Virus record (IMG/VR): IMGVR_UViG_3300021090_000021
Location: 1-61,596 of that record
DNA from: a virus
Lineage: Duplodnaviria > Caudoviricetes
DNA: 61,596 bases
Reading direction: 5' to 3' (one strand)
Part shown: positions 1-61,596 of the stretch, one piece after another
How positions within the stretch are numbered: position 1 is the first letter of the stretch
Layout of the letters: each line of letters begins with the position of its first letter
Translations under genes and position numbers: made by a program
The notes under the pieces: model-generated
Database searches by the model: none
The model's input: only the letters and a program-made list of their open reading frames with translations
Told to the model about the DNA's origin: nothing

Positions 1-79
1 AACTAGTGGTCTGCGCGCCGGCAGGCGCAACACCGATGCCGAGCGCGACCAGCGCCGCGAGGAGAAGCCGTTTGATCAT
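1..79 (-). CDS. Secreted protein, 5' end only (runs off the window)
   Basis: ATG at 79 overlaps the upstream TGA (ATGA); translates to MIKRLLLAALVALGIGVAPAGA-QTTS, a typical Sec signal peptide. Confidence 0.7.
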   Translation of the reverse strand, partial: MIKRLLLAALVALGIGVAPAGAQTTS

Positions 80-3000
80 GCCGCCCGCCTATCGATCAGA
101 ACGTGATTTTCGTTGGAGCCGAAGCGCGGCCGCCAGCCCGGTGTTGGCGGCGTTCCTGATGGATCATTTGCATCCCACGCGCTCAGGTACATCGAGTAGG
201 CGTAATTCGGCATGATCTGGCCGGCAATTGTGTATTCCATCCCCGCGATGATCAGCGACGCTTCGATCGGCGGCTCCAGCAGCGGCCAGTTCAAGAAGCT
301 CGGCGTGATTACCTTCGCTGTCTCGCCTGGAAATTGAACCTCATCTGGATACTGACAAGTTTGGTTGGCCGGCCCGTTATCGAGATTGAAGAACGTCGAT
401 GTGGCGATCAAAGCAAAGTTGACGTAATAGAAGGTAGACACTCCACGCGGTCTCACCCCATCACCAAACGCGCCCCTGTTATTGTGAAGCTGCGCCTTGA
501 TCGGCCGAACTCCGATTCCCTCCGTTAGAGACACCCCAGCTTGGTTGGCACCAAGATTGTGAACCATGCCGCCCTGGAGAATTTCGAGCGGGAACGGGTC
601 GTAGACCCCATTGATCTCAAAACTTCGAACATGCAGATGCATCAACATCCATGCGTACTCGAAGATGGTTGTGCCCCACCCTCCAAAATTCGCAAACACT
701 GTTGCGTTGTCTTGCATATTCTCGTAGGCGTTCACGCCGGGCGTGAAGTTGCCGAAATAGTCAACCGGCTTGTAGTACGCCCACAATGACTGAAGACCGT
801 TGTACCACTGACCCTCAGAGCCGGTGACGAGAGCTTGCCCAGGGGCAGTCTGCGGGTTTCCATGTGAGAACTCCCACATCCCACGACCGATGTACTGACT
901 TAGATTTGCGCCGGATTGAAACGACGCAATGAAAGCCGTCTCGTAGGCCACCTCTCCTGTCAGACGGAACAAGTTGCCGGCGGCGAAGGAACGAAACCCA
1001 CGAACATTGATAGTATTGTCGAGAGCGTTCTGCGCGGTCGCGTATTGACCATCAGACCACCCCAAACCTGTCTGCAATCCAAGCACTGTCTTGTAATACG
1101 TATCGCGAGCACCGGCCGCGTTTGGTGCAGAAGTACGAATTGCTTCAGCCCAATCCCACATCAAGATCGCGGCGTTCTTGTATGCCAGCGCCTGCGCCGT
1201 CATACCTGCAATCGTAAGAACGCGTGAGCCCTTAGCGAGAGTCCCGGCGATGATGTAGTTCGAGGCATGATCGCCAGCGAACGTGAAATGTCTGCCGCGA
1301 TGTATCCAAGACGGCTCCCAAAAATTCTGCCCTACATCTCCGCCTTCGGGTTGAGATGACGCCATTTGACCGCCGATGGTGGCACCATCAAGGCCCATGG
1401 CCTGTCGATAGAAGTCGATCCCCCAAATTCCGGCTTGACCCAAGTCACCCAACGCATCGGTAGAGGCGTCCCAAATGCCGCCGATCAGCTCGCTGGCCTT
1501 AGGCAGGTTATGGTTCGTGTTGCGCGCGGCCGGACAGACCTCCCACACTTCCAGATAGTCATAGTATCCGAGCATGTGATGCAGCGCGAAGCAGTCCGAG
1601 TCCGCAGCATCCATGTGGCCGCCACGGACATCAATGCGCGTGGTCGTGATCCATGGCGAGTATCCACCTTGACCAGTCGGAGCGCCCTCGCTCGTGATGG
1701 CGAGATTCTGAGTTGAGAACGCTACGGGGAGATTGCTCCGATATTTTCTAACGCCATCCACGCCATCGTAGTATGTCGGTGCCGGGTATGTTGTTCCGAA
1801 ACGTCCATCAACCGTGCTGCATCGCTGATGATAGTCGCCGGCCGCGTGAACGGCAGCGGCGTCATTCCACACCTCATCGTCGAACCGCATCTCATCGCTG
1901 ACGCCAAGTCCTGGAATGTAGAGGCGATGCAGGCCGGCACCCGTAAAACCCGAATAGTCAAGATCGTAGACGTAGGTTCCCGCGCCGTTCATCTTATTCA
2001 ATTTGTTGATGAAGCCGCCGCCGCCAACCCATGGGGGCTGATCCGTGGCATCGATATCGGTGCCATCCGCATCTTGTAGAGCGATGATGTTGTCGTCGAT
2101 CCTGACGGCCAGATAGGTCCGCGTGTTAAATTGCGTCCTACCGGCGCCGTCGATGGCGCGCGGCTCTCTCGTTCCGCCGCCGGCCGGCGTCCATGTGTTC
2201 TGAAATCCAATCGCCTCCGGTCGGATCGTGTCGCCGGTTTGCAACCCATGGCCTGGAGCCGTCACGCGACATGGAACAACTGTCTTGTCAATATTGGTGA
2301 TCGCCACCCTGTTGGTGACACTGCTCATCGGATGGTGCGAGAGAATCGAGTAGTTATTGACAGTGTAGGTGCCACCATCGAACGTCGACCCATCCAGGTC
2401 GAACACGTGCTCGCTAATCTTGGTGATCTGCCACTGACCAAGAGCACTCGGAACGGTGGAGCCGAACTGCCCAAGCGTCTTGCGGATGAGAACGCGATCG
2501 CCAGTCACGAGCAATTTGTTTCCGCCGCTTGGCGTTGCAGTGCCAGGGAAGACGGCGGAATTCAGCGTAATGCGAATGGCGCCGGAGCCGTTGTCCGTAA
2601 TGGTAGAGATACTTCCGTTCGCGACGCCTCGGACATTGCTGGCGGTGATACGGCTGGGCTCGCAGTCGGTTGGAGATATCCGCAGCATCACATCGAACGT
2701 ATGAACGATGGTTCCGGCTTCATTGATCAGGTGCGCCTTGTTGGCTCCCACCAGCCCATATGTGGAATAATTGACCGCGCCTTCCTCGGAGCCATGGCCC
2801 GGAACCCAAATCGAGAGCTTGCCTTTCTTGTACACGTCGCTCGGCCGATGACCGTGCTGTGTCGTGTGGATCGCCTGCGATCTCGCTAGCTTGTCATTCC
2901 AGATAAATTCTTGCGTGGCACTCAAGCCGATATGCGAGAGATCAATCGAGTGCGTCGTCTGCGCAAGGTTTCCGCTCAGCTTGAGGAACAGGTAATGGCG

Positions 3001-4191
3001 CATCCGAGCCTGTTTTTCGAAAAGGTTCTGTGCCTGCTGATACGGCATCGACTTGCGATAGACCGCATCAACTGTTAGTCCTCCTATGGTCCCCCAGTTT
3101 GATAGAAGATCGGCGGCTGTTCGATCGATGTGATCGTAGCTATTCCCGCCGCTGAATTTCAGGTAGTTGTTATTGCGTCCGCAACGAAATGCCGTCTCGC
3201 TCGCGCTCGTGAACGGATTGGTGGCGGTCTCAAGGTTGCCCTGTCTCGTGATCGTCCCGCCAGAAACGTAAGCATTGACGAGCTGCGGAGCTCCCCGCAT
3301 GTGCCAGTTTGCAGAGGTCGAGAAGAACATCGAATTCAAGGGCAGGTAGTCGATGATGTCGATCTCGGTTGAGGACCACAGAGCACCCCAACAGGCGCCG
3401 TTGGCTTCTTCGGTCCCCACCACGCTACGGATGTTGCTGGTCTCTCCAGGCACGCCGTTGTTGGCGAGTTGGCTGCAAAATCCTCCGAACGTAAACGTCC
3501 CGCTGAATGTCGAGCCCGTGAGGTCGATGTGCGTACCGTCGACGATCGTGAACGACCACTGACCCTCTGCGGCCGTCACGCCTCCGGTGTTGTAGACGTA
3601 GATTTGACTGCCAGCATTCAGGTCGGCGGTGTCGTAGACCGTGAGCCTGATCGCGCCGGAGCCATTGTTAGCGCAGCCCTTGACCGCCAGCAGGACCGGG
3701 GATGTATAGCTCTTGGCGCTGGCAACAGTAACCCGCATGCCGCCCGAGGCATTGGCGACGATGCCGGTGATCGTCCCGCCAGACGGCGCTGTGGTGGCGA
3801 CCAGTGGATATTGGATTAACTCCTCATCCAAAAGCTCGATGCAGACGATATCCGGCGCCACCATGCCGATGTTGCGCAGGGTGATCGGCGCGGCATTGAC
3901 GGTGCCGGGCACGCCGGTTGCAATTGCCACCACGGCGGTGGCGGCGAACGCCTTCAGCAACATGCGGCGAGAGAGCCTCAACTCGCGGACGCCCTGTCGC
4001 TGCCAATGCTCATCCTGCTCTCGACGAACGGCGGTCGCATATCGAGCACCGATGGCCGGTGCCTGCAGGCGCTGCAGGAAGTAGGCAACAGGATTACGCT
4101 CAAAAAAATGGTAAAATTCGGCCGTCAGGATTTGACGCTGCCGCTCTAGGGACGAGCGCGTTGAGCGACTGAACTTCAGAGCCTTAGCCAT
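76..4191 (-). CDS. Large GH9-family glycoside hydrolase-like protein with twin-Arg signal and inserted phage tail-type (E1-FCCH-like) beta domains
   Basis: SRRMLLK plus hydrophobic stretch; CelD_N-like HTTQHGHRP..K and DYSGF..G.HRLYIPGLGVS; YHQRC; DVRGGHMDAAD (GH9 DAGD); LGANQAGVSLTEGIG; MEYTI (catalytic Glu region); AGGGGG RBS before ATG 4191. Confidence 0.75.
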   Translation of the reverse strand: MAKALKFSRSTRSSLERQRQILTAEFYHFFERNPVAYFLQRLQAPAIGARYATAVRREQDEHWQRQGVRELRLSRRMLLKAFAATAVVAIATGVPGTVNAAPITLRNIGMVAPDIVCIELLDEELIQYPLVATTAPSGGTITGIVANASGGMRVTVASAKSYTSPVLLAVKGCANNGSGAIRLTVYDTADLNAGSQIYVYNTGGVTAAEGQWSFTIVDGTHIDLTGSTFSGTFTFGGFCSQLANNGVPGETSNIRSVVGTEEANGACWGALWSSTEIDIIDYLPLNSMFFSTSANWHMRGAPQLVNAYVSGGTITRQGNLETATNPFTSASETAFRCGRNNNYLKFSGGNSYDHIDRTAADLLSNWGTIGGLTVDAVYRKSMPYQQAQNLFEKQARMRHYLFLKLSGNLAQTTHSIDLSHIGLSATQEFIWNDKLARSQAIHTTQHGHRPSDVYKKGKLSIWVPGHGSEEGAVNYSTYGLVGANKAHLINEAGTIVHTFDVMLRISPTDCEPSRITASNVRGVANGSISTITDNGSGAIRITLNSAVFPGTATPSGGNKLLVTGDRVLIRKTLGQFGSTVPSALGQWQITKISEHVFDLDGSTFDGGTYTVNNYSILSHHPMSSVTNRVAITNIDKTVVPCRVTAPGHGLQTGDTIRPEAIGFQNTWTPAGGGTREPRAIDGAGRTQFNTRTYLAVRIDDNIIALQDADGTDIDATDQPPWVGGGGFINKLNKMNGAGTYVYDLDYSGFTGAGLHRLYIPGLGVSDEMRFDDEVWNDAAAVHAAGDYHQRCSTVDGRFGTTYPAPTYYDGVDGVRKYRSNLPVAFSTQNLAITSEGAPTGQGGYSPWITTTRIDVRGGHMDAADSDCFALHHMLGYYDYLEVWEVCPAARNTNHNLPKASELIGGIWDASTDALGDLGQAGIWGIDFYRQAMGLDGATIGGQMASSQPEGGDVGQNFWEPSWIHRGRHFTFAGDHASNYIIAGTLAKGSRVLTIAGMTAQALAYKNAAILMWDWAEAIRTSAPNAAGARDTYYKTVLGLQTGLGWSDGQYATAQNALDNTINVRGFRSFAAGNLFRLTGEVAYETAFIASFQSGANLSQYIGRGMWEFSHGNPQTAPGQALVTGSEGQWYNGLQSLWAYYKPVDYFGNFTPGVNAYENMQDNATVFANFGGWGTTIFEYAWMLMHLHVRSFEINGVYDPFPLEILQGGMVHNLGANQAGVSLTEGIGVRPIKAQLHNNRGAFGDGVRPRGVSTFYYVNFALIATSTFFNLDNGPANQTCQYPDEVQFPGETAKVITPSFLNWPLLEPPIEASLIIAGMEYTIAGQIMPNYAYSMYLSAWDANDPSGTPPTPGWRPRFGSNENHVLIDRRAA

Positions 4192-4339
4192 ACGGATTAG
4201 ACCCCCTTGCCGACGAGCTGTGGTTGTGATTGTATTTTTTGATGTATCATTTCGTAGTCTACAGCCTGATCGGCGCCTGGCTCTTGCTGATCGCCATGCA
4301 ATTTTTGGTCGAGCCCGGCTTTGCACTGTTTGGTGTGAA

Positions 4340-4549
4340 ATGAGCGCAATTGATTGGGTTCGCTTCTGCTACGAGCGCGAGCGACCGGCCAACCGGTTCT
4401 ACTGGCACAAGTGGAATGTCTTCATCCCGGTGAGGACACGCGACGGATCGCTGACCATCGGATACGTCTGGCGTCGGCGCGTACCCCAGGGATGGGAGTA
4501 CACGCGCCGACCGATAATGGATGAGGAGAGAGCAGAATCATTTTGGTGA
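4340..4549 (+). CDS. Small Trp/Arg-rich hypothetical protein, antisense to the late operon (moron-like)
   Basis: 69-aa ORF filling the intergenic gap, preceded by an AT-rich stretch. Confidence 0.5.
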   Translation: MSAIDWVRFCYERERPANRFYWHKWNVFIPVRTRDGSLTIGYVWRRRVPQGWEYTRRPIMDEERAESFW

Positions 4550-5452
4550 TCAGAAGCCCCAAAATGTCTGTTGATTAGCCGTAACATCGTCCCGTTGAGT
4601 GGCATCCCACGCAGCATCCCAAGCCCCGCCCTCACGGAAGTCACCATCCAGGAACGAGCTGCCGAACTGGCCGATAAGCCAAAATGTATTTGGGTAGCCT
4701 GTACCGGCGTCTCCGGTGGTATCGGTGCCGTCGATGTTGATGACGGACGACGTGCTATTCATCACCCCTTGCAGAGCATGCCACGTGTTATCCGCTGCAG
4801 TTGCGAGCAAATCGGTGCCGCCATAGACACCCAATGTGTTGGCGCCGACACCGAACTCAGCGCCCCGTGATACGCCACCCCAGATGCCTTGCGTATTGGT
4901 GAAGTTGCCCGTGCGCTTGGCCACGGTGCTGAGGGTGACGGGCTGCGAGCCAGCCGCCAGCGTTGCCAAGTACGCTCCGCCTGTCGCACGAACAAAATGA
5001 ACGTGGCCGAGACCCGTGTTGATAAGTTGAGCTTGTAGTCCCGCAGTTGCTTGCCCTTGATTTCGTCCGTTTCCGGACTGATCGTAAAACGTGGTGACAA
5101 ATACGTTTGCTCCACCAGCCCAACTATCGAAAACAGACGCCAAATTGAGACTGCCACCCGCCGCAGACACGACGTCCATTTCGGCCTGATCGCTGTCGCG
5201 GCGAACGCGGATCAGGCTGGCGCCGATGGTGGCCTGCGTGTAGGCGCGAATGCCCCACCACACCACAGCTCCACTAACGACATCACCGGGGCCGACATAG
5301 CCCCCACCGCCACCGCCACCGGCCTTCTTTCCCGCGCCGGTCTGCATCAGTTGCGCGGCCGCCGGCCGGATGATCGCCGGTGCAGCCGGAATGAATAGTG
5401 TCGCGGCGGCACCGAGAAGAAACCGGCGCCGGGGGATCAGCAGCTTGGCCAT
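4550..5452 (-). CDS. Tat-signal protein with concanavalin A/LamG (arabinofuranosidase-B catalytic-like) domain
   Basis: N-terminal PRRRFLLGAAA...AAA; Gly linker; GPGDVVSGAVVWWGIRAY, IRVRRDSDQAEMD, FVTTFYDQSGNGRN motifs. Confidence 0.75.
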   Translation of the reverse strand: MAKLLIPRRRFLLGAAATLFIPAAPAIIRPAAAQLMQTGAGKKAGGGGGGGYVGPGDVVSGAVVWWGIRAYTQATIGASLIRVRRDSDQAEMDVVSAAGGSLNLASVFDSWAGGANVFVTTFYDQSGNGRNQGQATAGLQAQLINTGLGHVHFVRATGGAYLATLAAGSQPVTLSTVAKRTGNFTNTQGIWGGVSRGAEFGVGANTLGVYGGTDLLATAADNTWHALQGVMNSTSSVINIDGTDTTGDAGTGYPNTFWLIGQFGSSFLDGDFREGGAWDAAWDATQRDDVTANQQTFWGF

Positions 5453-5467
5453 CTTATTAAATCCTTC

Positions 5468-6307
5468 TCAGGGCGTCTTGAAGTAGTGAACCATCGCCTG
5501 CACCGGCTGGCCGGCGGAGGTGTTGATGCAGAGCGCATTGCTCGCGGCGGTGGCCAGCGACGCCGGCGGCACATTGGAATTCACCAGGCCGACCTGGGCG
5601 GTGAGCTGCCAAGCCGGGGTCAGATTGGTGGAGCCCGTCGCACAGGCCGTCCCGGTGCCGTAAATCAGTTTTACGTTCGCGGTGCCGCCGGCCAAGATCG
5701 ACAGACCGCAGACATAAATCGTCTTGCCTGAGGTCAGCGCGACAAGCTCCGTGGAGCCGTTGGTCGAGGCGTCATAAATCGCGGTGGCGTTGCAGGGTGA
5801 CTGCACCGACAGCACGTTGGTCGTGCTCGGCACCCCCGGCGTCCCGACCGCCACAATCCCGGAGGTGAGATTCTGGTTGGTGCGCTTTTGCAAGGCGATC
5901 AGCGAACAGCTGCCGTTGTCGCTGGCGCAAGCGGTATCGGCCTGGGCTCCAAGATCGACCACAGCGCCAGACGCGACCGCGCCGGATGCGAAAGCCCCGG
6001 ATGCATAGGCGCCGGACGCCACAGCACCCGAGGCGACGCCACCCGATGCTATGTTGACTTTTGCAGCCGTTGCATTCGCCCCCGTATTGGCAATGCTGAC
6101 CTGCAGCGGAACCGCTGCGGTTCCAACCTCAATATTGGATGAATTGATCAGAACCGTCGCCGGACACACCTTCGAGGTTGAGCAGACGAACGAAAACGCC
6201 GTCTGCACTACACCGCCGGAATCCTTGAATGTGTAGTCCGCCAACACATAGCCGCCGGCCAGCGAGATGATGCAAGCCACGACGATCGTTCGAAGCCAAT
6301 TTCGCAT
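5468..6307 (-). CDS. Secreted Cys-rich fibre/appendage-like protein with ASGAV pentapeptide repeats
   Basis: Signal peptide MRNWLRTIVVACIISLAGGYVLA; six ASGxx repeats; multiple Cys; N-module shared with 6343-6918. Confidence 0.7.
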   Translation of the reverse strand: MRNWLRTIVVACIISLAGGYVLADYTFKDSGGVVQTAFSFVCSTSKVCPATVLINSSNIEVGTAAVPLQVSIANTGANATAAKVNIASGGVASGAVASGAYASGAFASGAVASGAVVDLGAQADTACASDNGSCSLIALQKRTNQNLTSGIVAVGTPGVPSTTNVLSVQSPCNATAIYDASTNGSTELVALTSGKTIYVCGLSILAGGTANVKLIYGTGTACATGSTNLTPAWQLTAQVGLVNSNVPPASLATAASNALCINTSAGQPVQAMVHYFKTP

Positions 6308-6342
6308 GATGATGATCCTTGATAACGGCCAACGGGCCGGGT

Positions 6343-6918
6343 TCACTTGAAGCTGTAGGAGATGGTGACGCCGGGAGCGGCACTCGTATTGTCGTTATCG
6401 TTGATGCCGCCGGTGAGACACATGCCGATCCCATTGGGATAGCTTTCGCCATAGGGACCGAGCGGAACCGCAACGCCATCGGCACCGGTCGACGCCGGCA
6501 CCGCATAGGTCGCAACCACTGTGCCAGACGCACATGCCGGCGCCGACGCGGTGTCGTAGAATTTCAGGAAATAGACGGTCGCCGTGGTGTTGACCGCCAC
6601 AATCTTGCAGAGCAGACCGGCCGATGTCTTGATGCTGGTCGAGTTGGTCGACGCCGCGCTCAAGAGCTTGTTGGGCGTACACCCGCCACTGGTCGGCGCG
6701 GCAAGCGTCATAGCGCCGCCCACCTGCAGCGGCAATGCCGTGATCCCAACCTCGGCCGACGACGAATTGACCAAGGTTACAGCGGGCTGCACCTTGCCGC
6801 CGGCCGTGAATGAAAAGAAATTGGCGAAACCCGGCAACGCATAGTCGCCGAGCGCGTAGCCGCCGAAAAACGTCAGCAGCAATGCCGTGGGAAGAATGAA
6901 CCGCAGTGATCGGATCAT
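6343..6918 (-). CDS. Secreted beta-rich appendage-like protein (paralogue)
   Basis: Signal peptide; SAASTNSTSIK...YFLKFYD.ASAP.C domain shared with 7128-7586. Confidence 0.75.
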   Translation of the reverse strand: MIRSLRFILPTALLLTFFGGYALGDYALPGFANFFSFTAGGKVQPAVTLVNSSSAEVGITALPLQVGGAMTLAAPTSGGCTPNKLLSAASTNSTSIKTSAGLLCKIVAVNTTATVYFLKFYDTASAPACASGTVVATYAVPASTGADGVAVPLGPYGESYPNGIGMCLTGGINDNDNTSAAPGVTISYSFK

Positions 6919-6921
6919 GGC

Positions 6922-7131
6922 TCAGAGTCCTGGTAAGAGGGGGATATAGTAGGTGTAGCACCCGTCCACGTCGGACAGATCGAGCGACGGGTCGGCGCAT
7001 GCCGCCGGTGGCGTGCCGGGCGCGGACGACCCGACACCCTTGAGCAGCATGTTGGCCCAAGCCGCGGCCGCGCCGAGCAGGACAATCGCCATGCACAGAA
7101 CGGCCAGAAAGTCGCGGACGCGGGCGCTCAC
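6922..7131 (-). CDS. Small secreted protein with LLKGVG motif and a Cys pair
   Basis: GTG start overlapping the upstream stop (GTGA); signal peptide ending AWA. Confidence 0.6.
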   Translation of the reverse strand: MSARVRDFLAVLCMAIVLLGAAAAWANMLLKGVGSSAPGTPPAACADPSLDLSDVDGCYTYYIPLLPGL

Positions 7132-7586
7132 TTGTAGCCACCATTGCAGAACACGCCGGTGGCGGCCGCGCTGGCGTCGTTGTCGGCCGAGCCGCCGGTG
7201 ATGCAGGCAGCGATGCCGGTCGTGAACTCGCGACCCACGGCTCCGAAGATGATCGAGAACCCATTGCCGTCCGTGCTGGCCGGAATCGGATAGGGGCCGG
7301 CGTAGACGGCGTCGGTGTTGCAGGTCGGCGCCGACGCCTTGTTGTAGAACTTGAGATAATATTTCGTCGCCGTCTGGTTCACGCAGGTGATGTCGTAGAC
7401 GTTGCCCGGCGTGGCCTTGATGCTGGTGGCATTGGTGGTGGCCGCACTCACGATGCGAAACGGCGTCGACCCACTGGCCAGCTCGCTCGGCCAGATCGAG
7501 ACGCGCGCTTGCTGCGCCAGCACGGGAAGGCCGAGCGACAGAAAGATCAGAGCAGCGACGATCGCCGCGGTGCGGAGCCACGTCAT
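7128..7586 (-). CDS. Secreted beta-rich appendage-like protein (paralogue)
   Basis: Signal peptide ending VLA-QQ; SAATTNATSIK...YYLKFYN.ASAP.C; 4 Cys. Confidence 0.75.
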   Translation of the reverse strand: MTWLRTAAIVAALIFLSLGLPVLAQQARVSIWPSELASGSTPFRIVSAATTNATSIKATPGNVYDITCVNQTATKYYLKFYNKASAPTCNTDAVYAGPYPIPASTDGNGFSIIFGAVGREFTTGIAACITGGSADNDASAAATGVFCNGGYK

Positions 7587-7810
7587 GGCAGTCTCCCGGT
7601 TCGAAGTTGTTAGGAAGTATGCGGCCGCGGCCGCGAAAGTCCGTCGCGCGCCACCATGCAGCGACGCTTGGCCGAAACGATGACCACGAGCAGCAGGGCG
7701 ACCTCGATGAGGACATCGATCCCACGCGGCGTCTTGTAATTGCGGCCTCTACTGAATAGGGCCGCCCGCTTTCACGGACGGCCCCCTCAAAATCTGCGCG
7801 CGATCGAACT

Positions 7811-8263
7811 TTACTTCACTTGGAAGAACAGATCCCCTGTCTGCACCGTCAGCGGGACAAACCAGCTCGTGACACCGCAATTGGGGAAACGCAGCGTCGC
7901 TCGATATGACGTCAGTCCGTGCGGCAATGTCTCGCTGAGCGCAAAAGGATTGTCTGATACCTGCTCACCCATCCTGGTCGGGATTCTTAGATCGAATTTC
8001 AGGTATGGACGAACAACGAGATCAGAGCCGACGATTTCCCGCGAGACAACAGCTTCGCAAGCGCGGTACCAATGAGTTTTCCAGCGCACGACAACGCGAT
8101 CGCCTGGCACCGGTGCACTTGGCAGTATCTCGCCACTGATATATTCGAGTGGATCTCTACGATCGTACACCACGGCGCCGAACACCAAGCCGGCCAATAA
8201 TGGCAGAACAATCATGTTCTCCAACGACCAGGTCAAAGCGCGGCGCGGGGTGATCGAGATCAT
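7811..8263 (-). CDS. Membrane-anchored protein of the lysis region
   Basis: N-terminal TM helix, soluble domain with a Cys pair. Confidence 0.6.
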   Translation of the reverse strand: MISITPRRALTWSLENMIVLPLLAGLVFGAVVYDRRDPLEYISGEILPSAPVPGDRVVVRWKTHWYRACEAVVSREIVGSDLVVRPYLKFDLRIPTRMGEQVSDNPFALSETLPHGLTSYRATLRFPNCGVTSWFVPLTVQTGDLFFQVK

Positions 8264-8266
8264 GGA

Positions 8267-8470
8267 TCAACCCTTTCCGATGAACGTCAGAATATTCTGC
8301 TTGAAGGCCACCGCGCCCGCCGCTGCGCCGCCGAGGACGATTCCGCACTTCCACAGCAACCGGCCCATCCAGCGCGAGCGCTCATAGGTTTCGAGCATCT
8401 CCAGAAGCTCGGACCCATGCTTCTTGAGCTCGGCCAGAACCTCATCGTCGGTCAGGTTCTTGTTAGCCAT
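8267..8470 (-). CDS. Small membrane protein, holin-like
   Basis: 67 aa, one C-terminal TM helix, in the lysis cluster. Confidence 0.5.
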   Translation of the reverse strand: MANKNLTDDEVLAELKKHGSELLEMLETYERSRWMGRLLWKCGIVLGGAAAGAVAFKQNILTFIGKG

Positions 8471-8609
8471 GCTGTTCCGCCGTGGTAGGCCGGAACCGCC
8501 TCCGGAGGCATCTTCTGTGGGAGACTTCCGCAGCCGTCATGGAGGCTTACCCCTTCATGGTGGTCAGGGCCGGTCGGTCGTTGCAAGCTTCCGACTGGCC
8601 CGCTTGTGT

Positions 8610-8864
8610 TCAAGCCCGCGGCGGATTTGCCGGCAACGACTCGGGTGTGACGGTGCTCGTGAACCAGGTCTTGAGCACCACGGTCAGCACGCTTTGAGCG
8701 AGCGTCGTCACCGCCAAGACCTTGACCTGCGTCGCATCGTCGAGGCCGAGCGCGTTGGTCGTGACCAGCGTCATCACGGCGGCGCCGACCTGGGTCCAGT
8801 TGATCTTGCTCAGGAACGCAGATTTGGTCTGAACGCGTGTCGTGAGAGCTTGGTCAATCGACAT
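8610..8864 (-). CDS. Holin-like two-TM protein
   Basis: KSAFLSKINWTQV plus two hydrophobic helices; GGAG RBS. Confidence 0.6.
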   Translation of the reverse strand: MSIDQALTTRVQTKSAFLSKINWTQVGAAVMTLVTTNALGLDDATQVKVLAVTTLAQSVLTVVLKTWFTSTVTPESLPANPPRA

Positions 8865-8893
8865 GGTCTCGTCTCCGTTGTTGGTTATGGATG

Positions 8894-9265
8894 CTAATGT
8901 CGAAACAGGAACACCAAGGCGGTGCCCAGCACCACGATGACGCCGAGCACCCACACAAGAGGATGCACCCGCTGCCCGGCCGGCATTGGCATCGGCTCGA
9001 GTGGTGCCGGCGCCGGTTGCGTATCGGGGCGCGCCTCGCTCAGATATTTTCCGTTGACATAGCCGTGCTGGCCGGTACGGCGCACTTTGACATGCAGCCA
9101 GGGCTGCGTCGCATCGGAGCGTGACAGCACCTCAACGACATCACCCTTCGGCAAGGAATCGAACACCTGACCGGAGATGCTCGGCGAGCTCCGCAGGTTG
9201 AGGCCATCGGAGATGACCGCTCTGATCTCGGGCATGGCAAATCCTTCGGTTGTGGATGCGTTCAC
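8894..9265 (-). CDS. Bacterial SH3 (SH3b) domain protein with C-terminal TM helix
   Basis: LNLRSSPS...L.KG..V.VL...WLHV...GYVNGKYL. Confidence 0.8.
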   Translation of the reverse strand: MNASTTEGFAMPEIRAVISDGLNLRSSPSISGQVFDSLPKGDVVEVLSRSDATQPWLHVKVRRTGQHGYVNGKYLSEARPDTQPAPAPLEPMPMPAGQRVHPLVWVLGVIVVLGTALVFLFRH

Positions 9266-9786
9266 CGTTTTAGGAAACAGGCTTGCGCCTGCCGTTTCTG
9301 TTTCGCGGTCAGCCCGCGGCGCAGGCCTTCAGCCTCCAGATACTCCTGCGAATAAATGACCGCGGCGGTGCGGACCTCCAAGCAGGAATACGGAAGGTCG
9401 GGACCGTCATCGGCCGCGCGCGCGGGTGCCTTGCTTTGCAGCTTAGCCTTGCCCTGCTGTTTCACCTTCGGCTTGGCCTTATCCGTCGGCTTCACAATCG
9501 GCTCGGCCTTCACTTCAGGCGTTGGCGTCACCACCTCTGGCACGACCGGGAGTGGCGCGATCGCAGCGGGCGGCAGCTGCGGTACGAGCTCGTCACGGTT
9601 CGCCGGTGGCGACGGCAACGGCCTTGGTATGGACACCGGCACCGGCACTACGGGCGTTCGGCGGTGCGGCCAAAGCCATTGCCTCACCCTCTCGATTGCC
9701 CGCTCGATCCTGATGTCGCTCGCCGCATCGGCGGCTGAGCCAACGGCCATCAACAGCAGCACCGCGACAAACGCGGCACGTCTCAT
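9262..9786 (-). CDS. Secreted Pro-rich protein with C-terminal Cys pair
   Basis: Signal peptide MRRAAFVAVLLLMAVGSAADA; start/stop overlaps on both sides. Confidence 0.6.
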   Translation of the reverse strand: MRRAAFVAVLLLMAVGSAADAASDIRIERAIERVRQWLWPHRRTPVVPVPVSIPRPLPSPPANRDELVPQLPPAAIAPLPVVPEVVTPTPEVKAEPIVKPTDKAKPKVKQQGKAKLQSKAPARAADDGPDLPYSCLEVRTAAVIYSQEYLEAEGLRRGLTAKQKRQAQACFLKR

Positions 9787-11261
9787 TTCTTCGCGGCGCC
9801 GGCGAACGCGCCAAGGAGTTTCAGGCCGATGTTCAAGGCCGCGCCCCAGCCGCCGGTCATCCCCACCAGGCCGGTGAGAGCGGGCACCAGCGTCGCGATC
9901 GTCCCGGTCTGTGTCGGAGCATCGCCAATGCCGAACGGCGTGCCGACGACGCCGAAGGCCTGCAGCACCGTGCTGATCGCCAGGCCGAAGGCACCGATCT
10001 GAACGCCTGGGTTCTGCACGGACGGCGTGACGGGCGCGGGAGCGACGGGAACCACGGGCGCTGGAATGACGGGAGGCGCAGGAGATGCAGGTTCGGGCTG
10101 GACCAACACCGAGGTCGGGACACTGCCGGGGCGCCGCATAAGGCCGAAGAGAATCTCGACGATTTGCGCCACGATCGCGATCGCGTTCGGATCGAGGCCT
10201 CGGCCGGCCAAGGCTCCGGCTGGCGTCACGGGCTTTATCGGGTCGGCCATCTGATTTCGCTCCATAATGTTGGTGATGATTGGCACAAGCACTTCGAGCA
10301 GCTCGCGCAGGACCTGCAACGTCTCAAGGATGCACTCGATCGGGGTGTCGATCTGAGGATCGAGCACGGGATCGATCTGATCGGCGACGAACTCCCAATC
10401 GACCAATCCCTTCCCAGGCAGCCCGATCGCTGCTGCTGCGGCGGGTGTCAGGTCAATGCCGGCGCCATTGGTCGAGCGGCCGAAGCGGTCAATTCCGGCC
10501 TCGGCCTGCGGCCGGGTTCCGGTCTCCCAATAGGGGTCGCTGATGTTCCACGGCCCAAGATCGACGATGTCGCAGACGACCGACTTGCCGGAATACGTCA
10601 CGCGAACCTGCGGGCGCTTACCCTTGAAGGCATTCGGCAACGCGACGCCGTATCGGTTCTGCCATCCTGATGCGACGTCCGGGTATTTGACGCTCTGCTC
10701 GTCGCCGACACCACCGAACACAGTGGCGGTGATCGAGAGGAAACGTTTCTTCGGCGCAGCAGCTGCGGCAAAAAACGCGTTCGTTCCATGCCAGCGGATC
10801 GCGACACACTCGCTCGCCAGATAGCGGCTCTCGCGGACCTGGTCGGACTGGTTTCCGCCAAGGCAGACATAGTGCTCGCCCTCGGTGCGCAGGTAGAGCG
10901 TGACGTGATGCGGAAACACCAGCACGGCGCCCGGTACCGGCTCGGAGAGCGGCACACCCCATCCGCGCCACGCGTCGGCCCATAGGAAGCGCGTCGTATC
11001 GATCGAGCCAAACGGCGGACGGATGCCGTTGCGAGCCATCGCGATCGCGACCGTGAGGCCGCACCATGCGATTTCGTCGCCGGTGAACAGCGCGCAATAG
11101 GCGCTCATCTCCGGAAAGCAGGCCGCGATCTCTCGAGGCCACGCCATGATGATCGGGTTGTCGGCGTCGACTGTGTTTTCTGCGGTGCCCTGGAGCACGC
11201 GCATCGTGGCGAGCCATGGCGGAACGGATGCGGCGCCGGCTTGCTCAACGAGCATGATCAC
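9783..11261 (-). CDS. Endolysin-like multidomain protein: TIGR02594/CHAP-NlpC-like peptidase + RlpA-like DPBB domain + C-terminal membrane segment
   Basis: PPWL..M, DEIAWCG (Cys), HHVTLY (His), LGGNQSDQV; second domain VVCDIVDLGPW...GIDLTPAAA..IG. Confidence 0.75.
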   Translation of the reverse strand: MIMLVEQAGAASVPPWLATMRVLQGTAENTVDADNPIIMAWPREIAACFPEMSAYCALFTGDEIAWCGLTVAIAMARNGIRPPFGSIDTTRFLWADAWRGWGVPLSEPVPGAVLVFPHHVTLYLRTEGEHYVCLGGNQSDQVRESRYLASECVAIRWHGTNAFFAAAAAPKKRFLSITATVFGGVGDEQSVKYPDVASGWQNRYGVALPNAFKGKRPQVRVTYSGKSVVCDIVDLGPWNISDPYWETGTRPQAEAGIDRFGRSTNGAGIDLTPAAAAAIGLPGKGLVDWEFVADQIDPVLDPQIDTPIECILETLQVLRELLEVLVPIITNIMERNQMADPIKPVTPAGALAGRGLDPNAIAIVAQIVEILFGLMRRPGSVPTSVLVQPEPASPAPPVIPAPVVPVAPAPVTPSVQNPGVQIGAFGLAISTVLQAFGVVGTPFGIGDAPTQTGTIATLVPALTGLVGMTGGWGAALNIGLKLLGAFAGAAKK

Positions 11262-11434
11262 GCCCCTGTTTCACGCACCGGAAAGAATAGCTGCCGGGAC
11301 GCTTGCGCCACTTCTCCTTGCTCGACTCAGCAACCGCCACGGCGGAACATGCGCGCGCGGTCGCGAATGGTTCGCGCGGCGCCAGATCCGGATGGCTCAA
11401 GGCCAAGCAGAACGCGGCGGACATGCACTTGATC

Positions 11435-11818
11435 TCAAGAAGCCACATGCGCGCCGTTACCGTTCTGCTTGTGGCCTGCGGCCGCAGCACCGCGATCAAG
11501 CCGCTGGCGCTCGGCACTGAATTGTGCATGCAGCGCCGCCGCCTGCGCGGTGAATGCCTCGATGCTTTCCGACAACCCAACGGCCTCGCCACGCACCGCA
11601 TCAGCGAGCTGCACTGCGTCGGCATAGATCGCGTTTGCCTGGTTCACCAGCGCCGCGGCGGCGCCAACAATCTGATCAGCGGCGGCAAGGCAACACTTCA
11701 CAACAGCCTCGTACGCGAGCGCGCCGATCGGCGGCGTGATCAGAATCACAGCGTGGCCCGGTCCAGCCTCCACCGTCGGCAGACCCAAAACGTCGTCATC
11801 GTCCGGTTCTTGCTGCAT
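11435..11818 (-). CDS. Hypothetical coiled-coil protein
   Basis: ORF in operon context. Confidence 0.5.
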   Translation of the reverse strand: MQQEPDDDDVLGLPTVEAGPGHAVILITPPIGALAYEAVVKCCLAAADQIVGAAAALVNQANAIYADAVQLADAVRGEAVGLSESIEAFTAQAAALHAQFSAERQRLDRGAAAAGHKQNGNGAHVAS

Positions 11819-12191
11819 GAATCAGCTCCTCGAATTGTTGCAGGGGAATGATCACCGGCGCGAACGCGGTGTGCGCCGACGCGAACCGAAACACGCCATG
11901 CACATAATCGAAGTCGGGCGCCGCCGCGCGGCCGGAAGTCAGCCGCGCGGCAGTGCCGTTGTCCGCCGCCGGCCGTGCAACCGGTAAGGGCGGACGCCCC
12001 CGCGTTGGCGCCACAGCCATGGAGGAGCGGTGTACGCGAGCCTTGATGTGTTTTGAGGGACTGGCCGCCACGCCAGACCTGACGAACTCACGTGAAGCTT
12101 GAGTGCCCTTGACGCCCCTGGCCGCGGCCGAGACCGGCGCCGCCACGCTCCACGCCAGCACCATGGCGAGGACGGCGATTACAAGATGCAT
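11796..12191 (-). CDS. Secreted hypothetical protein
   Basis: Signal peptide MHLVIAVLAMVLAWSVAAPVSA; start overlaps the upstream stop. Confidence 0.5.
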   Translation of the reverse strand: MHLVIAVLAMVLAWSVAAPVSAAARGVKGTQASREFVRSGVAASPSKHIKARVHRSSMAVAPTRGRPPLPVARPAADNGTAARLTSGRAAAPDFDYVHGVFRFASAHTAFAPVIIPLQQFEELIHAARTGR

Positions 12192-13501
12192 CAGGTGATG
12201 CGATGGCCGTATAGGCAGGCTGTGCCGCTCGCAATATTGCCGGTATTGAATCGCAAACGCAGACTTGTCACAGCCGCGGACCCATCATCCCAAAATCCCC
12301 CACCAGTCATCGTCGAATACGAACCACCCCCGGTCACATAAGTCGCCAAGACAGTGATGCTCGTTCTGGCACCGGTGGCAACAGCGACAACTCCACCAAA
12401 CCCGCCTGCGCGGGTCGCTGCATTCGCAACCTGGATATTCGAACCAACACCGGAAAGCGCGATGTCTGTGGTGATTGAGTTGGTCGTCGACCCGACTCCG
12501 ACATTACCGCCGCCGCCGATTCCGAGACCACCCCATAGATAGGAGGTTGTTTGATAGGTTGGCGTTCCACCAGTTCCGACCCGAATGTAGAGCGCCGCAT
12601 CATTTGTCGCCGGAGTGATCGCGCTCAATTCGAGTGAATAGTTCGTATAGGTCGCACTGATGAGATTATCAAAATCGAGTGTCGATGAGCTCGATGCTGT
12701 TCTACACGCCAATAGCACTTTGCTCGCGCCATCCGATCCCACCGGTGCACGGAATGCAGGCGTCGCAGCAGAGCCAGAGGCAGGCCCAGCAAAGAAGGTA
12801 TTTGCGCTCTGGTTGTCGAACGTGATCGCGCAGGTGCCACTCGTCGTGATCGTGCAGCCCGATAGGTCAAAGACCGACGTCGGCAGCGTAAGGGTAACGC
12901 TCGTGACCGTCCCCGTACCGACACCGGCGGCCGCTGGGCTCGCCACTGCGCGCCAGCGCGTCGAAACACCGTCATACCAAAGCGTGAATGAGCGGCCTGC
13001 ACCTACCGTGACGTCGCCACCAAGCGCAAACCGATTGGCGGCCGTCGAGGCGGCGTCCTCATCCTCGAGCACCAGATCCTGCGCGCCGATATTCAGGGCC
13101 GTGATCAGCCGCCCGGGCGCCTGGCCACAGGACAGACCGGTGATACTGCGGCTCGCGTCGGTCGACAAACGTAGCGCGATGACGGCCGTACAGCCGCCGC
13201 CGGTGTAGTCGTTCTGGTTTGATGTGATCTGCGACGGCGAAAGCGTTCCCGTCGCCAGAACGGCGCCTGTGAACGTCCCGTAGACCTCGCAATCCCACGT
13301 GCCAGCCTGCCGCGTGACGACATCCCCATTCGTCGCGCAGAAGGCCCGATCGAACATCGCCGTCAGCGTCGCCCACTGTGGCAGCGCCGTGACTGCACCC
13401 GGGTTGCCCGAAACGCGACCTGATGGCGCCTGGCCGCCCTGGCCGAACGCGGCCGCGGCCGCCAGCACAAGGGCAAGAAGCGCGAGGGTGGATTTCCGCA
13501 T
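12191..13501 (-). CDS. Tail fibre-like protein carrying a Sec signal peptide
   Basis: MRKSTLALLALVLAAAAAFG; GTVTSVTL...ITTSGT and QSANTFFAGPASGSAATPAFR fibre motifs; C-terminal ASSSSTLDF...GNIASGTACLYG domain. Confidence 0.75.
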   Translation of the reverse strand: MRKSTLALLALVLAAAAAFGQGGQAPSGRVSGNPGAVTALPQWATLTAMFDRAFCATNGDVVTRQAGTWDCEVYGTFTGAVLATGTLSPSQITSNQNDYTGGGCTAVIALRLSTDASRSITGLSCGQAPGRLITALNIGAQDLVLEDEDAASTAANRFALGGDVTVGAGRSFTLWYDGVSTRWRAVASPAAAGVGTGTVTSVTLTLPTSVFDLSGCTITTSGTCAITFDNQSANTFFAGPASGSAATPAFRAPVGSDGASKVLLACRTASSSSTLDFDNLISATYTNYSLELSAITPATNDAALYIRVGTGGTPTYQTTSYLWGGLGIGGGGNVGVGSTTNSITTDIALSGVGSNIQVANAATRAGGFGGVVAVATGARTSITVLATYVTGGGSYSTMTGGGFWDDGSAAVTSLRLRFNTGNIASGTACLYGHRIT

Positions 13502-13509
13502 GATCTTGC

Positions 13510-14088
13510 TCACCTCAGAAGATAGCCCGTGCCGTACGGCACGAAATTGTACCAACCGTATTTAGCGCTACCGACGATGCTCGATTGGTCCGTGATGAGT
13601 CCACCACCATCGACGCTGAAGGTCGTCGCGAAGCTGTCCCACACGCCGCTGGCGTCGATGATTGTCACCGGACCGCGTTTCACCGCGCCCGGAGGCAGCA
13701 CACAGTTGCGAGTGGCCGGCGACGTCGGCGCGAGCTTCACGATCTGATCGAAATCCTGGATCGCGATATCGCCGGACGTTGTTTCGGTGCGCTCCAGAAA
13801 TTCCGCGGTGTCGGCTTCGCCCAAGAGACCGATCGCGACATGTCGCCAGAGTCGCTCGAATCCGCTCTTATATGCGCGGATCTGATAGGCGCCACCCGAG
13901 ATATAGAATCGCGCGAAGCCCTCGACATCGACCGAAAATGGATTGCCAAGAGGTGTCGTGCCGTCACGATCTTCATAGATCGTCGCCAGTGGTTGACCGA
14001 CGATCTCGCGTTTCACCTCGATAGTAACGCCGGCGAGAACTTTACCAGCGGCATCCGTGATCGTGGCTTGCCATACCGCATAGGCCAT
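13510..14088 (-). CDS. Tail fibre adaptor/head-binding-like protein
   Basis: LATIYEDRDGTTPLGNPF..D.EG...FY motif typical of fibre/tailspike N-termini. Confidence 0.65.
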   Translation of the reverse strand: MAYAVWQATITDAAGKVLAGVTIEVKREIVGQPLATIYEDRDGTTPLGNPFSVDVEGFARFYISGGAYQIRAYKSGFERLWRHVAIGLLGEADTAEFLERTETTSGDIAIQDFDQIVKLAPTSPATRNCVLPPGAVKRGPVTIIDASGVWDSFATTFSVDGGGLITDQSSIVGSAKYGWYNFVPYGTGYLLR

Positions 14089-14089
14089 T

Positions 14090-16432
14090 TCAATTCACCA
14101 TCGGTCCGCGCACGTCGCCAGCTGTATCGATGAAGGTCAGGAAGCTGTCGCCATCGACCGCCGATCCAGGTGGCCCACCGCTCCCACCAATCAACACCCC
14201 AATGCCACTGTGACCCGCTTCGCCCGATTGACCGGCCTCACCGCCGTTTCCACCGCTTCCGCCACCGTCATTTCCACCACCACCGCCACCACGGTTGCTG
14301 GCGCTGCCGGGTGAGCCGATGTTCCCCGACGAGCCAGACCCGCCGCTGCCATCACTGCCTGGACCACCACCAACTTGCCCTTGACCGCCGCCGCCGCCGC
14401 CGCCGCCGCCGCCAAATCCAAAACCACCGCCGCCACCGCCGCCACCACCGCCACCGCCGCTCCAGAGACCGCCGGTTGCTGGCGTATCCACATCGACTGC
14501 AACGCGGGTATAGAGCGCCACCCCACCCTGTGTTCCCGGCGTGCCATTACTGCCTGGACTGCTGAAATCCGCGCCCCAGCCACCGCCGCCGCCGCCAGCA
14601 TCACCACCGGCGCCATGGATCCGTCCGCTACCGTTGATCTTGAGCACCAAGGAAACGCCAGCCGGCCACGATCCGAAGTCCATCGCCGGAAGTGATCTGC
14701 TGATCGATCCGACAATCACGCCATCCTCGACGATCACCGTCACGGTGTCGCCGCTCAACGGCGCCGGATAGATCTGATCGTGCGCTGTACGCACGTTGAT
14801 GTTGTTGATGCTGGAACCGATCGGCAAAAACCGGTTGGTCAGGTCGTCGGTCTGGATATCCTCGGCCAGCATTTCTTCGGCTTCGACTTCGAACTTGTCC
14901 GCCTCCGGATTGACTCGGGTCAACTGAATCGGAGCGTCGGTCGCTGCGCCTGTCGGATCCTGGATGCACCAGGCCTCAAGGCGATAGCCGGCCCCCATCA
15001 CCGGCGGCGTGATGTCGTAGCGCGGCAGGTTGAAACCAAATCGGCGTGGCGGATTTCGGTAGCGAGCGAGCTGGATGCTGTTGAGCCGGGTCGCCACCGT
15101 TCGCCCCAGCGGCGGAATCCAGCGCGCGAAGATCTTTTTGATCGCCGGCAGCCCGTAGTCAGCCTCCGCCTGGTCGTCGATTGTCGCTTCAGTCGAGCGA
15201 TAGTTGTCGGTCTCCTCCAGCGGCCGCAGCGGGTTGATCTGACCGAAATAGGTCCAAACCTGAGAAATACGCTTCTCCGGCTGCTCCTTGATCGTCAGCG
15301 AGGTCTCCAGCGAGTTGTCCGGCGTGTAGCGATCGGCGTCGGTGAGCACCGCCCGGATCACCTGCAATCTGATCTGCTGGGACAAATCATCCCACCAGAC
15401 CGCAAGGCCTGCCTGCTCGATCAGCTCGGCCGCAAGTTTTGCGACCGGGGTCGGCTCCATGATGTCCGCGGAATACAGCCGCTGCAGGAAATTCTGCGTC
15501 TCAGAAAGCCAAGCTGTGATCGGGATGAACGCCGGCGGGATGTCGGCGTAGTTCTCGAACAGATCCTTGATGATGTTTGCCGGGTCGACGCCTGAATAGA
15601 TCAGACCGACCTGCACGCGATCATCGGCATTATGCGCGACCGGCTCGGTGTTGCGCTGCCCGCGCGCGATCGTGAGCGTGTCGCCCGAACGCGTGAAGGA
15701 CACAACCTCCTTCCCGCCGATCGCCGCCAGACCCGAAGCGGGATATTCCAAATTCCCGATTCCAACAGGGGCAAGCGTTGCAGTGCCATCGCTGTTGCTG
15801 ATCCCGGCCGACAGAAACCCATTGTTGAGCCGTGGCGCCTGCGCACGGTCGCCGTCAGCGAGCTTGAGCACGTCCTTCGCGACCAGCGTGTAGGTGCCGT
15901 TGAGGCCAGGCCCGTCGAAGCTCTCTATGATGTAGTGCCGCGTGTCCATCTGGTTGAGCTTTTGGCCCAACAATCCGCGGATGAGGCGCAGCGGCCGCCC
16001 GCGCAGAAACGGCTGACGCGCGCGAAATTTTCCGAAGAACGAACCGCGCAGATAGGGGTCATAGAGCCGCTCGCTCAGATACTTGTCGAATCCAGGACCC
16101 GTGTCCGAATGTGGATGATCGATGAAGCTGACCTTGACCGTTGCTCTCTGACCCAGGTCGGCGCCCAGCGATATCGTGCCTGGCGTGAAGTCGACGCCAT
16201 CCGGCTTGATGGATGGAATCGCCTCGATGTCGGTCGGCAAATAGCTCGTCGGGATCGCGAAGCGCAAGGTGATCGGTGCGTCGGTAAAATTCGCACGATC
16301 CTGGCAGGTGGGAATGACGTTGAAGCACTTCAGCAAACCGGTCGTGCCCAGAACTGCCACACACGGCGAAATCCCATAGCTCAGCGCGCAGTACGGTATG
16401 TCGATCTCGATGTAGGTCAGCGATCGGTTCAT
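14090..16432 (-). CDS. Tail tip/central fibre protein with Gly-rich C-terminus
   Basis: Position after TMP and Dit-like genes; IARGQRNTEPVAH motif; poly-Gly C-terminal domain. Confidence 0.75.
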   Translation of the reverse strand: MNRSLTYIEIDIPYCALSYGISPCVAVLGTTGLLKCFNVIPTCQDRANFTDAPITLRFAIPTSYLPTDIEAIPSIKPDGVDFTPGTISLGADLGQRATVKVSFIDHPHSDTGPGFDKYLSERLYDPYLRGSFFGKFRARQPFLRGRPLRLIRGLLGQKLNQMDTRHYIIESFDGPGLNGTYTLVAKDVLKLADGDRAQAPRLNNGFLSAGISNSDGTATLAPVGIGNLEYPASGLAAIGGKEVVSFTRSGDTLTIARGQRNTEPVAHNADDRVQVGLIYSGVDPANIIKDLFENYADIPPAFIPITAWLSETQNFLQRLYSADIMEPTPVAKLAAELIEQAGLAVWWDDLSQQIRLQVIRAVLTDADRYTPDNSLETSLTIKEQPEKRISQVWTYFGQINPLRPLEETDNYRSTEATIDDQAEADYGLPAIKKIFARWIPPLGRTVATRLNSIQLARYRNPPRRFGFNLPRYDITPPVMGAGYRLEAWCIQDPTGAATDAPIQLTRVNPEADKFEVEAEEMLAEDIQTDDLTNRFLPIGSSINNINVRTAHDQIYPAPLSGDTVTVIVEDGVIVGSISRSLPAMDFGSWPAGVSLVLKINGSGRIHGAGGDAGGGGGGWGADFSSPGSNGTPGTQGGVALYTRVAVDVDTPATGGLWSGGGGGGGGGGGGFGFGGGGGGGGGGQGQVGGGPGSDGSGGSGSSGNIGSPGSASNRGGGGGGNDGGGSGGNGGEAGQSGEAGHSGIGVLIGGSGGPPGSAVDGDSFLTFIDTAGDVRGPMVN

Positions 16433-16436
16433 CGCA

Positions 16437-17894
16437 TCAGGCCGCTGATCGCCCTAAACCGCCAACCTGCATCTCGATGCCGATCAGATTGTTCGGCGAT
16501 TCAGGCACCGGGCGTGGATCGTTGGTCATCCATTCGAACCCAGTCTCGAATGGATAGCTTCCAGGACGCCATGCGAAGAAGAACGGCTGCGCTTTGCTCG
16601 CTGCAATGAATGGATCGAGGTTTTCCCGGTACCAAGCTGGCGTCAGATTGTTGAGGCTGATCACCCCCGTTCGCGCCTCGCTCAGCACGATGCGCCCGAG
16701 GAATTCACCGGACTCGCTGCGGTTATTCACGACGCGCGCGGTTCGACCGTAGTTGATCGGTGTGTGGCCGCGATAGATCTTGCGCTCGCAGACCGTTAGG
16801 CGGCCCGCATACATCACCGCCGCGCGCGGCGATGCGTTCCCATCCTGCATGCGCAGGCGCACCGATGACATCGCGGTCGGGACGAACCTGAACAGAACCG
16901 GATCGTCGTTGGCAAGCAGCGTCTCGCCGACAAGCTCCTGCCATGATCCGCTGATGAAACCCTCGACCGAAACCGGGATCTGGCCGCTACCGAGGTTGTG
17001 CCGCGCGAACGCGATATAATCGATCGTGTCGTCGATCGCGGCGGTGAGGTGTTGATCTCCGTTGAAGTACACGAGCGTCGGCGCCGTGAATGCCTCCGTC
17101 CAGCGCGCAATGCCCTTCGATACCCGGATCTCGTCGAGCCATCCGTTGTAATTGTTGTTCGCCGTATTGTTGCCGTCCGCGCCGATCACCGGACGGTTGG
17201 TACCATTGAGATAGCTGGTCGCATCGACGTAGCTGCTGCCCTGCTGCACACCATCGAGGAAGAGCTTTGTCACCCCTTCAAAACGCGCCAGCGCGACGTG
17301 GTGCCAGGCGCCGGTCGCGAGTGTCGTTGCCCCGGTGATGCGCGCGGCCCCATTCACGATCAGCTGCAGAACATTTCCGCTCGTGACAGAAAGCGTGACG
17401 TAGGCCCCGGATGCCGTACCGCTGGGACGTGAATCGTAAAGCCTGCGTTCCGCCCCGACTGCATTCAGCCGGAATTGAAGGTCGATCGTGAAGTCGCCGA
17501 GCCCGAACGCAAAGTCAGCACCACCGTTGACGGTGAGAAAGTCGCCGGTTCCGTCGAGGAGGAGCGAGGCTCCTCCGAACTTGCTCTGTGCGGTATCGAC
17601 CTGCGCGTTTCCATTGGGCGTGACGGCATGGGGATCAAGCGACAGGTCGGTGAACGTCGTGGAGGCATCCGCCCCATCGCAATGAAGCAACAGCTTGGTG
17701 AATGCATCGAGGCCGCGTCCCCGCCATTGCAGGAACGTCGATGGGTTGGCCAAATTCGTGACGGGATAGTCCGCCTCGGCGGTGTCGGCTGAGATGTTGG
17801 TTGCCGTCACCAGGTTATGCCAGCCGATCACCGGATGATCCGGGCCCGGCGAACCGGTCGGCGAGAGGACAAGATTTTCGGATATGACAATCAT
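16437..17894 (-). CDS. Distal tail-like protein with inserted LamG/concanavalin A domain
   Basis: TKLLLHCDG...KFGGASL..DG..D, DFTID, WHHVA..R, GWLDEIRVSKGIARW. Confidence 0.75.
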   Translation of the reverse strand: MIVISENLVLSPTGSPGPDHPVIGWHNLVTATNISADTAEADYPVTNLANPSTFLQWRGRGLDAFTKLLLHCDGADASTTFTDLSLDPHAVTPNGNAQVDTAQSKFGGASLLLDGTGDFLTVNGGADFAFGLGDFTIDLQFRLNAVGAERRLYDSRPSGTASGAYVTLSVTSGNVLQLIVNGAARITGATTLATGAWHHVALARFEGVTKLFLDGVQQGSSYVDATSYLNGTNRPVIGADGNNTANNNYNGWLDEIRVSKGIARWTEAFTAPTLVYFNGDQHLTAAIDDTIDYIAFARHNLGSGQIPVSVEGFISGSWQELVGETLLANDDPVLFRFVPTAMSSVRLRMQDGNASPRAAVMYAGRLTVCERKIYRGHTPINYGRTARVVNNRSESGEFLGRIVLSEARTGVISLNNLTPAWYRENLDPFIAASKAQPFFFAWRPGSYPFETGFEWMTNDPRPVPESPNNLIGIEMQVGGLGRSAA

Positions 17895-19948
17895 GCGTTT
17901 TGCGGGACGATCCGGTATCCGTCACGGACACCTTCGTTGAGGGTCTCGAATAGCTCACGGACGCTATCGATCGATATCTGACGTCCCTTGAGCACGAGAG
18001 GCACGATCCGTGCGCCCATCGATCCCCGGCGCTCGTCCTCACGATCGACGGTCACGCGCTCGCCAGACGCCAGATTGAGCGGCATCTGCACGTTATCGGT
18101 CATGCTCGAGCCGCCCGGGACGGTGAACGAGCCGCCCGTCGCCATGCTGGGCACACTTTGGGACTTGATGGCCGCAACCAGCGCGAAGCCCTTGGCGGCC
18201 ACCGCGGCGACGGCCACGAGATTGAGCGGGAACGGCAGCTTCAGGGCCTCGGCCTGCGCCACAAAGGTCGAGATCAGCGCCTGGACTGCACCGAGGATCT
18301 GCGCCGCCTTCGCCATTTTAGCGTTCTCCTTGCCGAACGAGCCCGCGATCTCCGAGAAGCTGCCGGCGAGCGACTCCGCCTGCTTGCCCCAAGAGATGCC
18401 GGCATTGTCGGCGGCCTTTTGGACGCCGCGGCTATAGGTCTCTTGGCTGATGGCGCCTGCCGCCAGCAACTGGTTGATCCGCTCGAGCTTCTGGGCGTAG
18501 ATCTCGTACGGGCTCAGCATCTCCTGCGTGAGCTGCGCACCGTTGAACGCAAGCTGTGCCTGGTTGAGCAGAGCGAGTTGCGGCGACAACTGCTCAACTG
18601 AGATGCGGTTCTCGTCAGCGCTCAGGCCGAACTGCCGGAGACCTTGGGCGGCCAGCGGAAACCCCGCCGCCAATCCGTCAAAGTCACCCTTCAGCACCCG
18701 GGTCTTGAAACCGAGATCCTCGATCGCCTGCGCGACCGCAGGATCGAACGGTGTTGCGGCCGGCGTGACGCGGATTTTGGTTGGCGTCTCCTGCGTCTTG
18801 TTGAGCTCGGCGAGGCGCGCCGTTACCTGGACGATCTTGGCTTCGGTCTTCTCCAGATCCTCGCGAAGTCCGGCGTTTGCCTCGCTGTTGGTGGGAACCG
18901 CCAACATCTCGCGCAGCACCGTGGCATTCTTCTGCAGCTTTTCGAGCTCGCCCTCAAGCTTCGAAGTCTCCGTTTTTGCAAGCTCGATACCGGCGGCAAA
19001 TCCCCCGACTGCGCCGGTGACGCCGCCAATAATCGCACCCGACTTTCCGAAAGCCGCCCCAAGAGCTGAGCCGACGCGGAATCCAGCGAGCGAAGTTGCG
19101 GCGACGATTAGCGCATCCTTGTTGTCGACGAGGATACGAACGAAGTCGCCGAAATTCTTGGCCAGGTTGCGCGTACCATCCTGGAAGTCTTGCGACGTGA
19201 CAGTCCTGCGCAGGTCCTCGAGCACCGGCAGGAAGCCGACTGCGAGGTTGATGCCGGCAACCTTGAATGCCTTGCCGATCCGATCAAATTCGTCGCTGGC
19301 CTCCTCGGCCTTCTTGAGCGTCTCGCCCGACAGGATGAAGCCGAGGTTGCGCGCTTCGAGCCCGTATTTGTTTAACCCATCAGCGCCCTCACGAAGGACA
19401 CCGTCCAGCTTGATACCGGATTTGCCGAAGAGATCGGATTCGATGGCGGCACGTCGCGCCGGATCCTCGATCGCCTTGAGCCCTTCGGCAACGCGCTTGA
19501 ATTGTTCGTCCGGCGAGAGACCTTTGATGTCCGAGAACTTAATGCCGAGCTGGCCAAGGCCCTTTTGCGCGTCGGTGACGTTGCCGGAAAAATCGCCCAG
19601 GCGCTTATTGAACTGCTCGAATGCCGCATTGAACGCATCCTGCTCGACCCCGGCAAGCTTGGCTGCATACGAAAGTTCCTGATATTTCTCCCCGGAAATT
19701 CCAAGTCGCGCCGAGGTCTTGGCGATCTGGTCGCCGGCCTCGATCTGCGTCTTGATGAAATGAACGAGCGCACCGCCAGCGACGACCGCAACGGCGTTGC
19801 GGAAGTTGACCACCTCCTTGGTGGCCGCCTTGATGCCGGACCCGAACGTATTCAAGCGGTCCTGCGCCGACTTCATCCCCTTGTCGTAGGCGGAGAGGTC
19901 GGCGCCGAGGACGACGCGCAGGAATCCGATGATGGAGCCTTCAGCCAC
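17891..19948 (-). CDS. Tape measure protein
   Basis: Long helical Ala-rich protein; IGFLRVVLGAD start; MATGGSF C-terminal motif; follows the chaperones. Confidence 0.9.
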   Translation of the reverse strand: MAEGSIIGFLRVVLGADLSAYDKGMKSAQDRLNTFGSGIKAATKEVVNFRNAVAVVAGGALVHFIKTQIEAGDQIAKTSARLGISGEKYQELSYAAKLAGVEQDAFNAAFEQFNKRLGDFSGNVTDAQKGLGQLGIKFSDIKGLSPDEQFKRVAEGLKAIEDPARRAAIESDLFGKSGIKLDGVLREGADGLNKYGLEARNLGFILSGETLKKAEEASDEFDRIGKAFKVAGINLAVGFLPVLEDLRRTVTSQDFQDGTRNLAKNFGDFVRILVDNKDALIVAATSLAGFRVGSALGAAFGKSGAIIGGVTGAVGGFAAGIELAKTETSKLEGELEKLQKNATVLREMLAVPTNSEANAGLREDLEKTEAKIVQVTARLAELNKTQETPTKIRVTPAATPFDPAVAQAIEDLGFKTRVLKGDFDGLAAGFPLAAQGLRQFGLSADENRISVEQLSPQLALLNQAQLAFNGAQLTQEMLSPYEIYAQKLERINQLLAAGAISQETYSRGVQKAADNAGISWGKQAESLAGSFSEIAGSFGKENAKMAKAAQILGAVQALISTFVAQAEALKLPFPLNLVAVAAVAAKGFALVAAIKSQSVPSMATGGSFTVPGGSSMTDNVQMPLNLASGERVTVDREDERRGSMGARIVPLVLKGRQISIDSVRELFETLNEGVRDGYRIVPQNA

Positions 19949-20300
19949 TTAGTGCCCCTTGCTGCTCGCGTTGATCACGGCGTCCCATTGTTTGGCGATG
20001 GCAAGCTGCTGCTGCCATGTCTGCGGCTTGGATTTCTTGATTTGCATCGACGACAGAGACGGCAACCGCTCTCTGCGCTGCAGGGCCGCAATATGCCAAG
20101 CAAGCGACATGCGATCGTTGCACTCTCGCATGAGCCGCTTGTTCGCCCCCTCGAGCCGGAGGCTCAATTCGCGAGGCGTGATGTCCCAGAAGGTATCGGG
20201 GTCGAATCCATATTCAACGTAGGTGACGAAGTGGGCTCGCCAATCCCATTGGTTCCACTGATGCTCGCCTCCTCGCTTGCCTTCGCCGGAGGGCGCGTAG
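19949..20300 (-). CDS. Tail assembly chaperone, gpT-like frame (probably reached by -1 frameshift)
   Basis: The -1 frame reads WDWRAHFVTYVEYGFDPDTFWDITPRELSLRLEG..., with the FWxxTPxEL motif lying upstream of the called start at 20167. Confidence 0.7.
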
Positions 20301-20652
20301 AGTCATCGCGCGCCTCCGCATCCGGAAACGCGAACCTGAAGGCCTCGCTGACTTTGGTCAACACCTCGAGCGAACCACCGGCGTCGTCGATGAGCTCGCC
20401 CGCCTTCGCGATCGTGACGTCCTGATGATACTTGCGCAAACCGGCCCAGAAAGCGGTCCGCACGCCAAGGACCGACAACGCCAACGGCGGGTTGAGATGC
20501 TCCGCCACGATCTGCGACAACGGTACGGCCGGCCGGCCGTAGAGACGGCCGAACTCGACTTCCATCGCGATCTGCGCGTCGGTGCCGAACTTCAGCTTGT
20601 ACGAAAAACCGGATATCTCGATCTCGACTTCGCCGCGAATTGGATTCGTCAT
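20164..20652 (-). CDS. Tail assembly chaperone (gpG/GTA-gp10-like)
   Basis: MTNPIRGEV...L.F...A..E motif; lies between tube and TMP. Confidence 0.8.
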   Translation of the reverse strand: MTNPIRGEVEIEISGFSYKLKFGTDAQIAMEVEFGRLYGRPAVPLSQIVAEHLNPPLALSVLGVRTAFWAGLRKYHQDVTIAKAGELIDDAGGSLEVLTKVSEAFRFAFPDAEARDDSTRPPAKASEEASISGTNGIGEPTSSPTLNMDSTPIPSGTSRLAN

Positions 20653-21071
20653 CGTCCCACCCATTGCATCGGTCCGGGCGCGCCGGACAGTTTCAGTGTC
20701 GCCGCAGCCGTCATCACATCCGCCATCCCGGCCTTAGGCTCGAGCGTGATCAGGAAGCCGCTGAACGGGAATGCAAAGCCGTTAGGAAATAAAAGACGTC
20801 GCTGCCTGACCGTGTCGTCCCCGAGCTCGTCATAGAGATCGCCGAAAACTGCTCCGCCTGGAATAAAGTTGAAGTCGAACGACATCTCTCCGCCGCGGCG
20901 AGTGCCCGGCATCGCCGTGCCCCACTCCCCTGGCGCCTCTTCGTCCGAAATGTCGATCGAATCGCGCGCGATCGCAGGCGGCGAGATATCCCTGACTTCA
21001 GCTGCCGTGACCCAATCGTCACCGACCAGCGTCTGAAACAGCGTACCGTGGCCGAGCAGCGCGTCAGTCAT
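20649..21071 (-). CDS. Tail tube protein paralogue 2
   Basis: Collinear with 21080-21502 (ALLG.GT.F, AEV, GE.SF..NFIPG, FPN, MTA..T.K.SG). Confidence 0.85.
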   Translation of the reverse strand: MTDALLGHGTLFQTLVGDDWVTAAEVRDISPPAIARDSIDISDEEAPGEWGTAMPGTRRGGEMSFDFNFIPGGAVFGDLYDELGDDTVRQRRLLFPNGFAFPFSGFLITLEPKAGMADVMTAAATLKLSGAPGPMQWVGR

Positions 21072-21079
21072 GGTGTCGA

Positions 21080-21502
21080 TCAGGGCACCGTTACGACGGT
21101 CGAGCCCGAGACCTTCATGGTGACGGTCGCCGTCATGCGATCATCGGTCGGCGTTGCCGGCTCATACCCGGTGATGAGGGCCACAAAGTCCCAGGTCACA
21201 TCGTTGGGGAAGGTGATCCGGCAATTTTTGCTGGTGCCCGCCGTCTTCAGCGCGAGAATTCGGGTATCCGAAACCGACCCCGGAATGAAATTCATCTCAA
21301 ACGACGCCTCGCCGGGCTCGACCAGCCCCGCGATATATTCCCGCTCGCGGTTGGCGCTTTCGTTGTGGGTCGCCTCGACCTGATCGGTCTGCGAATTCGG
21401 TGCCGTGACGTTGAACACCTCCGCCATCGTTTCATAGACGCCGGGCGTCGAGTCGCTCTCGATACCGAACGTGGTGCCCCAACCGAGCAAGGCATTGGTC
21501 AT
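21080..21502 (-). CDS. Tail tube (major tail) protein
   Basis: VEATH.ES..REYIAGL..PGE.SFEMNF motif. Confidence 0.88.
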   Translation of the reverse strand: MTNALLGWGTTFGIESDSTPGVYETMAEVFNVTAPNSQTDQVEATHNESANREREYIAGLVEPGEASFEMNFIPGSVSDTRILALKTAGTSKNCRITFPNDVTWDFVALITGYEPATPTDDRMTATVTMKVSGSTVVTVP

Positions 21503-21537
21503 GGCGAACAGCCTCCTGTGATGGCCTGGATGTCAGA

Positions 21538-21984
21538 TCAGGCAGCGGTGTCGGGAACGCCTTGCGCGGTCTGGTAGCGGACCAGATAGCTCATGCGGAT
21601 AGCGCCGATGTGCTTCGTGCCCGGCGCCTGAACATTGATCTCGGTCGACGTGAGCTCGACGTCCAGGACGAGCCCGCCAAGTCTTGTGTCCTGTGCCATC
21701 GCCGGCTCGACCTCGAGAGCAATAGTGTCGAGCACATCATCCGGCGGCTGGGTTGATTGGACCCGCCCTTCGATCACCAGCGTCATGGGCCGCCCAATGA
21801 TCGGCGGCCGGCCCATCAGCTCGCGCTTGGACGTCTCGCTGGGCGTGTAGACCAGCAGCGTGGGATCGTGGTCCTCAGCGAGCGGGCGCGTGCGCCCGAC
21901 TTCCACGCGAGTACCGGTGGTCGCCAATCCATTGATCGCCATAAGAACGGCGTCACGGATCTGTTTGCGCAGATGATCGGCCAT
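21538..21984 (-). CDS. Tail terminator-like protein
   Basis: H.R.QIRDAV, LD.IA.EVE..M, LGGLV.D; position. Confidence 0.75.
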   Translation of the reverse strand: MADHLRKQIRDAVLMAINGLATTGTRVEVGRTRPLAEDHDPTLLVYTPSETSKRELMGRPPIIGRPMTLVIEGRVQSTQPPDDVLDTIALEVEPAMAQDTRLGGLVLDVELTSTEINVQAPGTKHIGAIRMSYLVRYQTAQGVPDTAA

Positions 21985-21987
21985 GGC

Positions 21988-22494
21988 TTAGGCCGACGTG
22001 CCGATGATGGTGATGTCGTAGGTTACGCCGGTCGTGCCGGCGCTGTTAGCGATCTTCAGGAGATCGCCTGTACCAGCCGTGACCGTCCAGCCGGCGACGG
22101 GAGCGGCGACCAGCAGCACGCCGCCCGGCTTGATACCGATGATATCGCTCGCATCAGCAAAGGGGCCCGCGAAGGCATTGGACGCTGCGCCGCCTACCAA
22201 CACGTCGTTGATGTTGCCAACGGCCGCCTTGATCAGGATTGCCTTGACCTTCACGAAGGTGAGCGCGGCACCCAGCGAGTCAAACAAGCTGCCCCCAGCA
22301 AGATCGAGGCTCTCGGTCGCGGAGGCCGCGAGCGTTCGCTGGTCTGAAAAGACTTTGTCGGCCAGGCCGGATCCGGTCCCGGTCGCCATCTCCTTGTTGT
22401 ACAGGTTGCTGAGCTCGTCCTTCGGCTCTCCGTGATCCGAGGTGCCGATCAACCTTGCATTGATGTGAGCGGAAATCTTTGTCGTGAGTGACAT
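21988..22494 (-). CDS. Virion neck-region beta protein, function unknown
   Basis: Gly/Ala/Thr-rich ORF in the head-tail module. Confidence 0.65.
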   Translation of the reverse strand: MSLTTKISAHINARLIGTSDHGEPKDELSNLYNKEMATGTGSGLADKVFSDQRTLAASATESLDLAGGSLFDSLGAALTFVKVKAILIKAAVGNINDVLVGGAASNAFAGPFADASDIIGIKPGGVLLVAAPVAGWTVTAGTGDLLKIANSAGTTGVTYDITIIGTSA

Positions 22495-22512
22495 GTGTTG
22501 CTCCGTGGATGG

Positions 22513-22839
22513 TCAGCGGCCGAGGGTGAGGAGCGTCATGCCCGCACCATCCGGCTGCAGCTCGACAACGCGATAGGTGACGGTATTGACAACGAGGGTG
22601 TCGCCACCATCCCCACCGCGCGCCTGCGCTGGCAGGTCAGCCGATCGCAACAGAAATGTCGGCTGGGAATCGGATGTGGCTACATCGCCGCCGGTGAGAA
22701 CCGCGAGATATGGATCGTTGAGGATGCCGTCGATCGGATCACTGTCGGTCGCGGTCGCAACCGGCCGATAGACGCCAACATCACCAAAATCATCCGGCGA
22801 CAGAAAGGTGGCGCGATCCGCAGCACTTTCCACACCCAT
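22513..22839 (-). CDS. Head-tail joining protein (gpFII-like)
   Basis: DDFG...GD.L.V...Y.V...QPDGAGMT.L.L. Confidence 0.8.
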   Translation of the reverse strand: MGVESAADRATFLSPDDFGDVGVYRPVATATDSDPIDGILNDPYLAVLTGGDVATSDSQPTFLLRSADLPAQARGGDGGDTLVVNTVTYRVVELQPDGAGMTLLTLGR

Positions 22840-22840
22840 G

Positions 22841-23395
22841 CTATTTGGCCTTCTTGTTCGCCCTGTCGACCGCTTCCGATTTCACGATCTCGATCATTTC
22901 GGTGAGGGTCATCGTGCGCTGCTGGTCAGACGATGAATTCCATTGCGCGAGCGACACACCGCAATCCTCGAAGATCTTCGCGATGAGGTCCGATTGGCTG
23001 ACCGCAACCTCCTCCCGATCGCTGGTCTTGGCGATGAGGACGACCGGATCAGGCAAGTCCGGCGACCGCGCCGGAAGTTTTGGGTTGCCGCCGCGGGACG
23101 CCGCGATCCCGGCTGCAATCTTGTCGGCTTCGCCAACCGGCGGATCAAGCGGCTGGAGCAGTGTGGCGAGGTGCTTGTCGAGCTCGCCGAGGCGGATGAT
23201 CTCGCCCACTTTGAACTCGACCTGATCGCACACTCGGGCCACGATCCGGACCTTACCCTTCTTGCCTTCCTCCGGCTCGATCCGCTCGACCAGCTCGAGC
23301 TTGTGCGCGCGGGATTTGAATTGATCCTCCAGCAACCCAACCATTGTCGAGGGAGAAAGGCGGCAGACGCCGCCGGCAACGCGATAGCGGTTCAT
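22841..23395 (-). CDS. Hypothetical head-region protein
   Basis: ORF after the capsid gene with GGAG RBS. Confidence 0.6.
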   Translation of the reverse strand: MNRYRVAGGVCRLSPSTMVGLLEDQFKSRAHKLELVERIEPEEGKKGKVRIVARVCDQVEFKVGEIIRLGELDKHLATLLQPLDPPVGEADKIAAGIAASRGGNPKLPARSPDLPDPVVLIAKTSDREEVAVSQSDLIAKIFEDCGVSLAQWNSSSDQQRTMTLTEMIEIVKSEAVDRANKKAK

Positions 23396-23491
23396 GGCAA
23401 GGACTCCAGCTCGAAAGTGTTTCTAAACAATAGGAGCCGCCCACTCGCGCGAACGGCCCCCATACATTGCGATTTAATCTGCGTAAAACGA

Positions 23492-24442
23492 TCAGGTCAT
23501 CGTCACCAGGCAAGCGCGCTGCCAGTAGCCGTAACCGACGTTGCGCCAGCTATCGATGCCGAACTGCCAGGCGTCGTTGTCGAACTCGAACTCGGAGTTC
23601 TCGGCCTTTGCCTTCATACTCGGCAAGGTCTCCTGCTGGCGGATGAGGCCTTTGATGGCGCTGTCGGTGCGGAACACCGCAAACTTGTCGGTCCAGGTCA
23701 ACTCCGAAACCATCTGCACCCGCACCACCAGTCCGGCAACGAGATTTGGATTGAAGTTCTGCTGCAACGCTGCGGTCGCGATGGTGCTGACCGCTTGGGA
23801 TGCTGCGAAAAACAATCCAACCGGCACAACCACCGTGAACTCACGCGCACCAGCATTCATTTGGCGGCCGCGGTCATCCTTGAAGCTGATGATCTTGGTG
23901 ATGCCCTGCAGGATCGCCTGCTGCATTTCCTCGATGCTCGGTGCCGTGACTGTGCCGTGAACAGCCGCCGGAAGCGTCGAGATATCGACGGCGATATCGT
24001 TGTCTTGCGCGCCCGAATCGCCTTCGGAGTGATCCGTATCGAAATAGAACTGTCCGTCGTAGCAGACGGTCGATTCGCCATCGATCAGAAGCTGCGTGAG
24101 CAGCGTCGCCCAATGCAGGTCGCCCTCGTCCGCGAACTCCCCAATGCGGGCCTGGATTTGCGCTGTTTTGTCACGACGAACATCCTTCAGCGCGAACTCA
24201 AGCGTGGACTCATAGTGTCGATTCACGATCGTGACGCCGTTGCCACGCAGGCCCTTGGCCTGGCGAGTTCCGATCCATTCTCGCATCCGCGGAGACATTC
24301 CGAGGAAGTTGTATTGTTCGGAACCCTGATCGGAATTGAAAAGATTCGAGACGCCATCGATCCAGACGATGTTGGATGGCACTTCGAGCCGCGCATAGTA
24401 CATGCCCATGACGGCGCGGCTGGACAGGAGTGACTGGTCCAT
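23492..24442 (-). CDS. Major capsid protein, Mu gpT-like
   Basis: LG..P.MREWIG.R, I.N..YEST, CYDGQFYFDTDH, GYG.WQ.A. Confidence 0.9.
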   Translation of the reverse strand: MDQSLLSSRAVMGMYYARLEVPSNIVWIDGVSNLFNSDQGSEQYNFLGMSPRMREWIGTRQAKGLRGNGVTIVNRHYESTLEFALKDVRRDKTAQIQARIGEFADEGDLHWATLLTQLLIDGESTVCYDGQFYFDTDHSEGDSGAQDNDIAVDISTLPAAVHGTVTAPSIEEMQQAILQGITKIISFKDDRGRQMNAGAREFTVVVPVGLFFAASQAVSTIATAALQQNFNPNLVAGLVVRVQMVSELTWTDKFAVFRTDSAIKGLIRQQETLPSMKAKAENSEFEFDNDAWQFGIDSWRNVGYGYWQRACLVTMT

Positions 24443-24559
24443 TTGCGTTGGTCCTTTTGGAGGTGAGAGGGTGGAGCGGGCCGCGCCCTGCGTACCGCCG
24501 GATGTTTACTCGCCGCCACGCGACAAGTCGGGGCGGCTACACGTTCGGTCGGCGGGAGA

Positions 24560-25348
24560 TTAGGCCTCGCGCGCCCAGATGCCGCGCATCTCGGTGACGA
24601 CGTAGCCGTCCGCTTCGCCGAGATCGAGCACCACGAAATCGCCGCGGCGCTGCGTGGCCTTGGTCAGCAGCAGATCCTTGTTGTCCGCGCCGGTGATGTC
24701 CGGCCCCAGGATCATGTCCGCCGCCGCCGGGTCGATCTTGACCTGCGTGGTCCCAAATGCGCTGATCGCCACGATCTTGATGCCGGCGAGGCCGGTGGCA
24801 ATCGCCGGCAAGGTCAGGGCGTCGCCATCGCCATCGGAATCGACGAAGAACACCTTGCCGGAATCTTCCGCGTCGAAGGTTTTCACGGCGCTGAGCAGCT
24901 CGCGCACCGTTCGCTCGCCATAGGGATCGCGATAATTCAGAGCATCGAAGGCCACGATGGCGACGCCAGCACTCACAAACCGGTGCACGAAGCCGATGAA
25001 GGCCGCGGCCACGGGCAGGAATGTGAACGTGTCGTCGTCGGTCGCATAGACCGGCTGGCCCAGATCGGTGATCACCGCACCAGTCACCGGCAACTCCACG
25101 AAGCCCTGCTGGTAGACGCCCACCCTGATCACCGCCGCAGCACCGGCGGAGTTGTCCGCCGTGGCCCGAGCAAAGCCCCCGAAACGATCGGCGGCGGCCA
25201 GCGGTCGCGCATGACCGGTGGCGTCAACGACGCCCACTGCAGCGCCCTCATAGATGATATCGGACGCGATCATTGGGATCGCGTTCTCTTCCTGACGAAC
25301 AGGGCCGCCCTCATACGCGCGCGGCTTATTGGCTGCCAACGTAGTCAT
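24560..25348 (-). CDS. Capsid decoration/cement protein with extra C-terminal domain
   Basis: IYEGA.V, DN..GA, D.GQ.VYA.DD.T motifs; lies between protease and capsid. Confidence 0.75.
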   Translation of the reverse strand: MTTLAANKPRAYEGGPVRQEENAIPMIASDIIYEGAAVGVVDATGHARPLAAADRFGGFARATADNSAGAAAVIRVGVYQQGFVELPVTGAVITDLGQPVYATDDDTFTFLPVAAAFIGFVHRFVSAGVAIVAFDALNYRDPYGERTVRELLSAVKTFDAEDSGKVFFVDSDGDGDALTLPAIATGLAGIKIVAISAFGTTQVKIDPAAADMILGPDITGADNKDLLLTKATQRRGDFVVLDLGEADGYVVTEMRGIWAREA

Positions 25349-25481
25349 TGGCTGATCTCCATGTCTGATGGTGGGGGAAAGCCGCGCTACGAGCCCTCAT
25401 CCCGGGCGGGAGGAGGATCGGGGCCGGCGGTCAAGCGCGGTTCGCGACCGCCGGTCCGATTACGTTTCGCTTCGGACGCGC

Positions 25482-27002
25482 TTAACTCGCGCGCTGCACC
25501 AGACGTTTCACGCGGCCCTGCGATTCCGCCGTCTTGAACGCAACGTAGTTCGCGACCGAGAGAAACTCACTCTGCAGCGCTTCGCTCGCTGCGTATTCGG
25601 CCTTCCAGCCCTCCGGCGTGGTCGCCTTCGGTGGCGTCTCAGGCCGCGCACCAGCGCTCGGCGCCGCCACAACCTTCTTGCCCTCATCCTCGACGCCCTT
25701 GATGGCGTTGAGGTGCGTGCCGCGCGTCTTTTTCTCGGCTTCGAGGATATGGCGAGCCGCCTGGTCAGGAGTGGTCTTCCCGTCCGCCTTCATGTTGGCA
25801 ACCAAGGCCTCGTGTCCGGGCACGGCAATCGCCTCGATGCCGAGGATACGCTCGCGTTCGGCCGTGGCGGCGATTCCCTGGATCTGGCTCACCAGAACCG
25901 GAGATGCGGCGGAAAGCTCCGCCACGGTCGTGGCGGCCGGTTTCGGCAGAGTGGCAGTGGCGGTGGCAGTTGAGCCCACGACTTCGGCGGCAGGCGCGCC
26001 TTCGTTCTTGTCCATCTGAAGTCCTTTCGGTTGGATGGATGGTGAAAGGCGGCTCGAGAGGCCGCGGGTGAGGTCCGCCAGCACCTCTTCGAAGGTACCG
26101 ACGGAATCAGCGAGGCGCGCATTGACGGCATCGTCTCCGGTGAAGACGCGGGCCTGCGTGTCGCGGATCTGCTTTTCGCTCATCGCCTTGCGGCCGGCGG
26201 CCACGGCGGCGACGAATTGGTCGTAGAAGCTCATCACCTCGCGCTGGAAGTCCGCCTGGACATCCTTGGGCAGCGGCTCGAACGGATTGCCGTCGACTTT
26301 GTGCTCGCCCGCGAAGATCAGGGTCGGTTTGACCCCAGCAACCTCCAGGGCCTTTGAAAAATCGACGTGCATCATCACGACGCCGATCGAGCCCGACATT
26401 CCCGTCGGCATGCTCACGATCCGTCCAGCGCCCGATGCGATCGCATAAGCCGCCGACGCCGCCATGCCGTTCACCACGGCGACCACCGGCTTGATAGCGC
26501 TGGCGGCGCGCACGGCAGCGGCAGCCTCAAAGGCGCCGACGGCTTCACCGCCGGGGCTCTCGATATCCAGCATGATCGCCCGCGTGCGCTGATCGGCAGC
26601 GGCGCGCTGCATCTGGAACTTGAAACCCTCATAGCTTATGAGCCCGCTCGAGGCGCCCACCCAGGCGCCGCGATTCACGAACTCGCCCACCAATGTGATG
26701 ATCGCGACACCCTCGGCCGTCCGCCGAAACGGAAGCGGACGGCTGTTTTCGTCGAGCGGCGTTTCGCCGTAGAATCGGCTGGCACGCGGCGCATGAGATT
26801 CGATCGCACCGTCCGGACTACGTGTCGGTTCAAAGAACTGCCGACTTTCGCCGCCGCTTTCCGCCGCAACATTACCGCGCCCGCGCGCACCTACGCGTGA
26901 GAGCAGAAACGCGCTGATCGTTTCCGCCGCACTCGGCAGGAGCAGCAGCGGCCGGTTGTAGAATTGTGCCGCGATACGGTGATAGCTCATCTCTTCGTTC
27001 AT
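25482..27002 (-). CDS. S49 prohead protease with scaffold C-terminus (lambda C/Nu3-like)
   Basis: DIESPGGE, MAASAAY.IAS, GSIGV, G.HK.DGNP.EPL; ERERI; internal ATG (MDKNEG) for a possible scaffold. Confidence 0.92.
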   Translation of the reverse strand: MNEEMSYHRIAAQFYNRPLLLLPSAAETISAFLLSRVGARGRGNVAAESGGESRQFFEPTRSPDGAIESHAPRASRFYGETPLDENSRPLPFRRTAEGVAIITLVGEFVNRGAWVGASSGLISYEGFKFQMQRAAADQRTRAIMLDIESPGGEAVGAFEAAAAVRAASAIKPVVAVVNGMAASAAYAIASGAGRIVSMPTGMSGSIGVVMMHVDFSKALEVAGVKPTLIFAGEHKVDGNPFEPLPKDVQADFQREVMSFYDQFVAAVAAGRKAMSEKQIRDTQARVFTGDDAVNARLADSVGTFEEVLADLTRGLSSRLSPSIQPKGLQMDKNEGAPAAEVVGSTATATATLPKPAATTVAELSAASPVLVSQIQGIAATAERERILGIEAIAVPGHEALVANMKADGKTTPDQAARHILEAEKKTRGTHLNAIKGVEDEGKKVVAAPSAGARPETPPKATTPEGWKAEYAASEALQSEFLSVANYVAFKTAESQGRVKRLVQRAS

Positions 27003-28624
27003 GCGCGGCCTCGAATGGCTTGGGTCTCGTCTTCGGCGTCGCTACTCGCGCCTGAATCATAAGGCTCGTCGGCTTGAGCCGTCGCTGCCGATGCCGCCGC
27101 CCCGCGGCGCTCCGGTATGGCTGACTCTTCCTTGATGAGCTGGCGATTCTTATCTTCCCATCGCCCGCCGGTGCGCTCGAGTACGACTTGCTCGCGCGTT
27201 TTCACACGGAGTTCCAGCACATCGATCTTGTCGGCCTCGGCTTCGCGCTTGGGATCGATCGATGCGCGGTTCGGACCAATCCACATCGCCTTGCAATAGG
27301 CGTGCGCGACCAAAGGGTCCTCGAAGTAGCCAGGCGCCGCAAGCCGGCCGGTCGCAACCGCCTCCTCGATGATCCACTCGTAGATCGTCTGGCAGAAGTT
27401 CCGCGCGAACCACAAACGCCAGCGTCGAAACGACTGCCATGCCATTTCCAGCGCCGCGCGGCTCGCGGAATAGGATGCCGTGAAGTGCTTGATCAGCAGC
27501 TCGTGCGGAATCTCCAGCGCAACACCGATCTGCCGCGTCATCGCCAGGAAGAACGGGTCGAACTGGGGGTTCGGCCGCACCGGTGCAGGTGCCGTAACAT
27601 CCTCACCTGGATTGAGATCGACCATCGCCCCGCTACCGAGCTTGATCTCGTTGCGATCAAGCGAGCTGTCGACCTCGCCAAGGATCGGCTTGCTGGAATC
27701 GGGATCTTCCGGCAGCTCGGACTTGATGAACCATGTGATGAAGCTGGTCAGCACCGCCGCGCGCACCTCGGAGTCGGTATAGTCCCCGAGCTGCTTGATC
27801 ATATCGATGACCGGAGCCAGATATGGAACCCCACGCGTCTGATCCGGACGGAGCCGCTCGAAAAGGTGGATGACGACCTGCTTGCCCGCGCCGGTCTGTG
27901 CCTGCACCCGTTCCCATTTCATGCCGGCGATACGCAGGCCACCCGGATGCTTATCCGTGACGTGATAGGCGACCGGAACGCCGTTTGTGTTGAGCTCGAC
28001 GCCCCCGGCAATCTTATCCGTATCGGCCGCGCGACTGGGATTGGAGACGCGATCCGCCTCAACCAGCTGCACCTTGGTCCCGTAGATATCTCCCGGGTCT
28101 TTGCGGTAGCGCCGGATTCCAAACACGTCGCCCGATTCATCGGCCGAACGAAACGCCAGATATTGGAATTCCTCGAAGTCCTGCACGCTTGTGAAGTCGA
28201 GCGTCCTGCACGCGGCAGCAAATTCACGTTCCGCCCCGCGCTCCCAGGCGTCCGCTTGCTCCTCGGTCAGCCCAAGATATTCATGATCGATACAGGACTG
28301 CATCTGCAGCCCGGTGCCAACAACATTTGTGCACTTGGTGCTGACCGCACCGGTCGCAATCGGCACATTGCGCACCAGATCGCGCGATCGGGCACGCAGA
28401 TCAGGCAAATCCGGCAGCGTATCGGTATCCGCAGAGCCTTCCGCCGGTCGCCAGTTCTTGGTCCCACGCCGAGTGCGTCGGCCGCCCTCATAGCCGCCAT
28501 GCAGCGCCAGCATCGTGCGCGCCTTGGCGCGGCGAAGAGCGGTGACCGGCGCAAAAAACTCCACGACCTTGTCGACGACCGTGCTGCTGTCAGCGACCCG
28601 GCGCTGGACCTCTGACAATCTCAT
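26999..28624 (-). CDS. Portal protein, lambda family
   Basis: LRARSRDL.RN, VVG.G, RPDQTRGVP, SYSASRAA, IDP..E. Confidence 0.95.
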   Translation of the reverse strand: MRLSEVQRRVADSSTVVDKVVEFFAPVTALRRAKARTMLALHGGYEGGRRTRRGTKNWRPAEGSADTDTLPDLPDLRARSRDLVRNVPIATGAVSTKCTNVVGTGLQMQSCIDHEYLGLTEEQADAWERGAEREFAAACRTLDFTSVQDFEEFQYLAFRSADESGDVFGIRRYRKDPGDIYGTKVQLVEADRVSNPSRAADTDKIAGGVELNTNGVPVAYHVTDKHPGGLRIAGMKWERVQAQTGAGKQVVIHLFERLRPDQTRGVPYLAPVIDMIKQLGDYTDSEVRAAVLTSFITWFIKSELPEDPDSSKPILGEVDSSLDRNEIKLGSGAMVDLNPGEDVTAPAPVRPNPQFDPFFLAMTRQIGVALEIPHELLIKHFTASYSASRAALEMAWQSFRRWRLWFARNFCQTIYEWIIEEAVATGRLAAPGYFEDPLVAHAYCKAMWIGPNRASIDPKREAEADKIDVLELRVKTREQVVLERTGGRWEDKNRQLIKEESAIPERRGAAASAATAQADEPYDSGASSDAEDETQAIRGRA

Positions 28625-28806
28625 GATTTATGGCCATTCAGAAAGAATAGAAGCTCTTTTCCAGGTGTCTGCTCACATTTGATTCCCGTGATCACCCAAC
28701 GCCCGTCAGTAATCCGGCGATTGATCGTTGAAATGACGGTCGGCATCAAATGCATCTCGTCGGCCCGCACATAGAATGTGAGCTCGTTGACGTCCCGCCG
28801 GTTCAT
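28621..28806 (-). CDS. Small inserted hypothetical protein
   Basis: 61-aa AT-richer ORF with ATGA overlaps at both ends. Confidence 0.55.
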   Translation of the reverse strand: MNRRDVNELTFYVRADEMHLMPTVISTINRRITDGRWVITGIKCEQTPGKELLFFLNGHKS

Positions 28807-29033
28807 TCCGGCACCAGATAGCGCGTGCGACCGCGCGAAGACGACAGTCGCTTCACTTGCGTGTCCCAGAACGTGATCTGTTTCAGAATCTGCTCAGCAT
28901 CGGCACGCGTCAGCGATCGCTGCCCATTACCGGTGTCGATCGTGTACGACTGGCTCTTCGCGACCGCGGCGGAGGCCGCTATCCAAGCGTCAAGTTGAGT
29001 CTGTGCCGCTGCAAGAGTAATTCCAGCCATCAA
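28803..29033 (-). CDS. Head completion protein (gpW-like)
   Basis: QSYTI...RSLTRAD; lies between terminase and portal. Confidence 0.8.
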   Translation of the reverse strand: MMAGITLAAAQTQLDAWIAASAAVAKSQSYTIDTGNGQRSLTRADAEQILKQITFWDTQVKRLSSSRGRTRYLVPE

Positions 29034-30958
29034 TACACCGCCTCGCCACGCATTCGGCGCTTCCGAGCTGCCGGATTTGCCGGGACAACCGGCGCGACCA
29101 CACTCAATGTGATCAGATCCTCGATGTCGCCCTGCGATGGCACCAGCGGCGCTTCTCGCTCAGTCTCAAGCTTCGCCCAGATCGCGTCCGGCAGACCCCG
29201 AATTCCGAATTTGTTGGCCGCCGTCTCCGCCTGCAGCATGGTGTCGAGCGCCTCGTTGGCTTGCTGCGGGTCCTTGATCCAGCGATAGACCGTGAACCCG
29301 TGCCTTTTCTTCGGCGTGCGGCGCTCCGCGCTGAATTGCCGGAAATATTCGTCGTCGAGACCTTTCGGAAACGCGATGAAGCCCGACTGCATCGGATCTT
29401 CCTTGGCGGCGTCGCGATAGAGCGCCATTTTCATGACCGATGCGCCGAAATTGTAAAACCGCGTCGCATATTTCAGTAGCTTGCCGGTGCGCTCGTTGCG
29501 TTCCCGCTTCACACGAGCGAGCCGCGGGGCTGATTCCTCGCCGCGACCGCGGACCATGATCACTTTCGACTGCGGATGTCGCTTCGCCCACGCCCAAACG
29601 TCCTCGGTCCAGGCATTGCCGTCGATCGCGGTCATGTCGAGACCAATTCTTCGGCCAACCTCATTTGGCCAAGTCTGTCTGAGCAGCGCATCAAGCCGCT
29701 CCATGCAAATCTTGTCGGTGATGTGCCCCGGAATGACGCCGTATTCGACGACGTAGCGTCGAAATTCACGGCCGAACGCAACCACCTGCCATTCAACGCG
29801 GTCGCCCTGGCAGTCGATGCCAAGCGTTGTGACCAGTCCTCCGGTCGGCACAACACCGCGTGTGTAGTGCGACTGCGCCGCACGATCGCGCAATTTTTCC
29901 CACGGAGGTGCCTCGCCCTGCGTCTTGTAGGCACGGCCGGCAGTATCGTTGAGGAACGTCTGCTCGGCGGCGCTATCGCCCTTGGCCTTGAACCACTCGG
30001 CCGCGATCCGAACCCACGATTGCAGATACGAATACGCCGACCATATCCAAAACGAGCGATGCGTCCGCTTCGCACTCTCGTTGTGAGCGCGCCACTCCAG
30101 GCGGGCGAGCATCTGCTGGCGATGGTGCTCGCGGATCTCCGAGCCACAGGACACGCAGGTGAAGTGCGCGGCATCCGGATGAGCCGGATCGAGATTGGCC
30201 TGCATATTCTCCCATTCGAGCACCTGAAAATGATCGCAATGGGGACACGGAACGTAGGGCTGCTCCTGACTGCCCAGCTCGTAGCTCTTGGTGATGCGAC
30301 AGCCCGGCAGCACGAGCGGTGTGCCGAGCTTCAGGATCTTGGCGAACTCGTGTGCGCGCGAGCGATTGTCAGCCTGCGCCTCCGGATCACCGGCCGAATT
30401 CATCTCCCACTTCGAGAGGTCGTCCTGCGCCTGGCGGCGCATCGAGACCTGCGAGAGCGAGGCCGGCGAGTTGGCGCCTGAGACCAGGATCGCGCCAAGC
30501 CCGTCACGGTGCTCCTTCATCAGAATGGAATCGGAGCCGTCGCGTGATTTCTGCGGGAAGATGCGCGAGAGCGCCGTCGTCCCACTCAGCATCGGCGAGA
30601 GCTTGAGCCGCGACCAGCGGCGTGCATTGTCCTCAGTCGGGTGGATGTAGAGAAAATCGCACGGGTCCATCGCCATGGATCCGCCGGTGAACACGTTCGC
30701 GATCACCGTCTTGCCGATCTGCGCCGAGCCGATCAGGGTGACGGTGCGGCAGGGATCATCCGGCGACAGCGCCCGCAGGATTTCGTCGAAGTACGGAAAC
30801 AGCGTCCTATTGTAGGGACCGGGGAAAGGGCTTTCCCGGTCGGTGAAAACGATGTTGGCTTCCGCCCACGTCAGATAGTCGACCGGCGGCGACGGCTCGA
30901 GTGCGCGCGCCTGCGCTTCCATAGCCAGACGTTCGGCATTCGCGAGTTGGATGCACAC
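29030..30958 (-). CDS. Terminase large subunit, GpA family
   Basis: SAQIGKT Walker A, GANSPA.L, CPHC..Q.L.W, G.D.Q.DR, NEALD. Confidence 0.96.
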   Translation of the reverse strand: MCIQLANAERLAMEAQARALEPSPPVDYLTWAEANIVFTDRESPFPGPYNRTLFPYFDEILRALSPDDPCRTVTLIGSAQIGKTVIANVFTGGSMAMDPCDFLYIHPTEDNARRWSRLKLSPMLSGTTALSRIFPQKSRDGSDSILMKEHRDGLGAILVSGANSPASLSQVSMRRQAQDDLSKWEMNSAGDPEAQADNRSRAHEFAKILKLGTPLVLPGCRITKSYELGSQEQPYVPCPHCDHFQVLEWENMQANLDPAHPDAAHFTCVSCGSEIREHHRQQMLARLEWRAHNESAKRTHRSFWIWSAYSYLQSWVRIAAEWFKAKGDSAAEQTFLNDTAGRAYKTQGEAPPWEKLRDRAAQSHYTRGVVPTGGLVTTLGIDCQGDRVEWQVVAFGREFRRYVVEYGVIPGHITDKICMERLDALLRQTWPNEVGRRIGLDMTAIDGNAWTEDVWAWAKRHPQSKVIMVRGRGEESAPRLARVKRERNERTGKLLKYATRFYNFGASVMKMALYRDAAKEDPMQSGFIAFPKGLDDEYFRQFSAERRTPKKRHGFTVYRWIKDPQQANEALDTMLQAETAANKFGIRGLPDAIWAKLETEREAPLVPSQGDIEDLITLSVVAPVVPANPAARKRRMRGEAVY

Positions 30959-30961
30959 GGA

Positions 30962-31654
30962 TCAGGCCTCGGCGGGCTCGACCTGCGCACCAGGCTCTTC
31001 CTCTGGCGCGAGCTCGGTCTCGGTCATCTCCAGCAGCTCCGCCGCTGCCTGTTTGGCCGCATTTGCCCCACCGGCGCGCACCTCTCTGAACTTGGTACGC
31101 AAGATATGTAGCACGTCGCGCTGCTGGACCTTGAATTCGGCCGCGATGGCGGTCGCAAACTCGGGAAGAGCACCTTCGAACAGCGTCACCATTCGCGCAG
31201 CGATCTGCCCCATTTCGCGCTTAGCGGCGTCCGTTTGGGTCAGAAAACCCCTTCGCTGCGCCTCTTCCTGCGCCTTTTTCCGGTTGTCGAACTCAATTCC
31301 GCGAAGGCGTGCAAGCTTGATCTGCTCCTCGACGCGATCGTCCGCCGTTTGCGGGTTCGCAGACGGTGGTGCCGCCGCCTGCTGCTGGGCGCCGCCCGTA
31401 GGGGCCTGGCGGGCCCCAACGTCGAGCCGCGTGTCGATGCCGTTGCCAAGCCTTTGACTGATGTCGAGCGTGCGCTTGAGCTGCGCAGCGGCCTTGGCGA
31501 CGTCAATCTTCTGATCTCGCCCTTCGCCCACCAATGCATCGCCAGATATTTTCCGCGCACTAATCCACTGGGACACCCGCCCAGGAGTGACGTTCGCGAT
31601 GGCCGCGAATTCCCCCTTGCTCACCACCGCGGGCGCGGCCGACTGAGTTTCCAC
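30962..31654 (-). CDS. Terminase small subunit (Nu1-like wHTH)
   Basis: SKGEFA....VTPGRVSQW HTH; directly upstream of TerL. Confidence 0.85.
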   Translation of the reverse strand: METQSAAPAVVSKGEFAAIANVTPGRVSQWISARKISGDALVGEGRDQKIDVAKAAAQLKRTLDISQRLGNGIDTRLDVGARQAPTGGAQQQAAAPPSANPQTADDRVEEQIKLARLRGIEFDNRKKAQEEAQRRGFLTQTDAAKREMGQIAARMVTLFEGALPEFATAIAAEFKVQQRDVLHILRTKFREVRAGGANAAKQAAAELLEMTETELAPEEEPGAQVEPAEA

Positions 31655-31669
31655 GATTTCGACTCCCGC

Positions 31670-31782
31670 CTTTAGTCCTTTAGGCTTCCCCCTTTAGCCT
31701 CTTTAGGCTTTCAATTTGCTCTTTGACTGCTGATTGTACGGGGTCCGAATTACTCGTGTGGGCCCTGATGCCGGAAGGACCC
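31670..31782 (-). other. Putative cos packaging site
   Basis: Lambda cosQ heptamer GGGTCCT (- strand, 31776-31782); imperfect dyad 31738-31757; four CTTTAG repeats (31670, 31678, 31692, 31701) next to terS. Confidence 0.6.
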
Positions 31783-31811
31783 GCGAGAGACGAAGATATT
31801 TCTATTTTAGA

Positions 31812-32558
31812 TCAAGCCGCTCGTTTGACGCGGTTCGCCACGAACTTGGTGAAGCCATCACGCATGTGAAAGGCAAAGCGTGCGGCATACACCTGCCGGG
31901 CCTGCTCATAGAATGGGAACCGCTTATGATAGCGAGGCTGCCTCACGAATATCAGCACCGGTTTGACGTTACGCAGCCCCACACGCTGGTAGATACCATC
32001 CGGCAGTCGACCTTGCCCACGTGCCACGAAGTATGCAGCCGCACCGCGTCGCTTGTTCCTACGGGCTGAGCGTGCCGTTACGTTCTGAAGCGGATCGGGG
32101 CTGGCACTGAGTCTTGAAAGGATTCGGGTGATCTCGCCACCCTTCATGTTCCCGAAGCTATCGAGGTTGACGCCCTTTCCTGGCACACAGAACTCGTCGC
32201 CCCGCAATATATTGGCCCTCTCAAGGGCGCGCTCATGCGACTTCTTCTTGCGAGGCCCCCCTTCCACCTGAGGGCCGAGATAGCGCCACGCCGGCACCGA
32301 ACCAAATCCTTCCTTGAAGTGGACGACGGCTTCGAGTTCTTTTTTGGTGGCGGGCTTCACGAAAAGCGAATTGAGCGTGAATCGCGTCGGCCGATCGAAA
32401 ACCCCCTCCATCACCCTGATCTCGGCGGCCTTGATGTCCTGTGCGGTCTTGGTCAGCGCATAGGCGGTGAGGAATGGGATTTGGTCTTCACGGATCTGAC
32501 CCAAACTTCGCAGCACGTCCTTCAGGTCGGACCGGAAGTCGATCGTGATGCCCGCCAT
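31812..32558 (-). CDS. Basic phage morphogenesis protein (tail completion/gpZ-like)
   Basis: Q.PF..A.ALTKTA...FDRPTRFTLNS..V..A.K; YL..QV.GG.R..K. Confidence 0.7.
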   Translation of the reverse strand: MAGITIDFRSDLKDVLRSLGQIREDQIPFLTAYALTKTAQDIKAAEIRVMEGVFDRPTRFTLNSLFVKPATKKELEAVVHFKEGFGSVPAWRYLGPQVEGGPRKKKSHERALERANILRGDEFCVPGKGVNLDSFGNMKGGEITRILSRLSASPDPLQNVTARSARRNKRRGAAAYFVARGQGRLPDGIYQRVGLRNVKPVLIFVRQPRYHKRFPFYEQARQVYAARFAFHMRDGFTKFVANRVKRAA

Positions 32559-32581
32559 TCCTCTACCTTCCCACCTGCGAA

Positions 32582-32621
32582 AAAAGGGCCTCGGCGCAGT
32601 GTTTAAGTCCGAGGCCCTTTT
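32582..32621 (-). terminator. Rho-independent terminator in the late leader
   Basis: 13-bp inverted repeat aaaagggcctcgg/ccgaggccctttt with T-tracts. Confidence 0.7.
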
Positions 32622-32702
32622 GAGTTTAGGGAGGAAACGCCCAAGGAGGGCGGCGGTAACGCGAGGCGCTACCGCACACCCTATGAGCCCCAGAAAAGCA
32701 AT

Positions 32703-32733
32703 GAGCCCCGGTGCAGTGGTTGCACCGGGGCTC
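32703..32733 (-). terminator. Perfect 13-bp hairpin in the late leader
   Basis: gagccccggtgca-gtggt-tgcaccggggctc. Confidence 0.55.
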
Positions 32734-32835
32734 GCTCTGCCTGATATGCCATGGAGAAGCCCGAGATCATCGCATGATGGAACTCCGCGTTTGATCAGAG
32801 ACGGCCGACGATCAGCCCCGCCACCCTTTGATCTG

Positions 32836-32868
32836 AAAAGCAAAACCCCGGCCGCGAGAGCGCCGGGG
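32836..32868 (-). terminator. Terminator after the NusG-like gene
   Basis: ccccggc/gccgggg stem followed by TTTTGCTTTT on the - strand. Confidence 0.6.
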
Positions 32869-32899
32869 ATTACCATTGCACAGCACTTAGCGTGGTACC

Positions 32900-33607
32900 C
32901 TATCGGGTCGCTGGCAGCTGCTGTGCAGTCTGGATGACGCGGATGACACGGCCAACTGACTCTATGAATTGAATCGTTCTGTCCGATTCGTCAAGCCTGC
33001 CGATCATCCGGGTCTGGCCCGTCCACTTGCTTCTCGGGTCGGGATGATCCGCCAATGTGGCCACGGCCAACCGGTAAGCCCCCGTATTGCTTACGTTGTA
33101 GGTGTTGAACCGACCATAACCTTCGGCCAAGCGGAGCAGCTCGATCTCGTAGTCTGGCAGTGTTGCAACGTAATCGCCGAAATGGCAGATGCCACCCACG
33201 CCGTTGAGCTCGTAGAGATTGTCGAGGTCGTAGCCACCAAACAGTCGACGGATGAACAGATAGCTTCGCAGAACAGGCCTGGCCTCTTCACGCACCTCGT
33301 ATCGGCGCTTGTGTCGCGTCTTCGATGGTAATGTCCGCATCGGTGGCGTGGTGACGTGCTTGCCGACCGGGTAATAGCACTCGAAGCCCTCGCGCTCCAA
33401 CGAGGCCTTGGCGACGTGCTCGACGCGTGGCTGGCTGAAAGCGATGAGCCACGGATCCCAGTTGAGCTCGACGGTCTCTTGCCGCGTCTGCAATTCAGCA
33501 AAAGCATCGTATAGCGACTGCGGCGGCCGCTTGTCCTCGCCCCACTCCTTCCGGGCGAGCTTTAGCACATGCTTTTTCATCTTCGCGGTGATCCGCCTGG
33601 CTTGCAT
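32900..33607 (-). CDS. NusG/RfaH-like (NGN domain) late antiterminator
   Basis: W.IA..QP..E..A...L...G.E.Y.P and P.L.SYLF; occupies the Q-gene position. Confidence 0.8.
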   Translation of the reverse strand: MQARRITAKMKKHVLKLARKEWGEDKRPPQSLYDAFAELQTRQETVELNWDPWLIAFSQPRVEHVAKASLEREGFECYYPVGKHVTTPPMRTLPSKTRHKRRYEVREEARPVLRSYLFIRRLFGGYDLDNLYELNGVGGICHFGDYVATLPDYEIELLRLAEGYGRFNTYNVSNTGAYRLAVATLADHPDPRSKWTGQTRMIGRLDESDRTIQFIESVGRVIRVIQTAQQLPATR

Positions 33608-33628
33608 GATTGGGTCTCCTCCGGATGT

Positions 33629-34978
33629 TCATTTCAGCCCGCCCTGCTCGAGAAAACGGCGGTCGTCGTCGGTCATGAGCGTGGTTGACCCGTGCCGCTG
33701 CGGTGCCTTGGCGTGCTCGCCTTTTGGCGGCGGCCAATCGTCAGGAACCCGCAACCCGTTGACGCGTCGGCGCGCCTCGAAGGCCGATCCATCGAGTTTG
33801 GTATGCGTCACGTAGGCATCGAGCAAGATCAGGACCGTCTCGACTCGAACGCCCAGGCATTCGTTGACGCGATCGCGCCACGCCGCAATCTTGGCCTTGT
33901 CGGCATCAACATCGGCATCGAGCACCTTCCAGCGGTCTCGGTCGACGTTACCTTGGGCGTCGGCGAAGCGCGCGAGCACCAACCCGGCGTGCGGCAAAGA
34001 CCCGAGGAAATCCGCGCCCGCCTGCCCTTCTGCTCCTGGGCGCGCGAGCGGCATTGGGCGACCCACGATCGCTGAAAGCACAGCGCGCGCGCGCCATTCT
34101 TCCGATCCGAGCCCGACCCAGTTGCGCGGGGTCGGCGGCTTCGCGGCTGGAGCAAAGCGCGCGTATTCGGCCCAGAGCACCGAAGAGCGTAGGAACCGCT
34201 GCAAGCCCACGAGCGTTTTGGTTTTGGGATCGCGCGAGCGCACCGCCGCGGCACCACGTGCGCCCAGCATCGCCTGATATTCCTGCTCGGGCGTGAGCGG
34301 CAACCAGTCGGCGAAGGCCGCGTCGAAGTTCGAGCACACGGGAGCGATGGCGCTGGTCGAATAGACTTCGACCAGCTTTTGGAACCGCTCCTGCTTCCCG
34401 CAATCTGCGGCTGCCTCTTGCCTCGCTTGCCCCTTTGCTACGTCTGCGGCTTGGGAAGGGGTTTGGGGTTGGGACTCTTGGTTAGTAACAGGTTCATGCT
34501 GCCGCACCAGTGCGGTAGCGTCGACCGCAGATTGCGGCTGCGTTGTCTCCGAAACGCTACCGCAATCTGCGGCAGCGTCGGACGCGGACTCGCGCGACAG
34601 CGTCACGTCTTCATCACTTTCCACGCTACCGCAATCTGCGGCAGCGTCTTCCATGACGTCGCAGCCGGACGGCAGGTGCTGTCGGATGTCCTCCAGCGGG
34701 GCTTCGAACAGCGGCGATGGCGGCAAAATGATGAAGTCGTGCGTGCGCCGGCCGTAGCGCTTCAGCTTGATCCGGCGGGCGAGCCCACACTTGACCAGGT
34801 CGGCGACACGGCGCTGTACGGAATCGACCGACTGCTCGCTGTCGTTCGCGATCGTCTCCTGCTTCGGAAACGAGCACCACAGCTCGTTCGCATAGTTGGC
34901 GATCGACCACAGGACGGCCTTCGCGCTCGGCGAGCCCGAGCGTTGCTCGATCGCCCATGTCACGGCTTGAAACGACAT
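33629..34978 (-). CDS. Replication initiator (N-terminal wHTH, lambda O position)
   Basis: MSFQAVTWA...K.VL..IANYA...FP.QE.IA...E.S..SV.R; internal iterons. Confidence 0.85.
   Translation of the reverse strand: MSFQAVTWAIEQRSGSPSAKAVLWSIANYANELWCSFPKQETIANDSEQSVDSVQRRVADLVKCGLARRIKLKRYGRRTHDFIILPPSPLFEAPLEDIRQHLPSGCDVMEDAAADCGSVESDEDVTLSRESASDAAADCGSVSETTQPQSAVDATALVRQHEPVTNQESQPQTPSQAADVAKGQARQEAAADCGKQERFQKLVEVYSTSAIAPVCSNFDAAFADWLPLTPEQEYQAMLGARGAAAVRSRDPKTKTLVGLQRFLRSSVLWAEYARFAPAAKPPTPRNWVGLGSEEWRARAVLSAIVGRPMPLARPGAEGQAGADFLGSLPHAGLVLARFADAQGNVDRDRWKVLDADVDADKAKIAAWRDRVNECLGVRVETVLILLDAYVTHTKLDGSAFEARRRVNGLRVPDDWPPPKGEHAKAPQRHGSTTLMTDDDRRFLEQGGLK
34398..34648. repeat. Iterons / putative replication origin inside the initiator gene
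   Basis: 26-bp acgctaccgcaatctgcggcagcgtc at 34554 and 34623; core ccgcaatctgcgg at 34398 and inverted at 34525. Confidence 0.8.
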
Positions 34979-35039
34979 TGATAAATCGCGTCTAGCGTCT
35001 CTGGTTGTTGGCTTTTTCTTGGTTCACGCTACGCAACGG

Positions 35040-35403
35040 TCACACCGCGTCGATGCCGGCCGGCTCATCCAACGAGCCGGCGGCGTCGATCTGGTCGAGG
35101 TGAAGAGTGATGGCGTCCGATACGACGCCGGAGATGCTCTCGCCGTGCTGCGCACAGAACCGCGCGAGTGCGGCCGCTATAGGCGCCGGGATGACGACCG
35201 CGACCCCGCCCCCCCCCTATGGCGAGATCTGATCTACCGAATCTCGATAGAGATCCGCGTTCCGTCAGGCTCGCGACAAGACGCTGCGCGTTCGATCGAT
35301 TGCACCCGAGCTCGCTCGCGAGCGAAGCCAACGACGGCATGTGACCGTGCCGACCGATGAAGCTGATGACGGTATCGAGCGCGCGTTTCATGGCCTTCGT
35401 CAT
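35040..35403 (-). pseudogene. LexA-type HTH plus ribbon-helix-helix-like regulator, frameshifted at a G9 tract
   Basis: HTH (G.MPSL..LA..LG) then G9 at 35209-35217; G8 would restore VAVVIPAPIAAALARFCAQHGESISGVVSDAITLHL. Confidence 0.6.
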
Positions 35404-35792
35404 CGCTGCTGCCTCTCGCGCATTTGGTCCAGGGCGGAGTAGCCCGGCAAAGGATCATCGAAGAATTCGGACGTCAGGTCGTCGCGCGCAAGGCTCAGAT
35501 CGCGACGGCGATCGCGCTCGGCGAGCACATCCTCAGGCACGCGCGCCGGTGGGCCGGACCCGCCATAGGCATGGCCTCGCCCGTTGGCCTGCGTCGTCTT
35601 CTTGTAGTTGCGGTGATACTGGCGCTCGGCTTCACGCTGGGCCGGCGTCATTTTCAGACGGCATAGTTTCGCATAGGTCGCGCCCTCATTCAGACCGAGG
35701 CGAGCATCCACCTGGCGGCATTGCAGACCTGATTTGAGGAGCACCTTGGCGCTCGCCAGCAGATTGTCGGTCCATAAGGTTTTGCGGCCCAT
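35400..35792 (-). CDS. GcrA-like N-terminal HTH phage protein
   Basis: WTD.L....K.L..SG......RLG; C-terminal DPLPG.SAL. Confidence 0.5.
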   Translation of the reverse strand: MGRKTLWTDNLLASAKVLLKSGLQCRQVDARLGLNEGATYAKLCRLKMTPAQREAERQYHRNYKKTTQANGRGHAYGGSGPPARVPEDVLAERDRRRDLSLARDDLTSEFFDDPLPGYSALDQMRERQQR

Positions 35793-36103
35793 CAGGCGAC
35801 CTCCCTCTCCTCAAGCGCCTGCGCACGGACGGTGACGGCGAGCGGGCCGCATAGCTCGCCCGCACAGTCGAGCCACTCGGCGATCTGCTGAAGGGCTATT
35901 GCGCGTGCAATGCCGATACACGTCGCCGGCCGCAGCCGCATCGGCCCGCCATCTGTTGGGAGGTGACATTGGACGAAGAAGGCGACCTTCGTGCCGAAGT
36001 TATGGGGATTGATATGCGCCACGCGTAGGGTGCCGAGCATCACGTGCTCGCGCCCCGACGGAAGGCGATTGAAGGTGACGGGAGGAGACGTGATGGTGTT
36101 CAT
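35792..36103 (-). CDS. Hypothetical protein
   Basis: Overlapping start/stop on both sides. Confidence 0.5.
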   Translation of the reverse strand: MNTITSPPVTFNRLPSGREHVMLGTLRVAHINPHNFGTKVAFFVQCHLPTDGGPMRLRPATCIGIARAIALQQIAEWLDCAGELCGPLAVTVRAQALEEREVA

Positions 36104-38625
36104 GCCGCCTCTCCTTCGGCCGGCAGAAAATCGAACAAGGTCGGCACCGACGCCTGACGCTCGGCGTCCGCACAATAGTGCGCAGAATCGCGCCAATACT
36201 GTTCCGAAAGCTCGCTCGATTTCCCGCGGCGACCCTTCAGGATCGCCCGCACCGGAACGGTGCCGATGCCGCCGAACGGATCGTAGACCAGCTCGTCTCT
36301 ATTGGAGAACCGCTCGATGCAGCGATCGACGATGTCGAACTGCAGCGGGCAGATATGGAATTCAACGTTGCGGCGAAGCTGCTCGCCGTTGAGCGTGCGC
36401 ATCCGATTGATATTGTCCCACACCATCGGGTCGAATGACCCCGGCGCGAGCGCCATGAACGATGACGGCAACGCGTTGCGGACCTCGAGCGCCTCGCCGA
36501 TCGTGACGTGTCGGTCATAGTCGTACGGTTGGAACCGGCTCTGTTCGCGGAACAGCTTCGCGAGCTTGTCCGGTGGCAGCGCTGCAAGCTCCTCGGGCGT
36601 CAGCAGACGCTGTCCGCTCGAGCGCCAGAATGCATGCGCATCAATCTGCCAGCGCGCAAGCGAATAGTCCGACTTTTCGCGTCGCACCGGGAGGTCGGCG
36701 TAGCTCTTCGAGCGATCCGACTGAGGCTTGTGGAAAAGCAGCACGTATTCGGGTGATCCGACGCCGACCTTGGTGCCGTCCTTGCACATCTCGGTATATC
36801 CGAGCCTGTAGTTGCCGTTGTTCTCCCGCACGACATCGGTAACCACGGTGATGGCTCCGCAATAGTCGAAGCCGTGACGGCGGTAGTGGAAGATCGCCTC
36901 GGCATGGAACGGCGAGATCGTCGGCAGGCCTGCGCCAGTCATATTTCCGAACAGCACGCGGTCCTTGACGTGGATGCAGGCCAACCGACCGGGCCGCAGG
37001 ATCCGCAGCAGCTCGGGCGTGAGGAAATCCATCTGCGCCCAGAAATGGTCATTGTTGTCGGTGTGGCCGAAGTCTTCATAGTTCGTCGTATATTCGTAGT
37101 GATTGGCGAACGGCACTGAGGTGATGATCAGGTCGACCGACGCCTCGCCCGATCGCTTCGCCTCGTCGACAGCGTCATTGTTAACGACGCTGTAACGCTC
37201 GCCGCGAGCCTCCTTGCGTGGCACACCGATCTTTCGCTTGAGCGTGCCTGCAAGGTCGACGTGCCCCAGGCCGTACTTGCGGATGATCTCGCTCATACGC
37301 TTCGACTGCTCGTCGTGCGCTGCCCATTTGCGCTCGAGGTCGGCGCGGATCTCACGCTCGGCTTCGGTATAGATGAAGCGCGCCGTGCAGGCCTGCGTCT
37401 GCCCGAAGCGGAGGGTGCGATGCAGCGCCTGGATAATGTCGTGGAACTTGTAGTCGATGCCGACGAAGATCATCTCGTGGCAATGGCGCTGCCAATTCGG
37501 ACCGGCACCGCAGATTTCCGGCTTGGTCGACATCTCGCGGAACTTGCCGTCGGCGAAGTCAATGATGCGCCGCTCCCGCTCGTCGAGATCGAGCGTTCCG
37601 AACACAGCGAGTGAATTTGGGCGCGCCTGCTGGATCGCATGTCGCTCATCCTCGAGGTGGTGCCACAGGATCCGGTGCGTTGCTGGCTCGGCCTCGATCA
37701 ACTCCACCATCCGGGCTACTCGCGCCCCTATGGAGGCCCGTTTCTCTTCAGCCGCATCCTTGAGCCCGCGCGCCGAATCCTTGATCAGCACGCCCTGCCC
37801 ATCCCGCTCAGGCGCCGCCGTGGCGTGATCGCTCGGCACCTCGTGCCAGGTCACCTCCAACGGAGGCATCACGTAGCCATCGTCCGGATAGCCGAGATCC
37901 GACGGCCGCTGGATCATCACCGCCCACGACGACACCCACAGCCAGAATTCCTCTTCCTTGTGCGGGTATAGCGTGAGCTCGTTCGCCTGCGTAGAATCGC
38001 GCTGGAAGAAGCGCGTGAGGGCCTGGCCGGTGTCCATCACCTCGAGGAAACCGGCGTAGTGAATAAGCTCCTTGATGCGGTTGGGGTCCGGTGTCGCGGT
38101 CGCCGGCATCTTGAAGCGGATACCGGAAAACAGCGGCAGAAATTCCTGATAAGTCTTAGAGCCGTAGGAGCGCAGCACCGCCGCTTCGTCGAGCGTCACA
38201 CCGCCGAAAATTTTTGGATCGAGCTTTCCGTCTCGGATAGTTTCGTAGTTTGTCAGGTGATGGACGGCCGGATCGTCCTCGATCTCTCGTTCGGCGCGCA
38301 CGAACTTGAGCCGCACGCCCAGCCGGTCGAAGCCACGGTCGACCACCTCGCGGGTGAACTCCTGACGTACGCCTAGCGGCAGCACCGTACAGAACGGCAG
38401 ACGCGTGTGCCGACGGACCTGGCGGCCGTATTCGAGTTGCATTGCGGTCTTGTGCAGTCCGAACGACGCGAACACCGCGCGCCGGCCGCCCCGCAGCGCC
38501 CAGGCGACGATGTCGCGGCAGAAGGGCTTGAGATCCGGGCTCAGCTCTGCAGGATCGACTTCAAAGCCGGTCGCAGGCGCGAGCCTGATCTTATCCTCAA
38601 GGAAGGCCTTGTAACGATCGCTCAC
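36100..38625 (-). CDS. SNF2-like helicase fused to N4/N6 DNA methyltransferase
   Basis: FGLHKT, LDEA, TATP.PN, QA.HR..RFGQ; MTase ITSVPF, HICPLQ, DPFGGIG. Confidence 0.9.
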   Translation of the reverse strand: MSDRYKAFLEDKIRLAPATGFEVDPAELSPDLKPFCRDIVAWALRGGRRAVFASFGLHKTAMQLEYGRQVRRHTRLPFCTVLPLGVRQEFTREVVDRGFDRLGVRLKFVRAEREIEDDPAVHHLTNYETIRDGKLDPKIFGGVTLDEAAVLRSYGSKTYQEFLPLFSGIRFKMPATATPDPNRIKELIHYAGFLEVMDTGQALTRFFQRDSTQANELTLYPHKEEEFWLWVSSWAVMIQRPSDLGYPDDGYVMPPLEVTWHEVPSDHATAAPERDGQGVLIKDSARGLKDAAEEKRASIGARVARMVELIEAEPATHRILWHHLEDERHAIQQARPNSLAVFGTLDLDERERRIIDFADGKFREMSTKPEICGAGPNWQRHCHEMIFVGIDYKFHDIIQALHRTLRFGQTQACTARFIYTEAEREIRADLERKWAAHDEQSKRMSEIIRKYGLGHVDLAGTLKRKIGVPRKEARGERYSVVNNDAVDEAKRSGEASVDLIITSVPFANHYEYTTNYEDFGHTDNNDHFWAQMDFLTPELLRILRPGRLACIHVKDRVLFGNMTGAGLPTISPFHAEAIFHYRRHGFDYCGAITVVTDVVRENNGNYRLGYTEMCKDGTKVGVGSPEYVLLFHKPQSDRSKSYADLPVRREKSDYSLARWQIDAHAFWRSSGQRLLTPEELAALPPDKLAKLFREQSRFQPYDYDRHVTIGEALEVRNALPSSFMALAPGSFDPMVWDNINRMRTLNGEQLRRNVEFHICPLQFDIVDRCIERFSNRDELVYDPFGGIGTVPVRAILKGRRGKSSELSEQYWRDSAHYCADAERQASVPTLFDFLPAEGEAA

Positions 38626-40277
38626 TGAGAATGGCCTCCCGGGATCGCGACAATCTCTCTGCCTGCTGGCGCCTGACGCGGGAGGAAAGCGGGGATATCC
38701 ATAGGGTCAGGCTTGGGCGCGCCTGCCACATCATCTCCCGCCTTGCAGCACGGAAACGTCAGCGCATCGAGAGTGAACGAGCCCGCGTTCGCATTGTCAG
38801 GGCGAGACGCGGGCTCCCGGCCGGCACCAGGGTGATCACCTCCGAGCGACCCGCTGCCATTCCCGACGATTTCCTGGGCCATGGCGGCCCGCGATGCCTT
38901 CGACGTCTCGGCCTCACCGGCCGATGGTTCGATCAACTCTCCGGTTTCCGCGTGGTGTGCCGGGATGAGCGATACCCATTCCTCCGGCGTCACGAACGCG
39001 GCTGGTACCAATGCGCCATCCGGCAAGCGCACCATGCCATGCTCGTTGGTGAGCGCACGCTGCGCCCGCGTCAGTGGCTCGACCTCGTTTCCCCAGGCCG
39101 CCCAGCCCGGGCGCGGCGGCCCGCGGCGGTTGAGCTCGATCTTCACCAGCGTCGGGAAATAGTCCTCCAGCATTTCGAGGAAGCATTCGGGCTTGGCCGA
39201 ATGCTCGCTCTTCTTCGCCATGATGAGTGAATCCCACTGCGTGCCTGGCGCGGGACACGGGGGCGCGCCGCGCGTACCGATCAGGAGCAGCTCGTGTTTG
39301 CCGCGGTTCCATCGGCCGAGCGAGATGCGATCCTTGCCCCAAGCGTAGTGTGATTTGTATATGAAGCCGCGCAGCTTCATCACATCCATCGCGATGGCGA
39401 GGTGCTGGATCGTCGACCACATCCACAGCATGCAGCCCCTGGGATCGACGATGCTCTCGATTGAGCGGCGCGCGACAATCTCCTCCGCGGTGTGCGCGTC
39501 CTCGCTCACCGGATAATGATTGGCGGCGTGCCTATCCATTCCGGTCTCGCGGCTATAGACCGTGTCGTCCCATTCGTAGTCCTCGAGGATCAGGCCGCAC
39601 TTGAGGTCGGGCAGCGTGCGCTGGAGCTCGCCAAGTTCGACTTCGCGGGCTGCGCGGGCCTCCTGCTTGATCACCTTACGGACCACGTTGGCGTGGCCGG
39701 CCTCGGCTTCGGCAGCAATCCGGCGTTGCTGGTCAGGGCCGAACGTCACGGCTTGCGCGGCCGCCGAGACGGCGAGCTTTCCTTGCTCCACGGCCCGCAC
39801 CAATTCCGGATCGGCCTTGTCGAGCACCGTGTCGGCGCGCTCAACTGTGCGTTTGCCGACGTTCATAATCTTGGCCCGTTCGGCTTGTGACTTTTCGCCA
39901 ATTGGCGAAAGGTCGGTCCGAGCCCCCTGCCCCAAGCGCGCGACGCGCGCGGCCGCCATGGCCCGCTGGCTCTCGTTGAGGTGGCGTCGTTTCAAATTCT
40001 TCGAAATGACAAACGTAAGCGGATCGCCCTCCCGATCAGGTAGAAATTTAGCGAAATGTTTGATGAAGATCGGCGTGCCGCCTTTGATAGGACCCTCCGC
40101 GCTGAACAGCCCGGCGGCAATCGCGGCGTTGTATCGGTTGCGGCCGTCCAGAACTTGTCCGTCGTGAACCACAATCCGTTCGCGCAAGCCATTGACCTTG
40201 ATATCGACCACGAGCTGCTCAAACTCATCGCCTTCAATGAGTGGGAAGATGTTCGCGAGCGGATGGAACGGGATCAT
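38622..40277 (-). CDS. ParB-like domain fused to MT-A70 family adenine methyltransferase
   Basis: HPLA..FP, LDGRNRY, NL.RRHL..SQRA; NHYP, W.K, HE.LL.G.RG, HS.KP, W..WGNE; catalytic DPPW appears as DYEW. Confidence 0.88.
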   Translation of the reverse strand: MIPFHPLANIFPLIEGDEFEQLVVDIKVNGLRERIVVHDGQVLDGRNRYNAAIAAGLFSAEGPIKGGTPIFIKHFAKFLPDREGDPLTFVISKNLKRRHLNESQRAMAAARVARLGQGARTDLSPIGEKSQAERAKIMNVGKRTVERADTVLDKADPELVRAVEQGKLAVSAAAQAVTFGPDQQRRIAAEAEAGHANVVRKVIKQEARAAREVELGELQRTLPDLKCGLILEDYEWDDTVYSRETGMDRHAANHYPVSEDAHTAEEIVARRSIESIVDPRGCMLWMWSTIQHLAIAMDVMKLRGFIYKSHYAWGKDRISLGRWNRGKHELLLIGTRGAPPCPAPGTQWDSLIMAKKSEHSAKPECFLEMLEDYFPTLVKIELNRRGPPRPGWAAWGNEVEPLTRAQRALTNEHGMVRLPDGALVPAAFVTPEEWVSLIPAHHAETGELIEPSAGEAETSKASRAAMAQEIVGNGSGSLGGDHPGAGREPASRPDNANAGSFTLDALTFPCCKAGDDVAGAPKPDPMDIPAFLPRQAPAGREIVAIPGGHSQ

Positions 40278-41446
40278 CGGATCGCCTCTACGTGTGCGGC
40301 TACCTGGCGCACGAGCCGCGACGGGCGGTCGAGCACCGCGGTCAGCGCTGCCTCGCGATAGATCGGCGAGGTCCGTACGCGATACTCAGATGCACTGAAG
40401 TTGAAGGCCTGCTGCTCATCGTTCCAGGTTCGGGCGGACCGCCACACCAGCCGCTCGCGAATGATCGGATGCATATTTCCAGCATCCTCGACCGCGAAGA
40501 GATTGCCGTTGTCGAGAATTCCGTCCTCCTCGCCGGCGCTCACCTCGAGCGCCAGTGATGCGAGCTGATCGAGCGCCGGCGTGCCCTCCTGATAGGTGCA
40601 GAGCTTCGCTAGGCGCCGGCCGCCGTGATGCAAGGCGACCTGCACGGCGCCATGACCGCTCGCCGAGATCGGGCCCTGCAGTCGCACGCCGATCGTAAAC
40701 CGCTCGCCCGGGAGCATCACCTCCTCGCCCCGCGCGAACGCCGAGACCGACTGAGCCCCGATGATAGCCGCCGCGATCATGGCGGCACGGCGCACGATTC
40801 TTCGCTCAGCACGAACGGTCTTGCGCAACGCCGGCTCCCGCCGTTGCACGGCCACATGCGTCGTTCGGATGGCGCTGCGCTGCCGATCCATATCCGCGAA
40901 CACCGCAGCCCGCGCCTGCGTCGTGTCGCCACCGCTAGAGGAAATTCCCAGGACGATCCGGAACAGCGCTCGCTGGTGCTCGATCTCTTCCATACCCTTG
41001 ACGTAGCGACGGATCGCGCGCGGCGAATCGAGCCGGCGGGCGCACCGCGGCGTCGGCTTCATCGAGCGGTCGAGCCGCCAGTGGTTCAGGAACGGCTCGA
41101 GGCAGCCGCCCTTGGTCTCGTCCTCGAAGCGGGCCTGCGCGAACCACTCCGCATTGTGCAGCGTGTTGACGTAGATGGAATTGACACCGAGGAAGATCAG
41201 CGCGTCGCGCCGATCCGGCGAACATCCGCACGCGAGCTCCGCGCCGTAACGCTCGATCCGGAGCGCCTGGGCATAGCGACCGCGCGAACTCCTGATCTCA
41301 TCACCAATGATCTCCGCGAGCGCCCACGCATCGCCGTAGAGCTGGCAGACGAGGAACACCGCGGCGGTGATCTCGCCTCCCTCGCCCACGCGGCGGTCGA
41401 GCACCCGCTGCACCGGCTCCGGAAGCGCTGTGAGACGGATGTCCAC
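40274..41446 (-). CDS. Hypothetical protein (LC...TP..D.L..L motif)
   Basis: 390-aa ORF in the operon. Confidence 0.6.
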   Translation of the reverse strand: MDIRLTALPEPVQRVLDRRVGEGGEITAAVFLVCQLYGDAWALAEIIGDEIRSSRGRYAQALRIERYGAELACGCSPDRRDALIFLGVNSIYVNTLHNAEWFAQARFEDETKGGCLEPFLNHWRLDRSMKPTPRCARRLDSPRAIRRYVKGMEEIEHQRALFRIVLGISSSGGDTTQARAAVFADMDRQRSAIRTTHVAVQRREPALRKTVRAERRIVRRAAMIAAAIIGAQSVSAFARGEEVMLPGERFTIGVRLQGPISASGHGAVQVALHHGGRRLAKLCTYQEGTPALDQLASLALEVSAGEEDGILDNGNLFAVEDAGNMHPIIRERLVWRSARTWNDEQQAFNFSASEYRVRTSPIYREAALTAVLDRPSRLVRQVAAHVEAIR

Positions 41447-41448
41447 GC

Positions 41449-41820
41449 TCAGCCTCCCCGCCGCTGCCGCACGCCGACGCTTTCGGCGCGGGCGATCTCC
41501 GCCGGCGCCTTGCTCTTGCGCGCGCGCCGCACCGGCGCCGCCGGCGTGCCGACCACCTCGCCAGCACCGGCGCCGACGAAGCGCGCGAAGTCCTCATCGC
41601 GCACCGCGAGCGCGCGATAGCGGCGCGCATCGGCGGAGTCCCTGAGCTCAGTCTTGGCCGGCGCCACGGCACCGCCGAACCGGGGCTCGATGATGAAGAA
41701 CACGATCCCCTCGGCCATCTTCTTCTCGATGATGGCCTCCATCTCGGCGTCACGATCCTCCGTCCAGATGATCGTCACATCGCCTTGTTCGTTTAGAAGG
41801 GTGAGGGCGCGCGTGTTCAT
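41449..41820 (-). CDS. Small hypothetical protein ending in Gly-Gly
   Basis: GDVTIIW N-terminal motif; C-terminus RQRRGG. Confidence 0.65.
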   Translation of the reverse strand: MNTRALTLLNEQGDVTIIWTEDRDAEMEAIIEKKMAEGIVFFIIEPRFGGAVAPAKTELRDSADARRYRALAVRDEDFARFVGAGAGEVVGTPAAPVRRARKSKAPAEIARAESVGVRQRRGG

Positions 41821-42323
41821 GCGGCGAGTGCCTCCCGCACCAGCTCATCAGGCACGTTGAAGAAACCGAGGGCGCCTTTGAACTGGACAAACGGCAGCGC
41901 CCGCGCGTCGGCGAGGACCAGCCCATAGGGGCCGAAGAACCATTGCGAGGATTGAGCGACAGTCACGCGCGCATCTCTAAACGTGGTGATATTGCCACCC
42001 TCGATGATGCCGATCATCTCGGCGACGCCAACGATCCCGCCGTAGATCCCGCCGCGACCGTGGTGCCGCTCCCGCCACTGCGGCATCGCTGAGATCAGGT
42101 CGGCCCTGCCGGAAGTCCTGAGCACGCACTCACAACCTTCCCAGTCGTCAAGGCGCGTCGTCTGCGAGGCATGAATGAGGATGCGGCGATCTGTCTCCGC
42201 AATGAGATTGTGCGCTTGAGCCAGGTGCGGACTCTTGGGGCTCCAATCGCGGTTCTCCACGTCCTTACCGGCGTGAAACATCGCCCAGGCCCATGGCTGT
42301 CGGGTGGAGAGTGCCTTCATCAC
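41817..42323 (-). CDS. ASCH domain protein
   Basis: ALS.RQPWAW, GKDVENR.W, I.IHA, W..GPYG..L, KG.LGFF. Confidence 0.9.
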   Translation of the reverse strand: MMKALSTRQPWAWAMFHAGKDVENRDWSPKSPHLAQAHNLIAETDRRILIHASQTTRLDDWEGCECVLRTSGRADLISAMPQWRERHHGRGGIYGGIVGVAEMIGIIEGGNITTFRDARVTVAQSSQWFFGPYGLVLADARALPFVQFKGALGFFNVPDELVREALAA

Positions 42324-42640
42324 AATCCCTCGATCACTTCGCCATCGAGCTTCGGGTCCGGCCCGGCCTGCGACACCTGCATGCTCGATCGGTCGGCGAT
42401 GCAGGCGATCAGCGCCCTCAGCAGCAGGTCATAGGGGCCGAGTTTCTTGCGCCAGAAATTGGAAACGCGCCCGCGGCGCCAGACGCCCGGTGACCTGGCG
42501 TATTCCGGCGACTTGCGCAGCCGAACCTCGTACTGGCCGACGTCCTGGTTGCCGCCGACGTTGACAATCTCGGCACGTCCGATCTCGCGTTTGCGTGCCT
42601 CGCTCCCGCCGTGCCACATTTCGATCCTGCACACGAGCAT
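42320..42640 (-). CDS. Phage hypothetical protein
   Basis: Coupled ORF in the early operon. Confidence 0.6.
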   Translation of the reverse strand: MLVCRIEMWHGGSEARKREIGRAEIVNVGGNQDVGQYEVRLRKSPEYARSPGVWRRGRVSNFWRKKLGPYDLLLRALIACIADRSSMQVSQAGPDPKLDGEVIEGL

Positions 42641-42921
42641 CAGATCAATCCCCGGTCATCGGCGAGCCAGCTCGGCATCGTGATCTCGACCAGTGGCCAT
42701 TTCGGTTTGCCGACCAGGCCGATGGTCTTTCCGGTCTCCCGGATGGTGATCTGTGAGAGCGGCAGTAACACCGCCACGCGCTCATCGCCGGTCTCGGAGA
42801 CCTTGAGGGTGCGGCCGATCTCACCGTGGCTCGCCAGGTCGAGGGTTACGGTGTCCTTGTTCGCGGTCTCGCGCGTATCGTCGAACACAAGATCGCCAAA
42901 GAGGTCGTCGTCCTGAGTCAT
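42640..42921 (-). CDS. Phage hypothetical protein
   Basis: LP.SQI...ITMP.WLA..RGL. Confidence 0.65.
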   Translation of the reverse strand: MTQDDDLFGDLVFDDTRETANKDTVTLDLASHGEIGRTLKVSETGDERVAVLLPLSQITIRETGKTIGLVGKPKWPLVEITMPSWLADDRGLI

Positions 42922-43871
42922 GAGGGCGCTCCCGCGAAGGGGATGACATTGGCTCCAATCGACACATCAGCCGCACCGGCCGCCGGCAACTCAGCAGCCA
43001 TCGGCAGCGGCCACGGCATCGATTTGATTGCATGGTCCTTGATGCCGAGCGTCCACAGCCGCGGCCGGCCGCAATCCGGGTGCGGCTCGATCGCCGCCAG
43101 CAGGCGCTCGATCACCGCATCGCGGCGCATGTCCCATCCGCACTTCGGGCCGACGACGGTCTGGCGCTTCAGGCTCTCGCAGAAGCTGCGCATCAACGCC
43201 GGCGTCGCGGTCTCGAAGGCCTCGGCAAGATTCTTTAGATTTCCCGACGGCAACCCGAATGGATTGAGATAGCGGGCGAGAATATGCTCGCGCTCGAACT
43301 GCCCGGGCAGCTTCACGTCGATCTGAATCTCGAAGCGGCGCCACACGCTCTCGTCGATCGCGTCGGCGCGGTTGGTGGCGGCGATGATGAAGGAATCATA
43401 GGCATCGAGCCGCGCCAGCAGCGCGTTCACCATGGCGTTGTGGTCGTGCTCCACGGTCGGGTTGATGCCGGTGTGCATGCGCTTCTGCGCCAGCGTGTCG
43501 AATTCATCGAAGAACAGCAGCAGTGGTTGACCGGCCTCCTTTGCAGCCGCTTCCGCCGCATCGAAGACCGCCTTGACGTTCGAGGTCCCGGTGCCGACGT
43601 AGCGGCCGTGGATGTCATCGGGACGGATGATCGCCATCGGCAGCCCGAGCCGGGCCGCGAGATGATGCGCGAGCGTGGTCTTGCCGGTGCCGGCCGCGCC
43701 GGAGAACAGCGCACGCCGGCGCTCCTTGAGCCCAACGGCAGCGAGCTCTTCCTTGGCCCAGACTTCCGTCAGCCATTCCAGCAGCGCGTTGCGCACCGGC
43801 TTCGCCAGGATCGGCTCCTGCGCTTCCTCGGGCGTCACGATCTGGCTGAACTCTTTGAATCTTTCCGACAC
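42918..43871 (-). CDS. AAA+ ATPase
   Basis: GAAGTGKT, LLFFDEFD, AATNR...ID..VWRRF. Confidence 0.92.
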   Translation of the reverse strand: MSERFKEFSQIVTPEEAQEPILAKPVRNALLEWLTEVWAKEELAAVGLKERRRALFSGAAGTGKTTLAHHLAARLGLPMAIIRPDDIHGRYVGTGTSNVKAVFDAAEAAAKEAGQPLLLFFDEFDTLAQKRMHTGINPTVEHDHNAMVNALLARLDAYDSFIIAATNRADAIDESVWRRFEIQIDVKLPGQFEREHILARYLNPFGLPSGNLKNLAEAFETATPALMRSFCESLKRQTVVGPKCGWDMRRDAVIERLLAAIEPHPDCGRPRLWTLGIKDHAIKSMPWPLPMAAELPAAGAADVSIGANVIPFAGAPS

Positions 43872-43874
43872 GCG

Positions 43875-44540
43875 CTATTCCTCCGGGCCCATGCCGTCGC
43901 CGCCGCTCTCGATGCGCCAGCCCTTGTCCCAATGCGCGCGGCGGGAATCGCCGAACGGGAACGGGTTGTTGATGATGGGGACATCAGCCTTGAACGCGGC
44001 ACGGCCCAACTTGATGGCGCCGTCGGAATCGACATCGGGAACGTCGACTTTCGGCGGCGCGGCGGGACGCTTGGCCGCACCGGCCTTGCCGGGCTCGACC
44101 GGCGTCTCGATGACCTCGGTCACGGAAATGTTGCCGTCCTTGTCGCGGGTCAGGCGAACCGGCGCACCGCCGGCCTCGACCGTGATCGATCCGTTTGCCG
44201 GCACGAAGGACTTCATCGCCTCGATCACGGACTCGCGTGCGGTGATGTCGACCTTCATCAGGCCGACGGCGCGGAACAGCGGGTTATCCGCCGCCATGCC
44301 CATGGCGTGCAGATACATGTCCTCCAGCGCCTCGGCTTCTGCGCGATCCGACGGCTTCATCTTCCGTTTCTTGACGATGTAGCGGATGTCGGCGGGGATC
44401 AGGTTCGCGGCCTTGGCTTCGGCCATGACGACACCCTTGTCCTGCTGGAGCTGCTTGATCTGTGCGTCGAGGTTCTCGACACGCTCGACGAAGCCACGCA
44501 GTAGCTCGCCGCCGATGGTGTTCTGGCCGATGCTCATCAT
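43875..44540 (-). CDS. GapR/DUF2312-like nucleoid protein with C-terminal extension (RMF-like motif)
   Basis: LRGFVERVE.L......D...V.AEAK...R.IVK.RK..R.E.EA...Y..A.GM; C-terminal NPFP...W.KGW. Confidence 0.8.
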   Translation of the reverse strand: MMSIGQNTIGGELLRGFVERVENLDAQIKQLQQDKGVVMAEAKAANLIPADIRYIVKKRKMKPSDRAEAEALEDMYLHAMGMAADNPLFRAVGLMKVDITARESVIEAMKSFVPANGSITVEAGGAPVRLTRDKDGNISVTEVIETPVEPGKAGAAKRPAAPPKVDVPDVDSDGAIKLGRAAFKADVPIINNPFPFGDSRRAHWDKGWRIESGGDGMGPEE

Positions 44541-45553
44541 GATGCCTCCGATGTAGGATGCGTAGCGGCTGCAAAGCCGAGACTGCGGATCAGATTGGCG
44601 CTGTCGGCGAACCGCGCGTGGCCCAGCCAGGCCGTCAGGAACTGCTGCAGCCGATCGTCGTCGCCGTTGGCGCGGTAGGACGCGATCTTGCGCCGGGCGC
44701 GGACCACACTGTCGCGGCGCAGCAACTTATGACTTGGCCAGATGCGATAGCCGAGGAAGTTCACGCCGCGCGAGATCGGTGCAATCTGCCACTTGGAAAA
44801 GCGAAGGCCGAGCTCGGCGCGAGAGAACACCTCAACGCTCGCCTTGACGCGACGCAGGTGCTCGCTGCTCGCGCCGAGCACGACCAGATCGTCCATGTAG
44901 CGGTACCAAAACCGCTCACCCAGGCCCTGCTGCAGGTGCCGGTCGAGCGTGGCGCCGGTATAGTAGTTGGCGAAGATCTGCGAGGTGAGGCTGCCGATCG
45001 GCAGGCCGATGCCCGCACGCGGCACCATGGTGGTGAGCAGGCGCAGCGTCGCGCGGCAGCTGATCTTGGCTTCGATAAGCCGCCATAGGGTCGCCAGTTC
45101 GATTGAGGCGAAATAGCCGGAGAAGTCGGTCTTGAGGAAATAGAGCGGTTCGGACGGATCGCGCGATAGCCGCCGCAGGTCGCTCTGCAAGAGCCGCACA
45201 CCGGCATGCGTGCCCTTGCCCGGGCGGCAGGCGAAGGCCCGCGGCAGCAAGGCACGATCGAAGATCGGCGCAATGACCAGGCACAAGGCCTGCTGCGCGA
45301 CGCGGTCGCGGAACGGCAGGGCCGAGATCAGCCGGCGCTTGGGATCGAAGATCAGGAATTCGTTGGGCGTCCCCGGCCGGTAGGTGCCGTCCGCCATCTC
45401 CTCGGCGAGTGCTGCGAGGTTGAGCGCGTCATATTCCTTGAACGCGAGGTAGCTCGGCGTCAGGCGCTTGCCGCAGCAGGTCAGCCGGTACGCCGCCTGC
45501 ATCGTGCAAAAGTCGGTGATGCGTGCAATCAGGTTGCGATAACGCTTTGCCAT
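44537..45553 (-). CDS. brt: DGR reverse transcriptase
   Basis: PK.R.I.A.PFRDRV.Q, ACR.GKGTH, LK.DF..YF.SI, GLPIGSLTSQ (DGR-type SQ motif), RYMDD, FLGY. Confidence 0.96.
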   Translation of the reverse strand: MAKRYRNLIARITDFCTMQAAYRLTCCGKRLTPSYLAFKEYDALNLAALAEEMADGTYRPGTPNEFLIFDPKRRLISALPFRDRVAQQALCLVIAPIFDRALLPRAFACRPGKGTHAGVRLLQSDLRRLSRDPSEPLYFLKTDFSGYFASIELATLWRLIEAKISCRATLRLLTTMVPRAGIGLPIGSLTSQIFANYYTGATLDRHLQQGLGERFWYRYMDDLVVLGASSEHLRRVKASVEVFSRAELGLRFSKWQIAPISRGVNFLGYRIWPSHKLLRRDSVVRARRKIASYRANGDDDRLQQFLTAWLGHARFADSANLIRSLGFAAATHPTSEAS

Positions 45554-45740
45554 GGGTGACCTAGGGAAAGCCGGCCGCGGGTCTCGACGGGTTTCCCCGC
45601 TACGCCCCGCTCTGCCGGACCGTGAAATGTGTTCGCCGAAGCAGGACAGGCGGGCTGACCACCGATCGCGATCACAAAGCATGTGAACGCGAGTGGCCGG
45701 CCGGCGGGACCGTGATCGCCGCCGAGCCGCAAACCGGTCG

Positions 45741-45868
45741 TCACCGCGGCCGCGCGCACCGATGTTGTCGTCGGAATTGTCGGGCCAGTTGTACGCGACG
45801 TTCGCGTAGCGCGAGCCAGCGTTGTCGCCGTTGTACCAGCTGCCGCCGAACATCGAGGCGCGGGGCAT
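45741..45868 (-). repeat. DGR template repeat (TR)
   Basis: 128 bp matching 46333-46460 except at 10 positions, all TR adenines; 24 adenines, six Asn codons. Confidence 0.97.
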
Positions 45869-45870
45869 CA

Positions 45871-46281
45871 TCATCGTTTCCCCGCCTGCCCCATCGGACG
45901 CGCGAGCGCGTCCGAACTCTGTTGCCCGAGCTTCCTTTGCCAGGCGCCCAGCATCCGCCCCGGCTCCGACAGCAACGCCAGCGCGGTGCCGTGCTGATGC
46001 GGGGTGAGGATCCTGATGCCGTCCCTGACGAGGAAACGCAGATGTGACCGCAGGGTCGCGAATTCGGCGTCGACGGCATGAAGCCTCGACACCTGCCGCG
46101 ACCGAGCGGCGTGATAGAGACCTCCGATCGGCACGAACAGTGCCGCGAGCACGATGTCACGGATGACTCCGTGCCGCCGCGGCGCATTCTGCAGGATCGG
46201 ATAGAGATAGGTCACGAAGGCCTCATATTTTTCAACGATCGCCAGACCGTCAGTTGCAAGGTTGTCATCCCTGGCGATCAT
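45871..46281 (-). CDS. avd: DGR accessory variability determinant
   Basis: L.IVEKYE....YLYP..QN.PR.H...RD...L...DA..A.LR..LRF...E.G.MLG.W; lies between target and TR. Confidence 0.93.
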   Translation of the reverse strand: MIARDDNLATDGLAIVEKYEAFVTYLYPILQNAPRRHGVIRDIVLAALFVPIGGLYHAARSRQVSRLHAVDAEFATLRSHLRFLVRDGIRILTPHQHGTALALLSEPGRMLGAWQRKLGQQSSDALARPMGQAGKR

Positions 46282-46293
46282 CGTTGGACCGGG

Positions 46294-46315
46294 AGCCGTC
46301 GCTGTCGCGACGGCT
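46294..46315 (-). promoter_or_regulatory. DGR target-recognition hairpin/cruciform downstream of VR-IMH
   Basis: Perfect 9-bp stem agccgtcgc/gcgacggct, loop GACA on the coding strand, overlapping the target stop codon. Confidence 0.88.
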
Positions 46316-47237
46316 AAGCAAGTTGCAGGTGATCACCGCGGCCGCGCGCACCGATGTGGCCGCCGGAATTGTCGGGCCAGTTGCACGCGACGTACGCGCA
46401 GCGCGAGCCAGCGTAGCCGCCGGAGTACCAGCTGCCGCCGAACATCGAGGCGCGGGGCATGTAGGGATCTCCGTCGTGACCCCAAGCCCAGAGATTGCCG
46501 GTCGCCTGCATGAGACCGAACTTGCTCGTGCGCGGCGCGTCGAGGCCCGTGACCTTGGGGTCGTCGCGGCACGACGACTTTTCCGTGACGCCATAAGCTG
46601 CCGCGAAAAACTCCTCGGGTCCGAGCAATCCCTTGCGGTGATGCTTCATCACCGCCACGGCGGTGTCGTAGTCGAGCTTCTTGAACGTCCCGCCGGCCGG
46701 CTTGAGCGGCGGGTCATCGCCGTCCGCGATCAGCACACCGAATTTGCTGGTGCCGTCGCCAACATGATTGACGCCGAGCAGATAGATGTCGGCCCAGAAC
46801 GTGCGCCCGGGCACGTCGACCAGCGCCATGCCGCGGGGATCGGGACATGCCGGCCGGAAGTTGATGTCCCAGAGCGAGCAGGGATTGATCGCGGGCACGG
46901 TGTCACCGCCGCTGCGCGCGGTCGCATTGCCGCCCGGTGCGAAATGAAAACCGCCGAGCAGGATGTCGCCGTGCGGAATGATCGTGGTCCGCGCGATCGA
47001 GACCTCGCCGTCCCTGACGTGCACCTCGTAGTCCGCGCCGGCGATGTAGCCGGGCTCGCCTTTCTCGTTGAGATGCAGCGAGACCGGCGTGTCATCGGTA
47101 AAACGATGCCCGGCGAAGATCGTGCCGGCCTTGATGACGATCGCGGACGATCCGGTCACCTTGAAGACCGGCGATCCCGGGTCGGGCTTGACCAGCCGCT
47201 GGGCGGTGTCGGCCGCAACAGACGCGCGCTTGTTCAT
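46314..47237 (-). CDS. mtd: DGR target: Mtd-like C-type-lectin-fold protein lacking the N-terminal anchor domain
   Basis: Blocks recalled from BPP-1 Mtd: IKAGT, GGFH.APG.NA, SLWDI.FRP...DPRGM.LV, FWADIYLLGVNH..DGTSK, TSK.G..QA.G.LW.WG, FGG.W, GSR, GARG..DHL. Confidence 0.92.
   Translation of the reverse strand: MNKRASVAADTAQRLVKPDPGSPVFKVTGSSAIVIKAGTIFAGHRFTDDTPVSLHLNEKGEPGYIAGADYEVHVRDGEVSIARTTIIPHGDILLGGFHFAPGGNATARSGGDTVPAINPCSLWDINFRPACPDPRGMALVDVPGRTFWADIYLLGVNHVGDGTSKFGVLIADGDDPPLKPAGGTFKKLDYDTAVAVMKHHRKGLLGPEEFFAAAYGVTEKSSCRDDPKVTGLDAPRTSKFGLMQATGNLWAWGHDGDPYMPRASMFGGSWYSGGYAGSRCAYVACNWPDNSGGHIGARGRGDHLQLA
46333..46460 (-). repeat. DGR variable repeat (VR)
   Basis: 3' end of the target gene; GC-rich element GGTGCGCGCGGCCGCGG followed by divergence from TR (IMH vs IMH*). 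Confidence 0.97.
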
Positions 47238-47240
47238 GTG

Positions 47241-48437
47241 TCATGGCTCCATGCAAAAGGCCGGCGACCCGCCGGCAGGGTTCGATGAATTCGGTGATGC
47301 AATCTCCGCTCGGAGCGGAAAGCCGTTGTGCTCGACGCCGTCGAGCAGGCGTCCGGCGGCTTTCTTGCCGACGTGGATCAATGTGGAACCGTCGCTGTGG
47401 TGCTCGAGCCTGTCACATCCCGTGTTGGCCAACAGCTGAGCGTCGGAATAATTGAGAGGCCTGTGTGGTGCCCATGGTTTGCCGTCGATCAGTATCCGCG
47501 ATGGTCCGCGCTGAATGATGCTCAGCCATTCATCGGCGTCGATCCATTCGCCGTTCTGCTTGTGGAAATAGGCAACACCGGCCGCTTTGCATTGGTCACG
47601 CAACGACGCAAACCATGCACGCGGAGCACCGCGCGCCTTGCTGCCGCTCTCGCCGCCGGTGATGAGCCAGTCGAGCTTGCCCTGCGATGCGTCGACGTAC
47701 CGCAAAGCATCGAACCCATCGGAGATGTCGTCGGACTCTGGATAGCGAACATGCCCCGCGCCCCACGGAATATCGGTCAGGTCGATCGGCGCCAGCAACG
47801 GTTCGCAGGAGACACAGCGCAGCGCAGCCTTCGTGTTGAGCAAGATTGGAATAAATTCGTCAGCCTCCGCCTGATTGGATACGGAGGTGCCTTCGATGAC
47901 GTTGCGCAATGGCAGGCGTGGCAGCACATGCTTTCCGCCGAGGCTTTCCGGCCCGCGAACCACTTTCTCGGCGGCCAGCTCGATCGCGTTGTGGCGGCGC
48001 GGACCGTCAAGGTATTGCCGCCGCCGCTCGGGGCGCTTGCTTAGATTGATGTATGTGTGCTGCGGGGTGAGAGCCATCACAGCGTAAAGCTGGTCGATAA
48101 ACTCCGTCGGCCACCACTCGCCGAAAGCGTCGCTCATTGATTCCACGAAGATCTTGGTGGGCTTCTTCCGCCTGAGCGGGGCGAGAAGCTTCTCTTTGTC
48201 GACCGTGAAGCGATAGCGGAATCGGTTGCCGGGCTTGAACTCCAGGCCGCCGAGGCGGAAGTTGCCCTTCCCGGCGTAGCAGAACCGGCAGGCCTCATTC
48301 ACGTGCTCGCAATGGTGCGCGGAGACCGTGATGGTCTTTCCCTTGCGTTCGATCTCGCGCTCGGCGCGCAGCGCATTCCAGGACTGGCCCTTGGATCCGT
48401 CGGCGCCGAGCAACCATTCGATGGAGGTCTCAGCCAT
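47241..48437 (-). CDS. DUF5131 / phage Gp37-Gp68 family (radical-SAM-like) protein
   Basis: TSIEW, CEHVNEACRFCYA, FV.SMSD.F, TP.H.Y..L.KRP, S.EPLL, W.I.GGESG, GKK.AGR.LDG. Confidence 0.92.
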   Translation of the reverse strand: MAETSIEWLLGADGSKGQSWNALRAEREIERKGKTITVSAHHCEHVNEACRFCYAGKGNFRLGGLEFKPGNRFRYRFTVDKEKLLAPLRRKKPTKIFVESMSDAFGEWWPTEFIDQLYAVMALTPQHTYINLSKRPERRRQYLDGPRRHNAIELAAEKVVRGPESLGGKHVLPRLPLRNVIEGTSVSNQAEADEFIPILLNTKAALRCVSCEPLLAPIDLTDIPWGAGHVRYPESDDISDGFDALRYVDASQGKLDWLITGGESGSKARGAPRAWFASLRDQCKAAGVAYFHKQNGEWIDADEWLSIIQRGPSRILIDGKPWAPHRPLNYSDAQLLANTGCDRLEHHSDGSTLIHVGKKAAGRLLDGVEHNGFPLRAEIASPNSSNPAGGSPAFCMEP

Positions 48438-48636
48438 CGCGGCCTCCGAGATCTTCCGCGAGCTTAGCGATGGCGAACCTCAGCAACGCGCGGATGCCCA
48501 ACTCGCCATCGACGATGTGCTTCGCCAGGTCGCGGTCGTTGCCTTCCGGCGATCCGATCGTGTCAAGCGCGCGGTGCACCGCGGCGGCGCCGGTGAGAAC
48601 GGCCGTAAGATCGTGGCTTGGTGCTCGATCGGCCAT
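48430..48636 (-). CDS. Hypothetical protein
   Basis: Coupled small ORF. Confidence 0.45.
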   Translation of the reverse strand: MADRAPSHDLTAVLTGAAAVHRALDTIGSPEGNDRDLAKHIVDGELGIRALLRFAIAKLAEDLGGRDG

Positions 48637-48860
48637 CAGTCCGGTGCCTTCTGGTTCGGCCAGTCGCGCATGTCCTCGACGACGCTGAAGGCCTCATTGA
48701 CCTTGTCAATGTGACAGCCGGCGGCCTTGGCGCGGATCGCCCATTGCTCAACGAGGTCGGCCGCAAGTGCGTCTTGTGCGCGCAGCACGAAGAACGGCTC
48801 GTCGGGGGCAAGCTTGGCGAGACAATCGAAATGGCCGGGGTGGTTCTTCGTCGACATCAA
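48636..48860 (-). CDS. Small phage protein (DEP.FVLRAQD motif)
   Basis: DCL.K..PDEPFFVLRAQD..A..LV..WA. Confidence 0.7.
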   Translation of the reverse strand: MMSTKNHPGHFDCLAKLAPDEPFFVLRAQDALAADLVEQWAIRAKAAGCHIDKVNEAFSVVEDMRDWPNQKAPD

Positions 48861-51037
48861 ACGATCTCCCCGTGCGCCGCCATCAGCGCGATCGCAATCG
48901 GCTGCACCCAGATCGGCTCCGACGACAGAGTGAAGGTCTCGCCCGACCAGGCGCCAAGCAGCGTACGGCCCATGACGCCGGCAATCGCCGCCGCGGCCGG
49001 CGGCGGCACCGCGTTGCCAATGCGCTCACGCCAAGCGGAATCGGAGAGGCCATCGAGCTCGAGCGTCTCGTCGGGATCGACTAGCCCTTGCAGGGCCGCG
49101 AGCTCAAGCGTGGTGAACGGCCGGTGCCAAGTGTCGTCGAGCGCGCGAATGACGCAGACGAGCCGGTCGCTCGGCCCGGGCAGCACATCATCGATGCGCG
49201 GGTCGGCGACCGAGTTTCGGCCGTTGTCATGCTGACCGGCGCCGGTGACACCGCCACACGGCTCGCACCATGGCACCACGCCGTAGTTACCCGCGGTCAG
49301 GTATTTGCTGCGGCCGTTGCGGGTGAACTCGGGACGCGGGTCCGCGACCGCCCCCGCACCGCTGCCGACCTGCTGCGCGCCGGTCACGCAGCCAGCAGCC
49401 TCGTCCCAGGCGTTGACGCGCATCTTCGTGCTCGACGCACCTGGATGCCAGTTGGCATAGCGGGGATCGGCAACCGCGAAAGCACCGTTGCCGGTGGAGC
49501 TCGCGCCGATCACGGCGCCGGCCGCCTCCTCGTAACCGGTGACGCGGTACTTCGTCTGCTTGTAGTCGCCCCGCGGCGATTGCCGCGGATCGGCGACGCA
49601 CAGCGCACCGCCGGCAGGGTGATGAGCCGCGGTCACCGTTCCGCCGTTCTTATCCCACCGCGTCACCTTCAAGACGTGATGATGGGTATTCGGACCGAAA
49701 CCGGTGCGCGGATCCGACACCGCAAGGCCGCCACCTGGCCCACCGGATCCTGCAACCGCCGGCGCGTGATCGCCCCAGCGCACGATGCGATACACATTAT
49801 TGAAGCGTGGATTGCCCTGGATCCTCGGATCGGCCACCGCATTCGGCCCGCCACCGGCGAACATCTTGCCGGTGACCACGCCGGCGGGCTGATCCCACGG
49901 CCGCACACCCAACTGCACCGACTTCGGATGGCCGTCGATGCGCGGATCGGCGACACTGTGAAAGCCGTTATTCGGGTAGCTGCGGCCGGGCACCGTACCG
50001 GTCGGCTTGTGCCACTGGCGAACCCCGAGCACGTGCGCGTTGTAGATCTCATGCACGCGCGGATCGGCGACAGCATGGGCACCACCCCCTGGTGCGCTCC
50101 GGCCAGTGACGGTCGCCGCCGCCTCTTCCCAACGGCGCACGCCGAGCACGCTCGCCGCCCACGGGATTTCAGGAGTAATCGCGAAGTCGCGCAGTACACC
50201 GTCATCAACGGCAAGCTTATTGAGGGAACGCCAGTCCGAGCCCGCCTCAACGAAGGCAAGCCGCACCCAGGTCTTCCAGTGCAGCGCCGGCATGCGGTGC
50301 ATCGGGCCGCCCAGTCCGGAGAGCGGCAACGGCAGCTTGTCCAGGACCTCGCCAACGCCGCGCAGCGGACGTTTGACCGGCTCATAGAGGAAGTTCGGAA
50401 TCTTGGCGGCGTGGCGGGCGACCAGAAGGAAGCGCTTGCGGCTCTGCGCGAGGCCGCCGATCTCGCCGCAGTCGTGCGTCGTCTCTGCGACCGCATAGCC
50501 GTAAGCGCGCAGCAGCGCCACAATCCGGTCGAGTAGGAAACGGCCACGCGTCGCGATGCGCGGCACGTTCTCGAATACGATCAGCTCTACCGGATCGTCC
50601 TTATACGCCTCGAGCGCGAGCCACACGCCCCGCAAGGTGAGCCCGTTGAGCGCCTGATATTTGGCGCTCGTCGACATCTTCTCGGACAGGAGCCCTGAGA
50701 AGCCCTTGCACGGCGCCGACAGGAAGAGGATGTGCGGATGCTCATTCTGTAGCGCGTGGCGGATGTCGTCGGGCACCGCCTCACGCCAGCCGTCCGGCGG
50801 CGCGACCCCGAAGAAGTCGCGATATTGCTCGGGCGAGAACAGGTCGAGCCTGGTCGCCTTCACGCCGGCGAGTCGCCCGAAGTCGGCGCAGCCGGCAGCG
50901 TCGTGGTCGATGCCGCCCAGGCAGCGAAAGCGCGCCTGCAGATTGCCAACACGCGCCTCGCCGCGGTTGAAGCCCTTGGCGCCGCCGCCAAGGCCGCAGA
51001 ACAGATGGCCCACGTTGATATTGACGGTGCGCATCAT
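48857..51037 (-). CDS. C5 cytosine DNA methyltransferase with eight internal V(A/S)DPR repeats
   Basis: FCGLGG, SAPCKGFS, FENVP, QSRKR, RP.T..ELAALQ, IGNAVPP. Confidence 0.93.
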   Translation of the reverse strand: MMRTVNINVGHLFCGLGGGAKGFNRGEARVGNLQARFRCLGGIDHDAAGCADFGRLAGVKATRLDLFSPEQYRDFFGVAPPDGWREAVPDDIRHALQNEHPHILFLSAPCKGFSGLLSEKMSTSAKYQALNGLTLRGVWLALEAYKDDPVELIVFENVPRIATRGRFLLDRIVALLRAYGYAVAETTHDCGEIGGLAQSRKRFLLVARHAAKIPNFLYEPVKRPLRGVGEVLDKLPLPLSGLGGPMHRMPALHWKTWVRLAFVEAGSDWRSLNKLAVDDGVLRDFAITPEIPWAASVLGVRRWEEAAATVTGRSAPGGGAHAVADPRVHEIYNAHVLGVRQWHKPTGTVPGRSYPNNGFHSVADPRIDGHPKSVQLGVRPWDQPAGVVTGKMFAGGGPNAVADPRIQGNPRFNNVYRIVRWGDHAPAVAGSGGPGGGLAVSDPRTGFGPNTHHHVLKVTRWDKNGGTVTAAHHPAGGALCVADPRQSPRGDYKQTKYRVTGYEEAAGAVIGASSTGNGAFAVADPRYANWHPGASSTKMRVNAWDEAAGCVTGAQQVGSGAGAVADPRPEFTRNGRSKYLTAGNYGVVPWCEPCGGVTGAGQHDNGRNSVADPRIDDVLPGPSDRLVCVIRALDDTWHRPFTTLELAALQGLVDPDETLELDGLSDSAWRERIGNAVPPPAAAAIAGVMGRTLLGAWSGETFTLSSEPIWVQPIAIALMAAHGEIV

Positions 51038-51699
51038 ACTGAAGCTCCCCCGTGCTCGCTGCGCGTCTTGTCGTGGGCGAGCGTGCGCAACGCCGGCAGC
51101 AGCGCTCGCCAGCGATTGAGGAGTGCGGTTTTCGCCGTCTCCCAGCGCCACGGCACGATCACGTCGCGCAACGGCTCGATGCCGGCATAGGGCACTGGGT
51201 TCGGATGCGGCCGATTGCCCATCAGGTCGCGCCACTCCGTGGTGAACATGATGAGGTCCCAGCGCTTGACCGCAGTGACGAGCTGCTGCGGCATCGGCCA
51301 TTGGAGGCCGGCGGCGGCGTGGATGACGACGTCGTGCCGATCCTCGAGCTTCTTCATCGACGCCAGGACCTGCTCGGCGAGGATGCCGAACTCCTGCTGG
51401 CATATTTCAGCGATCGCGTGCTTCTTCGGCGTGGTGTCGTCCTTGAGGACCGCCTCGGGACCATCGTGAACGGAGAAGTATCCGGCGAGCACCGGATCCT
51501 TGGTGGCCTGCATGATCGCGTCGATGCCGCGCGAAAGATGCTCGCCGACCGAATATTCGACGCCGGGCGTGGCACCGTTGAAGCGCTTCTCCTTGGTGAG
51601 CTGCTCGGCATAGGAGTCGAAGTCAACGTCGGACGCTTTCGGATGGAGCAGGTCGATACCGCGGCCGTTGGCCAGTGTGAGGATGGTGGCTGCGCTCAT
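51034..51699 (-). CDS. HD-domain phosphohydrolase (YfbR/5'-deoxynucleotidase-like)
   Basis: RFNG.T...YSV.EH, HD..EA...D..TP.K, VK..D.....E.RDLM. Confidence 0.85.
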   Translation of the reverse strand: MSAATILTLANGRGIDLLHPKASDVDFDSYAEQLTKEKRFNGATPGVEYSVGEHLSRGIDAIMQATKDPVLAGYFSVHDGPEAVLKDDTTPKKHAIAEICQQEFGILAEQVLASMKKLEDRHDVVIHAAAGLQWPMPQQLVTAVKRWDLIMFTTEWRDLMGNRPHPNPVPYAGIEPLRDVIVPWRWETAKTALLNRWRALLPALRTLAHDKTRSEHGGASV

Positions 51700-52457
51700 G
51701 TGGCGGACCCTCCAATGAGCGGAAGCTCTGACGTTTCCGGCGCTGGCTCATAGATCGAGCGCGCAGTGAGAACCTTCGGCTGAAACACCACAGCACCCGC
51801 ATGCTCGTCGACCACCAGCACGCCCTTGTTGCAGGCGAGCCAGAGCATGGAGTCGACCGTTGCGATGCTGTCACCGCTGCGCTCGGCGAGATGACGGCAT
51901 AAGGCCATGCAGGCCGGAAACCGCAGCTCGATCCGGCGGCGCGGCTTGTCAGGGAAACCGGTCAGCCGACAGAGCCAGATGTCGGGCTTGCAGACGTCGG
52001 CGCCGAAATTCTTGGCGAGCTGGAACTTGGTGTCGTCGCCGACATACGAGAGGTTGCCGCACCATTCGACCAGCTTCTCGGCGTCGGCGAGCGCGAGCAC
52101 GGCCTGCAACTCGGCGAAGAGATCGACGCGGCCATACCATGCCCGCTCGATGGCGACGGCCTTGGCGTGATATCCGAAGGCTTCCACCACCGGCCGGGCG
52201 GCATGGATCGCATCCCACACCTTGTGCTCGATCGTGCGAGCAGCCTGGGCAGAGCGACCGGCGCAGAGGATAATCCAGACGATCTCACCGGCCATGTCTT
52301 CGGCGGTGGCCGGCGGGTTGAGTTCCTTCGTCGACCATCGCAACATCTCCGGCGCATCGACATCGTGCGCGAGCAGCCACGTGCTGACCTCGCCATAGAG
52401 GCCCGGCGGGACCCGGGCCGCCGGCGCGGGCACAATGAAGTTGGAGCGAACGCTCAT
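51696..52457 (-). CDS. Helix-hairpin-helix / DNA glycosylase-fold-like protein
   Basis: W.IL.AG, L.YVG..T...LAKNFG.DV.KPD.WL.RL, VD..LW. Confidence 0.6.
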   Translation of the reverse strand: MSVRSNFIVPAPAARVPPGLYGEVSTWLLAHDVDAPEMLRWSTKELNPPATAEDMAGEIVWIILCAGRSAQAARTIEHKVWDAIHAARPVVEAFGYHAKAVAIERAWYGRVDLFAELQAVLALADAEKLVEWCGNLSYVGDDTKFQLAKNFGADVCKPDIWLCRLTGFPDKPRRRIELRFPACMALCRHLAERSGDSIATVDSMLWLACNKGVLVVDEHAGAVVFQPKVLTARSIYEPAPETSELPLIGGSAT

Positions 52458-52813
52458 GGCCGTCCGCCTTCCTTGAGCATCGAGTGCCAACCGCGCAGAT
52501 GCGCCTTCTTACGCTCCGCGCGCTCGGCCATCCGAACCTCGTCCAGCCCGAAATGGTTTTTCACCAATTCGATGTTGGCCAAGACGTCGGCTAGCTCATC
52601 CTCCAGCCATTCGCGATTGAGATTGTTGGTGACGGGCTCGTGCTCATCGATGCCCTGGATGATGCAGCGAGAGACGGCGCTGCCAGCCTCATCCAATTCT
52701 TCGCTGAGCTTGCCAAGATGCGCCAAGTCGATCGGGCGCGTCATCGGTTGCCACGGATTGAGCGCCCACGACGTCGCTGGATCGTCTGGCTTGTGGAGCG
52801 GGTGACCGCTCAT
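52454..52813 (-). CDS. MazG-like NTP pyrophosphohydrolase
   Basis: KL.EE..E......R, N...LE.E.ADV. Confidence 0.75.
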   Translation of the reverse strand: MSGHPLHKPDDPATSWALNPWQPMTRPIDLAHLGKLSEELDEAGSAVSRCIIQGIDEHEPVTNNLNREWLEDELADVLANIELVKNHFGLDEVRMAERAERKKAHLRGWHSMLKEGGRP

Positions 52814-53133
52814 GCGCGCACCTCCCCATGAATAAGAGCGCCGGCCGGATGGAGACTGGGCGGATGGTCCGGCCGGCGACGATCGACCGATGGAAGAAGA
52901 TGAACATCGGCCAAAGGGAAGAAGAACTGTCGCGGTCGCCTTTGGCTGGCGAAGAATAGAAGCGCAGCAATGACGACGGCGATGCAGATCGCAAGCCAGA
53001 ACGCGAAGGCGACCAGCAGAGCCAGCGACACGAAGCTGGCGACCCATGTAAACAGGGCCAAGATCACAATTGTGACGAAGAAGAACAGCGCCATCGCAAG
53101 GGTGGAGATGATGTCGAGGAATTCTGTGAGCAT
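52810..53133 (-). CDS. Small membrane protein
   Basis: About 55 consecutive hydrophobic residues. Confidence 0.5.
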   Translation of the reverse strand: MLTEFLDIISTLAMALFFFVTIVILALFTWVASFVSLALLVAFAFWLAICIAVVIAALLFFASQRRPRQFFFPLADVHLLPSVDRRRPDHPPSLHPAGALIHGEVRA

Positions 53134-53159
53134 GGTGGGCTCCCGTGCCCTGCAGCGGA

Positions 53160-53498
53160 CTACTTGTGACGACGGACCTCGCGGGCGGGTTCGGCCTGAG
53201 CGGTTATCATCCTGTCGCGCGCGAGTGATCGGAACAGAACCTGAGCACCGGCGCCGTCTGTCGCCGGCTCCGGTTCGTTGGCGACGCTCATTTCCGAGAG
53301 TATGAACCAGGCATGATCCTGGTTGATGCCGTCGTCGGCGACCCAGCGAACAAAGAAGACATGCGATGCGTACAGCGGGGCGCGGCCGCGCTCGAATTCC
53401 GCCGCACCGGTCGGCAGCGTCACCACGCCTTGCACGCCCTTCTTGCCAGGGACGTTGACGCGCTGGCCGAGCTTGAATGCGAATGCGGACTTGGCCAT
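53160..53498 (-). CDS. Hypothetical protein (SH3/KOW-like start FKLGQRV)
   Basis: GGAGGG RBS. Confidence 0.55.
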   Translation of the reverse strand: MAKSAFAFKLGQRVNVPGKKGVQGVVTLPTGAAEFERGRAPLYASHVFFVRWVADDGINQDHAWFILSEMSVANEPEPATDGAGAQVLFRSLARDRMITAQAEPAREVRRHK

Positions 53499-53607
53499 AA
53501 GGCCCTCCCTTTGATGACAGGCACACGTGCGCCCCACGCCGGTCCGCGCCACGCCACGAGGCGCGGACCGGAAGCAACGCAACGAACGCAACGGACTGGA
53601 ACGAAAA

Positions 53608-53835
53608 TCAGAACAGGACGCGCGGGACCTTGAACGGCGGCGGTGGAAGGCCGTAGGCCTCGCGCCGCGCGTCTTCCGACGACGCTCGGATCGCATCCTC
53701 GAGCGCGAGCACCGACGGTGCGTAGCCGTCCGCGTCGGCGGCTTGCAGATGGAAGTTGAGACGGCGCAGAAGCGTGGAGGCGCGCCAGAACCGATAGGCG
53801 CGGATGATCGCGGTGAGCCTGGTGCGGACGGTCAT
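53608..53835 (-). CDS. Hypothetical protein
   Basis: ATGA coupling to the upstream ORF. Confidence 0.45.
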   Translation of the reverse strand: MTVRTRLTAIIRAYRFWRASTLLRRLNFHLQAADADGYAPSVLALEDAIRASSEDARREAYGLPPPPFKVPRVLF

Positions 53836-54200
53836 GCCGCACCTCGCATGTCGTCAATCCGCGCCGGACGCGTGCCTTTCGAGGAAAGAGGCCCTTTGAC
53901 TTTGAACGCAGTGTCAAGGATCGACGGCTTAACTTCCGCGCCCACCTCGCCGACCGTGCCCCAAAACGTATCGCGCTCGCTTGGGTTAGCAAACGCTCGC
54001 CAGTAGCAGAGCCCAAACATCAAACCGATATCGTTCTGCCACACGCCCATGAATCGACCGACGCCGCGATCGGGAATCTCGATCCAATCGCCCTTGCGAA
54101 ATTCGACGTCATCGGAACGGAGATAGTGCGGAAGGCATGCGATGCAGTACACCGCGTCCCCCTGGCCGCTCTCGGGTTTGATGCGGGGCTGGTTGGTCAT
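53832..54200 (-). CDS. Hypothetical protein
   Basis: ORF with normal composition. Confidence 0.45.
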   Translation of the reverse strand: MTNQPRIKPESGQGDAVYCIACLPHYLRSDDVEFRKGDWIEIPDRGVGRFMGVWQNDIGLMFGLCYWRAFANPSERDTFWGTVGEVGAEVKPSILDTAFKVKGPLSSKGTRPARIDDMRGAA

Positions 54201-54647
54201 GCGGCACCCCGCGAAACAGAACCGCACGAACGGAGCAGACGACGAGCCGAGTTCGGATCAAACATCGGCAGGGAATGGGCCGATCGGCTGTAATCATCCG
54301 CAACCGCCGTGCGGAAGGAAAACGCCCCGGCGGCACGAGAGGCCGTGCTTTCGCCAGGCCCGCTCTCTCCACAGCCACCGCCAAGGTAGAGAACTCCCAA
54401 CGCGTGCCGCCGGAGCAAAGTGAAGGTTTCTCGCGGGCCGGGCTCGACACCGGCTTGCCATAGTCGGCACCACATCTCTGTGGTCGGCGGCCTACCTGGT
54501 CTTCGTCCGCCCCGTTCCCCAACTTGCTGACGCCGCAACACGAGATCAGCCATCCCGGATGCAGTATCGTTTGCGTGTCCTTCCACGCCGCCGCGAGAAC
54601 TGTAATAGCGAACAACGGGACCCAAGCCGGCAGTTGCTCGTGGATCT

Positions 54648-54896
54648 TCAATCGAGCTGGCGAATGATCTCGCCGAGCACAAACTGCAGAGCGTTCGCAG
54701 GTGCGCGGCTGCGCTTGGCGAACCAGCGCTTGACGGTGCGCGGGTCATCCCCGGTCGCACCGGCGATGACGTGCTCAGTCTTGTGAGGGACCGCGAACTT
54801 CGCGAGGTCCTTGAAGGAAATTCGTCTCTCGCGTGGCAGCCGGATTTTTTTGGTGACAGATTTGTCACCCCGGAAATTTGACGATGCGTTCTGCAT
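54648..54896 (-). CDS. HTH protein in the CII position
   Basis: IA..TG..PRTVKRW; downstream of cro. Confidence 0.55.
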   Translation of the reverse strand: MQNASSNFRGDKSVTKKIRLPRERRISFKDLAKFAVPHKTEHVIAGATGDDPRTVKRWFAKRSRAPANALQFVLGEIIRQLD

Positions 54897-55132
54897 CCCC
54901 AATGATTCGCCCATGCAAACGCCCCCACGCAAGACACAAAAGGACAATGTGAAATCAGCTTCGCCCCAGTCCGGCGATATTCCGTGGTGCGACGACGCAG
55001 CCTGCGGTTATCCCCGCTGTTCACAAACCGTAAACCCAAGGAACCTGCGGTTGCGAAATACCCTTGGTGCTGTCTGTCAGGTTCCTGACACAATGAACTC
55101 TCTGGGAGGAGAACGTGTCGGGAGGCGTGCAT

Positions 55133-55414
55133 ATGGGCGTTTTTCGCGATCCACGACCGCTGATCGAGAAAACTCCGGTCATCGATACCTTCGTAAGCGA
55201 CCTGGGCCGCATCGATATCCTCGACGGAAACGCCCGGTTTGTGTGGTTCACGGAAGATGTTCAAGAGGAGGGCGCGCCTGGCATAAGAGTGGTGCGCTGC
55301 AAGGTCGTGATGCCGCGATCGGTCATCATCCCGGCCGTTCATCGCGTGCTGTTCGCGATCGGAGCGGAAGCCCTCCGCGATTGGGATCTGAGCAAGCTCC
55401 GCTGGCAGCACTGA
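55133..55414 (+). CDS. Hypothetical protein convergent on cro
   Basis: GGAGG RBS, 93 aa. Confidence 0.6.
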   Translation: MGVFRDPRPLIEKTPVIDTFVSDLGRIDILDGNARFVWFTEDVQEEGAPGIRVVRCKVVMPRSVIIPAVHRVLFAIGAEALRDWDLSKLRWQH

Positions 55415-55416
55415 GT

Positions 55417-55674
55417 TCATCGCCCAACCTCAGCTTGAGCGACCGCGTCCTGCTGCGCGCATGGCGGCAGAAACTCGTCCGCAACCAGCGGAATGTCGTT
55501 GTCGCGCGCATATCCCAGCAGAGCCGGATGATATCGTTGGGGAATGAGACCATCCGTCCCGCCTTTGTCGCGCGGCTGCTGCCAGCGATAGGGCGCCGTG
55601 TAGGCCGTACCGGTGATCTTCGAGACCACTGCCGGGCCGCCCAACCGTTTGATGATCGTTTGTGCCGGTTCCAT
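55417..55674 (-). CDS. cro: Cro-like repressor
   Basis: II..LGG...V...G......Y.W...G.IP; divergent from cI. Confidence 0.8.
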   Translation of the reverse strand: MEPAQTIIKRLGGPAVVSKITGTAYTAPYRWQQPRDKGGTDGLIPQRYHPALLGYARDNDIPLVADEFLPPCAQQDAVAQAEVGR

Positions 55675-55684
55675 GTGCCGAGTA

Positions 55685-55760
55685 ATTTCCGATTTTCCGA
55701 AATCGATGTCAAGCGTATTTCTGATTTTCCGAATTGCACGGCTTTCTGTTTTCCAGAAAG
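55685..55760. promoter_or_regulatory. OR-like operator triplet with divergent promoters
   Basis: 19-bp atttccgattttccgaaat (55685), atttctgattttccgaatt (55717), ctttctgttttccagaaag (55742); TTGACA on the - strand at 55707-55712. Confidence 0.85.
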
Positions 55761-55767
55761 ATCGGGG

Positions 55768-56316
55768 ATGGACGGGAAAGATATCGAGGCCCTGTTTGAA
55801 AAAACGGGCAAGAAACGCATAGACTTAGCCAAGCGCTTCGGAGTGCAGCCGCAGCAGATAACGGCGCTGACCCAGGGCACGCGCCTGTTGAAAGCTCACG
55901 AGCTCCCAATCGTCCGGGACTTCTTCGGGCTCGACGAATCAGTGCCACTCAAGGGTTACGTCGGCGGCGGCGGTTTGGTTGCTAGGCACACAATCGACGA
56001 GGACCAGCTCGCACGCGTCTCCGGGCCCCGCGACGCCAGCGAAGCAACCGCTGCCCTGGAGATCCGAGGCGACAGCCTCGGCGCGGAGGTGGATGGGTGG
56101 GTCCTATTTTTCCAGGATGAAAAACAACGGCCCACCAAGGCATTGAACGGGCTGTGCGTGGTCGGACTATCCGATGGCCGCGTGTTGTTGCGGCGAATTC
56201 AACCCAGCCGATTACAAAAGCGTTATCATCTCACCCTTGGCGGCCAGGCTCCGATCCTGGATACGCCGATAGAATGGGCTTCGCCGGTCGTTGCCATGGA
56301 GCCCAGGCGCAAATAG
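55768..56316 (+). CDS. cI: CI-like repressor (HTH + S24-like domain)
   Basis: DLAKRFGV....I..L..G.R.L; VPL.GYVG.G; ALEIRGDSL. Confidence 0.85.
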   Translation: MDGKDIEALFEKTGKKRIDLAKRFGVQPQQITALTQGTRLLKAHELPIVRDFFGLDESVPLKGYVGGGGLVARHTIDEDQLARVSGPRDASEATAALEIRGDSLGAEVDGWVLFFQDEKQRPTKALNGLCVVGLSDGRVLLRRIQPSRLQKRYHLTLGGQAPILDTPIEWASPVVAMEPRRK

Positions 56317-56328
56317 GGACGCAAGATC

Positions 56329-56856
56329 ATGGCGCGCGGTATCCTGGCAGTGTTCGCTCTGCTCATCGTCGTCTTCGCCTTTTACCAGCGCGATCCAGCC
56401 CCTTCGATCACAGGCGCTATTACATCAATGCGGCCGGCCCCTCACCGGCCGGCGCCAGCCCCGAGCCCGCGACAGCTCATGAACGAGGCGATCGGTAACG
56501 TCAGCCTCAAATTCGAATGGAGTAAGACCGATTTTGGGGTCCTGCTGGTCAACTTCACGATCGCAAACCGCAACGACTTCGACGTGAAGGATGTAGAGAT
56601 CCGCTGCACCCACGCCGGGCCGAGCGGAACCGAGATTGACAGCAACACCCGGACGATTTTTGAACTTTTCGAGGCCAAAACGGCGCGGAAGATATCCAAA
56701 TTCAACATGGGCTTTGTTCACAGCCAGGCGGCCCGCTCAGGCTGCGAGATCACCCGCCTGGTGCGCGGTGAGGTACGGCCGCTGCAAAAGGTCACCCCTA
56801 AGAAAGCCTCACCCAAGGAGCCCCCAGGGCCGCCGCTTGCCCTGTCGCCGAAGTAG
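56329..56856 (+). CDS. Membrane-anchored periplasmic protein co-transcribed with cI (possible superinfection exclusion)
   Basis: N-terminal TM helix; FTI.N.N...VKD.EI.C...SGT.ID; Cys pair. Confidence 0.65.
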   Translation: MARGILAVFALLIVVFAFYQRDPAPSITGAITSMRPAPHRPAPAPSPRQLMNEAIGNVSLKFEWSKTDFGVLLVNFTIANRNDFDVKDVEIRCTHAGPSGTEIDSNTRTIFELFEAKTARKISKFNMGFVHSQAARSGCEITRLVRGEVRPLQKVTPKKASPKEPPGPPLALSPK

Positions 56857-56889
56857 GCGGGTTGGAACTTTTATTTCACGTGAAACATT

Positions 56890-56943
56890 TTTTCCGATTT
56901 TCCGAAATCATGACTTGACCAATTTCTGATTTTCCGAAATACT
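56890..56943 (+). promoter_or_regulatory. OL-like operator pair and PL-like promoter
   Basis: Same 19-bp operator at 56890 and 56922; TTGACC-17 bp-AATACT. Confidence 0.85.
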
Positions 56944-56978
56944 CGATCCCCACGTGAACCACCACGGGGAGCGGGATC

Positions 56979-57203
56979 ATGGCGACAATCACCACGGAAG
57001 TCCTGCACCTTCGAGCGCTTAGAGCAGTGCGCACGGCCGGCCGGCGCGGACTGATCGTTGAGATCGGCTCCGAGACGCGATCGCAGCAGGAGCTCGTCGA
57101 GGAAGGTCACCTTTGGCAGGAGGTCGCGCCTGGGCATCGATACAAATTCACGCTGTCACCGAGCGGCCAGCGCATTCTTGATCAAGCTGATGGAATCGCC
57201 TGA
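56979..57203 (+). CDS. Small wHTH-like protein
   Basis: First gene after the PL-like promoter; L.EEG.L...LSPSGQRIL. Confidence 0.55.
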   Translation: MATITTEVLHLRALRAVRTAGRRGLIVEIGSETRSQQELVEEGHLWQEVAPGHRYKFTLSPSGQRILDQADGIA

Positions 57204-57436
57204 TGCGCACGCCCTCCCCCACCAAACCGACAAAGGTCCGTGCCGGTTTCTACCGTGCCGGCGCCTACTGCATCCACAAGGGCGATCGATGGTGCATCTT
57301 TGAGCGCGATATTTATGTTGCGAGGTTTCGAACGCTCGAAGAAGCGTTTTGGTGGACGCAGAAGCAATCAGCCGACGTCTCCCATCAAGAAAACCGAGGC
57401 CGCCATGACAGCCCTCGCCCGCCTTTCAGACACTGA
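57203..57436 (+). CDS. Hypothetical protein
   Basis: Coupled start; FRTLEEA..W. Confidence 0.45.
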   Translation: MRTPSPTKPTKVRAGFYRAGAYCIHKGDRWCIFERDIYVARFRTLEEAFWWTQKQSADVSHQENRGRHDSPRPPFRH

Positions 57437-57581
57437 TCGCTATCGCACCCGGGACTCCTATGCACCCTGCCCATGCGGCTGCGGCAAGGATGCCGATGCA
57501 CTGATCGACGCTCACAACGGACAGGTCGTCGAGTTCACCTGTCCGGTGAGCGGGGAACGAGCGGAGCCGAAAAATGCGTGA
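57405..57581 (+). CDS. Small Cys-containing protein (CPCGCG)
   Basis: GAGG RBS; possible Zn ribbon. Confidence 0.45.
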   Translation: MTALARLSDTDRYRTRDSYAPCPCGCGKDADALIDAHNGQVVEFTCPVSGERAEPKNA

Positions 57582-57855
57582 CGGCTTCCGCGAGATCGTC
57601 AACGGCTGGACCCTCATCAGTGGCATGGGCGATCTCACCGACCGCATCGAAGCGGCTGCCGAATGGACCAAGACCAACGGCCCGCTCGAGCCCGACGAGC
57701 AGGCGACTATCGAGCTCATGATCAAGGCGCAGATCGCACGCGGCATGCCGGGCCTGATCCGTCAACTCGGCATGGAGCAAGAGTTCGGCCTGCCGCGCGA
57801 CGATGATGACGACGGCGCCGTCGACGACTTCGTGGAGAACCCCTGGCCATGCTGA
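57574..57855 (+). CDS. Hypothetical protein
   Basis: Coupled ORF. Confidence 0.5.
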   Translation: MRDGFREIVNGWTLISGMGDLTDRIEAAAEWTKTNGPLEPDEQATIELMIKAQIARGMPGLIRQLGMEQEFGLPRDDDDDGAVDDFVENPWPC

Positions 57856-57997
57856 CCGAGATCGACCCCGCCCACATCTGCATCGCCGTCCTGGCCGTAA
57901 GCCTGGCGATCTCGCTCTGCATCGTCGCGTTCGCGGCATGTGCGGTCGGTGGGCGTGCCGATCGAACCTCCGGGCAATTTCCGAATGAGTATCCGCG

Positions 57998-58249
57998 ATG
58001 AGCGCTCAACATGAAATTCACAACGAGCTCGCCGGCAAGATCGTCGCGTCGATCGTCAAGCCGCCGTTGGAAGCGGGCGGCCAGCTCACCGACGTCATGG
58101 TGCTGCTGGAGAGCGTGATCCTCGGCGTCGTTCTGATGGCGGTCAAGCTCGGCGGCGATGAGGTCGTGCTCGACGAGGTGATGCTGCACGTCAAGGAACG
58201 CCTCGCCGAGCAGCGGCTCAGCACCATCGAACCCTCTGGTAACGCGTGA
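57998..58249 (+). CDS. Hypothetical helical protein
   Basis: Good codon usage. Confidence 0.55.
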   Translation: MSAQHEIHNELAGKIVASIVKPPLEAGGQLTDVMVLLESVILGVVLMAVKLGGDEVVLDEVMLHVKERLAEQRLSTIEPSGNA

Positions 58250-58253
58250 GATC

Positions 58254-58580
58254 ATGACCACCGAGCCCACCCAGACCCGCGCACCAATGTGTGGCCTCTC
58301 CGATTCCGCACGCGACGCCATGATCGCGATGCTCGAGGAGCCTTTGTTGCACACCATCGTGGGATGGGTGAGGCGCTCGGAAGTCCTAAGCCCGTCACCC
58401 AGCATCATTATCCGTGACGGCACGATCACCATCCTCAAGGCCAGGGAGATTGTATCAGTCAGCGCCAATAATCGCGGCCTCCGATCTGCCGCATCACTCA
58501 CCCGGTATAAGGGTCGCTGGTATGCGCGGACGGCGCTCGCTGACGCTGCCGATCGGCTGGTTGCGGGGATGGGCGGATGA
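58254..58580 (+). CDS. Hypothetical wHTH-like protein
   Basis: TI..L..R.IV...A.LT..G. Confidence 0.5.
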   Translation: MTTEPTQTRAPMCGLSDSARDAMIAMLEEPLLHTIVGWVRRSEVLSPSPSIIIRDGTITILKAREIVSVSANNRGLRSAASLTRYKGRWYARTALADAADRLVAGMGG

Positions 58581-59008
58581 ACGACCCAGTAATTCCAGAA
58601 CGCGTCCGCCTGGCGTTCGAGGGACATAGCTGCCTGCCCCCGGCCGAGCTCGCCCCCTTGCTCAAGGTCGATGTCAAGACCTTGCGCGGGCTCTGCACGG
58701 ATGGCCTGATGCCCTGGCACGTCAAGGGCCGCGGCCGCAAGCGGCAGCATCGCGTGTTCACGCTGGCCGACGTCGCCGAATATTATCGGCGCACGAGCTG
58801 CGAGGGAGTGGGCGCATGTCCGTCTACAAGCACCGGAACTCACCGTTCTGGCAGTTCGATTTCGTCCGCAGTGGTTATCGATTTTCCGGATCGACCGGCA
58901 TCAAGAAGACAAAGCCCAGGCGCGAAGCCGAAGCGGTCGAAAAGGAAGAGTGTCGGGCGGCCGAGCGTCTTGTTGAAGAGATTCGGCGTTCCGGACGGAG
59001 GCCGATGA
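58577..59008 (+). CDS. xis: Excisionase-like HTH protein
   Basis: ELA.LL.V..KTLR....G......G...R.F...DV; overlaps the integrase start. Confidence 0.7.
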   Translation: MNDPVIPERVRLAFEGHSCLPPAELAPLLKVDVKTLRGLCTDGLMPWHVKGRGRKRQHRVFTLADVAEYYRRTSCEGVGACPSTSTGTHRSGSSISSAVVIDFPDRPASRRQSPGAKPKRSKRKSVGRPSVLLKRFGVPDGGR

Positions 59009-59988
59009 CGGTCGCGAACGCGTTCGATCGCTGGTGGACCGAAATCGGGGAGCACCTCTCTGAGACGGATCTGAGAACCAGACTCGACTGGCTGCGCGAC
59101 GAGCTCGGGGCCAAGACGCTGCTGCACGACGTCACCGCCGACGATGTAACCAAGGCCATGACCGCCAGGCGCCTGCATGTGGTGCCGGCCGGCCGCGATG
59201 ACGACGGCAAGCAACTGTATCGCCCGATCGGCGCCCGCACAGTCAATCGCACCGTGCCGATGCTGCTGCGCCGTGTGACGCGCCGCGCCGTCGACCTTTG
59301 GAACGTCGTGATCCTGCGCGAGCCCAAATGGGGCAAGCTTGTCCTGAAGGAGATCAGGCGGCCGATCGAAGAGCTGTCGCTCGCCACCGAGGACGCGCTC
59401 GACGCCCAAGAGCGCGCCGACTACCAGCCCTGCCGGCGGTTCGCGACCATCATGGGGTTGCGCCTCAAGGAAGCGCTGCTGATCTGGCCGCAGGTCGACT
59501 TCGACGCCGCCGAGATCAGGATCGTCGGCAAGGGTGACAAGCCTGCGGTGCTACCGCTGACGCGCGAAGCCTACGAGATCCTGTGGGCCGAGCGCGAGCG
59601 AGATCCGCTGCACGTCTTCACCTTCGAGGCGATGCAGACACAACGCCGGCCGAACGGCGTGCGCTACATCAAAGGCCAGCGCTACCCGATCACCTATTGG
59701 GGGCTCACCTCACATCGGCGCCGCAACTGGAAGAAGGCGGGCGCCCATGGGCGTTTTCACGATCTGCGGCACACGACCGGCCGGCGACATCTGCGCGCCA
59801 CCGGCAACCTCAAGAGCGTCCAGCAGCTGCTACGCCACAGCGACATCTCGACCACCGCCCGCTTCTATGCCGACGTTCTCCTCGAAGACGTCCGCGCCGG
59901 CATGGAAAAGACCGCGGCCGACATTTCGTCCCGTAAGGAGTCCCGGAGGGCAAGGGAAGCACCGGCCAAGGCCTTGAAGAGGCGATAG
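58816..59988 (+). CDS. int: Tyrosine integrase
   Basis: GLR..E, GKG, FHDLRHT, LLRHSDI.TT..Y. Confidence 0.96.
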   Translation: MSVYKHRNSPFWQFDFVRSGYRFSGSTGIKKTKPRREAEAVEKEECRAAERLVEEIRRSGRRPMTVANAFDRWWTEIGEHLSETDLRTRLDWLRDELGAKTLLHDVTADDVTKAMTARRLHVVPAGRDDDGKQLYRPIGARTVNRTVPMLLRRVTRRAVDLWNVVILREPKWGKLVLKEIRRPIEELSLATEDALDAQERADYQPCRRFATIMGLRLKEALLIWPQVDFDAAEIRIVGKGDKPAVLPLTREAYEILWAERERDPLHVFTFEAMQTQRRPNGVRYIKGQRYPITYWGLTSHRRRNWKKAGAHGRFHDLRHTTGRRHLRATGNLKSVQQLLRHSDISTTARFYADVLLEDVRAGMEKTAADISSRKESRRAREAPAKALKRR

Positions 59989-60007
59989 AACATGCGAGCA
60001 CAACAAG

Positions 60008-60055
60008 AGCCTTCTAAGCTGTTGGTCGGAGGTTCGAGTCCTCCCGGGGTCGCCA
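60008..60055 (+). other. att core: 3' half of tRNA-Arg(TCT)
   Basis: Anticodon loop CTTCTAA, T-arm GGAGG-TTCGAGT-CCTCC, ends in CCA; no 5' acceptor strand or D arm upstream. Confidence 0.88.
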
Positions 60056-60210
60056 GTCCCGACGCCAACAAATCCAACATTCATCGGCACTTCCTGGGTG
60101 CCGCGCCGCCAGCGCCTCGCTGCCCCACCGGGAACGCAACGGGCACGAACGGGCGCTACGGGGATATTTCGGGACCCAGAGTCCCGGAAAAACTCCCGGA
60201 ACACCTTATT

Positions 60211-60522
60211 ATGGCGCTGGCCCGCAACATCATCCCCGAGGGCCGCCTGCTGTTCCGTGCCGCCGCCTACGGGATCCTCGCCGTCATCGCCTTCGCGCTT
60301 CCAATCCATGGCGCCTGGTGGGCAGGCCTGCTGCTCGCCTATATGGCGCTGAATCTGATGATCGCGAAAGTGGTGGCCAACGTCAGCGATGCGATCTATC
60401 GCGGGGTGACGCGGCAGCCGCTCGATCGCGAGGTTGCGCGGCAAGGCCGCCGCGATGAACACTTCGACGCCTTAGCCGAGCGCCTGCGTGGTGTGGGCTT
60501 CGTCCAGATCCAAAAGGACTAG
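60211..60522 (+). CDS. Small two-TM membrane protein
   Basis: Two hydrophobic helices. Confidence 0.5.
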   Translation: MALARNIIPEGRLLFRAAAYGILAVIAFALPIHGAWWAGLLLAYMALNLMIAKVVANVSDAIYRGVTRQPLDREVARQGRRDEHFDALAERLRGVGFVQIQKD

Positions 60523-60543
60523 GCCCGAGTCATTGTGTCGCAC

Positions 60544-60593
60544 TGTGCTCTACTAGTTGACACACCTCCCCGACTGTGCTCTATTAGAGCACA
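60544..60593 (+). promoter_or_regulatory. higBA promoter/operator
   Basis: Perfect palindrome tgtgctcta-t-tagagcaca (60575-60593), partial copy at 60544, TTGACA at 60557. Confidence 0.75.
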
Positions 60594-60617
60594 CAAGAGA
60601 CGGGGGGCACGGGCGTC

Positions 60618-60896
60618 ATGATCAGGAGCTGGAAAAGCGCACCACTACGGGAGTTGTTCGAAACCGGAACGGCGCGCCGCATCGATACCAAGCTGCAAAG
60701 ACGCTGCCTCGCACGGCTCACATCGCTAAACCAAGCGACGGACCTGCGGCAGCTTCACCTTCCTGGTTACGAGCTGCACAAGTGGGAAGGCAAATGGGCG
60801 AACAAGTGGTCGATCTCGGTGTCCGGACACTGGCGGATCACCTTCGATTGGATTAATGGGGAGGCCCACGATGTCGATCTTGAGCAACCACACTGA
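60618..60896 (+). CDS. higB: HigB (RelE-family) toxin
   Basis: MIRSW....L.ELF..G, PGY.LH...G....WSI.VSG.WRITF. Confidence 0.93.
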   Translation: MIRSWKSAPLRELFETGTARRIDTKLQRRCLARLTSLNQATDLRQLHLPGYELHKWEGKWANKWSISVSGHWRITFDWINGEAHDVDLEQPH

Positions 60897-60939
60897 CCCG
60901 GCGGAGAGGCTCCGGCCGCCGCCGGCCGGAGACCTCCCG

Positions 60940-61248
60940 ATGGCGACCTATCCCGCCCGCCCGCGTAAGGTAGCGCCGCTGCATCCCGGCGCGGTCGCCG
61001 CCGACGTCCTCGAGGAGCGGCAGGTCTCGCTGCGCCAGGCCGCCAAGGCCATCGGCCTGTCGCCGACCGGCTTGAGCAAGGTGCTCACCGGCAAGAGCCC
61101 GGTGACGCCGGAGACGGCGCTGCGCTTCGGCGTGTACTTCGGTAATGGGCCGGAGATCTGGCAGCGGCTGCAGAACGACTATGATCTGTGGCACGCGGGC
61201 GCGGCCATGAAAGCCGAGCTCAGAAAGATCAAGCCGCTGCAGAAGTGA
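60940..61248 (+). CDS. higA: HigA antitoxin
   Basis: HPG, HTH, VTPE.ALR....FG...E.W..LQ..YDL. Confidence 0.93.
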   Translation: MATYPARPRKVAPLHPGAVAADVLEERQVSLRQAAKAIGLSPTGLSKVLTGKSPVTPETALRFGVYFGNGPEIWQRLQNDYDLWHAGAAMKAELRKIKPLQK

Positions 61249-61305
61249 GGCTGCAGCCCTTGCGGTCGACCTTGCGGAGGGATGCGATCAAAAATGCGAT
61301 ATCTA

Positions 61306-61596
61306 TCAAAGTCGACCTGAACGACGTGAGCGCTGAGCTATCATAGGCCTCATCCCATTGTCGTTTGCCGCCGCTTTATGATTGTCGTTCGCAGCACGTC
61401 GGGGGCGCCATCCCGTCCCCACCTCCCCGCAGCCGACATCCATATCACAGGTCAAATTGTCGAATTGGATGAACCGAACAGCGGCCAGGGTATCGGTGGC
61501 GCCACCGGGTTTTCCCACCGTCGATGACGTGGTGTTCCCGGTCACCGTGAACGAGGACCGGTTGCCGGAATAGACCACGGTGTCGGTGCCGCCACC
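61306..61596 (-). CDS. 3' end of a protein with a serralysin/RTX-like C-terminal beta domain (partial)
   Basis: GGGTDTVVYSGNRSSFTV...TDTL..V..IQFD; tail GWRPRRAANDNH. Confidence 0.65.
   Translation of the reverse strand, partial: GGGTDTVVYSGNRSSFTVTGNTTSSTVGKPGGATDTLAAVRFIQFDNLTCDMDVGCGEVGTGWRPRRAANDNHKAAANDNGMRPMIAQRSRRSGRL

Follow-up and report, generated by a model that had tools for sequence, protein, structure and literature searches.

Export-type signals on a fibre-type protein and on an accessory cassette of putative glycan-binding and glycan-cutting proteins beside the lysis genes of a temperate siphophage

Exported proteins of temperate phages include the lambda-type morons Lom and Bor, whose genes close the late region on the side of the attachment site and stand outside the core structural set. 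The locus described here resembles them in position and export; however, Lom and Bor are each a lone small protein of the outer membrane, produced in lysogens, whereas this locus is a multi-gene set with an enzyme and lectin-like domains. The cement proteins of Helicobacter phage KHP40, cyanophage Pam1 and Ralstonia phage GP4 are, like some of its products, small jelly-roll sandwiches (~110 residues), and relatives of those products adjoin capsid and portal genes; unlike the cement proteins, which lack a signal, the copies here combine a signal with a Cys pair linked to export and lie outside the head module, and the structural scores are middling. The adhesive Bd2133 fibres of Bdellovibrio (Z 6.2, 19% identity) and the Ena endospore appendages of Bacillus (Z 7.0) match the jelly-roll fold and consist of phage-like or jelly-roll modules put together outside the cytoplasm, the Ena pili being disulfide-linked according to the entry title; these are cellular, not phage-encoded. 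Signal-less fibres of Nitrobacteraceae prophages share a module (residues 79-186) with the fibre-type protein of this locus at 40-54% identity over 47 genome loci, in the same slot after the host-specificity protein; their signal-less N-terminus is conserved in at least 22 of the 47, and a signal peptide like that found here occurs in 7. Signal peptides on prophage carbohydrate enzymes are described in a recent paper (PMC13507307), which counts 3261 of 64,678 (5%) and has GH9 among the families. A signal-peptide glycoside hydrolase in a temperate phage is common to both; relative to the enzymes catalogued there, the one considered below is Tat-targeted, shares a conserved cassette with exported, lectin-like proteins related to virion proteins and, as a GH9 candidate, is too divergent for the Pfam GH9 model.

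The region (1-13501) is the left 13.5 kb of a temperate siphophage contig with a soil-bacteria host; the whole stretch analysed, 61,596 nt, is referred to as the window. A contig of the one public run with the same DNA continues ~616 nt past window position 1, and that end is consequently an assembly break. A sequence-only reading had proposed that the region encodes a cluster of fibre-like proteins with Sec and Tat export signals, forming a single appendage system folded outside the cytoplasm. The signal observation itself is confirmed: every gene listed as signal-bearing is encoded on the minus strand and has the N-terminus claimed, and signal-like N-termini occur in 9 of 14 genes of the region vs 2 of 47 elsewhere in the window (Fisher p = 5e-6), as scored by a crude hydrophobicity heuristic of our own (cut-off 2.2; not SignalP or TatP) on 61 of the 79 ORFs of a greedy caller, after 18 short or antisense-looking ORFs were dropped and six starts were reset by hand. 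The interpretation as a whole is partly supported. The single appendage system is rejected in favour of three groups (see the table), namely an exported fibre-type protein, a lysis region and an accessory cassette beyond a terminator-like hairpin.

Table. Coordinates of the features of the region and of the tail genes next to it
Coordinates	Strand	Feature	Remarks
1..79	-	truncated gene	first 26 codons; Sec-like signal MIKRLLLAALVALGIGVAPAGAQ; cut by contig end
76..7586	-	cassette	3 Sec jelly-roll paralogues, 69-aa signal protein, LamG-like Tat protein, GH9-like Tat glycosidase
76..4191	-	GH9-like glycoside hydrolase	Tat signal SRRMLLK; start ATG 4191 or TTG 3981
4550..5452	-	LamG/ConA-like protein, 300 aa	Tat motif PRRRFLLG at residues 7-14; no Cys
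5468..6307	-	jelly-roll paralogue 3, 279 aa	Sec signal; Ala/Ser/Gly repeats; 9 Cys
6343..6918	-	jelly-roll paralogue 2, 191 aa	Sec-like signal
6922..7131	-	69-aa protein	signal-like N-terminus; 3 Cys
7128..7586	-	jelly-roll paralogue 1, 152 aa	Sec signal MTWLRTAAIVAALIFLSLGLPVLAQQ; Cys89/Cys128 pair
7752..7790	-	GC-rich hairpin	directly after last lysis-region gene; then ~165 nt gene-free
7811..12191	-	lysis region	hydrolase, SH3 protein, small membrane proteins, two signal-bearing genes
7811..8263, 8267..8470, 8610..8864	-	small membrane proteins	
8894..9235	-	SH3 protein	C-terminal membrane segment; SH3_3 at E = 1.9e-13
9262..9786	-	signal-bearing gene	Sec-like N-terminus MRRAAFVAVLLLMAVGSAADAAS
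9783..11255	-	wall hydrolase, 490 aa	phrog_1259 tail lysozyme domain (E = 1.4e-15); weak DPBB match
11796..12191	-	signal or membrane-anchor gene	hydrophobic N-terminus
12191..13501	-	tail-fibre-type protein, 436 aa	cleavable-looking Sec signal; 8 Cys
13510..14088	-	192-aa protein without signal	always precedes signal-bearing fibre gene in relatives
14090..16432	-	central tail fibre/host specificity protein	phrog_11439 at E = 6.6e-138; no signal; marks tail module

Sec features, i.e. a positive n-region, a hydrophobic core of at least 10 residues and small residues at -3 and -1, are found by the same heuristic in the genes listed as Sec-type except 11796-12191; the product of the latter is hydrophobic from residue 3 without a positive n-region, and because of this it is either signal-bearing or membrane-anchored. 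The score of 6343-6918 (2.13) is slightly below the cut-off. Tat signals consist of an S/T-R-R-x-F-L-K-like motif, a hydrophobic stretch and a small-x-small site. Both proposed twin-arginine signals show these features, SRRMLLK with AFAATAVVAIATGVPGTVNA in the 76-4326 frame and PRRRFLLG with AAATLFIPAAPAIIRPAAA in 4550-5452; the motif is N-terminal in 4550-5452, and its placement in 76-4191 depends on the start, lying 72 residues after ATG 4191 and 4 after TTG 3981. Since a second phage (L144) also keeps the 70 upstream codons in frame, either start is retained.

The Cys motifs first noticed, CSTSKVC and CASDNGSC in 5468-6307 and CTITTSGTC in 12191-13501, are all present, and signal-bearing members exceed signal-less members in Cys content in three families. 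Median Cys per 100 residues is 2.22 vs 0.41 in the LamG family (n = 41 and 108, p = 6e-12) and 1.15 vs 0.45 in the fibre family (n = 16 and 30, p = 0.005). In the jelly-roll family all 49 signal-bearing relatives have the Cys89/Cys128 pair, as do 2 of the 71 without a signal, a link that rests on few evolutionary events, as a FastTree phylogeny has 4 signal changes and 2 Cys-pair changes and leaves an independent-pairs test without power. The excess is as expected from the proposed disulfide folding outside the cytoplasm, and it fits real export rather than a start-codon artefact. Conservation of the signals in homologues, a test set beforehand, was likewise borne out for the fibre, for most GH9-like proteins and for 49 of 120 jelly-roll relatives.

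The fibre-type protein 12191-13501 is made with the tail genes yet has a Sec signal, and it is the only fibre-like member of the supposed fibre cluster. Its N-terminus, MRKSTLALLALVLAAAAAFGQGG, is preceded by a GAGG-type ribosome site before ATG 13501; the gene begins 9 nt past 13510-14088, and its stop codon overlaps the start that follows. This is the fibre slot, after the host-specificity gene and translationally packed with tail genes, rather than a cargo position, which argues against action on the cell for this protein. Residues 79-186 form a module that recurs in tail-fibre-annotated proteins of five phage records, and in homologues the module is matched by the phage depolymerase sandwich PF25692, above the Pfam cut-off in P0123 (4.9e-7) and P0157 (1e-6) and below it in P0122 (9.7e-4, 20 bits). 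AlphaFold gives a poor model (mean pLDDT 52.7); its confident part, 84-188, resembles the chaperone-substrate complex entry 6o38 and phage tailspike and baseplate domains (Z 6.1-7.7). The host-specificity protein is 54.6% identical in a prophage of Bradyrhizobium sp. PUT101 (L045), where, as in locus L043, a homologue of 13510-14088 lies directly upstream of the signal-bearing fibre gene. The signal is kept in syntenic fibre homologues of Bradyrhizobium prophages and of the cultured phage ppBdUSDA122-1, in which both proteins after the main tail protein are signal-bearing and the annotation has no fibre without a signal; neither tail fibres nor proteomics come up in the mBio paper on these phages.

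Membrane or periplasm targeting is normal in the lysis region that follows. The gene order is conserved in L144, and comparable lysis sets follow the fibre gene in the PUT101 prophage and ppBdUSDA122-1. Three of the signals first listed, those of 11796-12191, 9262-9786 and neighbours, belong here and are expected. The hairpin after the lysis genes (minimum free energy -29.7 kcal/mol, centroid -27.8, z = -2.98 vs shuffles) is poor in its U-tract and is likely the end of the late transcript.

Beyond this hairpin of -28 to -30 kcal/mol, toward the contig end that carries an integrase and a tRNA-like remnant, lies a cassette that is accessory and mobile, and that resembles morons in lying outside the core operon, in its variable presence and in its different composition. 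The GC content of the first 4 kb (1-4000) is 0.565-0.585 vs ~0.62. The PUT101 prophage has host-type genes after its lysis genes and no cassette, a putative tRNA between the two sets being placed from a reading frame only. The same cassette stands beside the lysis region of L144, where the lysis proteins are only 47-50% identical and two cassette proteins are 83% (5468-6307) and 98% identical; a 69-aa signal-bearing gene lies at the position matching 6922-7131. More widely, 30 of 39 dereplicated, resolved IMG/VR loci have a signal-bearing jelly-roll gene, and in 18 of these 30 a signal-bearing protein of at least 200 aa is encoded within three genes downstream of it. In other loci the domains of signal-bearing neighbours include GDSL esterase, chitobiase C-terminal, Ig-like and O-antigen-ligase ones.

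The three jelly-roll paralogues are linked by common DNA and protein repeats (families D3 and D6; alignment A1). The AlphaFold model of 7128-7586 (pLDDT 88) has an N-terminal helix, detached at residues 3-17, followed by a beta-sandwich, and its fold matches comprise nucleoplasmin (Z 7.8) and many lectin-type sandwiches (5-6), with CBM-type sandwiches among others. Among its 312 relatives, signal-less ones adjoin minor tail, major head and portal genes; in L007 a signal-bearing one lies between the portal gene and the major capsid gene (confirmed by PHROG) and, by reading of the ORFs, apparently also in L003 and L006. The copies in the window lie after the lysis region, not beside capsid genes as cement genes do.

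The LamG-like protein 4550-5452 matches PF09206 in part (E = 8e-7) and phrog_10356, 'virion structural protein'; its family has 6515 matches, and 42 of the best 150 have a signal-like N-terminus. The product of 76-4191, rejected as a fibre-like protein, is instead a GH9-like enzyme. Residues 640-1301 match 35 proteins (E = 1e-29 to 1e-53), most of which carry PF00759; the family profile matches the solved GH9 enzymes 5u2o (2.6e-25), 3x17, 6dht and 1clc (range 2.6e-25 to 2.8e-11), and Atlas gives GH9 at 0.91. No Pfam family was found at E <= 0.01 for the 1416-aa frame, and because the PF00759 model is not reached the protein is called GH9-like, a divergent relative rather than a certified member. 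The DAGD motif holds the catalytic Asp pair of GH9. It is [MH]DAGD in 27 of the 35 relatives and MDAAD in the window protein, aligned to GGWHDAGD of 5u2o with both Asp retained; this departure and the missed Pfam model weigh against the reading of the protein as a glycan-cutting enzyme. Of the 35 relatives checked, 31 have a complete-looking N-terminus, and most of these 31 have Tat or Sec signals, an RR motif in 9, preceding a conserved mature start. The protein belongs to a widespread exported family of bacteria, one that is common in bacterial chromosomes, e.g. on contigs of 2.1 and 3.65 Mb.

The export signals on the fibre-type protein and on the sugar-binding and sugar-cutting proteins suggest that their maturation is completed outside the cytoplasm, an unusual course for parts of a phage particle. 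Most likely the cassette and fibre-type proteins would bind and cut host envelope polysaccharide, an explanation that, together with the division into three groups, is given an even chance of being correct; the direction toward glycans comes from the GH9 homology, the ConA/LamG-like match, the likeness to lectin and CBM-type folds and the domains of signal-bearing neighbours. The Sec substrates would traverse the inner membrane unfolded and be locked by disulfides in the periplasm, and the two Tat substrates, the LamG-like one entirely without Cys, would fold beforehand in the cytoplasm. In the envelope the lectin-like modules would bind a beta-glycan of the host surface or periplasm (exopolysaccharide, LPS or glucan) and the GH9-like enzyme would cut it, so that receptor-bearing polysaccharide would be cleared or masked around release, or the surface of the lysogen remodelled. 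We infer actual export, the glycan target, the timing and an action directed at the cell and not at the particle; the secreted or surface factor that the sequence-only reading offered as its alternative fits the cassette better than docking on virions. The lysis proteins and the secreted glycosidase are ordinary, signals on the former being expected and secreted prophage carbohydrate enzymes being reported (PMC13507307); the exported fibre and the exported jelly-roll proteins of virion type are not, and literature searches found no description of them.

Weighed against this glycan-directed action on the cell is the possibility that fibre-type proteins, and perhaps jelly-roll decorations, are exported, disulfide-bonded and added to particles at holin lesions or after lysis. 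Decoration proteins and fibres are parts known to join finished particles. The fibre-slot position, the tight coupling with tail genes and the signals conserved in syntenic prophages and on the tail-slot proteins of the particle-forming phage ppBdUSDA122-1 speak for particle parts, as do the jelly-roll genes beside portal, capsid and tail genes in relatives, signal-bearing ones within head modules included; moreover, the homologues P0133 and P0134 have after the signal the N-terminal domain with which the signal-less fibre P0131 begins, and the fold resembles the cement proteins of KHP40 (Z 7.2), Pam1 (5.9) and GP4 (5.5). However, these scores are within the range reached by unrelated sandwiches, the jelly-roll genes of the window are grouped with enzymes behind the hairpin and not with head genes, and literature searches found no precedent; such late additions are considered rather unlikely. 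The more general proposal that some temperate phages of Bradyrhizobium-type bacteria finish fibres and jelly-roll decorations outside the cytoplasm, with Sec export and periplasmic disulfides, and attach them only when the holin opens the inner membrane is doubtful; if true, it would mean soil phages with oxidatively cross-linked receptor-binding parts.

That the cassette is instead cargo expressed from the prophage to benefit the lysogen, by carbon acquisition, biofilm remodelling or exclusion of phages through receptor trimming or masking, is consistent with its position beyond the late-operon hairpin, its absence from the PUT101 prophage, the frequency of the GH9-like family in bacterial chromosomes and the description of prophage carbohydrate enzymes as extensions of host metabolism (PMC13507307). 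A scan for the sigma-70 consensus, one type among the varied promoters of alphaproteobacteria, nevertheless found no promoter-like site upstream of 7586 on the minus strand, and such cargo would leave unexplained the signals in the fibre slot and on head-module jelly-roll genes; it is judged rather unlikely. Mis-called starts, or host genes flanking the prophage, might be suspected because the record is an incomplete contig, the signal test is crude and the Tat motif of 76-4191 is not N-terminal if ATG 4191 is used. Such an artefact is very improbable and largely refuted: the starts of the signal genes have ribosome-binding sites and agree with the upstream stops, homologues on many independent contigs have the signals as well, the sole att-like remnant is at 59988-60052 with no second copy in 1-14000, and the cassette of L144 likewise adjoins lysis genes.

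The window phage is a temperate siphophage whose record is incomplete, and because its late genes all lie on the minus strand, 1-13501 is the downstream end of those genes. This segment had been proposed, in a sequence-only reading, as a candidate system of exported, disulfide-folded, fibre-like appendages, with lysogen surface or secreted factors as the alternative. The underlying observation of signal-like N-termini is confirmed, every N-terminus quoted in that reading being present; the chosen starts in the segment have ribosome-binding sites and are consistent with the upstream stop codons. Under a hydropathy rule that is not SignalP (among the first 35 residues, some 10-residue stretch must score 2.2 or more, with no net negative charge ahead of it), 9 of the 14 genes in 1-13501 pass vs 2 of 47 in the remainder of the window (Fisher p = 5e-6), for a list of 61 of the 79 called ORFs from which 18 doubtful short ORFs were left out and in which six starts were reset by hand. 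The reading as one system is not borne out; the segment is a composite of a fibre-type protein, a lysis region and an accessory cassette.

Features of the phage genome with their coordinates and supporting matches
Feature	Coordinates	Remarks
Hairpin, 12-bp, GC-rich	7752-7790	about -28 to -30 kcal/mol, z = -2.98
Host-specificity protein, 780-aa	14090-16432	phrog_11439, E = 6.6e-138
Tape measure	17891-19948	
Distal tail protein		LamG-bearing
Portal	26999-28624	
Lambda-type terminase	29030-30958	
S49 protease and Mu gpT-like capsid protein		present in window
DGR reverse transcriptase	44537-45874	PF00078
DGR template repeat	45736-45868	
DGR variable repeat	46328-46460	C-terminus of Mtd-like protein 46314-47237
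Integrase	58816-59988	
Degenerate tRNA-like stretch	59988-60052	directly after integrase; Rfam tRNA 19.9 bits, below Rfam threshold; T-arm and CCA end intact

The degenerate tRNA-like stretch is probably the phage attachment site; ARAGORN found no tRNA. A contig from a public run extends ~616 nt beyond position 1, which makes the left end a break in the assembly. A circular genome as given was rejected because the window ends offer no in-frame join and the public contig continues beyond position 1. Host flank around the prophage was likewise rejected: there is no second att-like tRNA remnant in 1-14000 and no tRNA by ARAGORN, and in a second phage with the cassette (L144) the cassette lies beside phage lysis genes. 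At the opposite end, 61400-61596 is the C-terminal piece of a minus-strand gene, out of frame with the signal-bearing start at 1-79; its product looks like the last part of a putative secreted protein with calcium-binding (RTX-type) repeats. The fibre gene has most of its relatives in genomes of Afipia, Bradyrhizobium, Tardiphaga and Rhodopseudomonas, a hint at the lineage of the host. Megablast of 1-14000 against cultured phages gave no match, and among public sequencing runs one DNA run, probably from the source sample, and no RNA run is listed as containing 1-9000.

The fibre-type gene, 12191-13501, starts 9 nt after 13510-14088 and its stop overlaps the next start, so that the gene is read together with those of the tail. 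In its product, residues 79-186 are a module common to many phage proteins (46 matches), found as well in 47 bacterial genome loci and in proteins that five phage records annotate as tail fibre. The AlphaFold model is poor outside residues 90-185 (pLDDT 52.7 for the whole); its only confident part, taken as residues 84-188, resembles 6o38, the entry of a chaperone-substrate complex, as well as domains of phage tailspikes and baseplates, at middling scores (Z 6.1-7.7). As a single query the protein retrieved no relatives from viral contigs, and a PDB sequence search gave 0 matches at E <= 1. A signal-like N-terminus is found in 16 of the 46 homologues, and of the 47 genome loci at least 22 have a conserved signal-less N-terminus in its place. 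The two loci in which a 13510-like gene is retained upstream, L043 and the prophage of Bradyrhizobium sp. PUT101 (L045), both start the fibre-slot protein with a clear signal. The annotated tail fibre protein of the cultured Bradyrhizobium phage ppBdUSDA122-1 has the N-terminus MKLQRLLGAIGAVVMSVSTALAAEQ and 18 Cys, and the 483-aa protein preceding it also begins with a hydrophobic signal-like stretch. This phage and its host, a soybean Bradyrhizobium (B. diazoefficiens USDA 122), are a harmless laboratory pair.

Targeting signals in the lysis region, 7811-12191, are normal. It encodes a 490-aa wall hydrolase with a phrog_1259 lysozyme domain (E = 1.4e-15) and a weak DPBB match, an SH3 protein whose C-terminus carries a membrane segment, and a number of small proteins with membrane segments or signals; in the PUT101 prophage and in ppBdUSDA122-1, comparable sets come after the fibre gene. 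The lysin as a single query found 0 relatives in genome contigs. The hairpin and a gene-free gap set the lysis region apart from the cassette.

The accessory cassette, 76-7586, contains three jelly-roll paralogues (7128-7586, 6343-6918 and 5468-6307) of a family with 312 relatives in the protein collection, for which no Pfam or PHROG family was matched. In the AlphaFold model (pLDDT 88) an N-terminal helix stands apart from the jelly-roll sandwich that comes after it. The best structural matches, all of them middling, are nucleoplasmin (Z 7.8), the cement protein of phage KHP40 (7.2), a Bacillus Ena appendage subunit (7.0), PBSX XepA (6.9) and a Bdellovibrio fibre tip (6.2); at E <= 0.001 Foldseek returned nothing from the PDB, and comparison with predicted viral structures gave 42 matches. 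The protein of 4550-5452 is ConA/LamG-like (partial PF09206, E = 8e-7; partial phrog_10356) and is one of a very large family (6515 matches); a PDB sequence search with it gave 0 matches at E <= 1. Between the two Tat genes, the plus-strand ORF 4220-4549 would encode a small protein that looks plausible. The 76-4191 product is predicted to be a GH9-type glycosidase of a divergent kind: PF00759-bearing proteins match over its last 660 residues, the family profile matches solved GH9 enzymes (E = 2.6e-25), and the Atlas assigns GH9 at 0.91. On its own the protein falls short of the Pfam GH9 model, had 0 PDB matches at E <= 1 as a sequence query, and reads DAAD instead of DAGD at the Asp-pair motif. 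Nearly all of its relatives, several of them on megabase bacterial contigs, begin with a Tat or Sec signal and then a conserved mature start. The twin-arginine motif lies 72 residues from the candidate start ATG 4191, and the 70 codons upstream are kept in frame in the second phage; the motifs of both Tat genes match the consensus well.

Conservation of signals in homologues, proposed as a check in the sequence-only reading, is found for the fibre, jelly-roll, LamG-like and GH9-like families. Among the 120 jelly-roll matches listed, 49 carry a signal and 71 do not; the LamG-like figure is 42 of the best 150 of the 6515 matches. The pair Cys89/Cys128 is present in 49/49 signal-bearing vs 2/71 signal-less jelly-roll relatives listed, the latter two being short calls that are probably truncated, and this association is less strong than the counts look because there are few state changes on the tree. 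A FastTree built from the domain has only 4 changes of state for the signal and 2 for the Cys pair; an independent-pairs test had no power. The median Cys per 100 aa is 1.15 in signal-bearing vs 0.45 in signal-less fibre homologues (p = 0.005) and 2.22 vs 0.41 in LamG-like homologues (p = 6e-12); at fibre positions 216/224, a Cys pair is shared by 5 signal-bearing homologues and by none of the signal-less ones that align there. The window's own Tat-targeted LamG-like protein has no cysteine, as expected since a Tat protein folds before export. Taken together, the cysteine patterns in the jelly-roll, fibre and LamG-like families make real export of the signal-bearing proteins likely.

The usual view is that a tailed-phage particle is assembled entirely in the cytoplasm. 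Here, a fibre-slot signal peptide is kept across related prophages and a cultured Bradyrhizobium phage, and virion-type jelly-roll and LamG-like modules occur in paired forms, one signal-less and the other exported and cysteine-rich. Either phages routinely recycle glycan-binding particle modules as exported proteins that act on the envelope, or the periplasm is where some parts of the particle mature, and the answer bears on the annotation of receptor-binding proteins and on the interpretation of phage-borne carbohydrate enzymes in soil viromes. The evidence points both ways. Our preferred reading, at about even odds, is that these are exported proteins which bind and cut glycans and have the envelope of the host as their site of action. 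In its favour, the cassette lies beyond the hairpin toward the att end and has a lower GC; it is absent from the related PUT101 prophage, recurs with mosaic identity in L144, and carries an enzyme family common in bacteria. On viral contigs large signal-bearing proteins follow the signal-bearing jelly-roll gene in 18 of 30 loci, and Pfam searches of 34 such neighbours gave Ig-like, Fn3-associated, GDSL esterase, chitobiase C-terminal and O-antigen-ligase domains, most having no match.

Periplasmic maturation of virion add-ons, which if true would make the finding important, appears rather unlikely to us. It draws on the fibre gene occupying the fibre slot and on gene order in viral contigs, a signal-bearing jelly-roll gene being flanked by the portal gene and the capsid gene in L007 and apparently also in L003 and L006. 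Signal-less jelly-roll relatives adjoin minor tail, capsid and portal genes, and in them the jelly-roll is the C-terminal domain of 124-753 aa proteins whose N-terminus is conserved, which is how a receptor-binding protein is built. For action on the envelope there is the precedent that secreted prophage carbohydrate enzymes have already been reported (PMC13507307). Literature searches that took in main-text passages of PMC13507307 and PMC10127595 gave no description of exported tail fibres.

A diversity-generating retroelement (DGR; 44537-47237) lies among early and replication genes, outside the tail module; its repeats are 91% identical and 10 of 12 differences are at template adenines. Three large DNA methyltransferase-type genes (36100-40277 and 48857-51403) have N6_N4_Mtase, MT-A70 and C-5 cytosine methylase domains. 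At 60618-61248 are two small plus-strand genes, the second with helix-turn-helix domains PF13560 and PF01381; the pair is putatively toxin-antitoxin-like, the label of the first gene resting on similar N-termini. Large multi-pass membrane proteins on viral contigs with a signal-bearing jelly-roll gene (L003 3856-5046 and L005 8616-9971) look like O-antigen ligase or Wzy-type proteins, and one such neighbour at another locus matched PF04932. Directly after the major capsid gene, podovirus-like contigs encode a 170-aa protein with a hydrophobic N-terminus (L006 8647-9159, L007 9108-9620, L003 18355-18879) and a weak Rz-like spanin PHROG match (E = 3.6e-4), which is another membrane-targeted protein inside the head module.

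Follow-up and report, generated by a model that had tools for sequence, protein, structure and literature searches.

The targets of phage DGRs are treated as tail adhesins that are encoded alongside the tail genes, and the locus examined in this study raises the question of what it means, for the timing and the use of a diversified protein, that its DGR cassette lies elsewhere. The window, i.e. the whole stretch of DNA that was analysed, is a 61.6-kb temperate siphovirus genome (IMGVR_UViG_3300021090_000021, positions 1 to 61,596) and belongs to a temperate phage of soil/freshwater alphaproteobacteria. Its tail module (14090..21502, minus strand), which serves here as the reference for distances, was recognised by PHROG matches to a major tail protein (21080-21502), a tape measure (17891-19948), a baseplate-wedge-like protein and a tail fibre (14090-16432), and the phage is considered to be of the siphovirus type because genes for a tape measure and a major tail protein are present. 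The cassette is located 23-28 kb away from the tail genes, in agreement with the claim of an earlier note on this DNA that it sits outside the tail module, at a distance then put at about 30 kb.

All parts of the cassette are encoded on the minus strand in the order target(VR)-hairpin-avd-TR-spacer-RT, and both this order and the coordinates had been given correctly in the earlier note. The target gene (46314..47237) encodes a short Mtd-type protein of 307 aa, in which a beta-sandwich (mtd_2nd) is followed by a C-type-lectin domain ending in the VR (46333..46460), a 128-nt ungapped match to the TR that forms the last 42 codons. The target-site hairpin (46295..46314), whose first base is the G of the TAG stop codon, has a GACA loop on an 8-bp G+C stem, or a 9-bp stem when the flanking A-T pair 46294/46315 is counted. 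It is followed by avd (accessory variability determinant; 45871..46281, 136 aa; Pfam bAvd, E 1.1e-23), the TR (45741..45868), the IMH*-like TR end together with the spacer (Sp) part of the DGR RNA (45554..45740) and the reverse transcriptase gene (44537..45553, 338 aa; Pfam RVT_1, E 2.4e-17). The RT sequence carries both the IGSLTSQ and the YMDD motif, which are diagnostic of DGR-clade RTs, while the core of the spacer RNA could be aligned with that of 14 relatives and BPP-1, yielding 33 consensus pairs, 14 of which display compensatory changes. The IMH-like 3′ end of the VR (46315..46357), as read from the TR/VR alignment, comprises a G+C-rich stretch that is identical between TR and VR (46333-46357) and a further 18 nt that are confined to the VR (46315-46332); by analogy with BPP-1, as described in an excerpt of PMC5758913 from which the roles of IMH, IMH* and the downstream G+C-rich inverted repeat are taken, this segment would act as the IMH.

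TR and VR constitute the largest direct repeat that a repeat search detected in the window (133 nt, 91%). Across the 128 gap-free positions ten mismatches are observed, all of them at TR adenines (five A>G, three A>T and two A>C), and the probability that ten random mismatches would all fall on the 24 adenines of the TR is 8.6e-9 (hypergeometric). Two further mismatches at 45739-45740 do not involve an adenine, and the homology ends there. Ten of the 24 adenines occupy codon position 1, 14 occupy position 2 and none occupies position 3. A recount returned the values of the earlier note for differences and adenines alike, and the peptide changes it had listed (NGDN>SGGY, YANVAY>CAYVAC and DDN>GGH) were obtained again. 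Relatives behave in the same manner: among 67 TR/VR pairs no shorter than 90 nt, 66 show three or more A-mismatches together with no more than one other, the total over these 67 pairs amounting to 780 A versus 17 non-A mismatches. Of 81 short-clade targets, 60 have at the stop codon a hairpin with a GNNA loop and a stem of at least 6 bp; their inner stems are of 17 distinct kinds, and the hairpin is conserved through compensatory changes.

The features by which a DGR is recognised are therefore found together, namely adenine-restricted TR/VR differences, an RT with intact motifs, an Avd beside the TR, IMH/IMH* with a downstream inverted repeat, and a spacer RNA. The gene order is identical to that of the BPP-1 DGR (mtd-avd-TR-brt), to the proteins of which those of the window show 54% (Brt, over 322 aa), 44% (bAvd) and about 41% (Mtd) identity; also in common are the adenine-specific TR/VR differences, the G+C-rich IMH-like end, the conserved spacer RNA core and a stop-codon hairpin of the same place and form, with an 8-bp stem and a GNNA loop, which in BPP-1 reads GCGGGGCC-GAAA-GGCCCCGC. 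The element thus presents itself as an ordinary new member of the BPP-1-type DGRs and, judged by sequence, it is complete and functional, with the signature of past activity that had been claimed for it.

Whether it is still active is a separate matter, as the VR may have been diversified in the past in an element that is now inactive in the window phage. The sequence is a consensus, and no VR variants were found among those listed for the contigs of the probable source run, as would befit such a relic, but contigs drop rare variants, which would be invisible there. All parts are intact (an open RT with its catalytic motifs, Avd, a TR with 24 adenines, the spacer core and the hairpin), and the complete lack of non-A mismatches over 128 nt counts against a relic because drift following inactivation would tend to add such changes. 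We therefore regard a relic as very unlikely and infer that the DGR is active at present.

The target protein itself was assigned by several lines of comparison. It matches Pfam mtd_2nd (PF21916) at E 1.3e-5, over the cut-off of the family, and phrog_11262 (‘tail protein’) at E 2e-78; it is 40.6-42.4% identical to Bordetella phage Mtd across 95% of the query, and its residues 15-306 align with residues 57-380 of PDB 1yu3 (E 1.9e-51), the alignment of the C-terminal C-type-lectin half reaching residue 380 of the 381 in the chain. In an AF2 model residues 11-100 are confident whereas the lectin half is poor (pLDDT under 50), and the model therefore provides no independent support for the lectin fold. 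The protein is a true Mtd homologue that has kept the beta-sandwich and lectin domains. The first 56 residues of BPP-1 Mtd have no counterpart in it, most short-clade genes beginning at the same point, and its sequence contains neither a hydrophobic N-terminus nor a signal peptide. Although location of the gene in a tail module, and of its product at the tip of the tail fibre, are counted among the marks of the Mtd family, the target gene lies outside that module.

The immediate surroundings of the cassette are suggestive as to when it is transcribed. The stop codon of its upstream neighbour, a gene for a DUF5131 protein (47241..48437, minus strand; Pfam DUF5131, E 1.8e-60; phrog_2045), is separated from the target ATG by only 3 nt, while the RT stop and the start of the downstream gene for a GapR-like DNA-binding protein (43875..44540, minus strand; Pfam GapR_DNA-bd, E 8.4e-17) share the sequence ATGA at 44540-44537; both flanks and the overlap had been recognised previously. 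Because the cassette is translationally packed between the DUF5131 and GapR-like genes, transcription shared with them is most likely. It lies in a long co-directional gene array, 8 kb downstream of the operator-bearing strand switch at which this array starts. The switch, a putative immunity region (55421..56316), consists of a cro-like ORF (55421-55673, minus strand), operator-like repeats in the divergent gap (at 55691 and 55723) and a cI-like ORF (55771-56316, plus strand); paired repeats recur at 56.9 kb, and GATTTTCCGRA occurs five times versus 0.17 expected. The proposal that the cassette is downstream of a cro promoter stands in part: a strand switch with paired operator-like repeats is indeed present at 55.4-55.8 kb, while no family match was obtained for the cro-like ORF and only a weak one, to the phrog_4 repressor (E 0.0086), for the cI-like ORF. 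In the other direction, 11 kb downstream of the cassette, a NusG-like gene (32900-33607, minus strand; Pfam NusG, E 4.2e-7) and a strong terminator with a 13-bp stem (32733-32703, minus strand; terminator scan) form a putative early/late boundary (32703..33607, minus strand) directly upstream of the terminase genes, the TerS, TerL, portal, protease and capsid genes coming after it. A lambdoid, repressor-controlled early operon would be headed by a divergent repressor/cro pair with operators and bounded by a terminator and antiterminator ahead of the late genes; the strand switch and the NusG-like gene with its terminator are putative counterparts of these two ends. Judged from gene order alone, the cassette would most likely be transcribed with its neighbours before the late unit.

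The placement may, on the other hand, have no temporal meaning, the cassette having landed in a recombination-tolerant accessory region and being transcribed late, either from a promoter of its own or by read-through with the help of a phage antiterminator, like other tail-tip genes. In the window this alternative is favoured by a terminator-like hairpin (seven G-C pairs, then CTTTTG) that ends 22 nt ahead of the target start and could cut the cassette off from upstream transcription, but such a hairpin precedes the target in only one of 55 loci. The gap behind the DUF5131 gene leaves no room for a promoter, and no promoter-like site was found on the minus strand within 36-56 kb. The NusG-like gene and terminator further downstream also argue against late transcription, and in one relative (locus L064) a NusG-like gene likewise stands between the cassette and the late genes.

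A survey of relatives had been proposed earlier to see whether the cassette is, in all of them, a neighbour of the tail genes, and it answered that question in the negative. The loci covered were five from related prophages and 58 non-redundant ones from viruses, besides 11 full-length records; in these the cassette lies amid DNA-modification and replication genes, encoding among others DNA methyltransferases, ParB-like and DUF5131 proteins, and it precedes the packaging genes wherever those can be seen. Placement outside the tail module is a property of the whole clade. The commonest neighbour families in the 58 viral loci are ParB-methyltransferase (19), DUF5131 (13), C5 methyltransferase (12), DUF7220 (9) and GapR (7), with DnaN, Dam, MT-A70, primase and integrase being rarer. 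Homologues at E 1e-10 or better number 1163, and the proteins of the clade are assigned by their sources to Bradyrhizobium, Afipia, Rhodopseudomonas, Pseudolabrys and Rhizomicrobium. Many relatives have two tandem diversified targets. Three points go beyond the earlier note: the missing Mtd N-terminus, the clade-wide placement, and the cassette as the sole link between backbones.

Some of these data bear on late transcription as well. The immediate neighbours vary among relatives (ParB-methyltransferase, DUF5131, DnaN, RepO-like, integrase), and a same-strand ORF ending at most 100 nt upstream of the cassette was found by a crude ORF caller in 20 of 51 relatives and was lacking in the other 31; as only these 20 have such an ORF, an own promoter is possible in many relatives. 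Ten of the 58 viral loci have terminase, portal, NusG-like or phrog_1924 genes within their flanks (the latter two were counted since both sit just upstream of terminase/portal in the window), all downstream on the same strand and approximately 2-8 kb past the RT (in locus L066, which gave no RT match, past the target), and this order accords with the placement seen in the window. The terminase genes of several relatives, however, begin as little as 4-7 kb downstream of the cassette. This short distance, the varying neighbours and the 31 relatives lacking an adjoining upstream ORF fit a placement devoid of temporal meaning, which we nonetheless consider rather unlikely for the reasons given for the window, and early co-transcription is retained as the preferred reading.

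The same survey indicates how mobile the cassette is. It is the sole thing that the window phage and one relative (G001) have in common, and RT, Mtd and Avd are the only families common to at least nine of the 11 full-length records, which possess two different head-module types. No tail protein family is shared among these 11 records, and the tail fibre of the window was not found in the 10 others. The cassette belongs to a portable module that is carried by otherwise unrelated phage backbones.

The lack of a shared tail protein family, and of the window's tail fibre in the other records, makes attachment to the virion doubtful, as do the missing N-terminal part of BPP-1 Mtd and the short N-termini, which do not group by head-module type. 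The short Mtd-type protein may instead be a non-virion product, that is, an early-made, soluble and hypervariable lectin-like binder acting in the infected cell or after release, aimed for instance at variable host defence or surface molecules, in which case the DGR would tune a binder rather than host range. The absence of residues corresponding to the Mtd N-terminus and of a hydrophobic N-terminus would suit such a role, as would the sharing of nothing but the cassette between different backbones and the location in a region where phages keep anti-restriction and accessory genes (orphan methyltransferases, ParB-like); furthermore, the one longer homologue among 152 that falls in the short clade bears ParB_N and no tail domain. 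Against this, all characterised or annotated relatives (BPP-1 Mtd, those of Marinomonas P12026 and Synechococcus S-CBS, phrog_11262) are tail proteins, and BPP-1 Mtd is itself reportedly a stand-alone protein that binds fibres non-covalently. We regard the non-virion role as unlikely and, a step further, consider it still less likely that the short-clade lectins are an early-expressed, DGR-diversified repertoire of free, ‘antibody-like’ binders for use in or near the infected cell, e.g. on variable host defence or surface factors, encoded by a self-contained module that passes between unrelated backbones. On balance, we lean towards the protein still ending on the virion as a receptor-binding protein.

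Comparison with known systems locates the novelty in the genomic context, the DGR itself being of known type. BPP-1 is a short-tailed phage, whereas that of the window is of the siphovirus type. In BPP-1, mtd closes the structural module, coming after the tail-fibre gene bbp9 and before the lysis genes, BPP-1 and BPP-1-like loci having tail-fibre genes upstream and bbp4 downstream; in the window, by contrast, the cassette is found among early DNA-modification genes and its target lacks residues 1-56 of BPP-1 Mtd. The Mtd-domain tail proteins of Marinomonas phage P12026 and Synechococcus phages S-CBS1 and S-CBS3 have the beta-sandwich and part of the lectin domain in common with the target (36-38% identity across 76-79% of the query, the matches ending before the VR part), but in P12026 the gene comes last in a tail module, behind those for tape measure and tail fibre, and no RT or Avd annotation was found in the P12026 stretch examined. 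Long Mtd-type DGR targets combine, as here, the second Mtd domain with a CLec VR (category ‘a’ of Wu et al., PMC5758913, an excerpt of which counts 12 Mtd-type proteins among 372 targets and notes a tail-collar fibre motif in one of the 12). These long proteins are 36-46% identical to the target of the window; where a second Pfam domain is recognised they have Phage_tail_fib, Collar, T7 tail-fibre or collagen-like N-termini (e.g. L111), which again speaks against a non-virion role, and where the context was retrieved they lie behind bbp9/bbp10-like tail genes. Cellular DGRs such as those of Legionella LdtA and Treponema TvpA, as outlined in the same excerpt (PMC5758913), share the mutagenic retrohoming logic and the C-type-lectin VR scaffold, yet what they diversify are cellular proteins displayed on the surface and belonging to other CLec subclasses, whereas the target of the window is phage-borne and a true Mtd homologue without a signal peptide. 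No report of such a DGR placement was found in the literature.

Based on these findings, we consider it probable that the locus represents a functional BPP-1-type DGR with a short Mtd-type target, placed in the early region and probably co-transcribed early. RT and Avd would reverse-transcribe the TR-spacer RNA with misincorporation opposite TR adenines. With the G+C-rich IMH-like end and the stop-codon GNNA hairpin as guides, the cDNA would take the place of the VR at the target gene's 3′ end, and on the ligand-binding face of the C-type-lectin domain as many as 24 codon positions, all first or second, would thereby be open to rewriting. Transcription of the cassette would occur together with the DUF5131 and GapR-like genes, ahead of the late (terminase-to-tail) unit. 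Among temperate phages of Hyphomicrobiales-type hosts, a large clade keeps this module in the repressor-proximal DNA-modification/replication region.

In a large uncultured clade, then, a BPP-1-type cassette is found in the midst of early genes for DNA modification and replication, and its target has shed the N-terminal part of Mtd. If the cassette is switched on early, the whole replication period would be open to retrohoming on phage genomes, and the diversified protein would be made long before tails are; if the protein is not on the virion, a new viral use of targeted hypermutation would be at hand. The locus also serves as a warning: where homology alone leads an annotation pipeline to label the target of a phage DGR a ‘tail fibre’, gene context is overlooked. 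Either way, the case is concrete and can be tested in culturable soil bacteria.

The DGR cassette lies on the minus strand and comprises a target gene of the Mtd type (46314-47237; Pfam mtd_2nd), a hairpin (46295-46314) with an 8-bp G+C stem and a GACA loop, avd (45871-46281; Pfam bAvd), the template repeat (TR), a spacer and the RT gene (44537-45553; Pfam RVT_1), and these coordinates confirm the order target(VR)-hairpin-avd-TR-spacer-RT that the earlier note had given. A repeat search returned the TR (45741-45868) and the variable repeat of the target (VR; 46333-46460), both on the minus strand, as the largest direct repeat of the region. Their ungapped alignment reproduced what had been noted from the sequence, namely 10 mismatches in 128 positions, all at TR adenines (five A to G, three A to T and two A to C) in a TR with 24 adenines, and the description in that note proved correct wherever it was checked. 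Of these adenines, 10 occupy codon position 1, 14 codon position 2 and none position 3, while the probability of all 10 mismatches falling on the 24 adenines is 8.6e-9. Two non-adenine differences (45739-45740) stand at the border of the TR/VR homology.

The RT is 54% identical to Brt of the Bordetella phage BPP-1 and contains IGSLTSQ and YMDD, and Avd is 44% identical to bAvd. The hairpin begins at the final base of the target's TAG stop codon, after the VR, and at the equivalent site BPP-1 carries GCGGGGCC-GAAA-GGCCCCGC. Hairpins with a GNNA loop and a stem of 6 bp or more were present at the stop codon of 60 of 81 targets of the short clade (Mtd-type targets, mostly of approximately 300 aa, like that of the window, most of which start where the latter does, without the first 56 residues of BPP-1 Mtd) and of 7 of 12 BPP-1-like targets, with 17 different inner stems. 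The TR-RT spacer aligns with those of 14 relatives and BPP-1, with 33 consensus pairs, 14 of which display compensatory changes. Judged at the sequence level, the cassette presents every feature of a BPP-1-type DGR, and the retrohoming mechanism borrowed from BPP-1 agrees with every cis and trans element seen. The RT frame was also observed to stay open over a long distance 5' of its start codon, across both spacer and TR (45553-46156), and in the window the TR is in frame with RT. This open stretch spans 201 codons in the window and 233 upstream of the BPP-1 brt gene; of 53 loci, 39 have at least 90 codons, and the median is 143, compared to 52 and 19 for the two remaining frames. The base composition of G+C-rich DNA may account for it.

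Adenine-biased mismatches extend across the short clade, where 66 of 67 TR/VR pairs of at least 90 nt contained at least three adenine mismatches and at most one other, and where the 67 pairs together yielded 780 adenine against 17 non-adenine mismatches under a scoring that favours adenine mismatches. This is sequence-level evidence of past diversification in the clade. That the DGR of the window is a dead relic is unlikely. No VR variants were found among the matches listed from contigs of two DNA runs, including the probable source, rare variants being lost in contigs. A search of the TR against the whole record returned a single VR, the sole other match being an 18-nt stretch attributable to chance. 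Many relatives encode two Mtd-type targets (loci L046, L055, L059, L072, L087, L100 and others, and contigs G123:C1 and G054:C16) where the window encodes one; these are arranged in tandem or lie at most 10 kb apart, sometimes on opposite strands, and both VRs match the single TR with adenine-specific differences. Several contigs of relatives break off inside or at the target gene or VR (G001, with loci L006/L008; G002:C353 and C445; G072:C271; G203:C491), and the circularly permuted record of G001 has both ends joining inside the VR; such ends would be expected where assemblies are broken by the TR/VR repeat or by heterogeneity of the VR. Further contigs in the probable source run belong to at least one related RT gene, 85-95% alike at window positions 44870-45330, indicating that several related DGR phages coexist in the sample.

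The window is one entire virus record of IMG/VR, for which CheckV gave a completeness of 94%, with a strand switch at 55.4-55.8 kb between a cro-like ORF (minus strand) and a cI-like ORF (plus strand), the gap between which contains operator-like repeats. The cI-like ORF has a weak family match (E 0.0086) and no family match was found for the cro-like ORF. The repeat GATTTTCCGRA (GATTTTCCGAA) occurs five times against 0.17 expected, at 55691-55733, 56896-56938 and 58880-58890, thus including two pairs spaced 32 nt, one located in the cro-like/cI-like divergent gap and the other (56.9 kb) upstream of rightward genes; these repeats are candidate operators of the phage repressor. The integrase gene (58816-59988) is on the plus strand. 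From the switch downward on the minus strand follow unknown genes, a MazG-like pyrophosphohydrolase, a dNMP phosphatase, an 848-aa C5 methyltransferase-like protein, DUF5131 and the cassette, and thereafter GapR-like, an AAA ATPase, several unknowns, a ParB-methyltransferase, a helicase-methyltransferase, a weak GcrA-like ORF, a replication-initiator O-like gene and a NusG-like gene (32900-33607; Pfam NusG, E 4.2e-7). A terminator with a 13-bp stem (32733-32703, minus strand) directly precedes phrog_1924 and the terminase genes, and the late genes then run, on the same strand, in the order phrog_1924, small and large terminase, portal, protease, capsid, major tail protein, tape measure, baseplate-wedge-like protein and tail fibre. 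The NusG-like gene and the terminator (32703-33607) look like an antiterminator-controlled early/late boundary. A NusG-like homologue was likewise observed at the matching relative position in locus L064 of a relative. Beyond the tail genes, an ORF of 1416 aa at the distal end of their region (76-4326) returned no PHROG match.

A dense group of nucleotide and DNA-modification genes around the cassette (36100-40277 and 47241-53047) encodes the MazG-like protein, dNMP phosphatase, C5-methyltransferase-like protein, DUF5131, ParB-methyltransferase and helicase-methyltransferase, and may represent a DNA-modification or anti-restriction block. The GcrA-like match of the small ORF at 35400-35792 (E 0.004) is below the cut-off; together with GapR it would represent two alphaproteobacterial cell-cycle-type DNA-binding proteins in one phage.

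Measured from the cassette, the strand switch is approximately 8 kb upstream, the NusG-like gene and terminator are 11 kb downstream, and the tail genes are 23-28 kb away. Only 3 nt separate the DUF5131 stop from the target start; at the other end, the stop codon of RT overlaps the start codon of the GapR-like gene. Given how tightly these genes are packed, the strand switch with its operator-like repeats and the boundary suggested by the NusG-like gene and terminator, the cassette is probably co-transcribed with the early genes. A terminator-like hairpin in the 3' end of the DUF5131 ORF (47260-47276; GCCGGCG-GGT-CGCCGGC, seven G-C pairs, then CTTTTG), ending 22 nt before the target start, is a caveat to read-through from upstream. 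Late expression of the cassette from its own promoter is a rather doubtful prospect; a scan of the minus strand between 36 and 56 kb detected no promoter-like site. The idea that relatives share a promoter or terminator in front of the target was considered and rejected, the terminator-like hairpin being present in only 1 of 55 loci.

Concerning the relatives, 1163 of 2276 candidate homologues of the target reached E 1e-10 or better, and the best 120 listed, mostly of approximately 300 aa, named Bradyrhizobium, Afipia, Rhodopseudomonas, Pseudolabrys, Rhizomicrobium and Xanthobacteraceae as sources. A sample of 301 genomes, drawn from the family to which one MAG match belongs, included nine with a match; at five prophage loci in these genomes the recognisable neighbours were ParB-methyltransferase, DUF5131, GapR, AAA and helicase-methyltransferase genes, with terminase, portal and capsid genes further downstream on the same strand. 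An IMG/VR profile scan returned 285 relatives, the best 80 of which were kept as 78 loci; removal of seven duplicates and 13 BPP-1-like loci (12 at 41-46% identity, and L089, a BPP-1-like podovirus contig, at 51%) left 58 short-clade loci. The commonest neighbour clusters of these 58 were ParB-methyltransferase (19), DUF5131 (13), C5 methyltransferase (12), an unknown 169-aa protein (12), DUF7220 (9), an unknown 643-aa protein (8) and GapR (7), with smaller clusters of DUF2303, DUF4326, DnaN, Dam, MT-A70, primase-type proteins and integrases. Terminase, portal, NusG-like or phrog_1924 genes were visible in 10 of the 58, all downstream on the same strand, approximately 2-8 kb after RT, or after the target in L066, a locus in which no RT was matched. 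No homologues of the tail proteins of the window or of BPP-1 were found beside short-clade cassettes, tail proteins diverging fast and only part of the neighbour clusters being annotated. The mtd gene of BPP-1 has the tail-fibre gene bbp9 before it and the lysis genes after it, the BPP-1-like loci carry bbp9/bbp10 upstream or bbp4 downstream, and in Marinomonas phage P12026 an Mtd-domain protein is the last tail gene. The synteny survey that the earlier note had called for thus bears out a cassette situated among modification and replication genes and not beside tail genes (five prophage loci, 58 viral loci and 11 full-length records).

The cassette is a portable module. Between the window and the 62-kb record of G001, the cassette alone is common at the DNA level, and tblastx (1e-8) added only a GapR-like fragment. 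RT (10), Mtd (10) and Avd (9) were the only families common to at least nine of the 11 full-length records, of which seven possess an HK97-type portal, terminase and capsid, three the lambda-type module of the window and one (G001) neither. In all 11 the head genes are remote from the cassette, whose neighbours are methyltransferase, ParB-like, DUF5131 or replication genes.

The target matches phrog_11262 'tail protein' (E 2e-78) and is 40.6-42.4% identical to Bordetella phage Mtd over 95% of its length. PDB Mtd chains match (E 1.9e-51) from Mtd residue 57 and query residue 15, which indicates that the N-terminal part of BPP-1 Mtd is absent. The Mtd identity is taken from this sequence match instead of the AF2 model (38 close homologues), which has a mean pLDDT of 57 and falls below 50 at residues 205-307. 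Its two C-terminal domains place the target in the Mtd family, yet it differs from the prototype in two features, the N-terminal part and a tail-module location. From this homology, we consider it fairly likely that the target is a receptor-binding protein that would join the virion in trans. A non-virion role, in favour of which are the missing N-terminal part, the lack of a co-conserved tail partner and the anti-restriction-type neighbourhood, is considered improbable. All-against-all BLAST detected no tail family shared among the 11 records, a search of 10 related records did not recover the tail fibre of the window, and target N-termini did not sort with head-module type; with no co-conserved tail protein among the 11, no docking partner could be nominated. 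Only one of the 152 longer homologues (539-2000 aa) is a short-clade member, and it carries ParB_N. The others are 36-46% identical, and the few of them in which a second domain was recognised have N-termini of collar, T7-tail-fibre, collagen or DUF2793 type, with locus L111 as a further case. No tail domain was detected in the N-terminal extensions of four short-clade ORFs, one of which gave a weak ParB_N/DUF6551 match below the cut-off.

No short-clade target was found among cultured phages in a collection of 50,697 records, in which none of the 14 matching records had a Hyphomicrobiales host. No statement on the clade, or on where the cassette is positioned in phage genomes, was found in the literature searched, including the parts consulted of Wu et al. 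2018 (PMC5758913), Roux et al. 2021 (PMC8144416) and Yan et al. 2019 (PMC6642488), the supplementary tables of which may include members; those of Wu et al. list 12 Mtd-type targets. The clade-wide placement of a truncated Mtd in the early region is unexpected, its functional meaning being read solely from gene order. The DGR itself is an ordinary BPP-1-type member, and the novelty is its contextual placement.

Follow-up and report, generated by a model that had tools for sequence, protein, structure and literature searches.

The DGR described in this study is of a known kind but new in architecture and position: its target protein lacks the N-terminal anchor of its BPP-1 homologue, and the element lies away from the tail genes. 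It is carried by a 61.6 kb viral record, about 94% complete, whose whole length (61,596 nucleotides) is called the window here and whose source is a temperate phage of alphaproteobacteria. The target, encoded by an open reading frame on the minus strand (46314-47237), is a free-standing Mtd-type protein consisting of a beta-sandwich and a lectin domain, without the N-terminal beta-prism. As to its function, the single most likely reading, though hardly a secure one, is that of a receptor-binding protein which joins the virion in trans.

The cassette is a complete BPP-1-type DGR, read from the minus strand and comprising the target with its variable repeat (VR), a hairpin, Avd, the template repeat (TR) and the reverse transcriptase (RT). 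It shares with the DGR of BPP-1 the order of target with VR, Avd, TR and RT, the adenine-specific mismatches and the hairpin placed after VR. By repeat comparison, VR was delimited to 46328..46460 (core 46333-46460), at the 3′ end of the target gene and ending 17 nt before its stop codon, and TR to 45736..45868 (core 45741-45868). Directly after the TAG stop of the target begins a GC-rich sequence that reads as a putative hairpin with a 7-bp stem and a 4-nt loop (46296..46313); BPP-1-type DGRs have a cis-acting hairpin at the same position, that of BPP-1 being named by Wu 2018 (PMC5758913). Avd (45871..46281, 136 aa) was recognized by the Pfam family bAvd (E 1.1e-23; 84 bits against a cut-off of 40) and has 44% identity to its BPP-1 counterpart, and TR begins directly after the Avd stop codon. 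RT (44537..45553; Pfam RVT_1, E 4.9e-17) is 54% identical to BPP-1 Brt over 322 residues; its likely start is the ATG at 45553, and the open frame extends upstream across TR.

The repeats are 133 nt long, and within their 128-nt core TR and VR differ at 10 positions, all 10 of them adenines in TR. With 24 A among the 128 nt of the TR core, the chance that all 10 differences fall on A is 5e-8. These differences change nine residues of the target, and the window DGR looks active. No third copy of the repeat end was found in the window. In contigs of the DNA run of the probable source metagenome, which also include pieces of related phages, unitigs break at TR and VR, leaving VR variants unseparated. 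A scan of positions 43000-52000 for promoters and terminators gave counts equal to the level obtained with shuffled sequence.

Mtd has three domains and is placed on the tail fibre, and our positive control and the account of Miller 2008 (PMC2408619) agree with this layout; the three-domain description and the fibre location were reportedly given in work of 2005 and 2010. In the control, Pfam assigned Mtd_N to residues 5-41 of BPP-1 Mtd (E 1.3e-16) and mtd_2nd to residues 66-169. In the 307-aa window target, which was identified by phmmer, Pfam and an AlphaFold2 model and is a real open reading frame, mtd_2nd alone was found (residues 25-124; 25.9 bits against a cut-off of 24.6), and Mtd_N gave no match either in the target or in the six frames of the window at E <= 1. 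Since the control shows Mtd_N at 5-41 and the target mtd_2nd only, about 42 N-terminal residues, corresponding to the beta-prism, are missing from the target. Nor can its frame be lengthened at the 5′ side, being closed two codons ahead of the ATG by the TGA of the neighbouring gene. The phmmer search of PDB chains returned Mtd variants as its sole matches, with E values from 1.9e-51 (1yu3) to 1.4e-46; the five Mtd variants cover the range from 1.9e-51 to 9.5e-47. Residues 15-306 of the target were aligned to Mtd 57-380, with 41% identity across both retained domains. The blocks by which the first-pass annotation had recognized an Mtd homologue, namely FWADIYLLGVNH..DGTSK, SLWDI.FRP and GARG..DHL, are present in this alignment, and the absence of the N-terminal beta-prism, which it had also claimed, is confirmed.

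The structural model leads to the same assignment. Built from 126 aligned sequences, it reached a pLDDT of 92.7 (an earlier model from a 32-row alignment had 56.7), with the mtd_2nd region confident and the first 10 residues at a mean pLDDT of 51. A Foldseek search with the model retrieved Mtd structures (1yu3; TM 0.83, E 9e-31) and, next to them, formylglycine-generating enzymes. The target is made up of residues 1-14, which are unconserved in alignments and of low model confidence, a beta-sandwich (mtd_2nd) at about 15-125, and a C-type-lectin/FGE-like domain at about 126-307. The beta-sandwich, the lectin domain and the C-terminal VR are common to BPP-1 Mtd (1yu0-1yu4, 2iou), in which the Mtd_N beta-prism (residues 5-41) stands before them, whereas the window target is without it. 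The N-terminus of the target sequence shows no hydrophobic stretch; the absence of a signal peptide does not discriminate between possible locations, because virion proteins are without signal peptides too.

This short form is not peculiar to one phage; it marks a large clade, of proteins about 300 aa in length, in temperate phages and prophages of alphaproteobacteria. A search of clusters at 90% identity yielded 1173 proteins at E <= 1e-5; among the best 120 of these, 105 are 280-320 aa long, and the names attached to the best 120 include Bradyrhizobium, Afipia, Rhodopseudomonas, Rhizomicrobium, Pseudolabrys and Xanthobacteraceae. A scan of IMG/VR gave 78 distinct loci with relatives of the cassette, and related cassettes are present in the cultured Bradyrhizobium sp. 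YR681, Mesorhizobium sp. B2-3-4 and SP-1A, and Shinella pollutisoli KCTC 52677. Loci in bacterial genomes have the same phage gene neighbours as those in phage records, a collection of 72,556 plasmids contained no match, and the family was observed in phage contexts only. Three longer proteins of the close clade (P0121, P0031 and P0047) were considered as fusions and rejected: their upstream open reading frames run on in frame, and the conserved start methionine is internal.

Clade cassettes often include two or three diversified copies of the target, with three tandem copies in one Hyphomicrobium MAG locus. Activity was scored by allowing mismatches at TR adenines only and requiring a VR of at least 90 nt with no more than two non-adenine mismatches. 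A qualifying VR was found in 30 of 32 single-copy loci, and in 26 of the 28 loci having at least two full copies both copies had a VR qualifying against a single TR; near-duplicates are included in these counts (L005/L006, L033/L034, L042/L043, L050/L051 and L057-L059), so that the number of independent cases is lower.

Among more distant relatives, a different architecture predominates. A search without length limit of representatives of 50%-identity clusters gave 521 proteins at E <= 0.001, and in 108 of the best 150 of these the N-terminal part was aligned. Of that subset, 28 are short, seven are extended by 26-80 aa, which is the range of BPP-1 Mtd, and 73 are extended by more than 80 and up to 700 aa. 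The short architecture is thus a minority form in a family that is mostly fused to fibres. Both the mtd_2nd and the lectin domain of the window target recur in the long Mtd-type tail-fibre proteins (400-1025 aa), many of which adjoin Avd and RT; these proteins differ from it in their N-terminal extensions of 80-700 aa, which bear Phage_tail_fib (at one locus), weak BppL_N matches or alanine-rich shaft repeats. Where their context could be seen, they lie near structural genes, as at L074, between the portal and tape-measure genes.

Two short proteins outside the clade, from loci L080 and L072, bear on the interpretation. They have about 330-340 aa and, as in the window, are without Mtd_N, with mtd_2nd starting from about residue 25. 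They are only about 40% identical, and are encoded inside structural modules, not in an early or lysogeny arm. At L080 the gene order is major head protein, tail protein, two virion proteins of 687 and 495 aa, two Mtd genes, Avd and RT, and at L072 the short Mtd gene lies between an adaptor-like gene and the tail sheath gene. Because L080 and L072 lie in structural modules, loss of the beta-prism alone is no proof that the protein has left the virion, and the missing anchor, which had been taken as a sign of possible repurposing, is a weak one.

The genomic position of the window cassette differs from that of mtd in BPP-1. There, mtd stands behind the tail-fibre gene bbp9 where the structural operon ends, whereas in the window it lies between DUF5131 (Gp37/Gp68; 47241..48437, minus strand, Pfam), which is upstream of and outside the DGR, and a GapR-like nucleoid protein (43875..44540, minus strand, Pfam), whose junction with RT, read from the sequence, indicates translational coupling. 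The window cassette appears to be a part of a tightly packed non-structural operon, because the mtd start abuts the DUF5131 stop and the RT stop overlaps the GapR start (ATGA). Nearly all window genes are on the minus strand, the integrase (58816-59988) being on the plus strand. Read on the minus strand from high to low coordinates, PHROG and Pfam scans gave the following order: a C5 methyltransferase; DUF5131; Mtd, Avd, TR and RT; GapR; an AAA ATPase; small ORFs; a ParB-like methyltransferase; a helicase with methyltransferase matches; a replication initiator; a NusG-like protein; a phrog_1924 protein; TerS, TerL, portal, protease and capsid; a tail terminator, two tail-tube paralogues and a tape-measure protein; and finally a LamG protein, a 780-aa fibre, a hub-like protein and a 1416-aa protein. 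The cassette is thus upstream of TerL, at a distance of 13.6 kb. The presence of tape-measure and tail-tube genes also sets the window phage apart from BPP-1, which is podovirus-like. A MazG-like protein is encoded near the cassette, the AAA ATPase resembles IetA (E 3.5e-45), and DUF5131 matches the PADLOC candidates PDC-M30B and PDC-M41B. The neighbours are as the first-pass annotation had described them, namely genes of DNA modification, nucleotide metabolism and the nucleoid.

Such placement is found throughout the clade. In the 78 IMG/VR loci and loci of alphaproteobacterial genomes, the flanking genes, which were recognized by similarity to those of the window, are DUF5131, the ParB-methyltransferase, helicase, GapR, the AAA ATPase and a phrog_3193-like gene, in varying order, and in at least eight loci terminase genes are located 3-8 kb downstream of the cassette. 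With a TerL_ATPase search, the terminase could be located in 15 of 30 related records, which with the window makes 16, and in all 16 of them the cassette is outside the tail module; in none does it follow the tail genes. The non-structural location noted in the first-pass annotation for one phage therefore holds clade-wide. In 10 of the 16 records (the window, G003, G005, G010, G012, G014, G015, G017, G018 and G027) the cassette lies on the terminase strand, 4-25 kb upstream; in four (G002, G004, G023 and G029) it is opposite to the terminase strand, and in two (G025 and G028) it is far downstream in linear coordinates. The cassette of G025 is preceded by a primase-like gene on the opposite strand, and G028 is an incomplete linear contig in which the cassette precedes replication-initiator and NusG-like genes, an arrangement also found upstream of the window terminase. 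In the proviruses G002 and G004, co-oriented genes run from a CI-like repressor through a few genes to two Mtd genes, Avd and RT, with an integrase at the provirus end, and in G001 the RT is followed on the same strand, after 4.4 kb, by an integrase gene. The clade cassette behaves as a portable unit of the non-structural genome arm.

Three window proteins (12191-13501, 13510-14088 and 14090-16432) had been proposed as adaptors at first. Eleven relatives rated 100% complete by CheckV were tiled for comparison with the window. Their cassettes are clearly related to that of the window (identities of 65-79% for RT, matched in 10 of the 11, 53-84% for Avd and 48-65% for Mtd); the window tail genes found no match in these relatives at E <= 1e-4 over at least 40% of length, save one LamG-domain hit. 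The proposed adaptors, present in 0 of the 11 complete relatives, are thus not co-inherited with the short Mtd, and the 780-aa fibre had no match in any of the 30 related records. When the ORFs of the 12 genomes were clustered all against all, the clusters represented in at least 10 genomes were those of cassette components and of antisense shadow ORFs only, the next one being the ParB-methyltransferase, in nine of the 12. A terminase and portal type is common to eight of the relatives, to the exclusion of the window, and no homologue of the BPP-1 structural proteins, Bbp9 included, was found in the window. When Mtd identity was compared with shared gene content across the 12 genomes, no pair had closely similar Mtd, and in that pairwise comparison the RT filter failed in most genomes and a split gene of G001 added zeros. 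By these gene comparisons, the cassette moves between phages with unrelated virion genes.

We favour the reading of the target as a virion receptor binder because of the survey prior, the strong homology to Mtd and the short forms found in structural modules. Surveys take viral DGR targets, those of Mtd type included, as tail or receptor-binding proteins (PMC5758913, PMC8144416); in the account of Wu et al., 12 of 372 targets are of Mtd type, 'similar in size' to Mtd, and taken as tail proteins (PMC5758913). The proposed mechanism would begin with copying of the TR RNA by RT together with Avd, during which adenines would be misread. The cDNA would take the place of VR in the 3′-terminal part of the gene and alter as many as about 14 codons for the ligand-binding face of the C-type-lectin domain. 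The target would be produced independently of the tail operon and would join the particle non-covalently, as an accessory hypervariable adhesin possibly attached to the virion through the apex of the beta-sandwich or through the short N-terminal tail, while basic adsorption would be provided by ordinary fibres, for example 14090-16432.

Several observations speak for this virion role. Both short forms examined outside the clade (L080 and L072) are in structural modules, 73 of the 108 aligned distant relatives are C-terminal ends of long fibre proteins, and the family occurs in phage contexts only, with none among the plasmids. A single Mtd trimer has been described as binding weakly, with micromolar affinity, and as being effective through twelve trimers on the particle (Miller 2008, PMC2408619); the need of Mtd for multivalent display is thus easier to reconcile with a particle than with a soluble protein. 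Against the virion role stand the location of the clade cassette, which is outside the tail module in all 16 records with a placed terminase, its position between a CI-like repressor and an integrase in G002 and G004, and its packing between DUF5131 and GapR in the window; moreover, no docking partner is apparent, and the first 14 residues are unconserved and modelled with low confidence.

The same observations on gene position could be explained by a different function, to which we ascribe a somewhat lower, though still considerable, probability. An anchorless Mtd trimer might stay in the cytoplasm as a non-virion protein, its varied face binding host defence proteins or proteins of competing phages. 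Such a binder would come from an early or lysogeny-side operon and serve counter-defence or prophage-encoded exclusion; the consistent non-structural placement and the repressor-integrase position in G002 and G004 are in agreement with this, as are the unrelated virion modules and the absence of a conserved partner gene in the genomes compared. The neighbours are also of the kind found in conflict systems (several methyltransferase proteins, the IetA-like ATPase and DUF5131 with its PADLOC candidates). On the other hand, the protein has no effector domain and no fixed partner gene alongside, and short forms elsewhere are in structural modules. To our knowledge, every characterized homologue binds an extracellular ligand, which also counts against a non-virion binder. 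So does the micromolar affinity of the single Mtd trimer, which is described as relying on avidity (PMC2408619). Roles of DGRs in immunity have been proposed (PMC10053308), which speaks for this reading. A soluble lectin acting inside the infected or lysogenic cell as an antibody-like repertoire against host defence or rival phages, encoded by a portable cassette, is a serious possibility, though less likely than the virion role. For the intracellular target suggested by the first-pass annotation, gene context is the one line of support, and if its other suggestion were right, that the protein joins the virion through an unknown adaptor, the DGR would be put to no new use.

Lectin-fold scaffolds with a C-terminal VR diversified by a DGR are also known from TvpA, LdtA and TaqVP, which gave no sequence match to the target in the PDB search at E <= 1. 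These proteins are cellular and without the Mtd beta-sandwich, whereas the window target is phage-encoded; TvpA and LdtA are described as displayed on the cell surface (PMC5758913, PMC8144416). For some cyanobacterial DGR targets, thought of as intracellular, a regulatory role was put forward (PMC7517822). The window target could also be a soluble extracellular lectin which is released at lysis and binds cell-surface structures, masking receptors or lessening the loss of progeny on debris. The lectin fold typical of surface binders, the lack of an anchor and of a partner, and the gene position outside the tail operon would all suit such a protein; yet no precedent for it was found in the literature consulted and the selective link between the protein and the genome encoding it would be weak, which makes this explanation improbable.

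Two further possibilities concern the gene itself, and neither merits more than slight credence. The missing N-terminus could be supplied by DUF5131 through readthrough of its in-frame TGA, giving a DUF5131-Mtd fusion, as the TGA and the mtd ATG share a frame and are two codons (six bases) apart. However, a shared frame arises by chance in a third of gene pairs, GGAG is present 9 nt before the mtd ATG, and the upstream gene in relatives is a different one (the ParB-methyltransferase, helicase, phrog_3193-like gene or AAA ATPase). Furthermore, a stop codon is directly before the ATG in 22 of 102 scorable copies, and the frame is closed within 30 codons from the start in 48 of the 86 clade copies that have at least 47% identity and are uncut by the end of their locus. 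That the cassette is an inactive remnant, whose target lost its function along with the anchor, is scarcely credible: a relative, G014, does have a partial Avd and no detectable RT, but the cassette ORFs of the window are intact with mismatches all on adenines, and the short form is kept in more than 100 proteins with the adenine-only signature recurring across loci.

In the literature consulted we found no anchorless Mtd and no phage DGR in an early or lysogeny arm; Supplementary Table S1 of PMC5758913 may include members of the clade. Phage DGRs are generally read as tropism-switching devices on tail proteins, yet in the clade described here, which includes hundreds of proteins, the target has no anchor and its gene lies outside the tail module. 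If the target is on the virion after all, as we consider most likely, docking without a beta-prism and without a conserved partner would be implied. If it is instead a non-virion binder, a phage DGR would be known for the first time to have a non-structural target. The 307-aa form itself is a natural minimal Mtd scaffold.

Immediately upstream of mtd, the target gene of the diversity-generating cassette, the minus strand encodes a DUF5131 protein (47241-48437) that was matched in PADLOC to the candidate defence components PDC-M30B and PDC-M41B (E ~1e-39). Its TGA and mtd lie in the same frame, two codons apart. At the 3' end of the DUF5131 gene, about 20 nt upstream of the mtd ATG, the same strand carries a hairpin with seven G-C pairs and CTTTTG after it (47238-47276), a feature to be read against a terminator scan that overall gave results at chance level. 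DUF5131 was found within 10 kb of the cassette, on either side of it, in at least 16 of the IMG/VR loci. A C-x6-C-x2-C motif is present close to the N-terminus of the protein.

The other flank of the cassette is occupied by GapR (43875-44540, minus strand) and an adjoining AAA ATPase (42918-43871, minus strand), the latter matching the defence protein IetA in PADLOC with an E value of 3.5e-45; no IetS-like protease was seen downstream of this ATPase. The same GapR and AAA pair was also observed beside the cassette in several related loci (L017, L040, L055, L125 and L129).

Two large proteins with methyltransferase matches are encoded on the minus strand as well. An 841-aa protein (36100-38625) is matched by the phrog_16 DNA helicase family over its full length (residues 23-838) and by methyltransferase families across residues 478-832, and it has counterparts of 48-66% identity in many relatives. 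The central part of an 848-aa C5 DNA methyltransferase (phrog_116; 48857-51403) contains about 10 degenerate tandem repeats, each ending in an AVADPR-like motif with a short variable segment after it. The enzyme may be a multispecific phage methylase, with these repeats as its several target-recognition modules.

Mtd-like sequences were also encountered in other arrangements. In a Hyphomicrobium MAG (L136, 8016-10900), a single Avd and a single RT follow three short Mtd copies in tandem. The Mtd-Avd-RT cassette of Parvibaculum indicum (L159, ~7488-14900) is more distantly related (37% identity) and is flanked by the terminase large subunit and portal genes, which is another unusual position. 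An Mtd-like C-terminal part, 43% identical over query residues 112-306, was found in tail-fibre gene 17 of LR745708.1 and LR745707.1, records named Escherichia phage T7 that are presumably engineered constructs.

A tyrosine integrase (58816-59988) and an HTH antitoxin-like gene (60856-61248), both on the plus strand at the right end of the window, indicate that the phage is temperate. Among the minus-strand tail genes, two adjacent 140-aa paralogues (20649-21071 and 21080-21502) each match major tail protein families. Just upstream of TerS, on the same strand, lie a NusG-like protein (32900-33607) and a phrog_1924 'minor tail protein' (31812-32876). Several relatives (L018, L020, L027 and L055) have this pair ahead of the terminase as well, and the two genes may constitute a late-operon antiterminator module.
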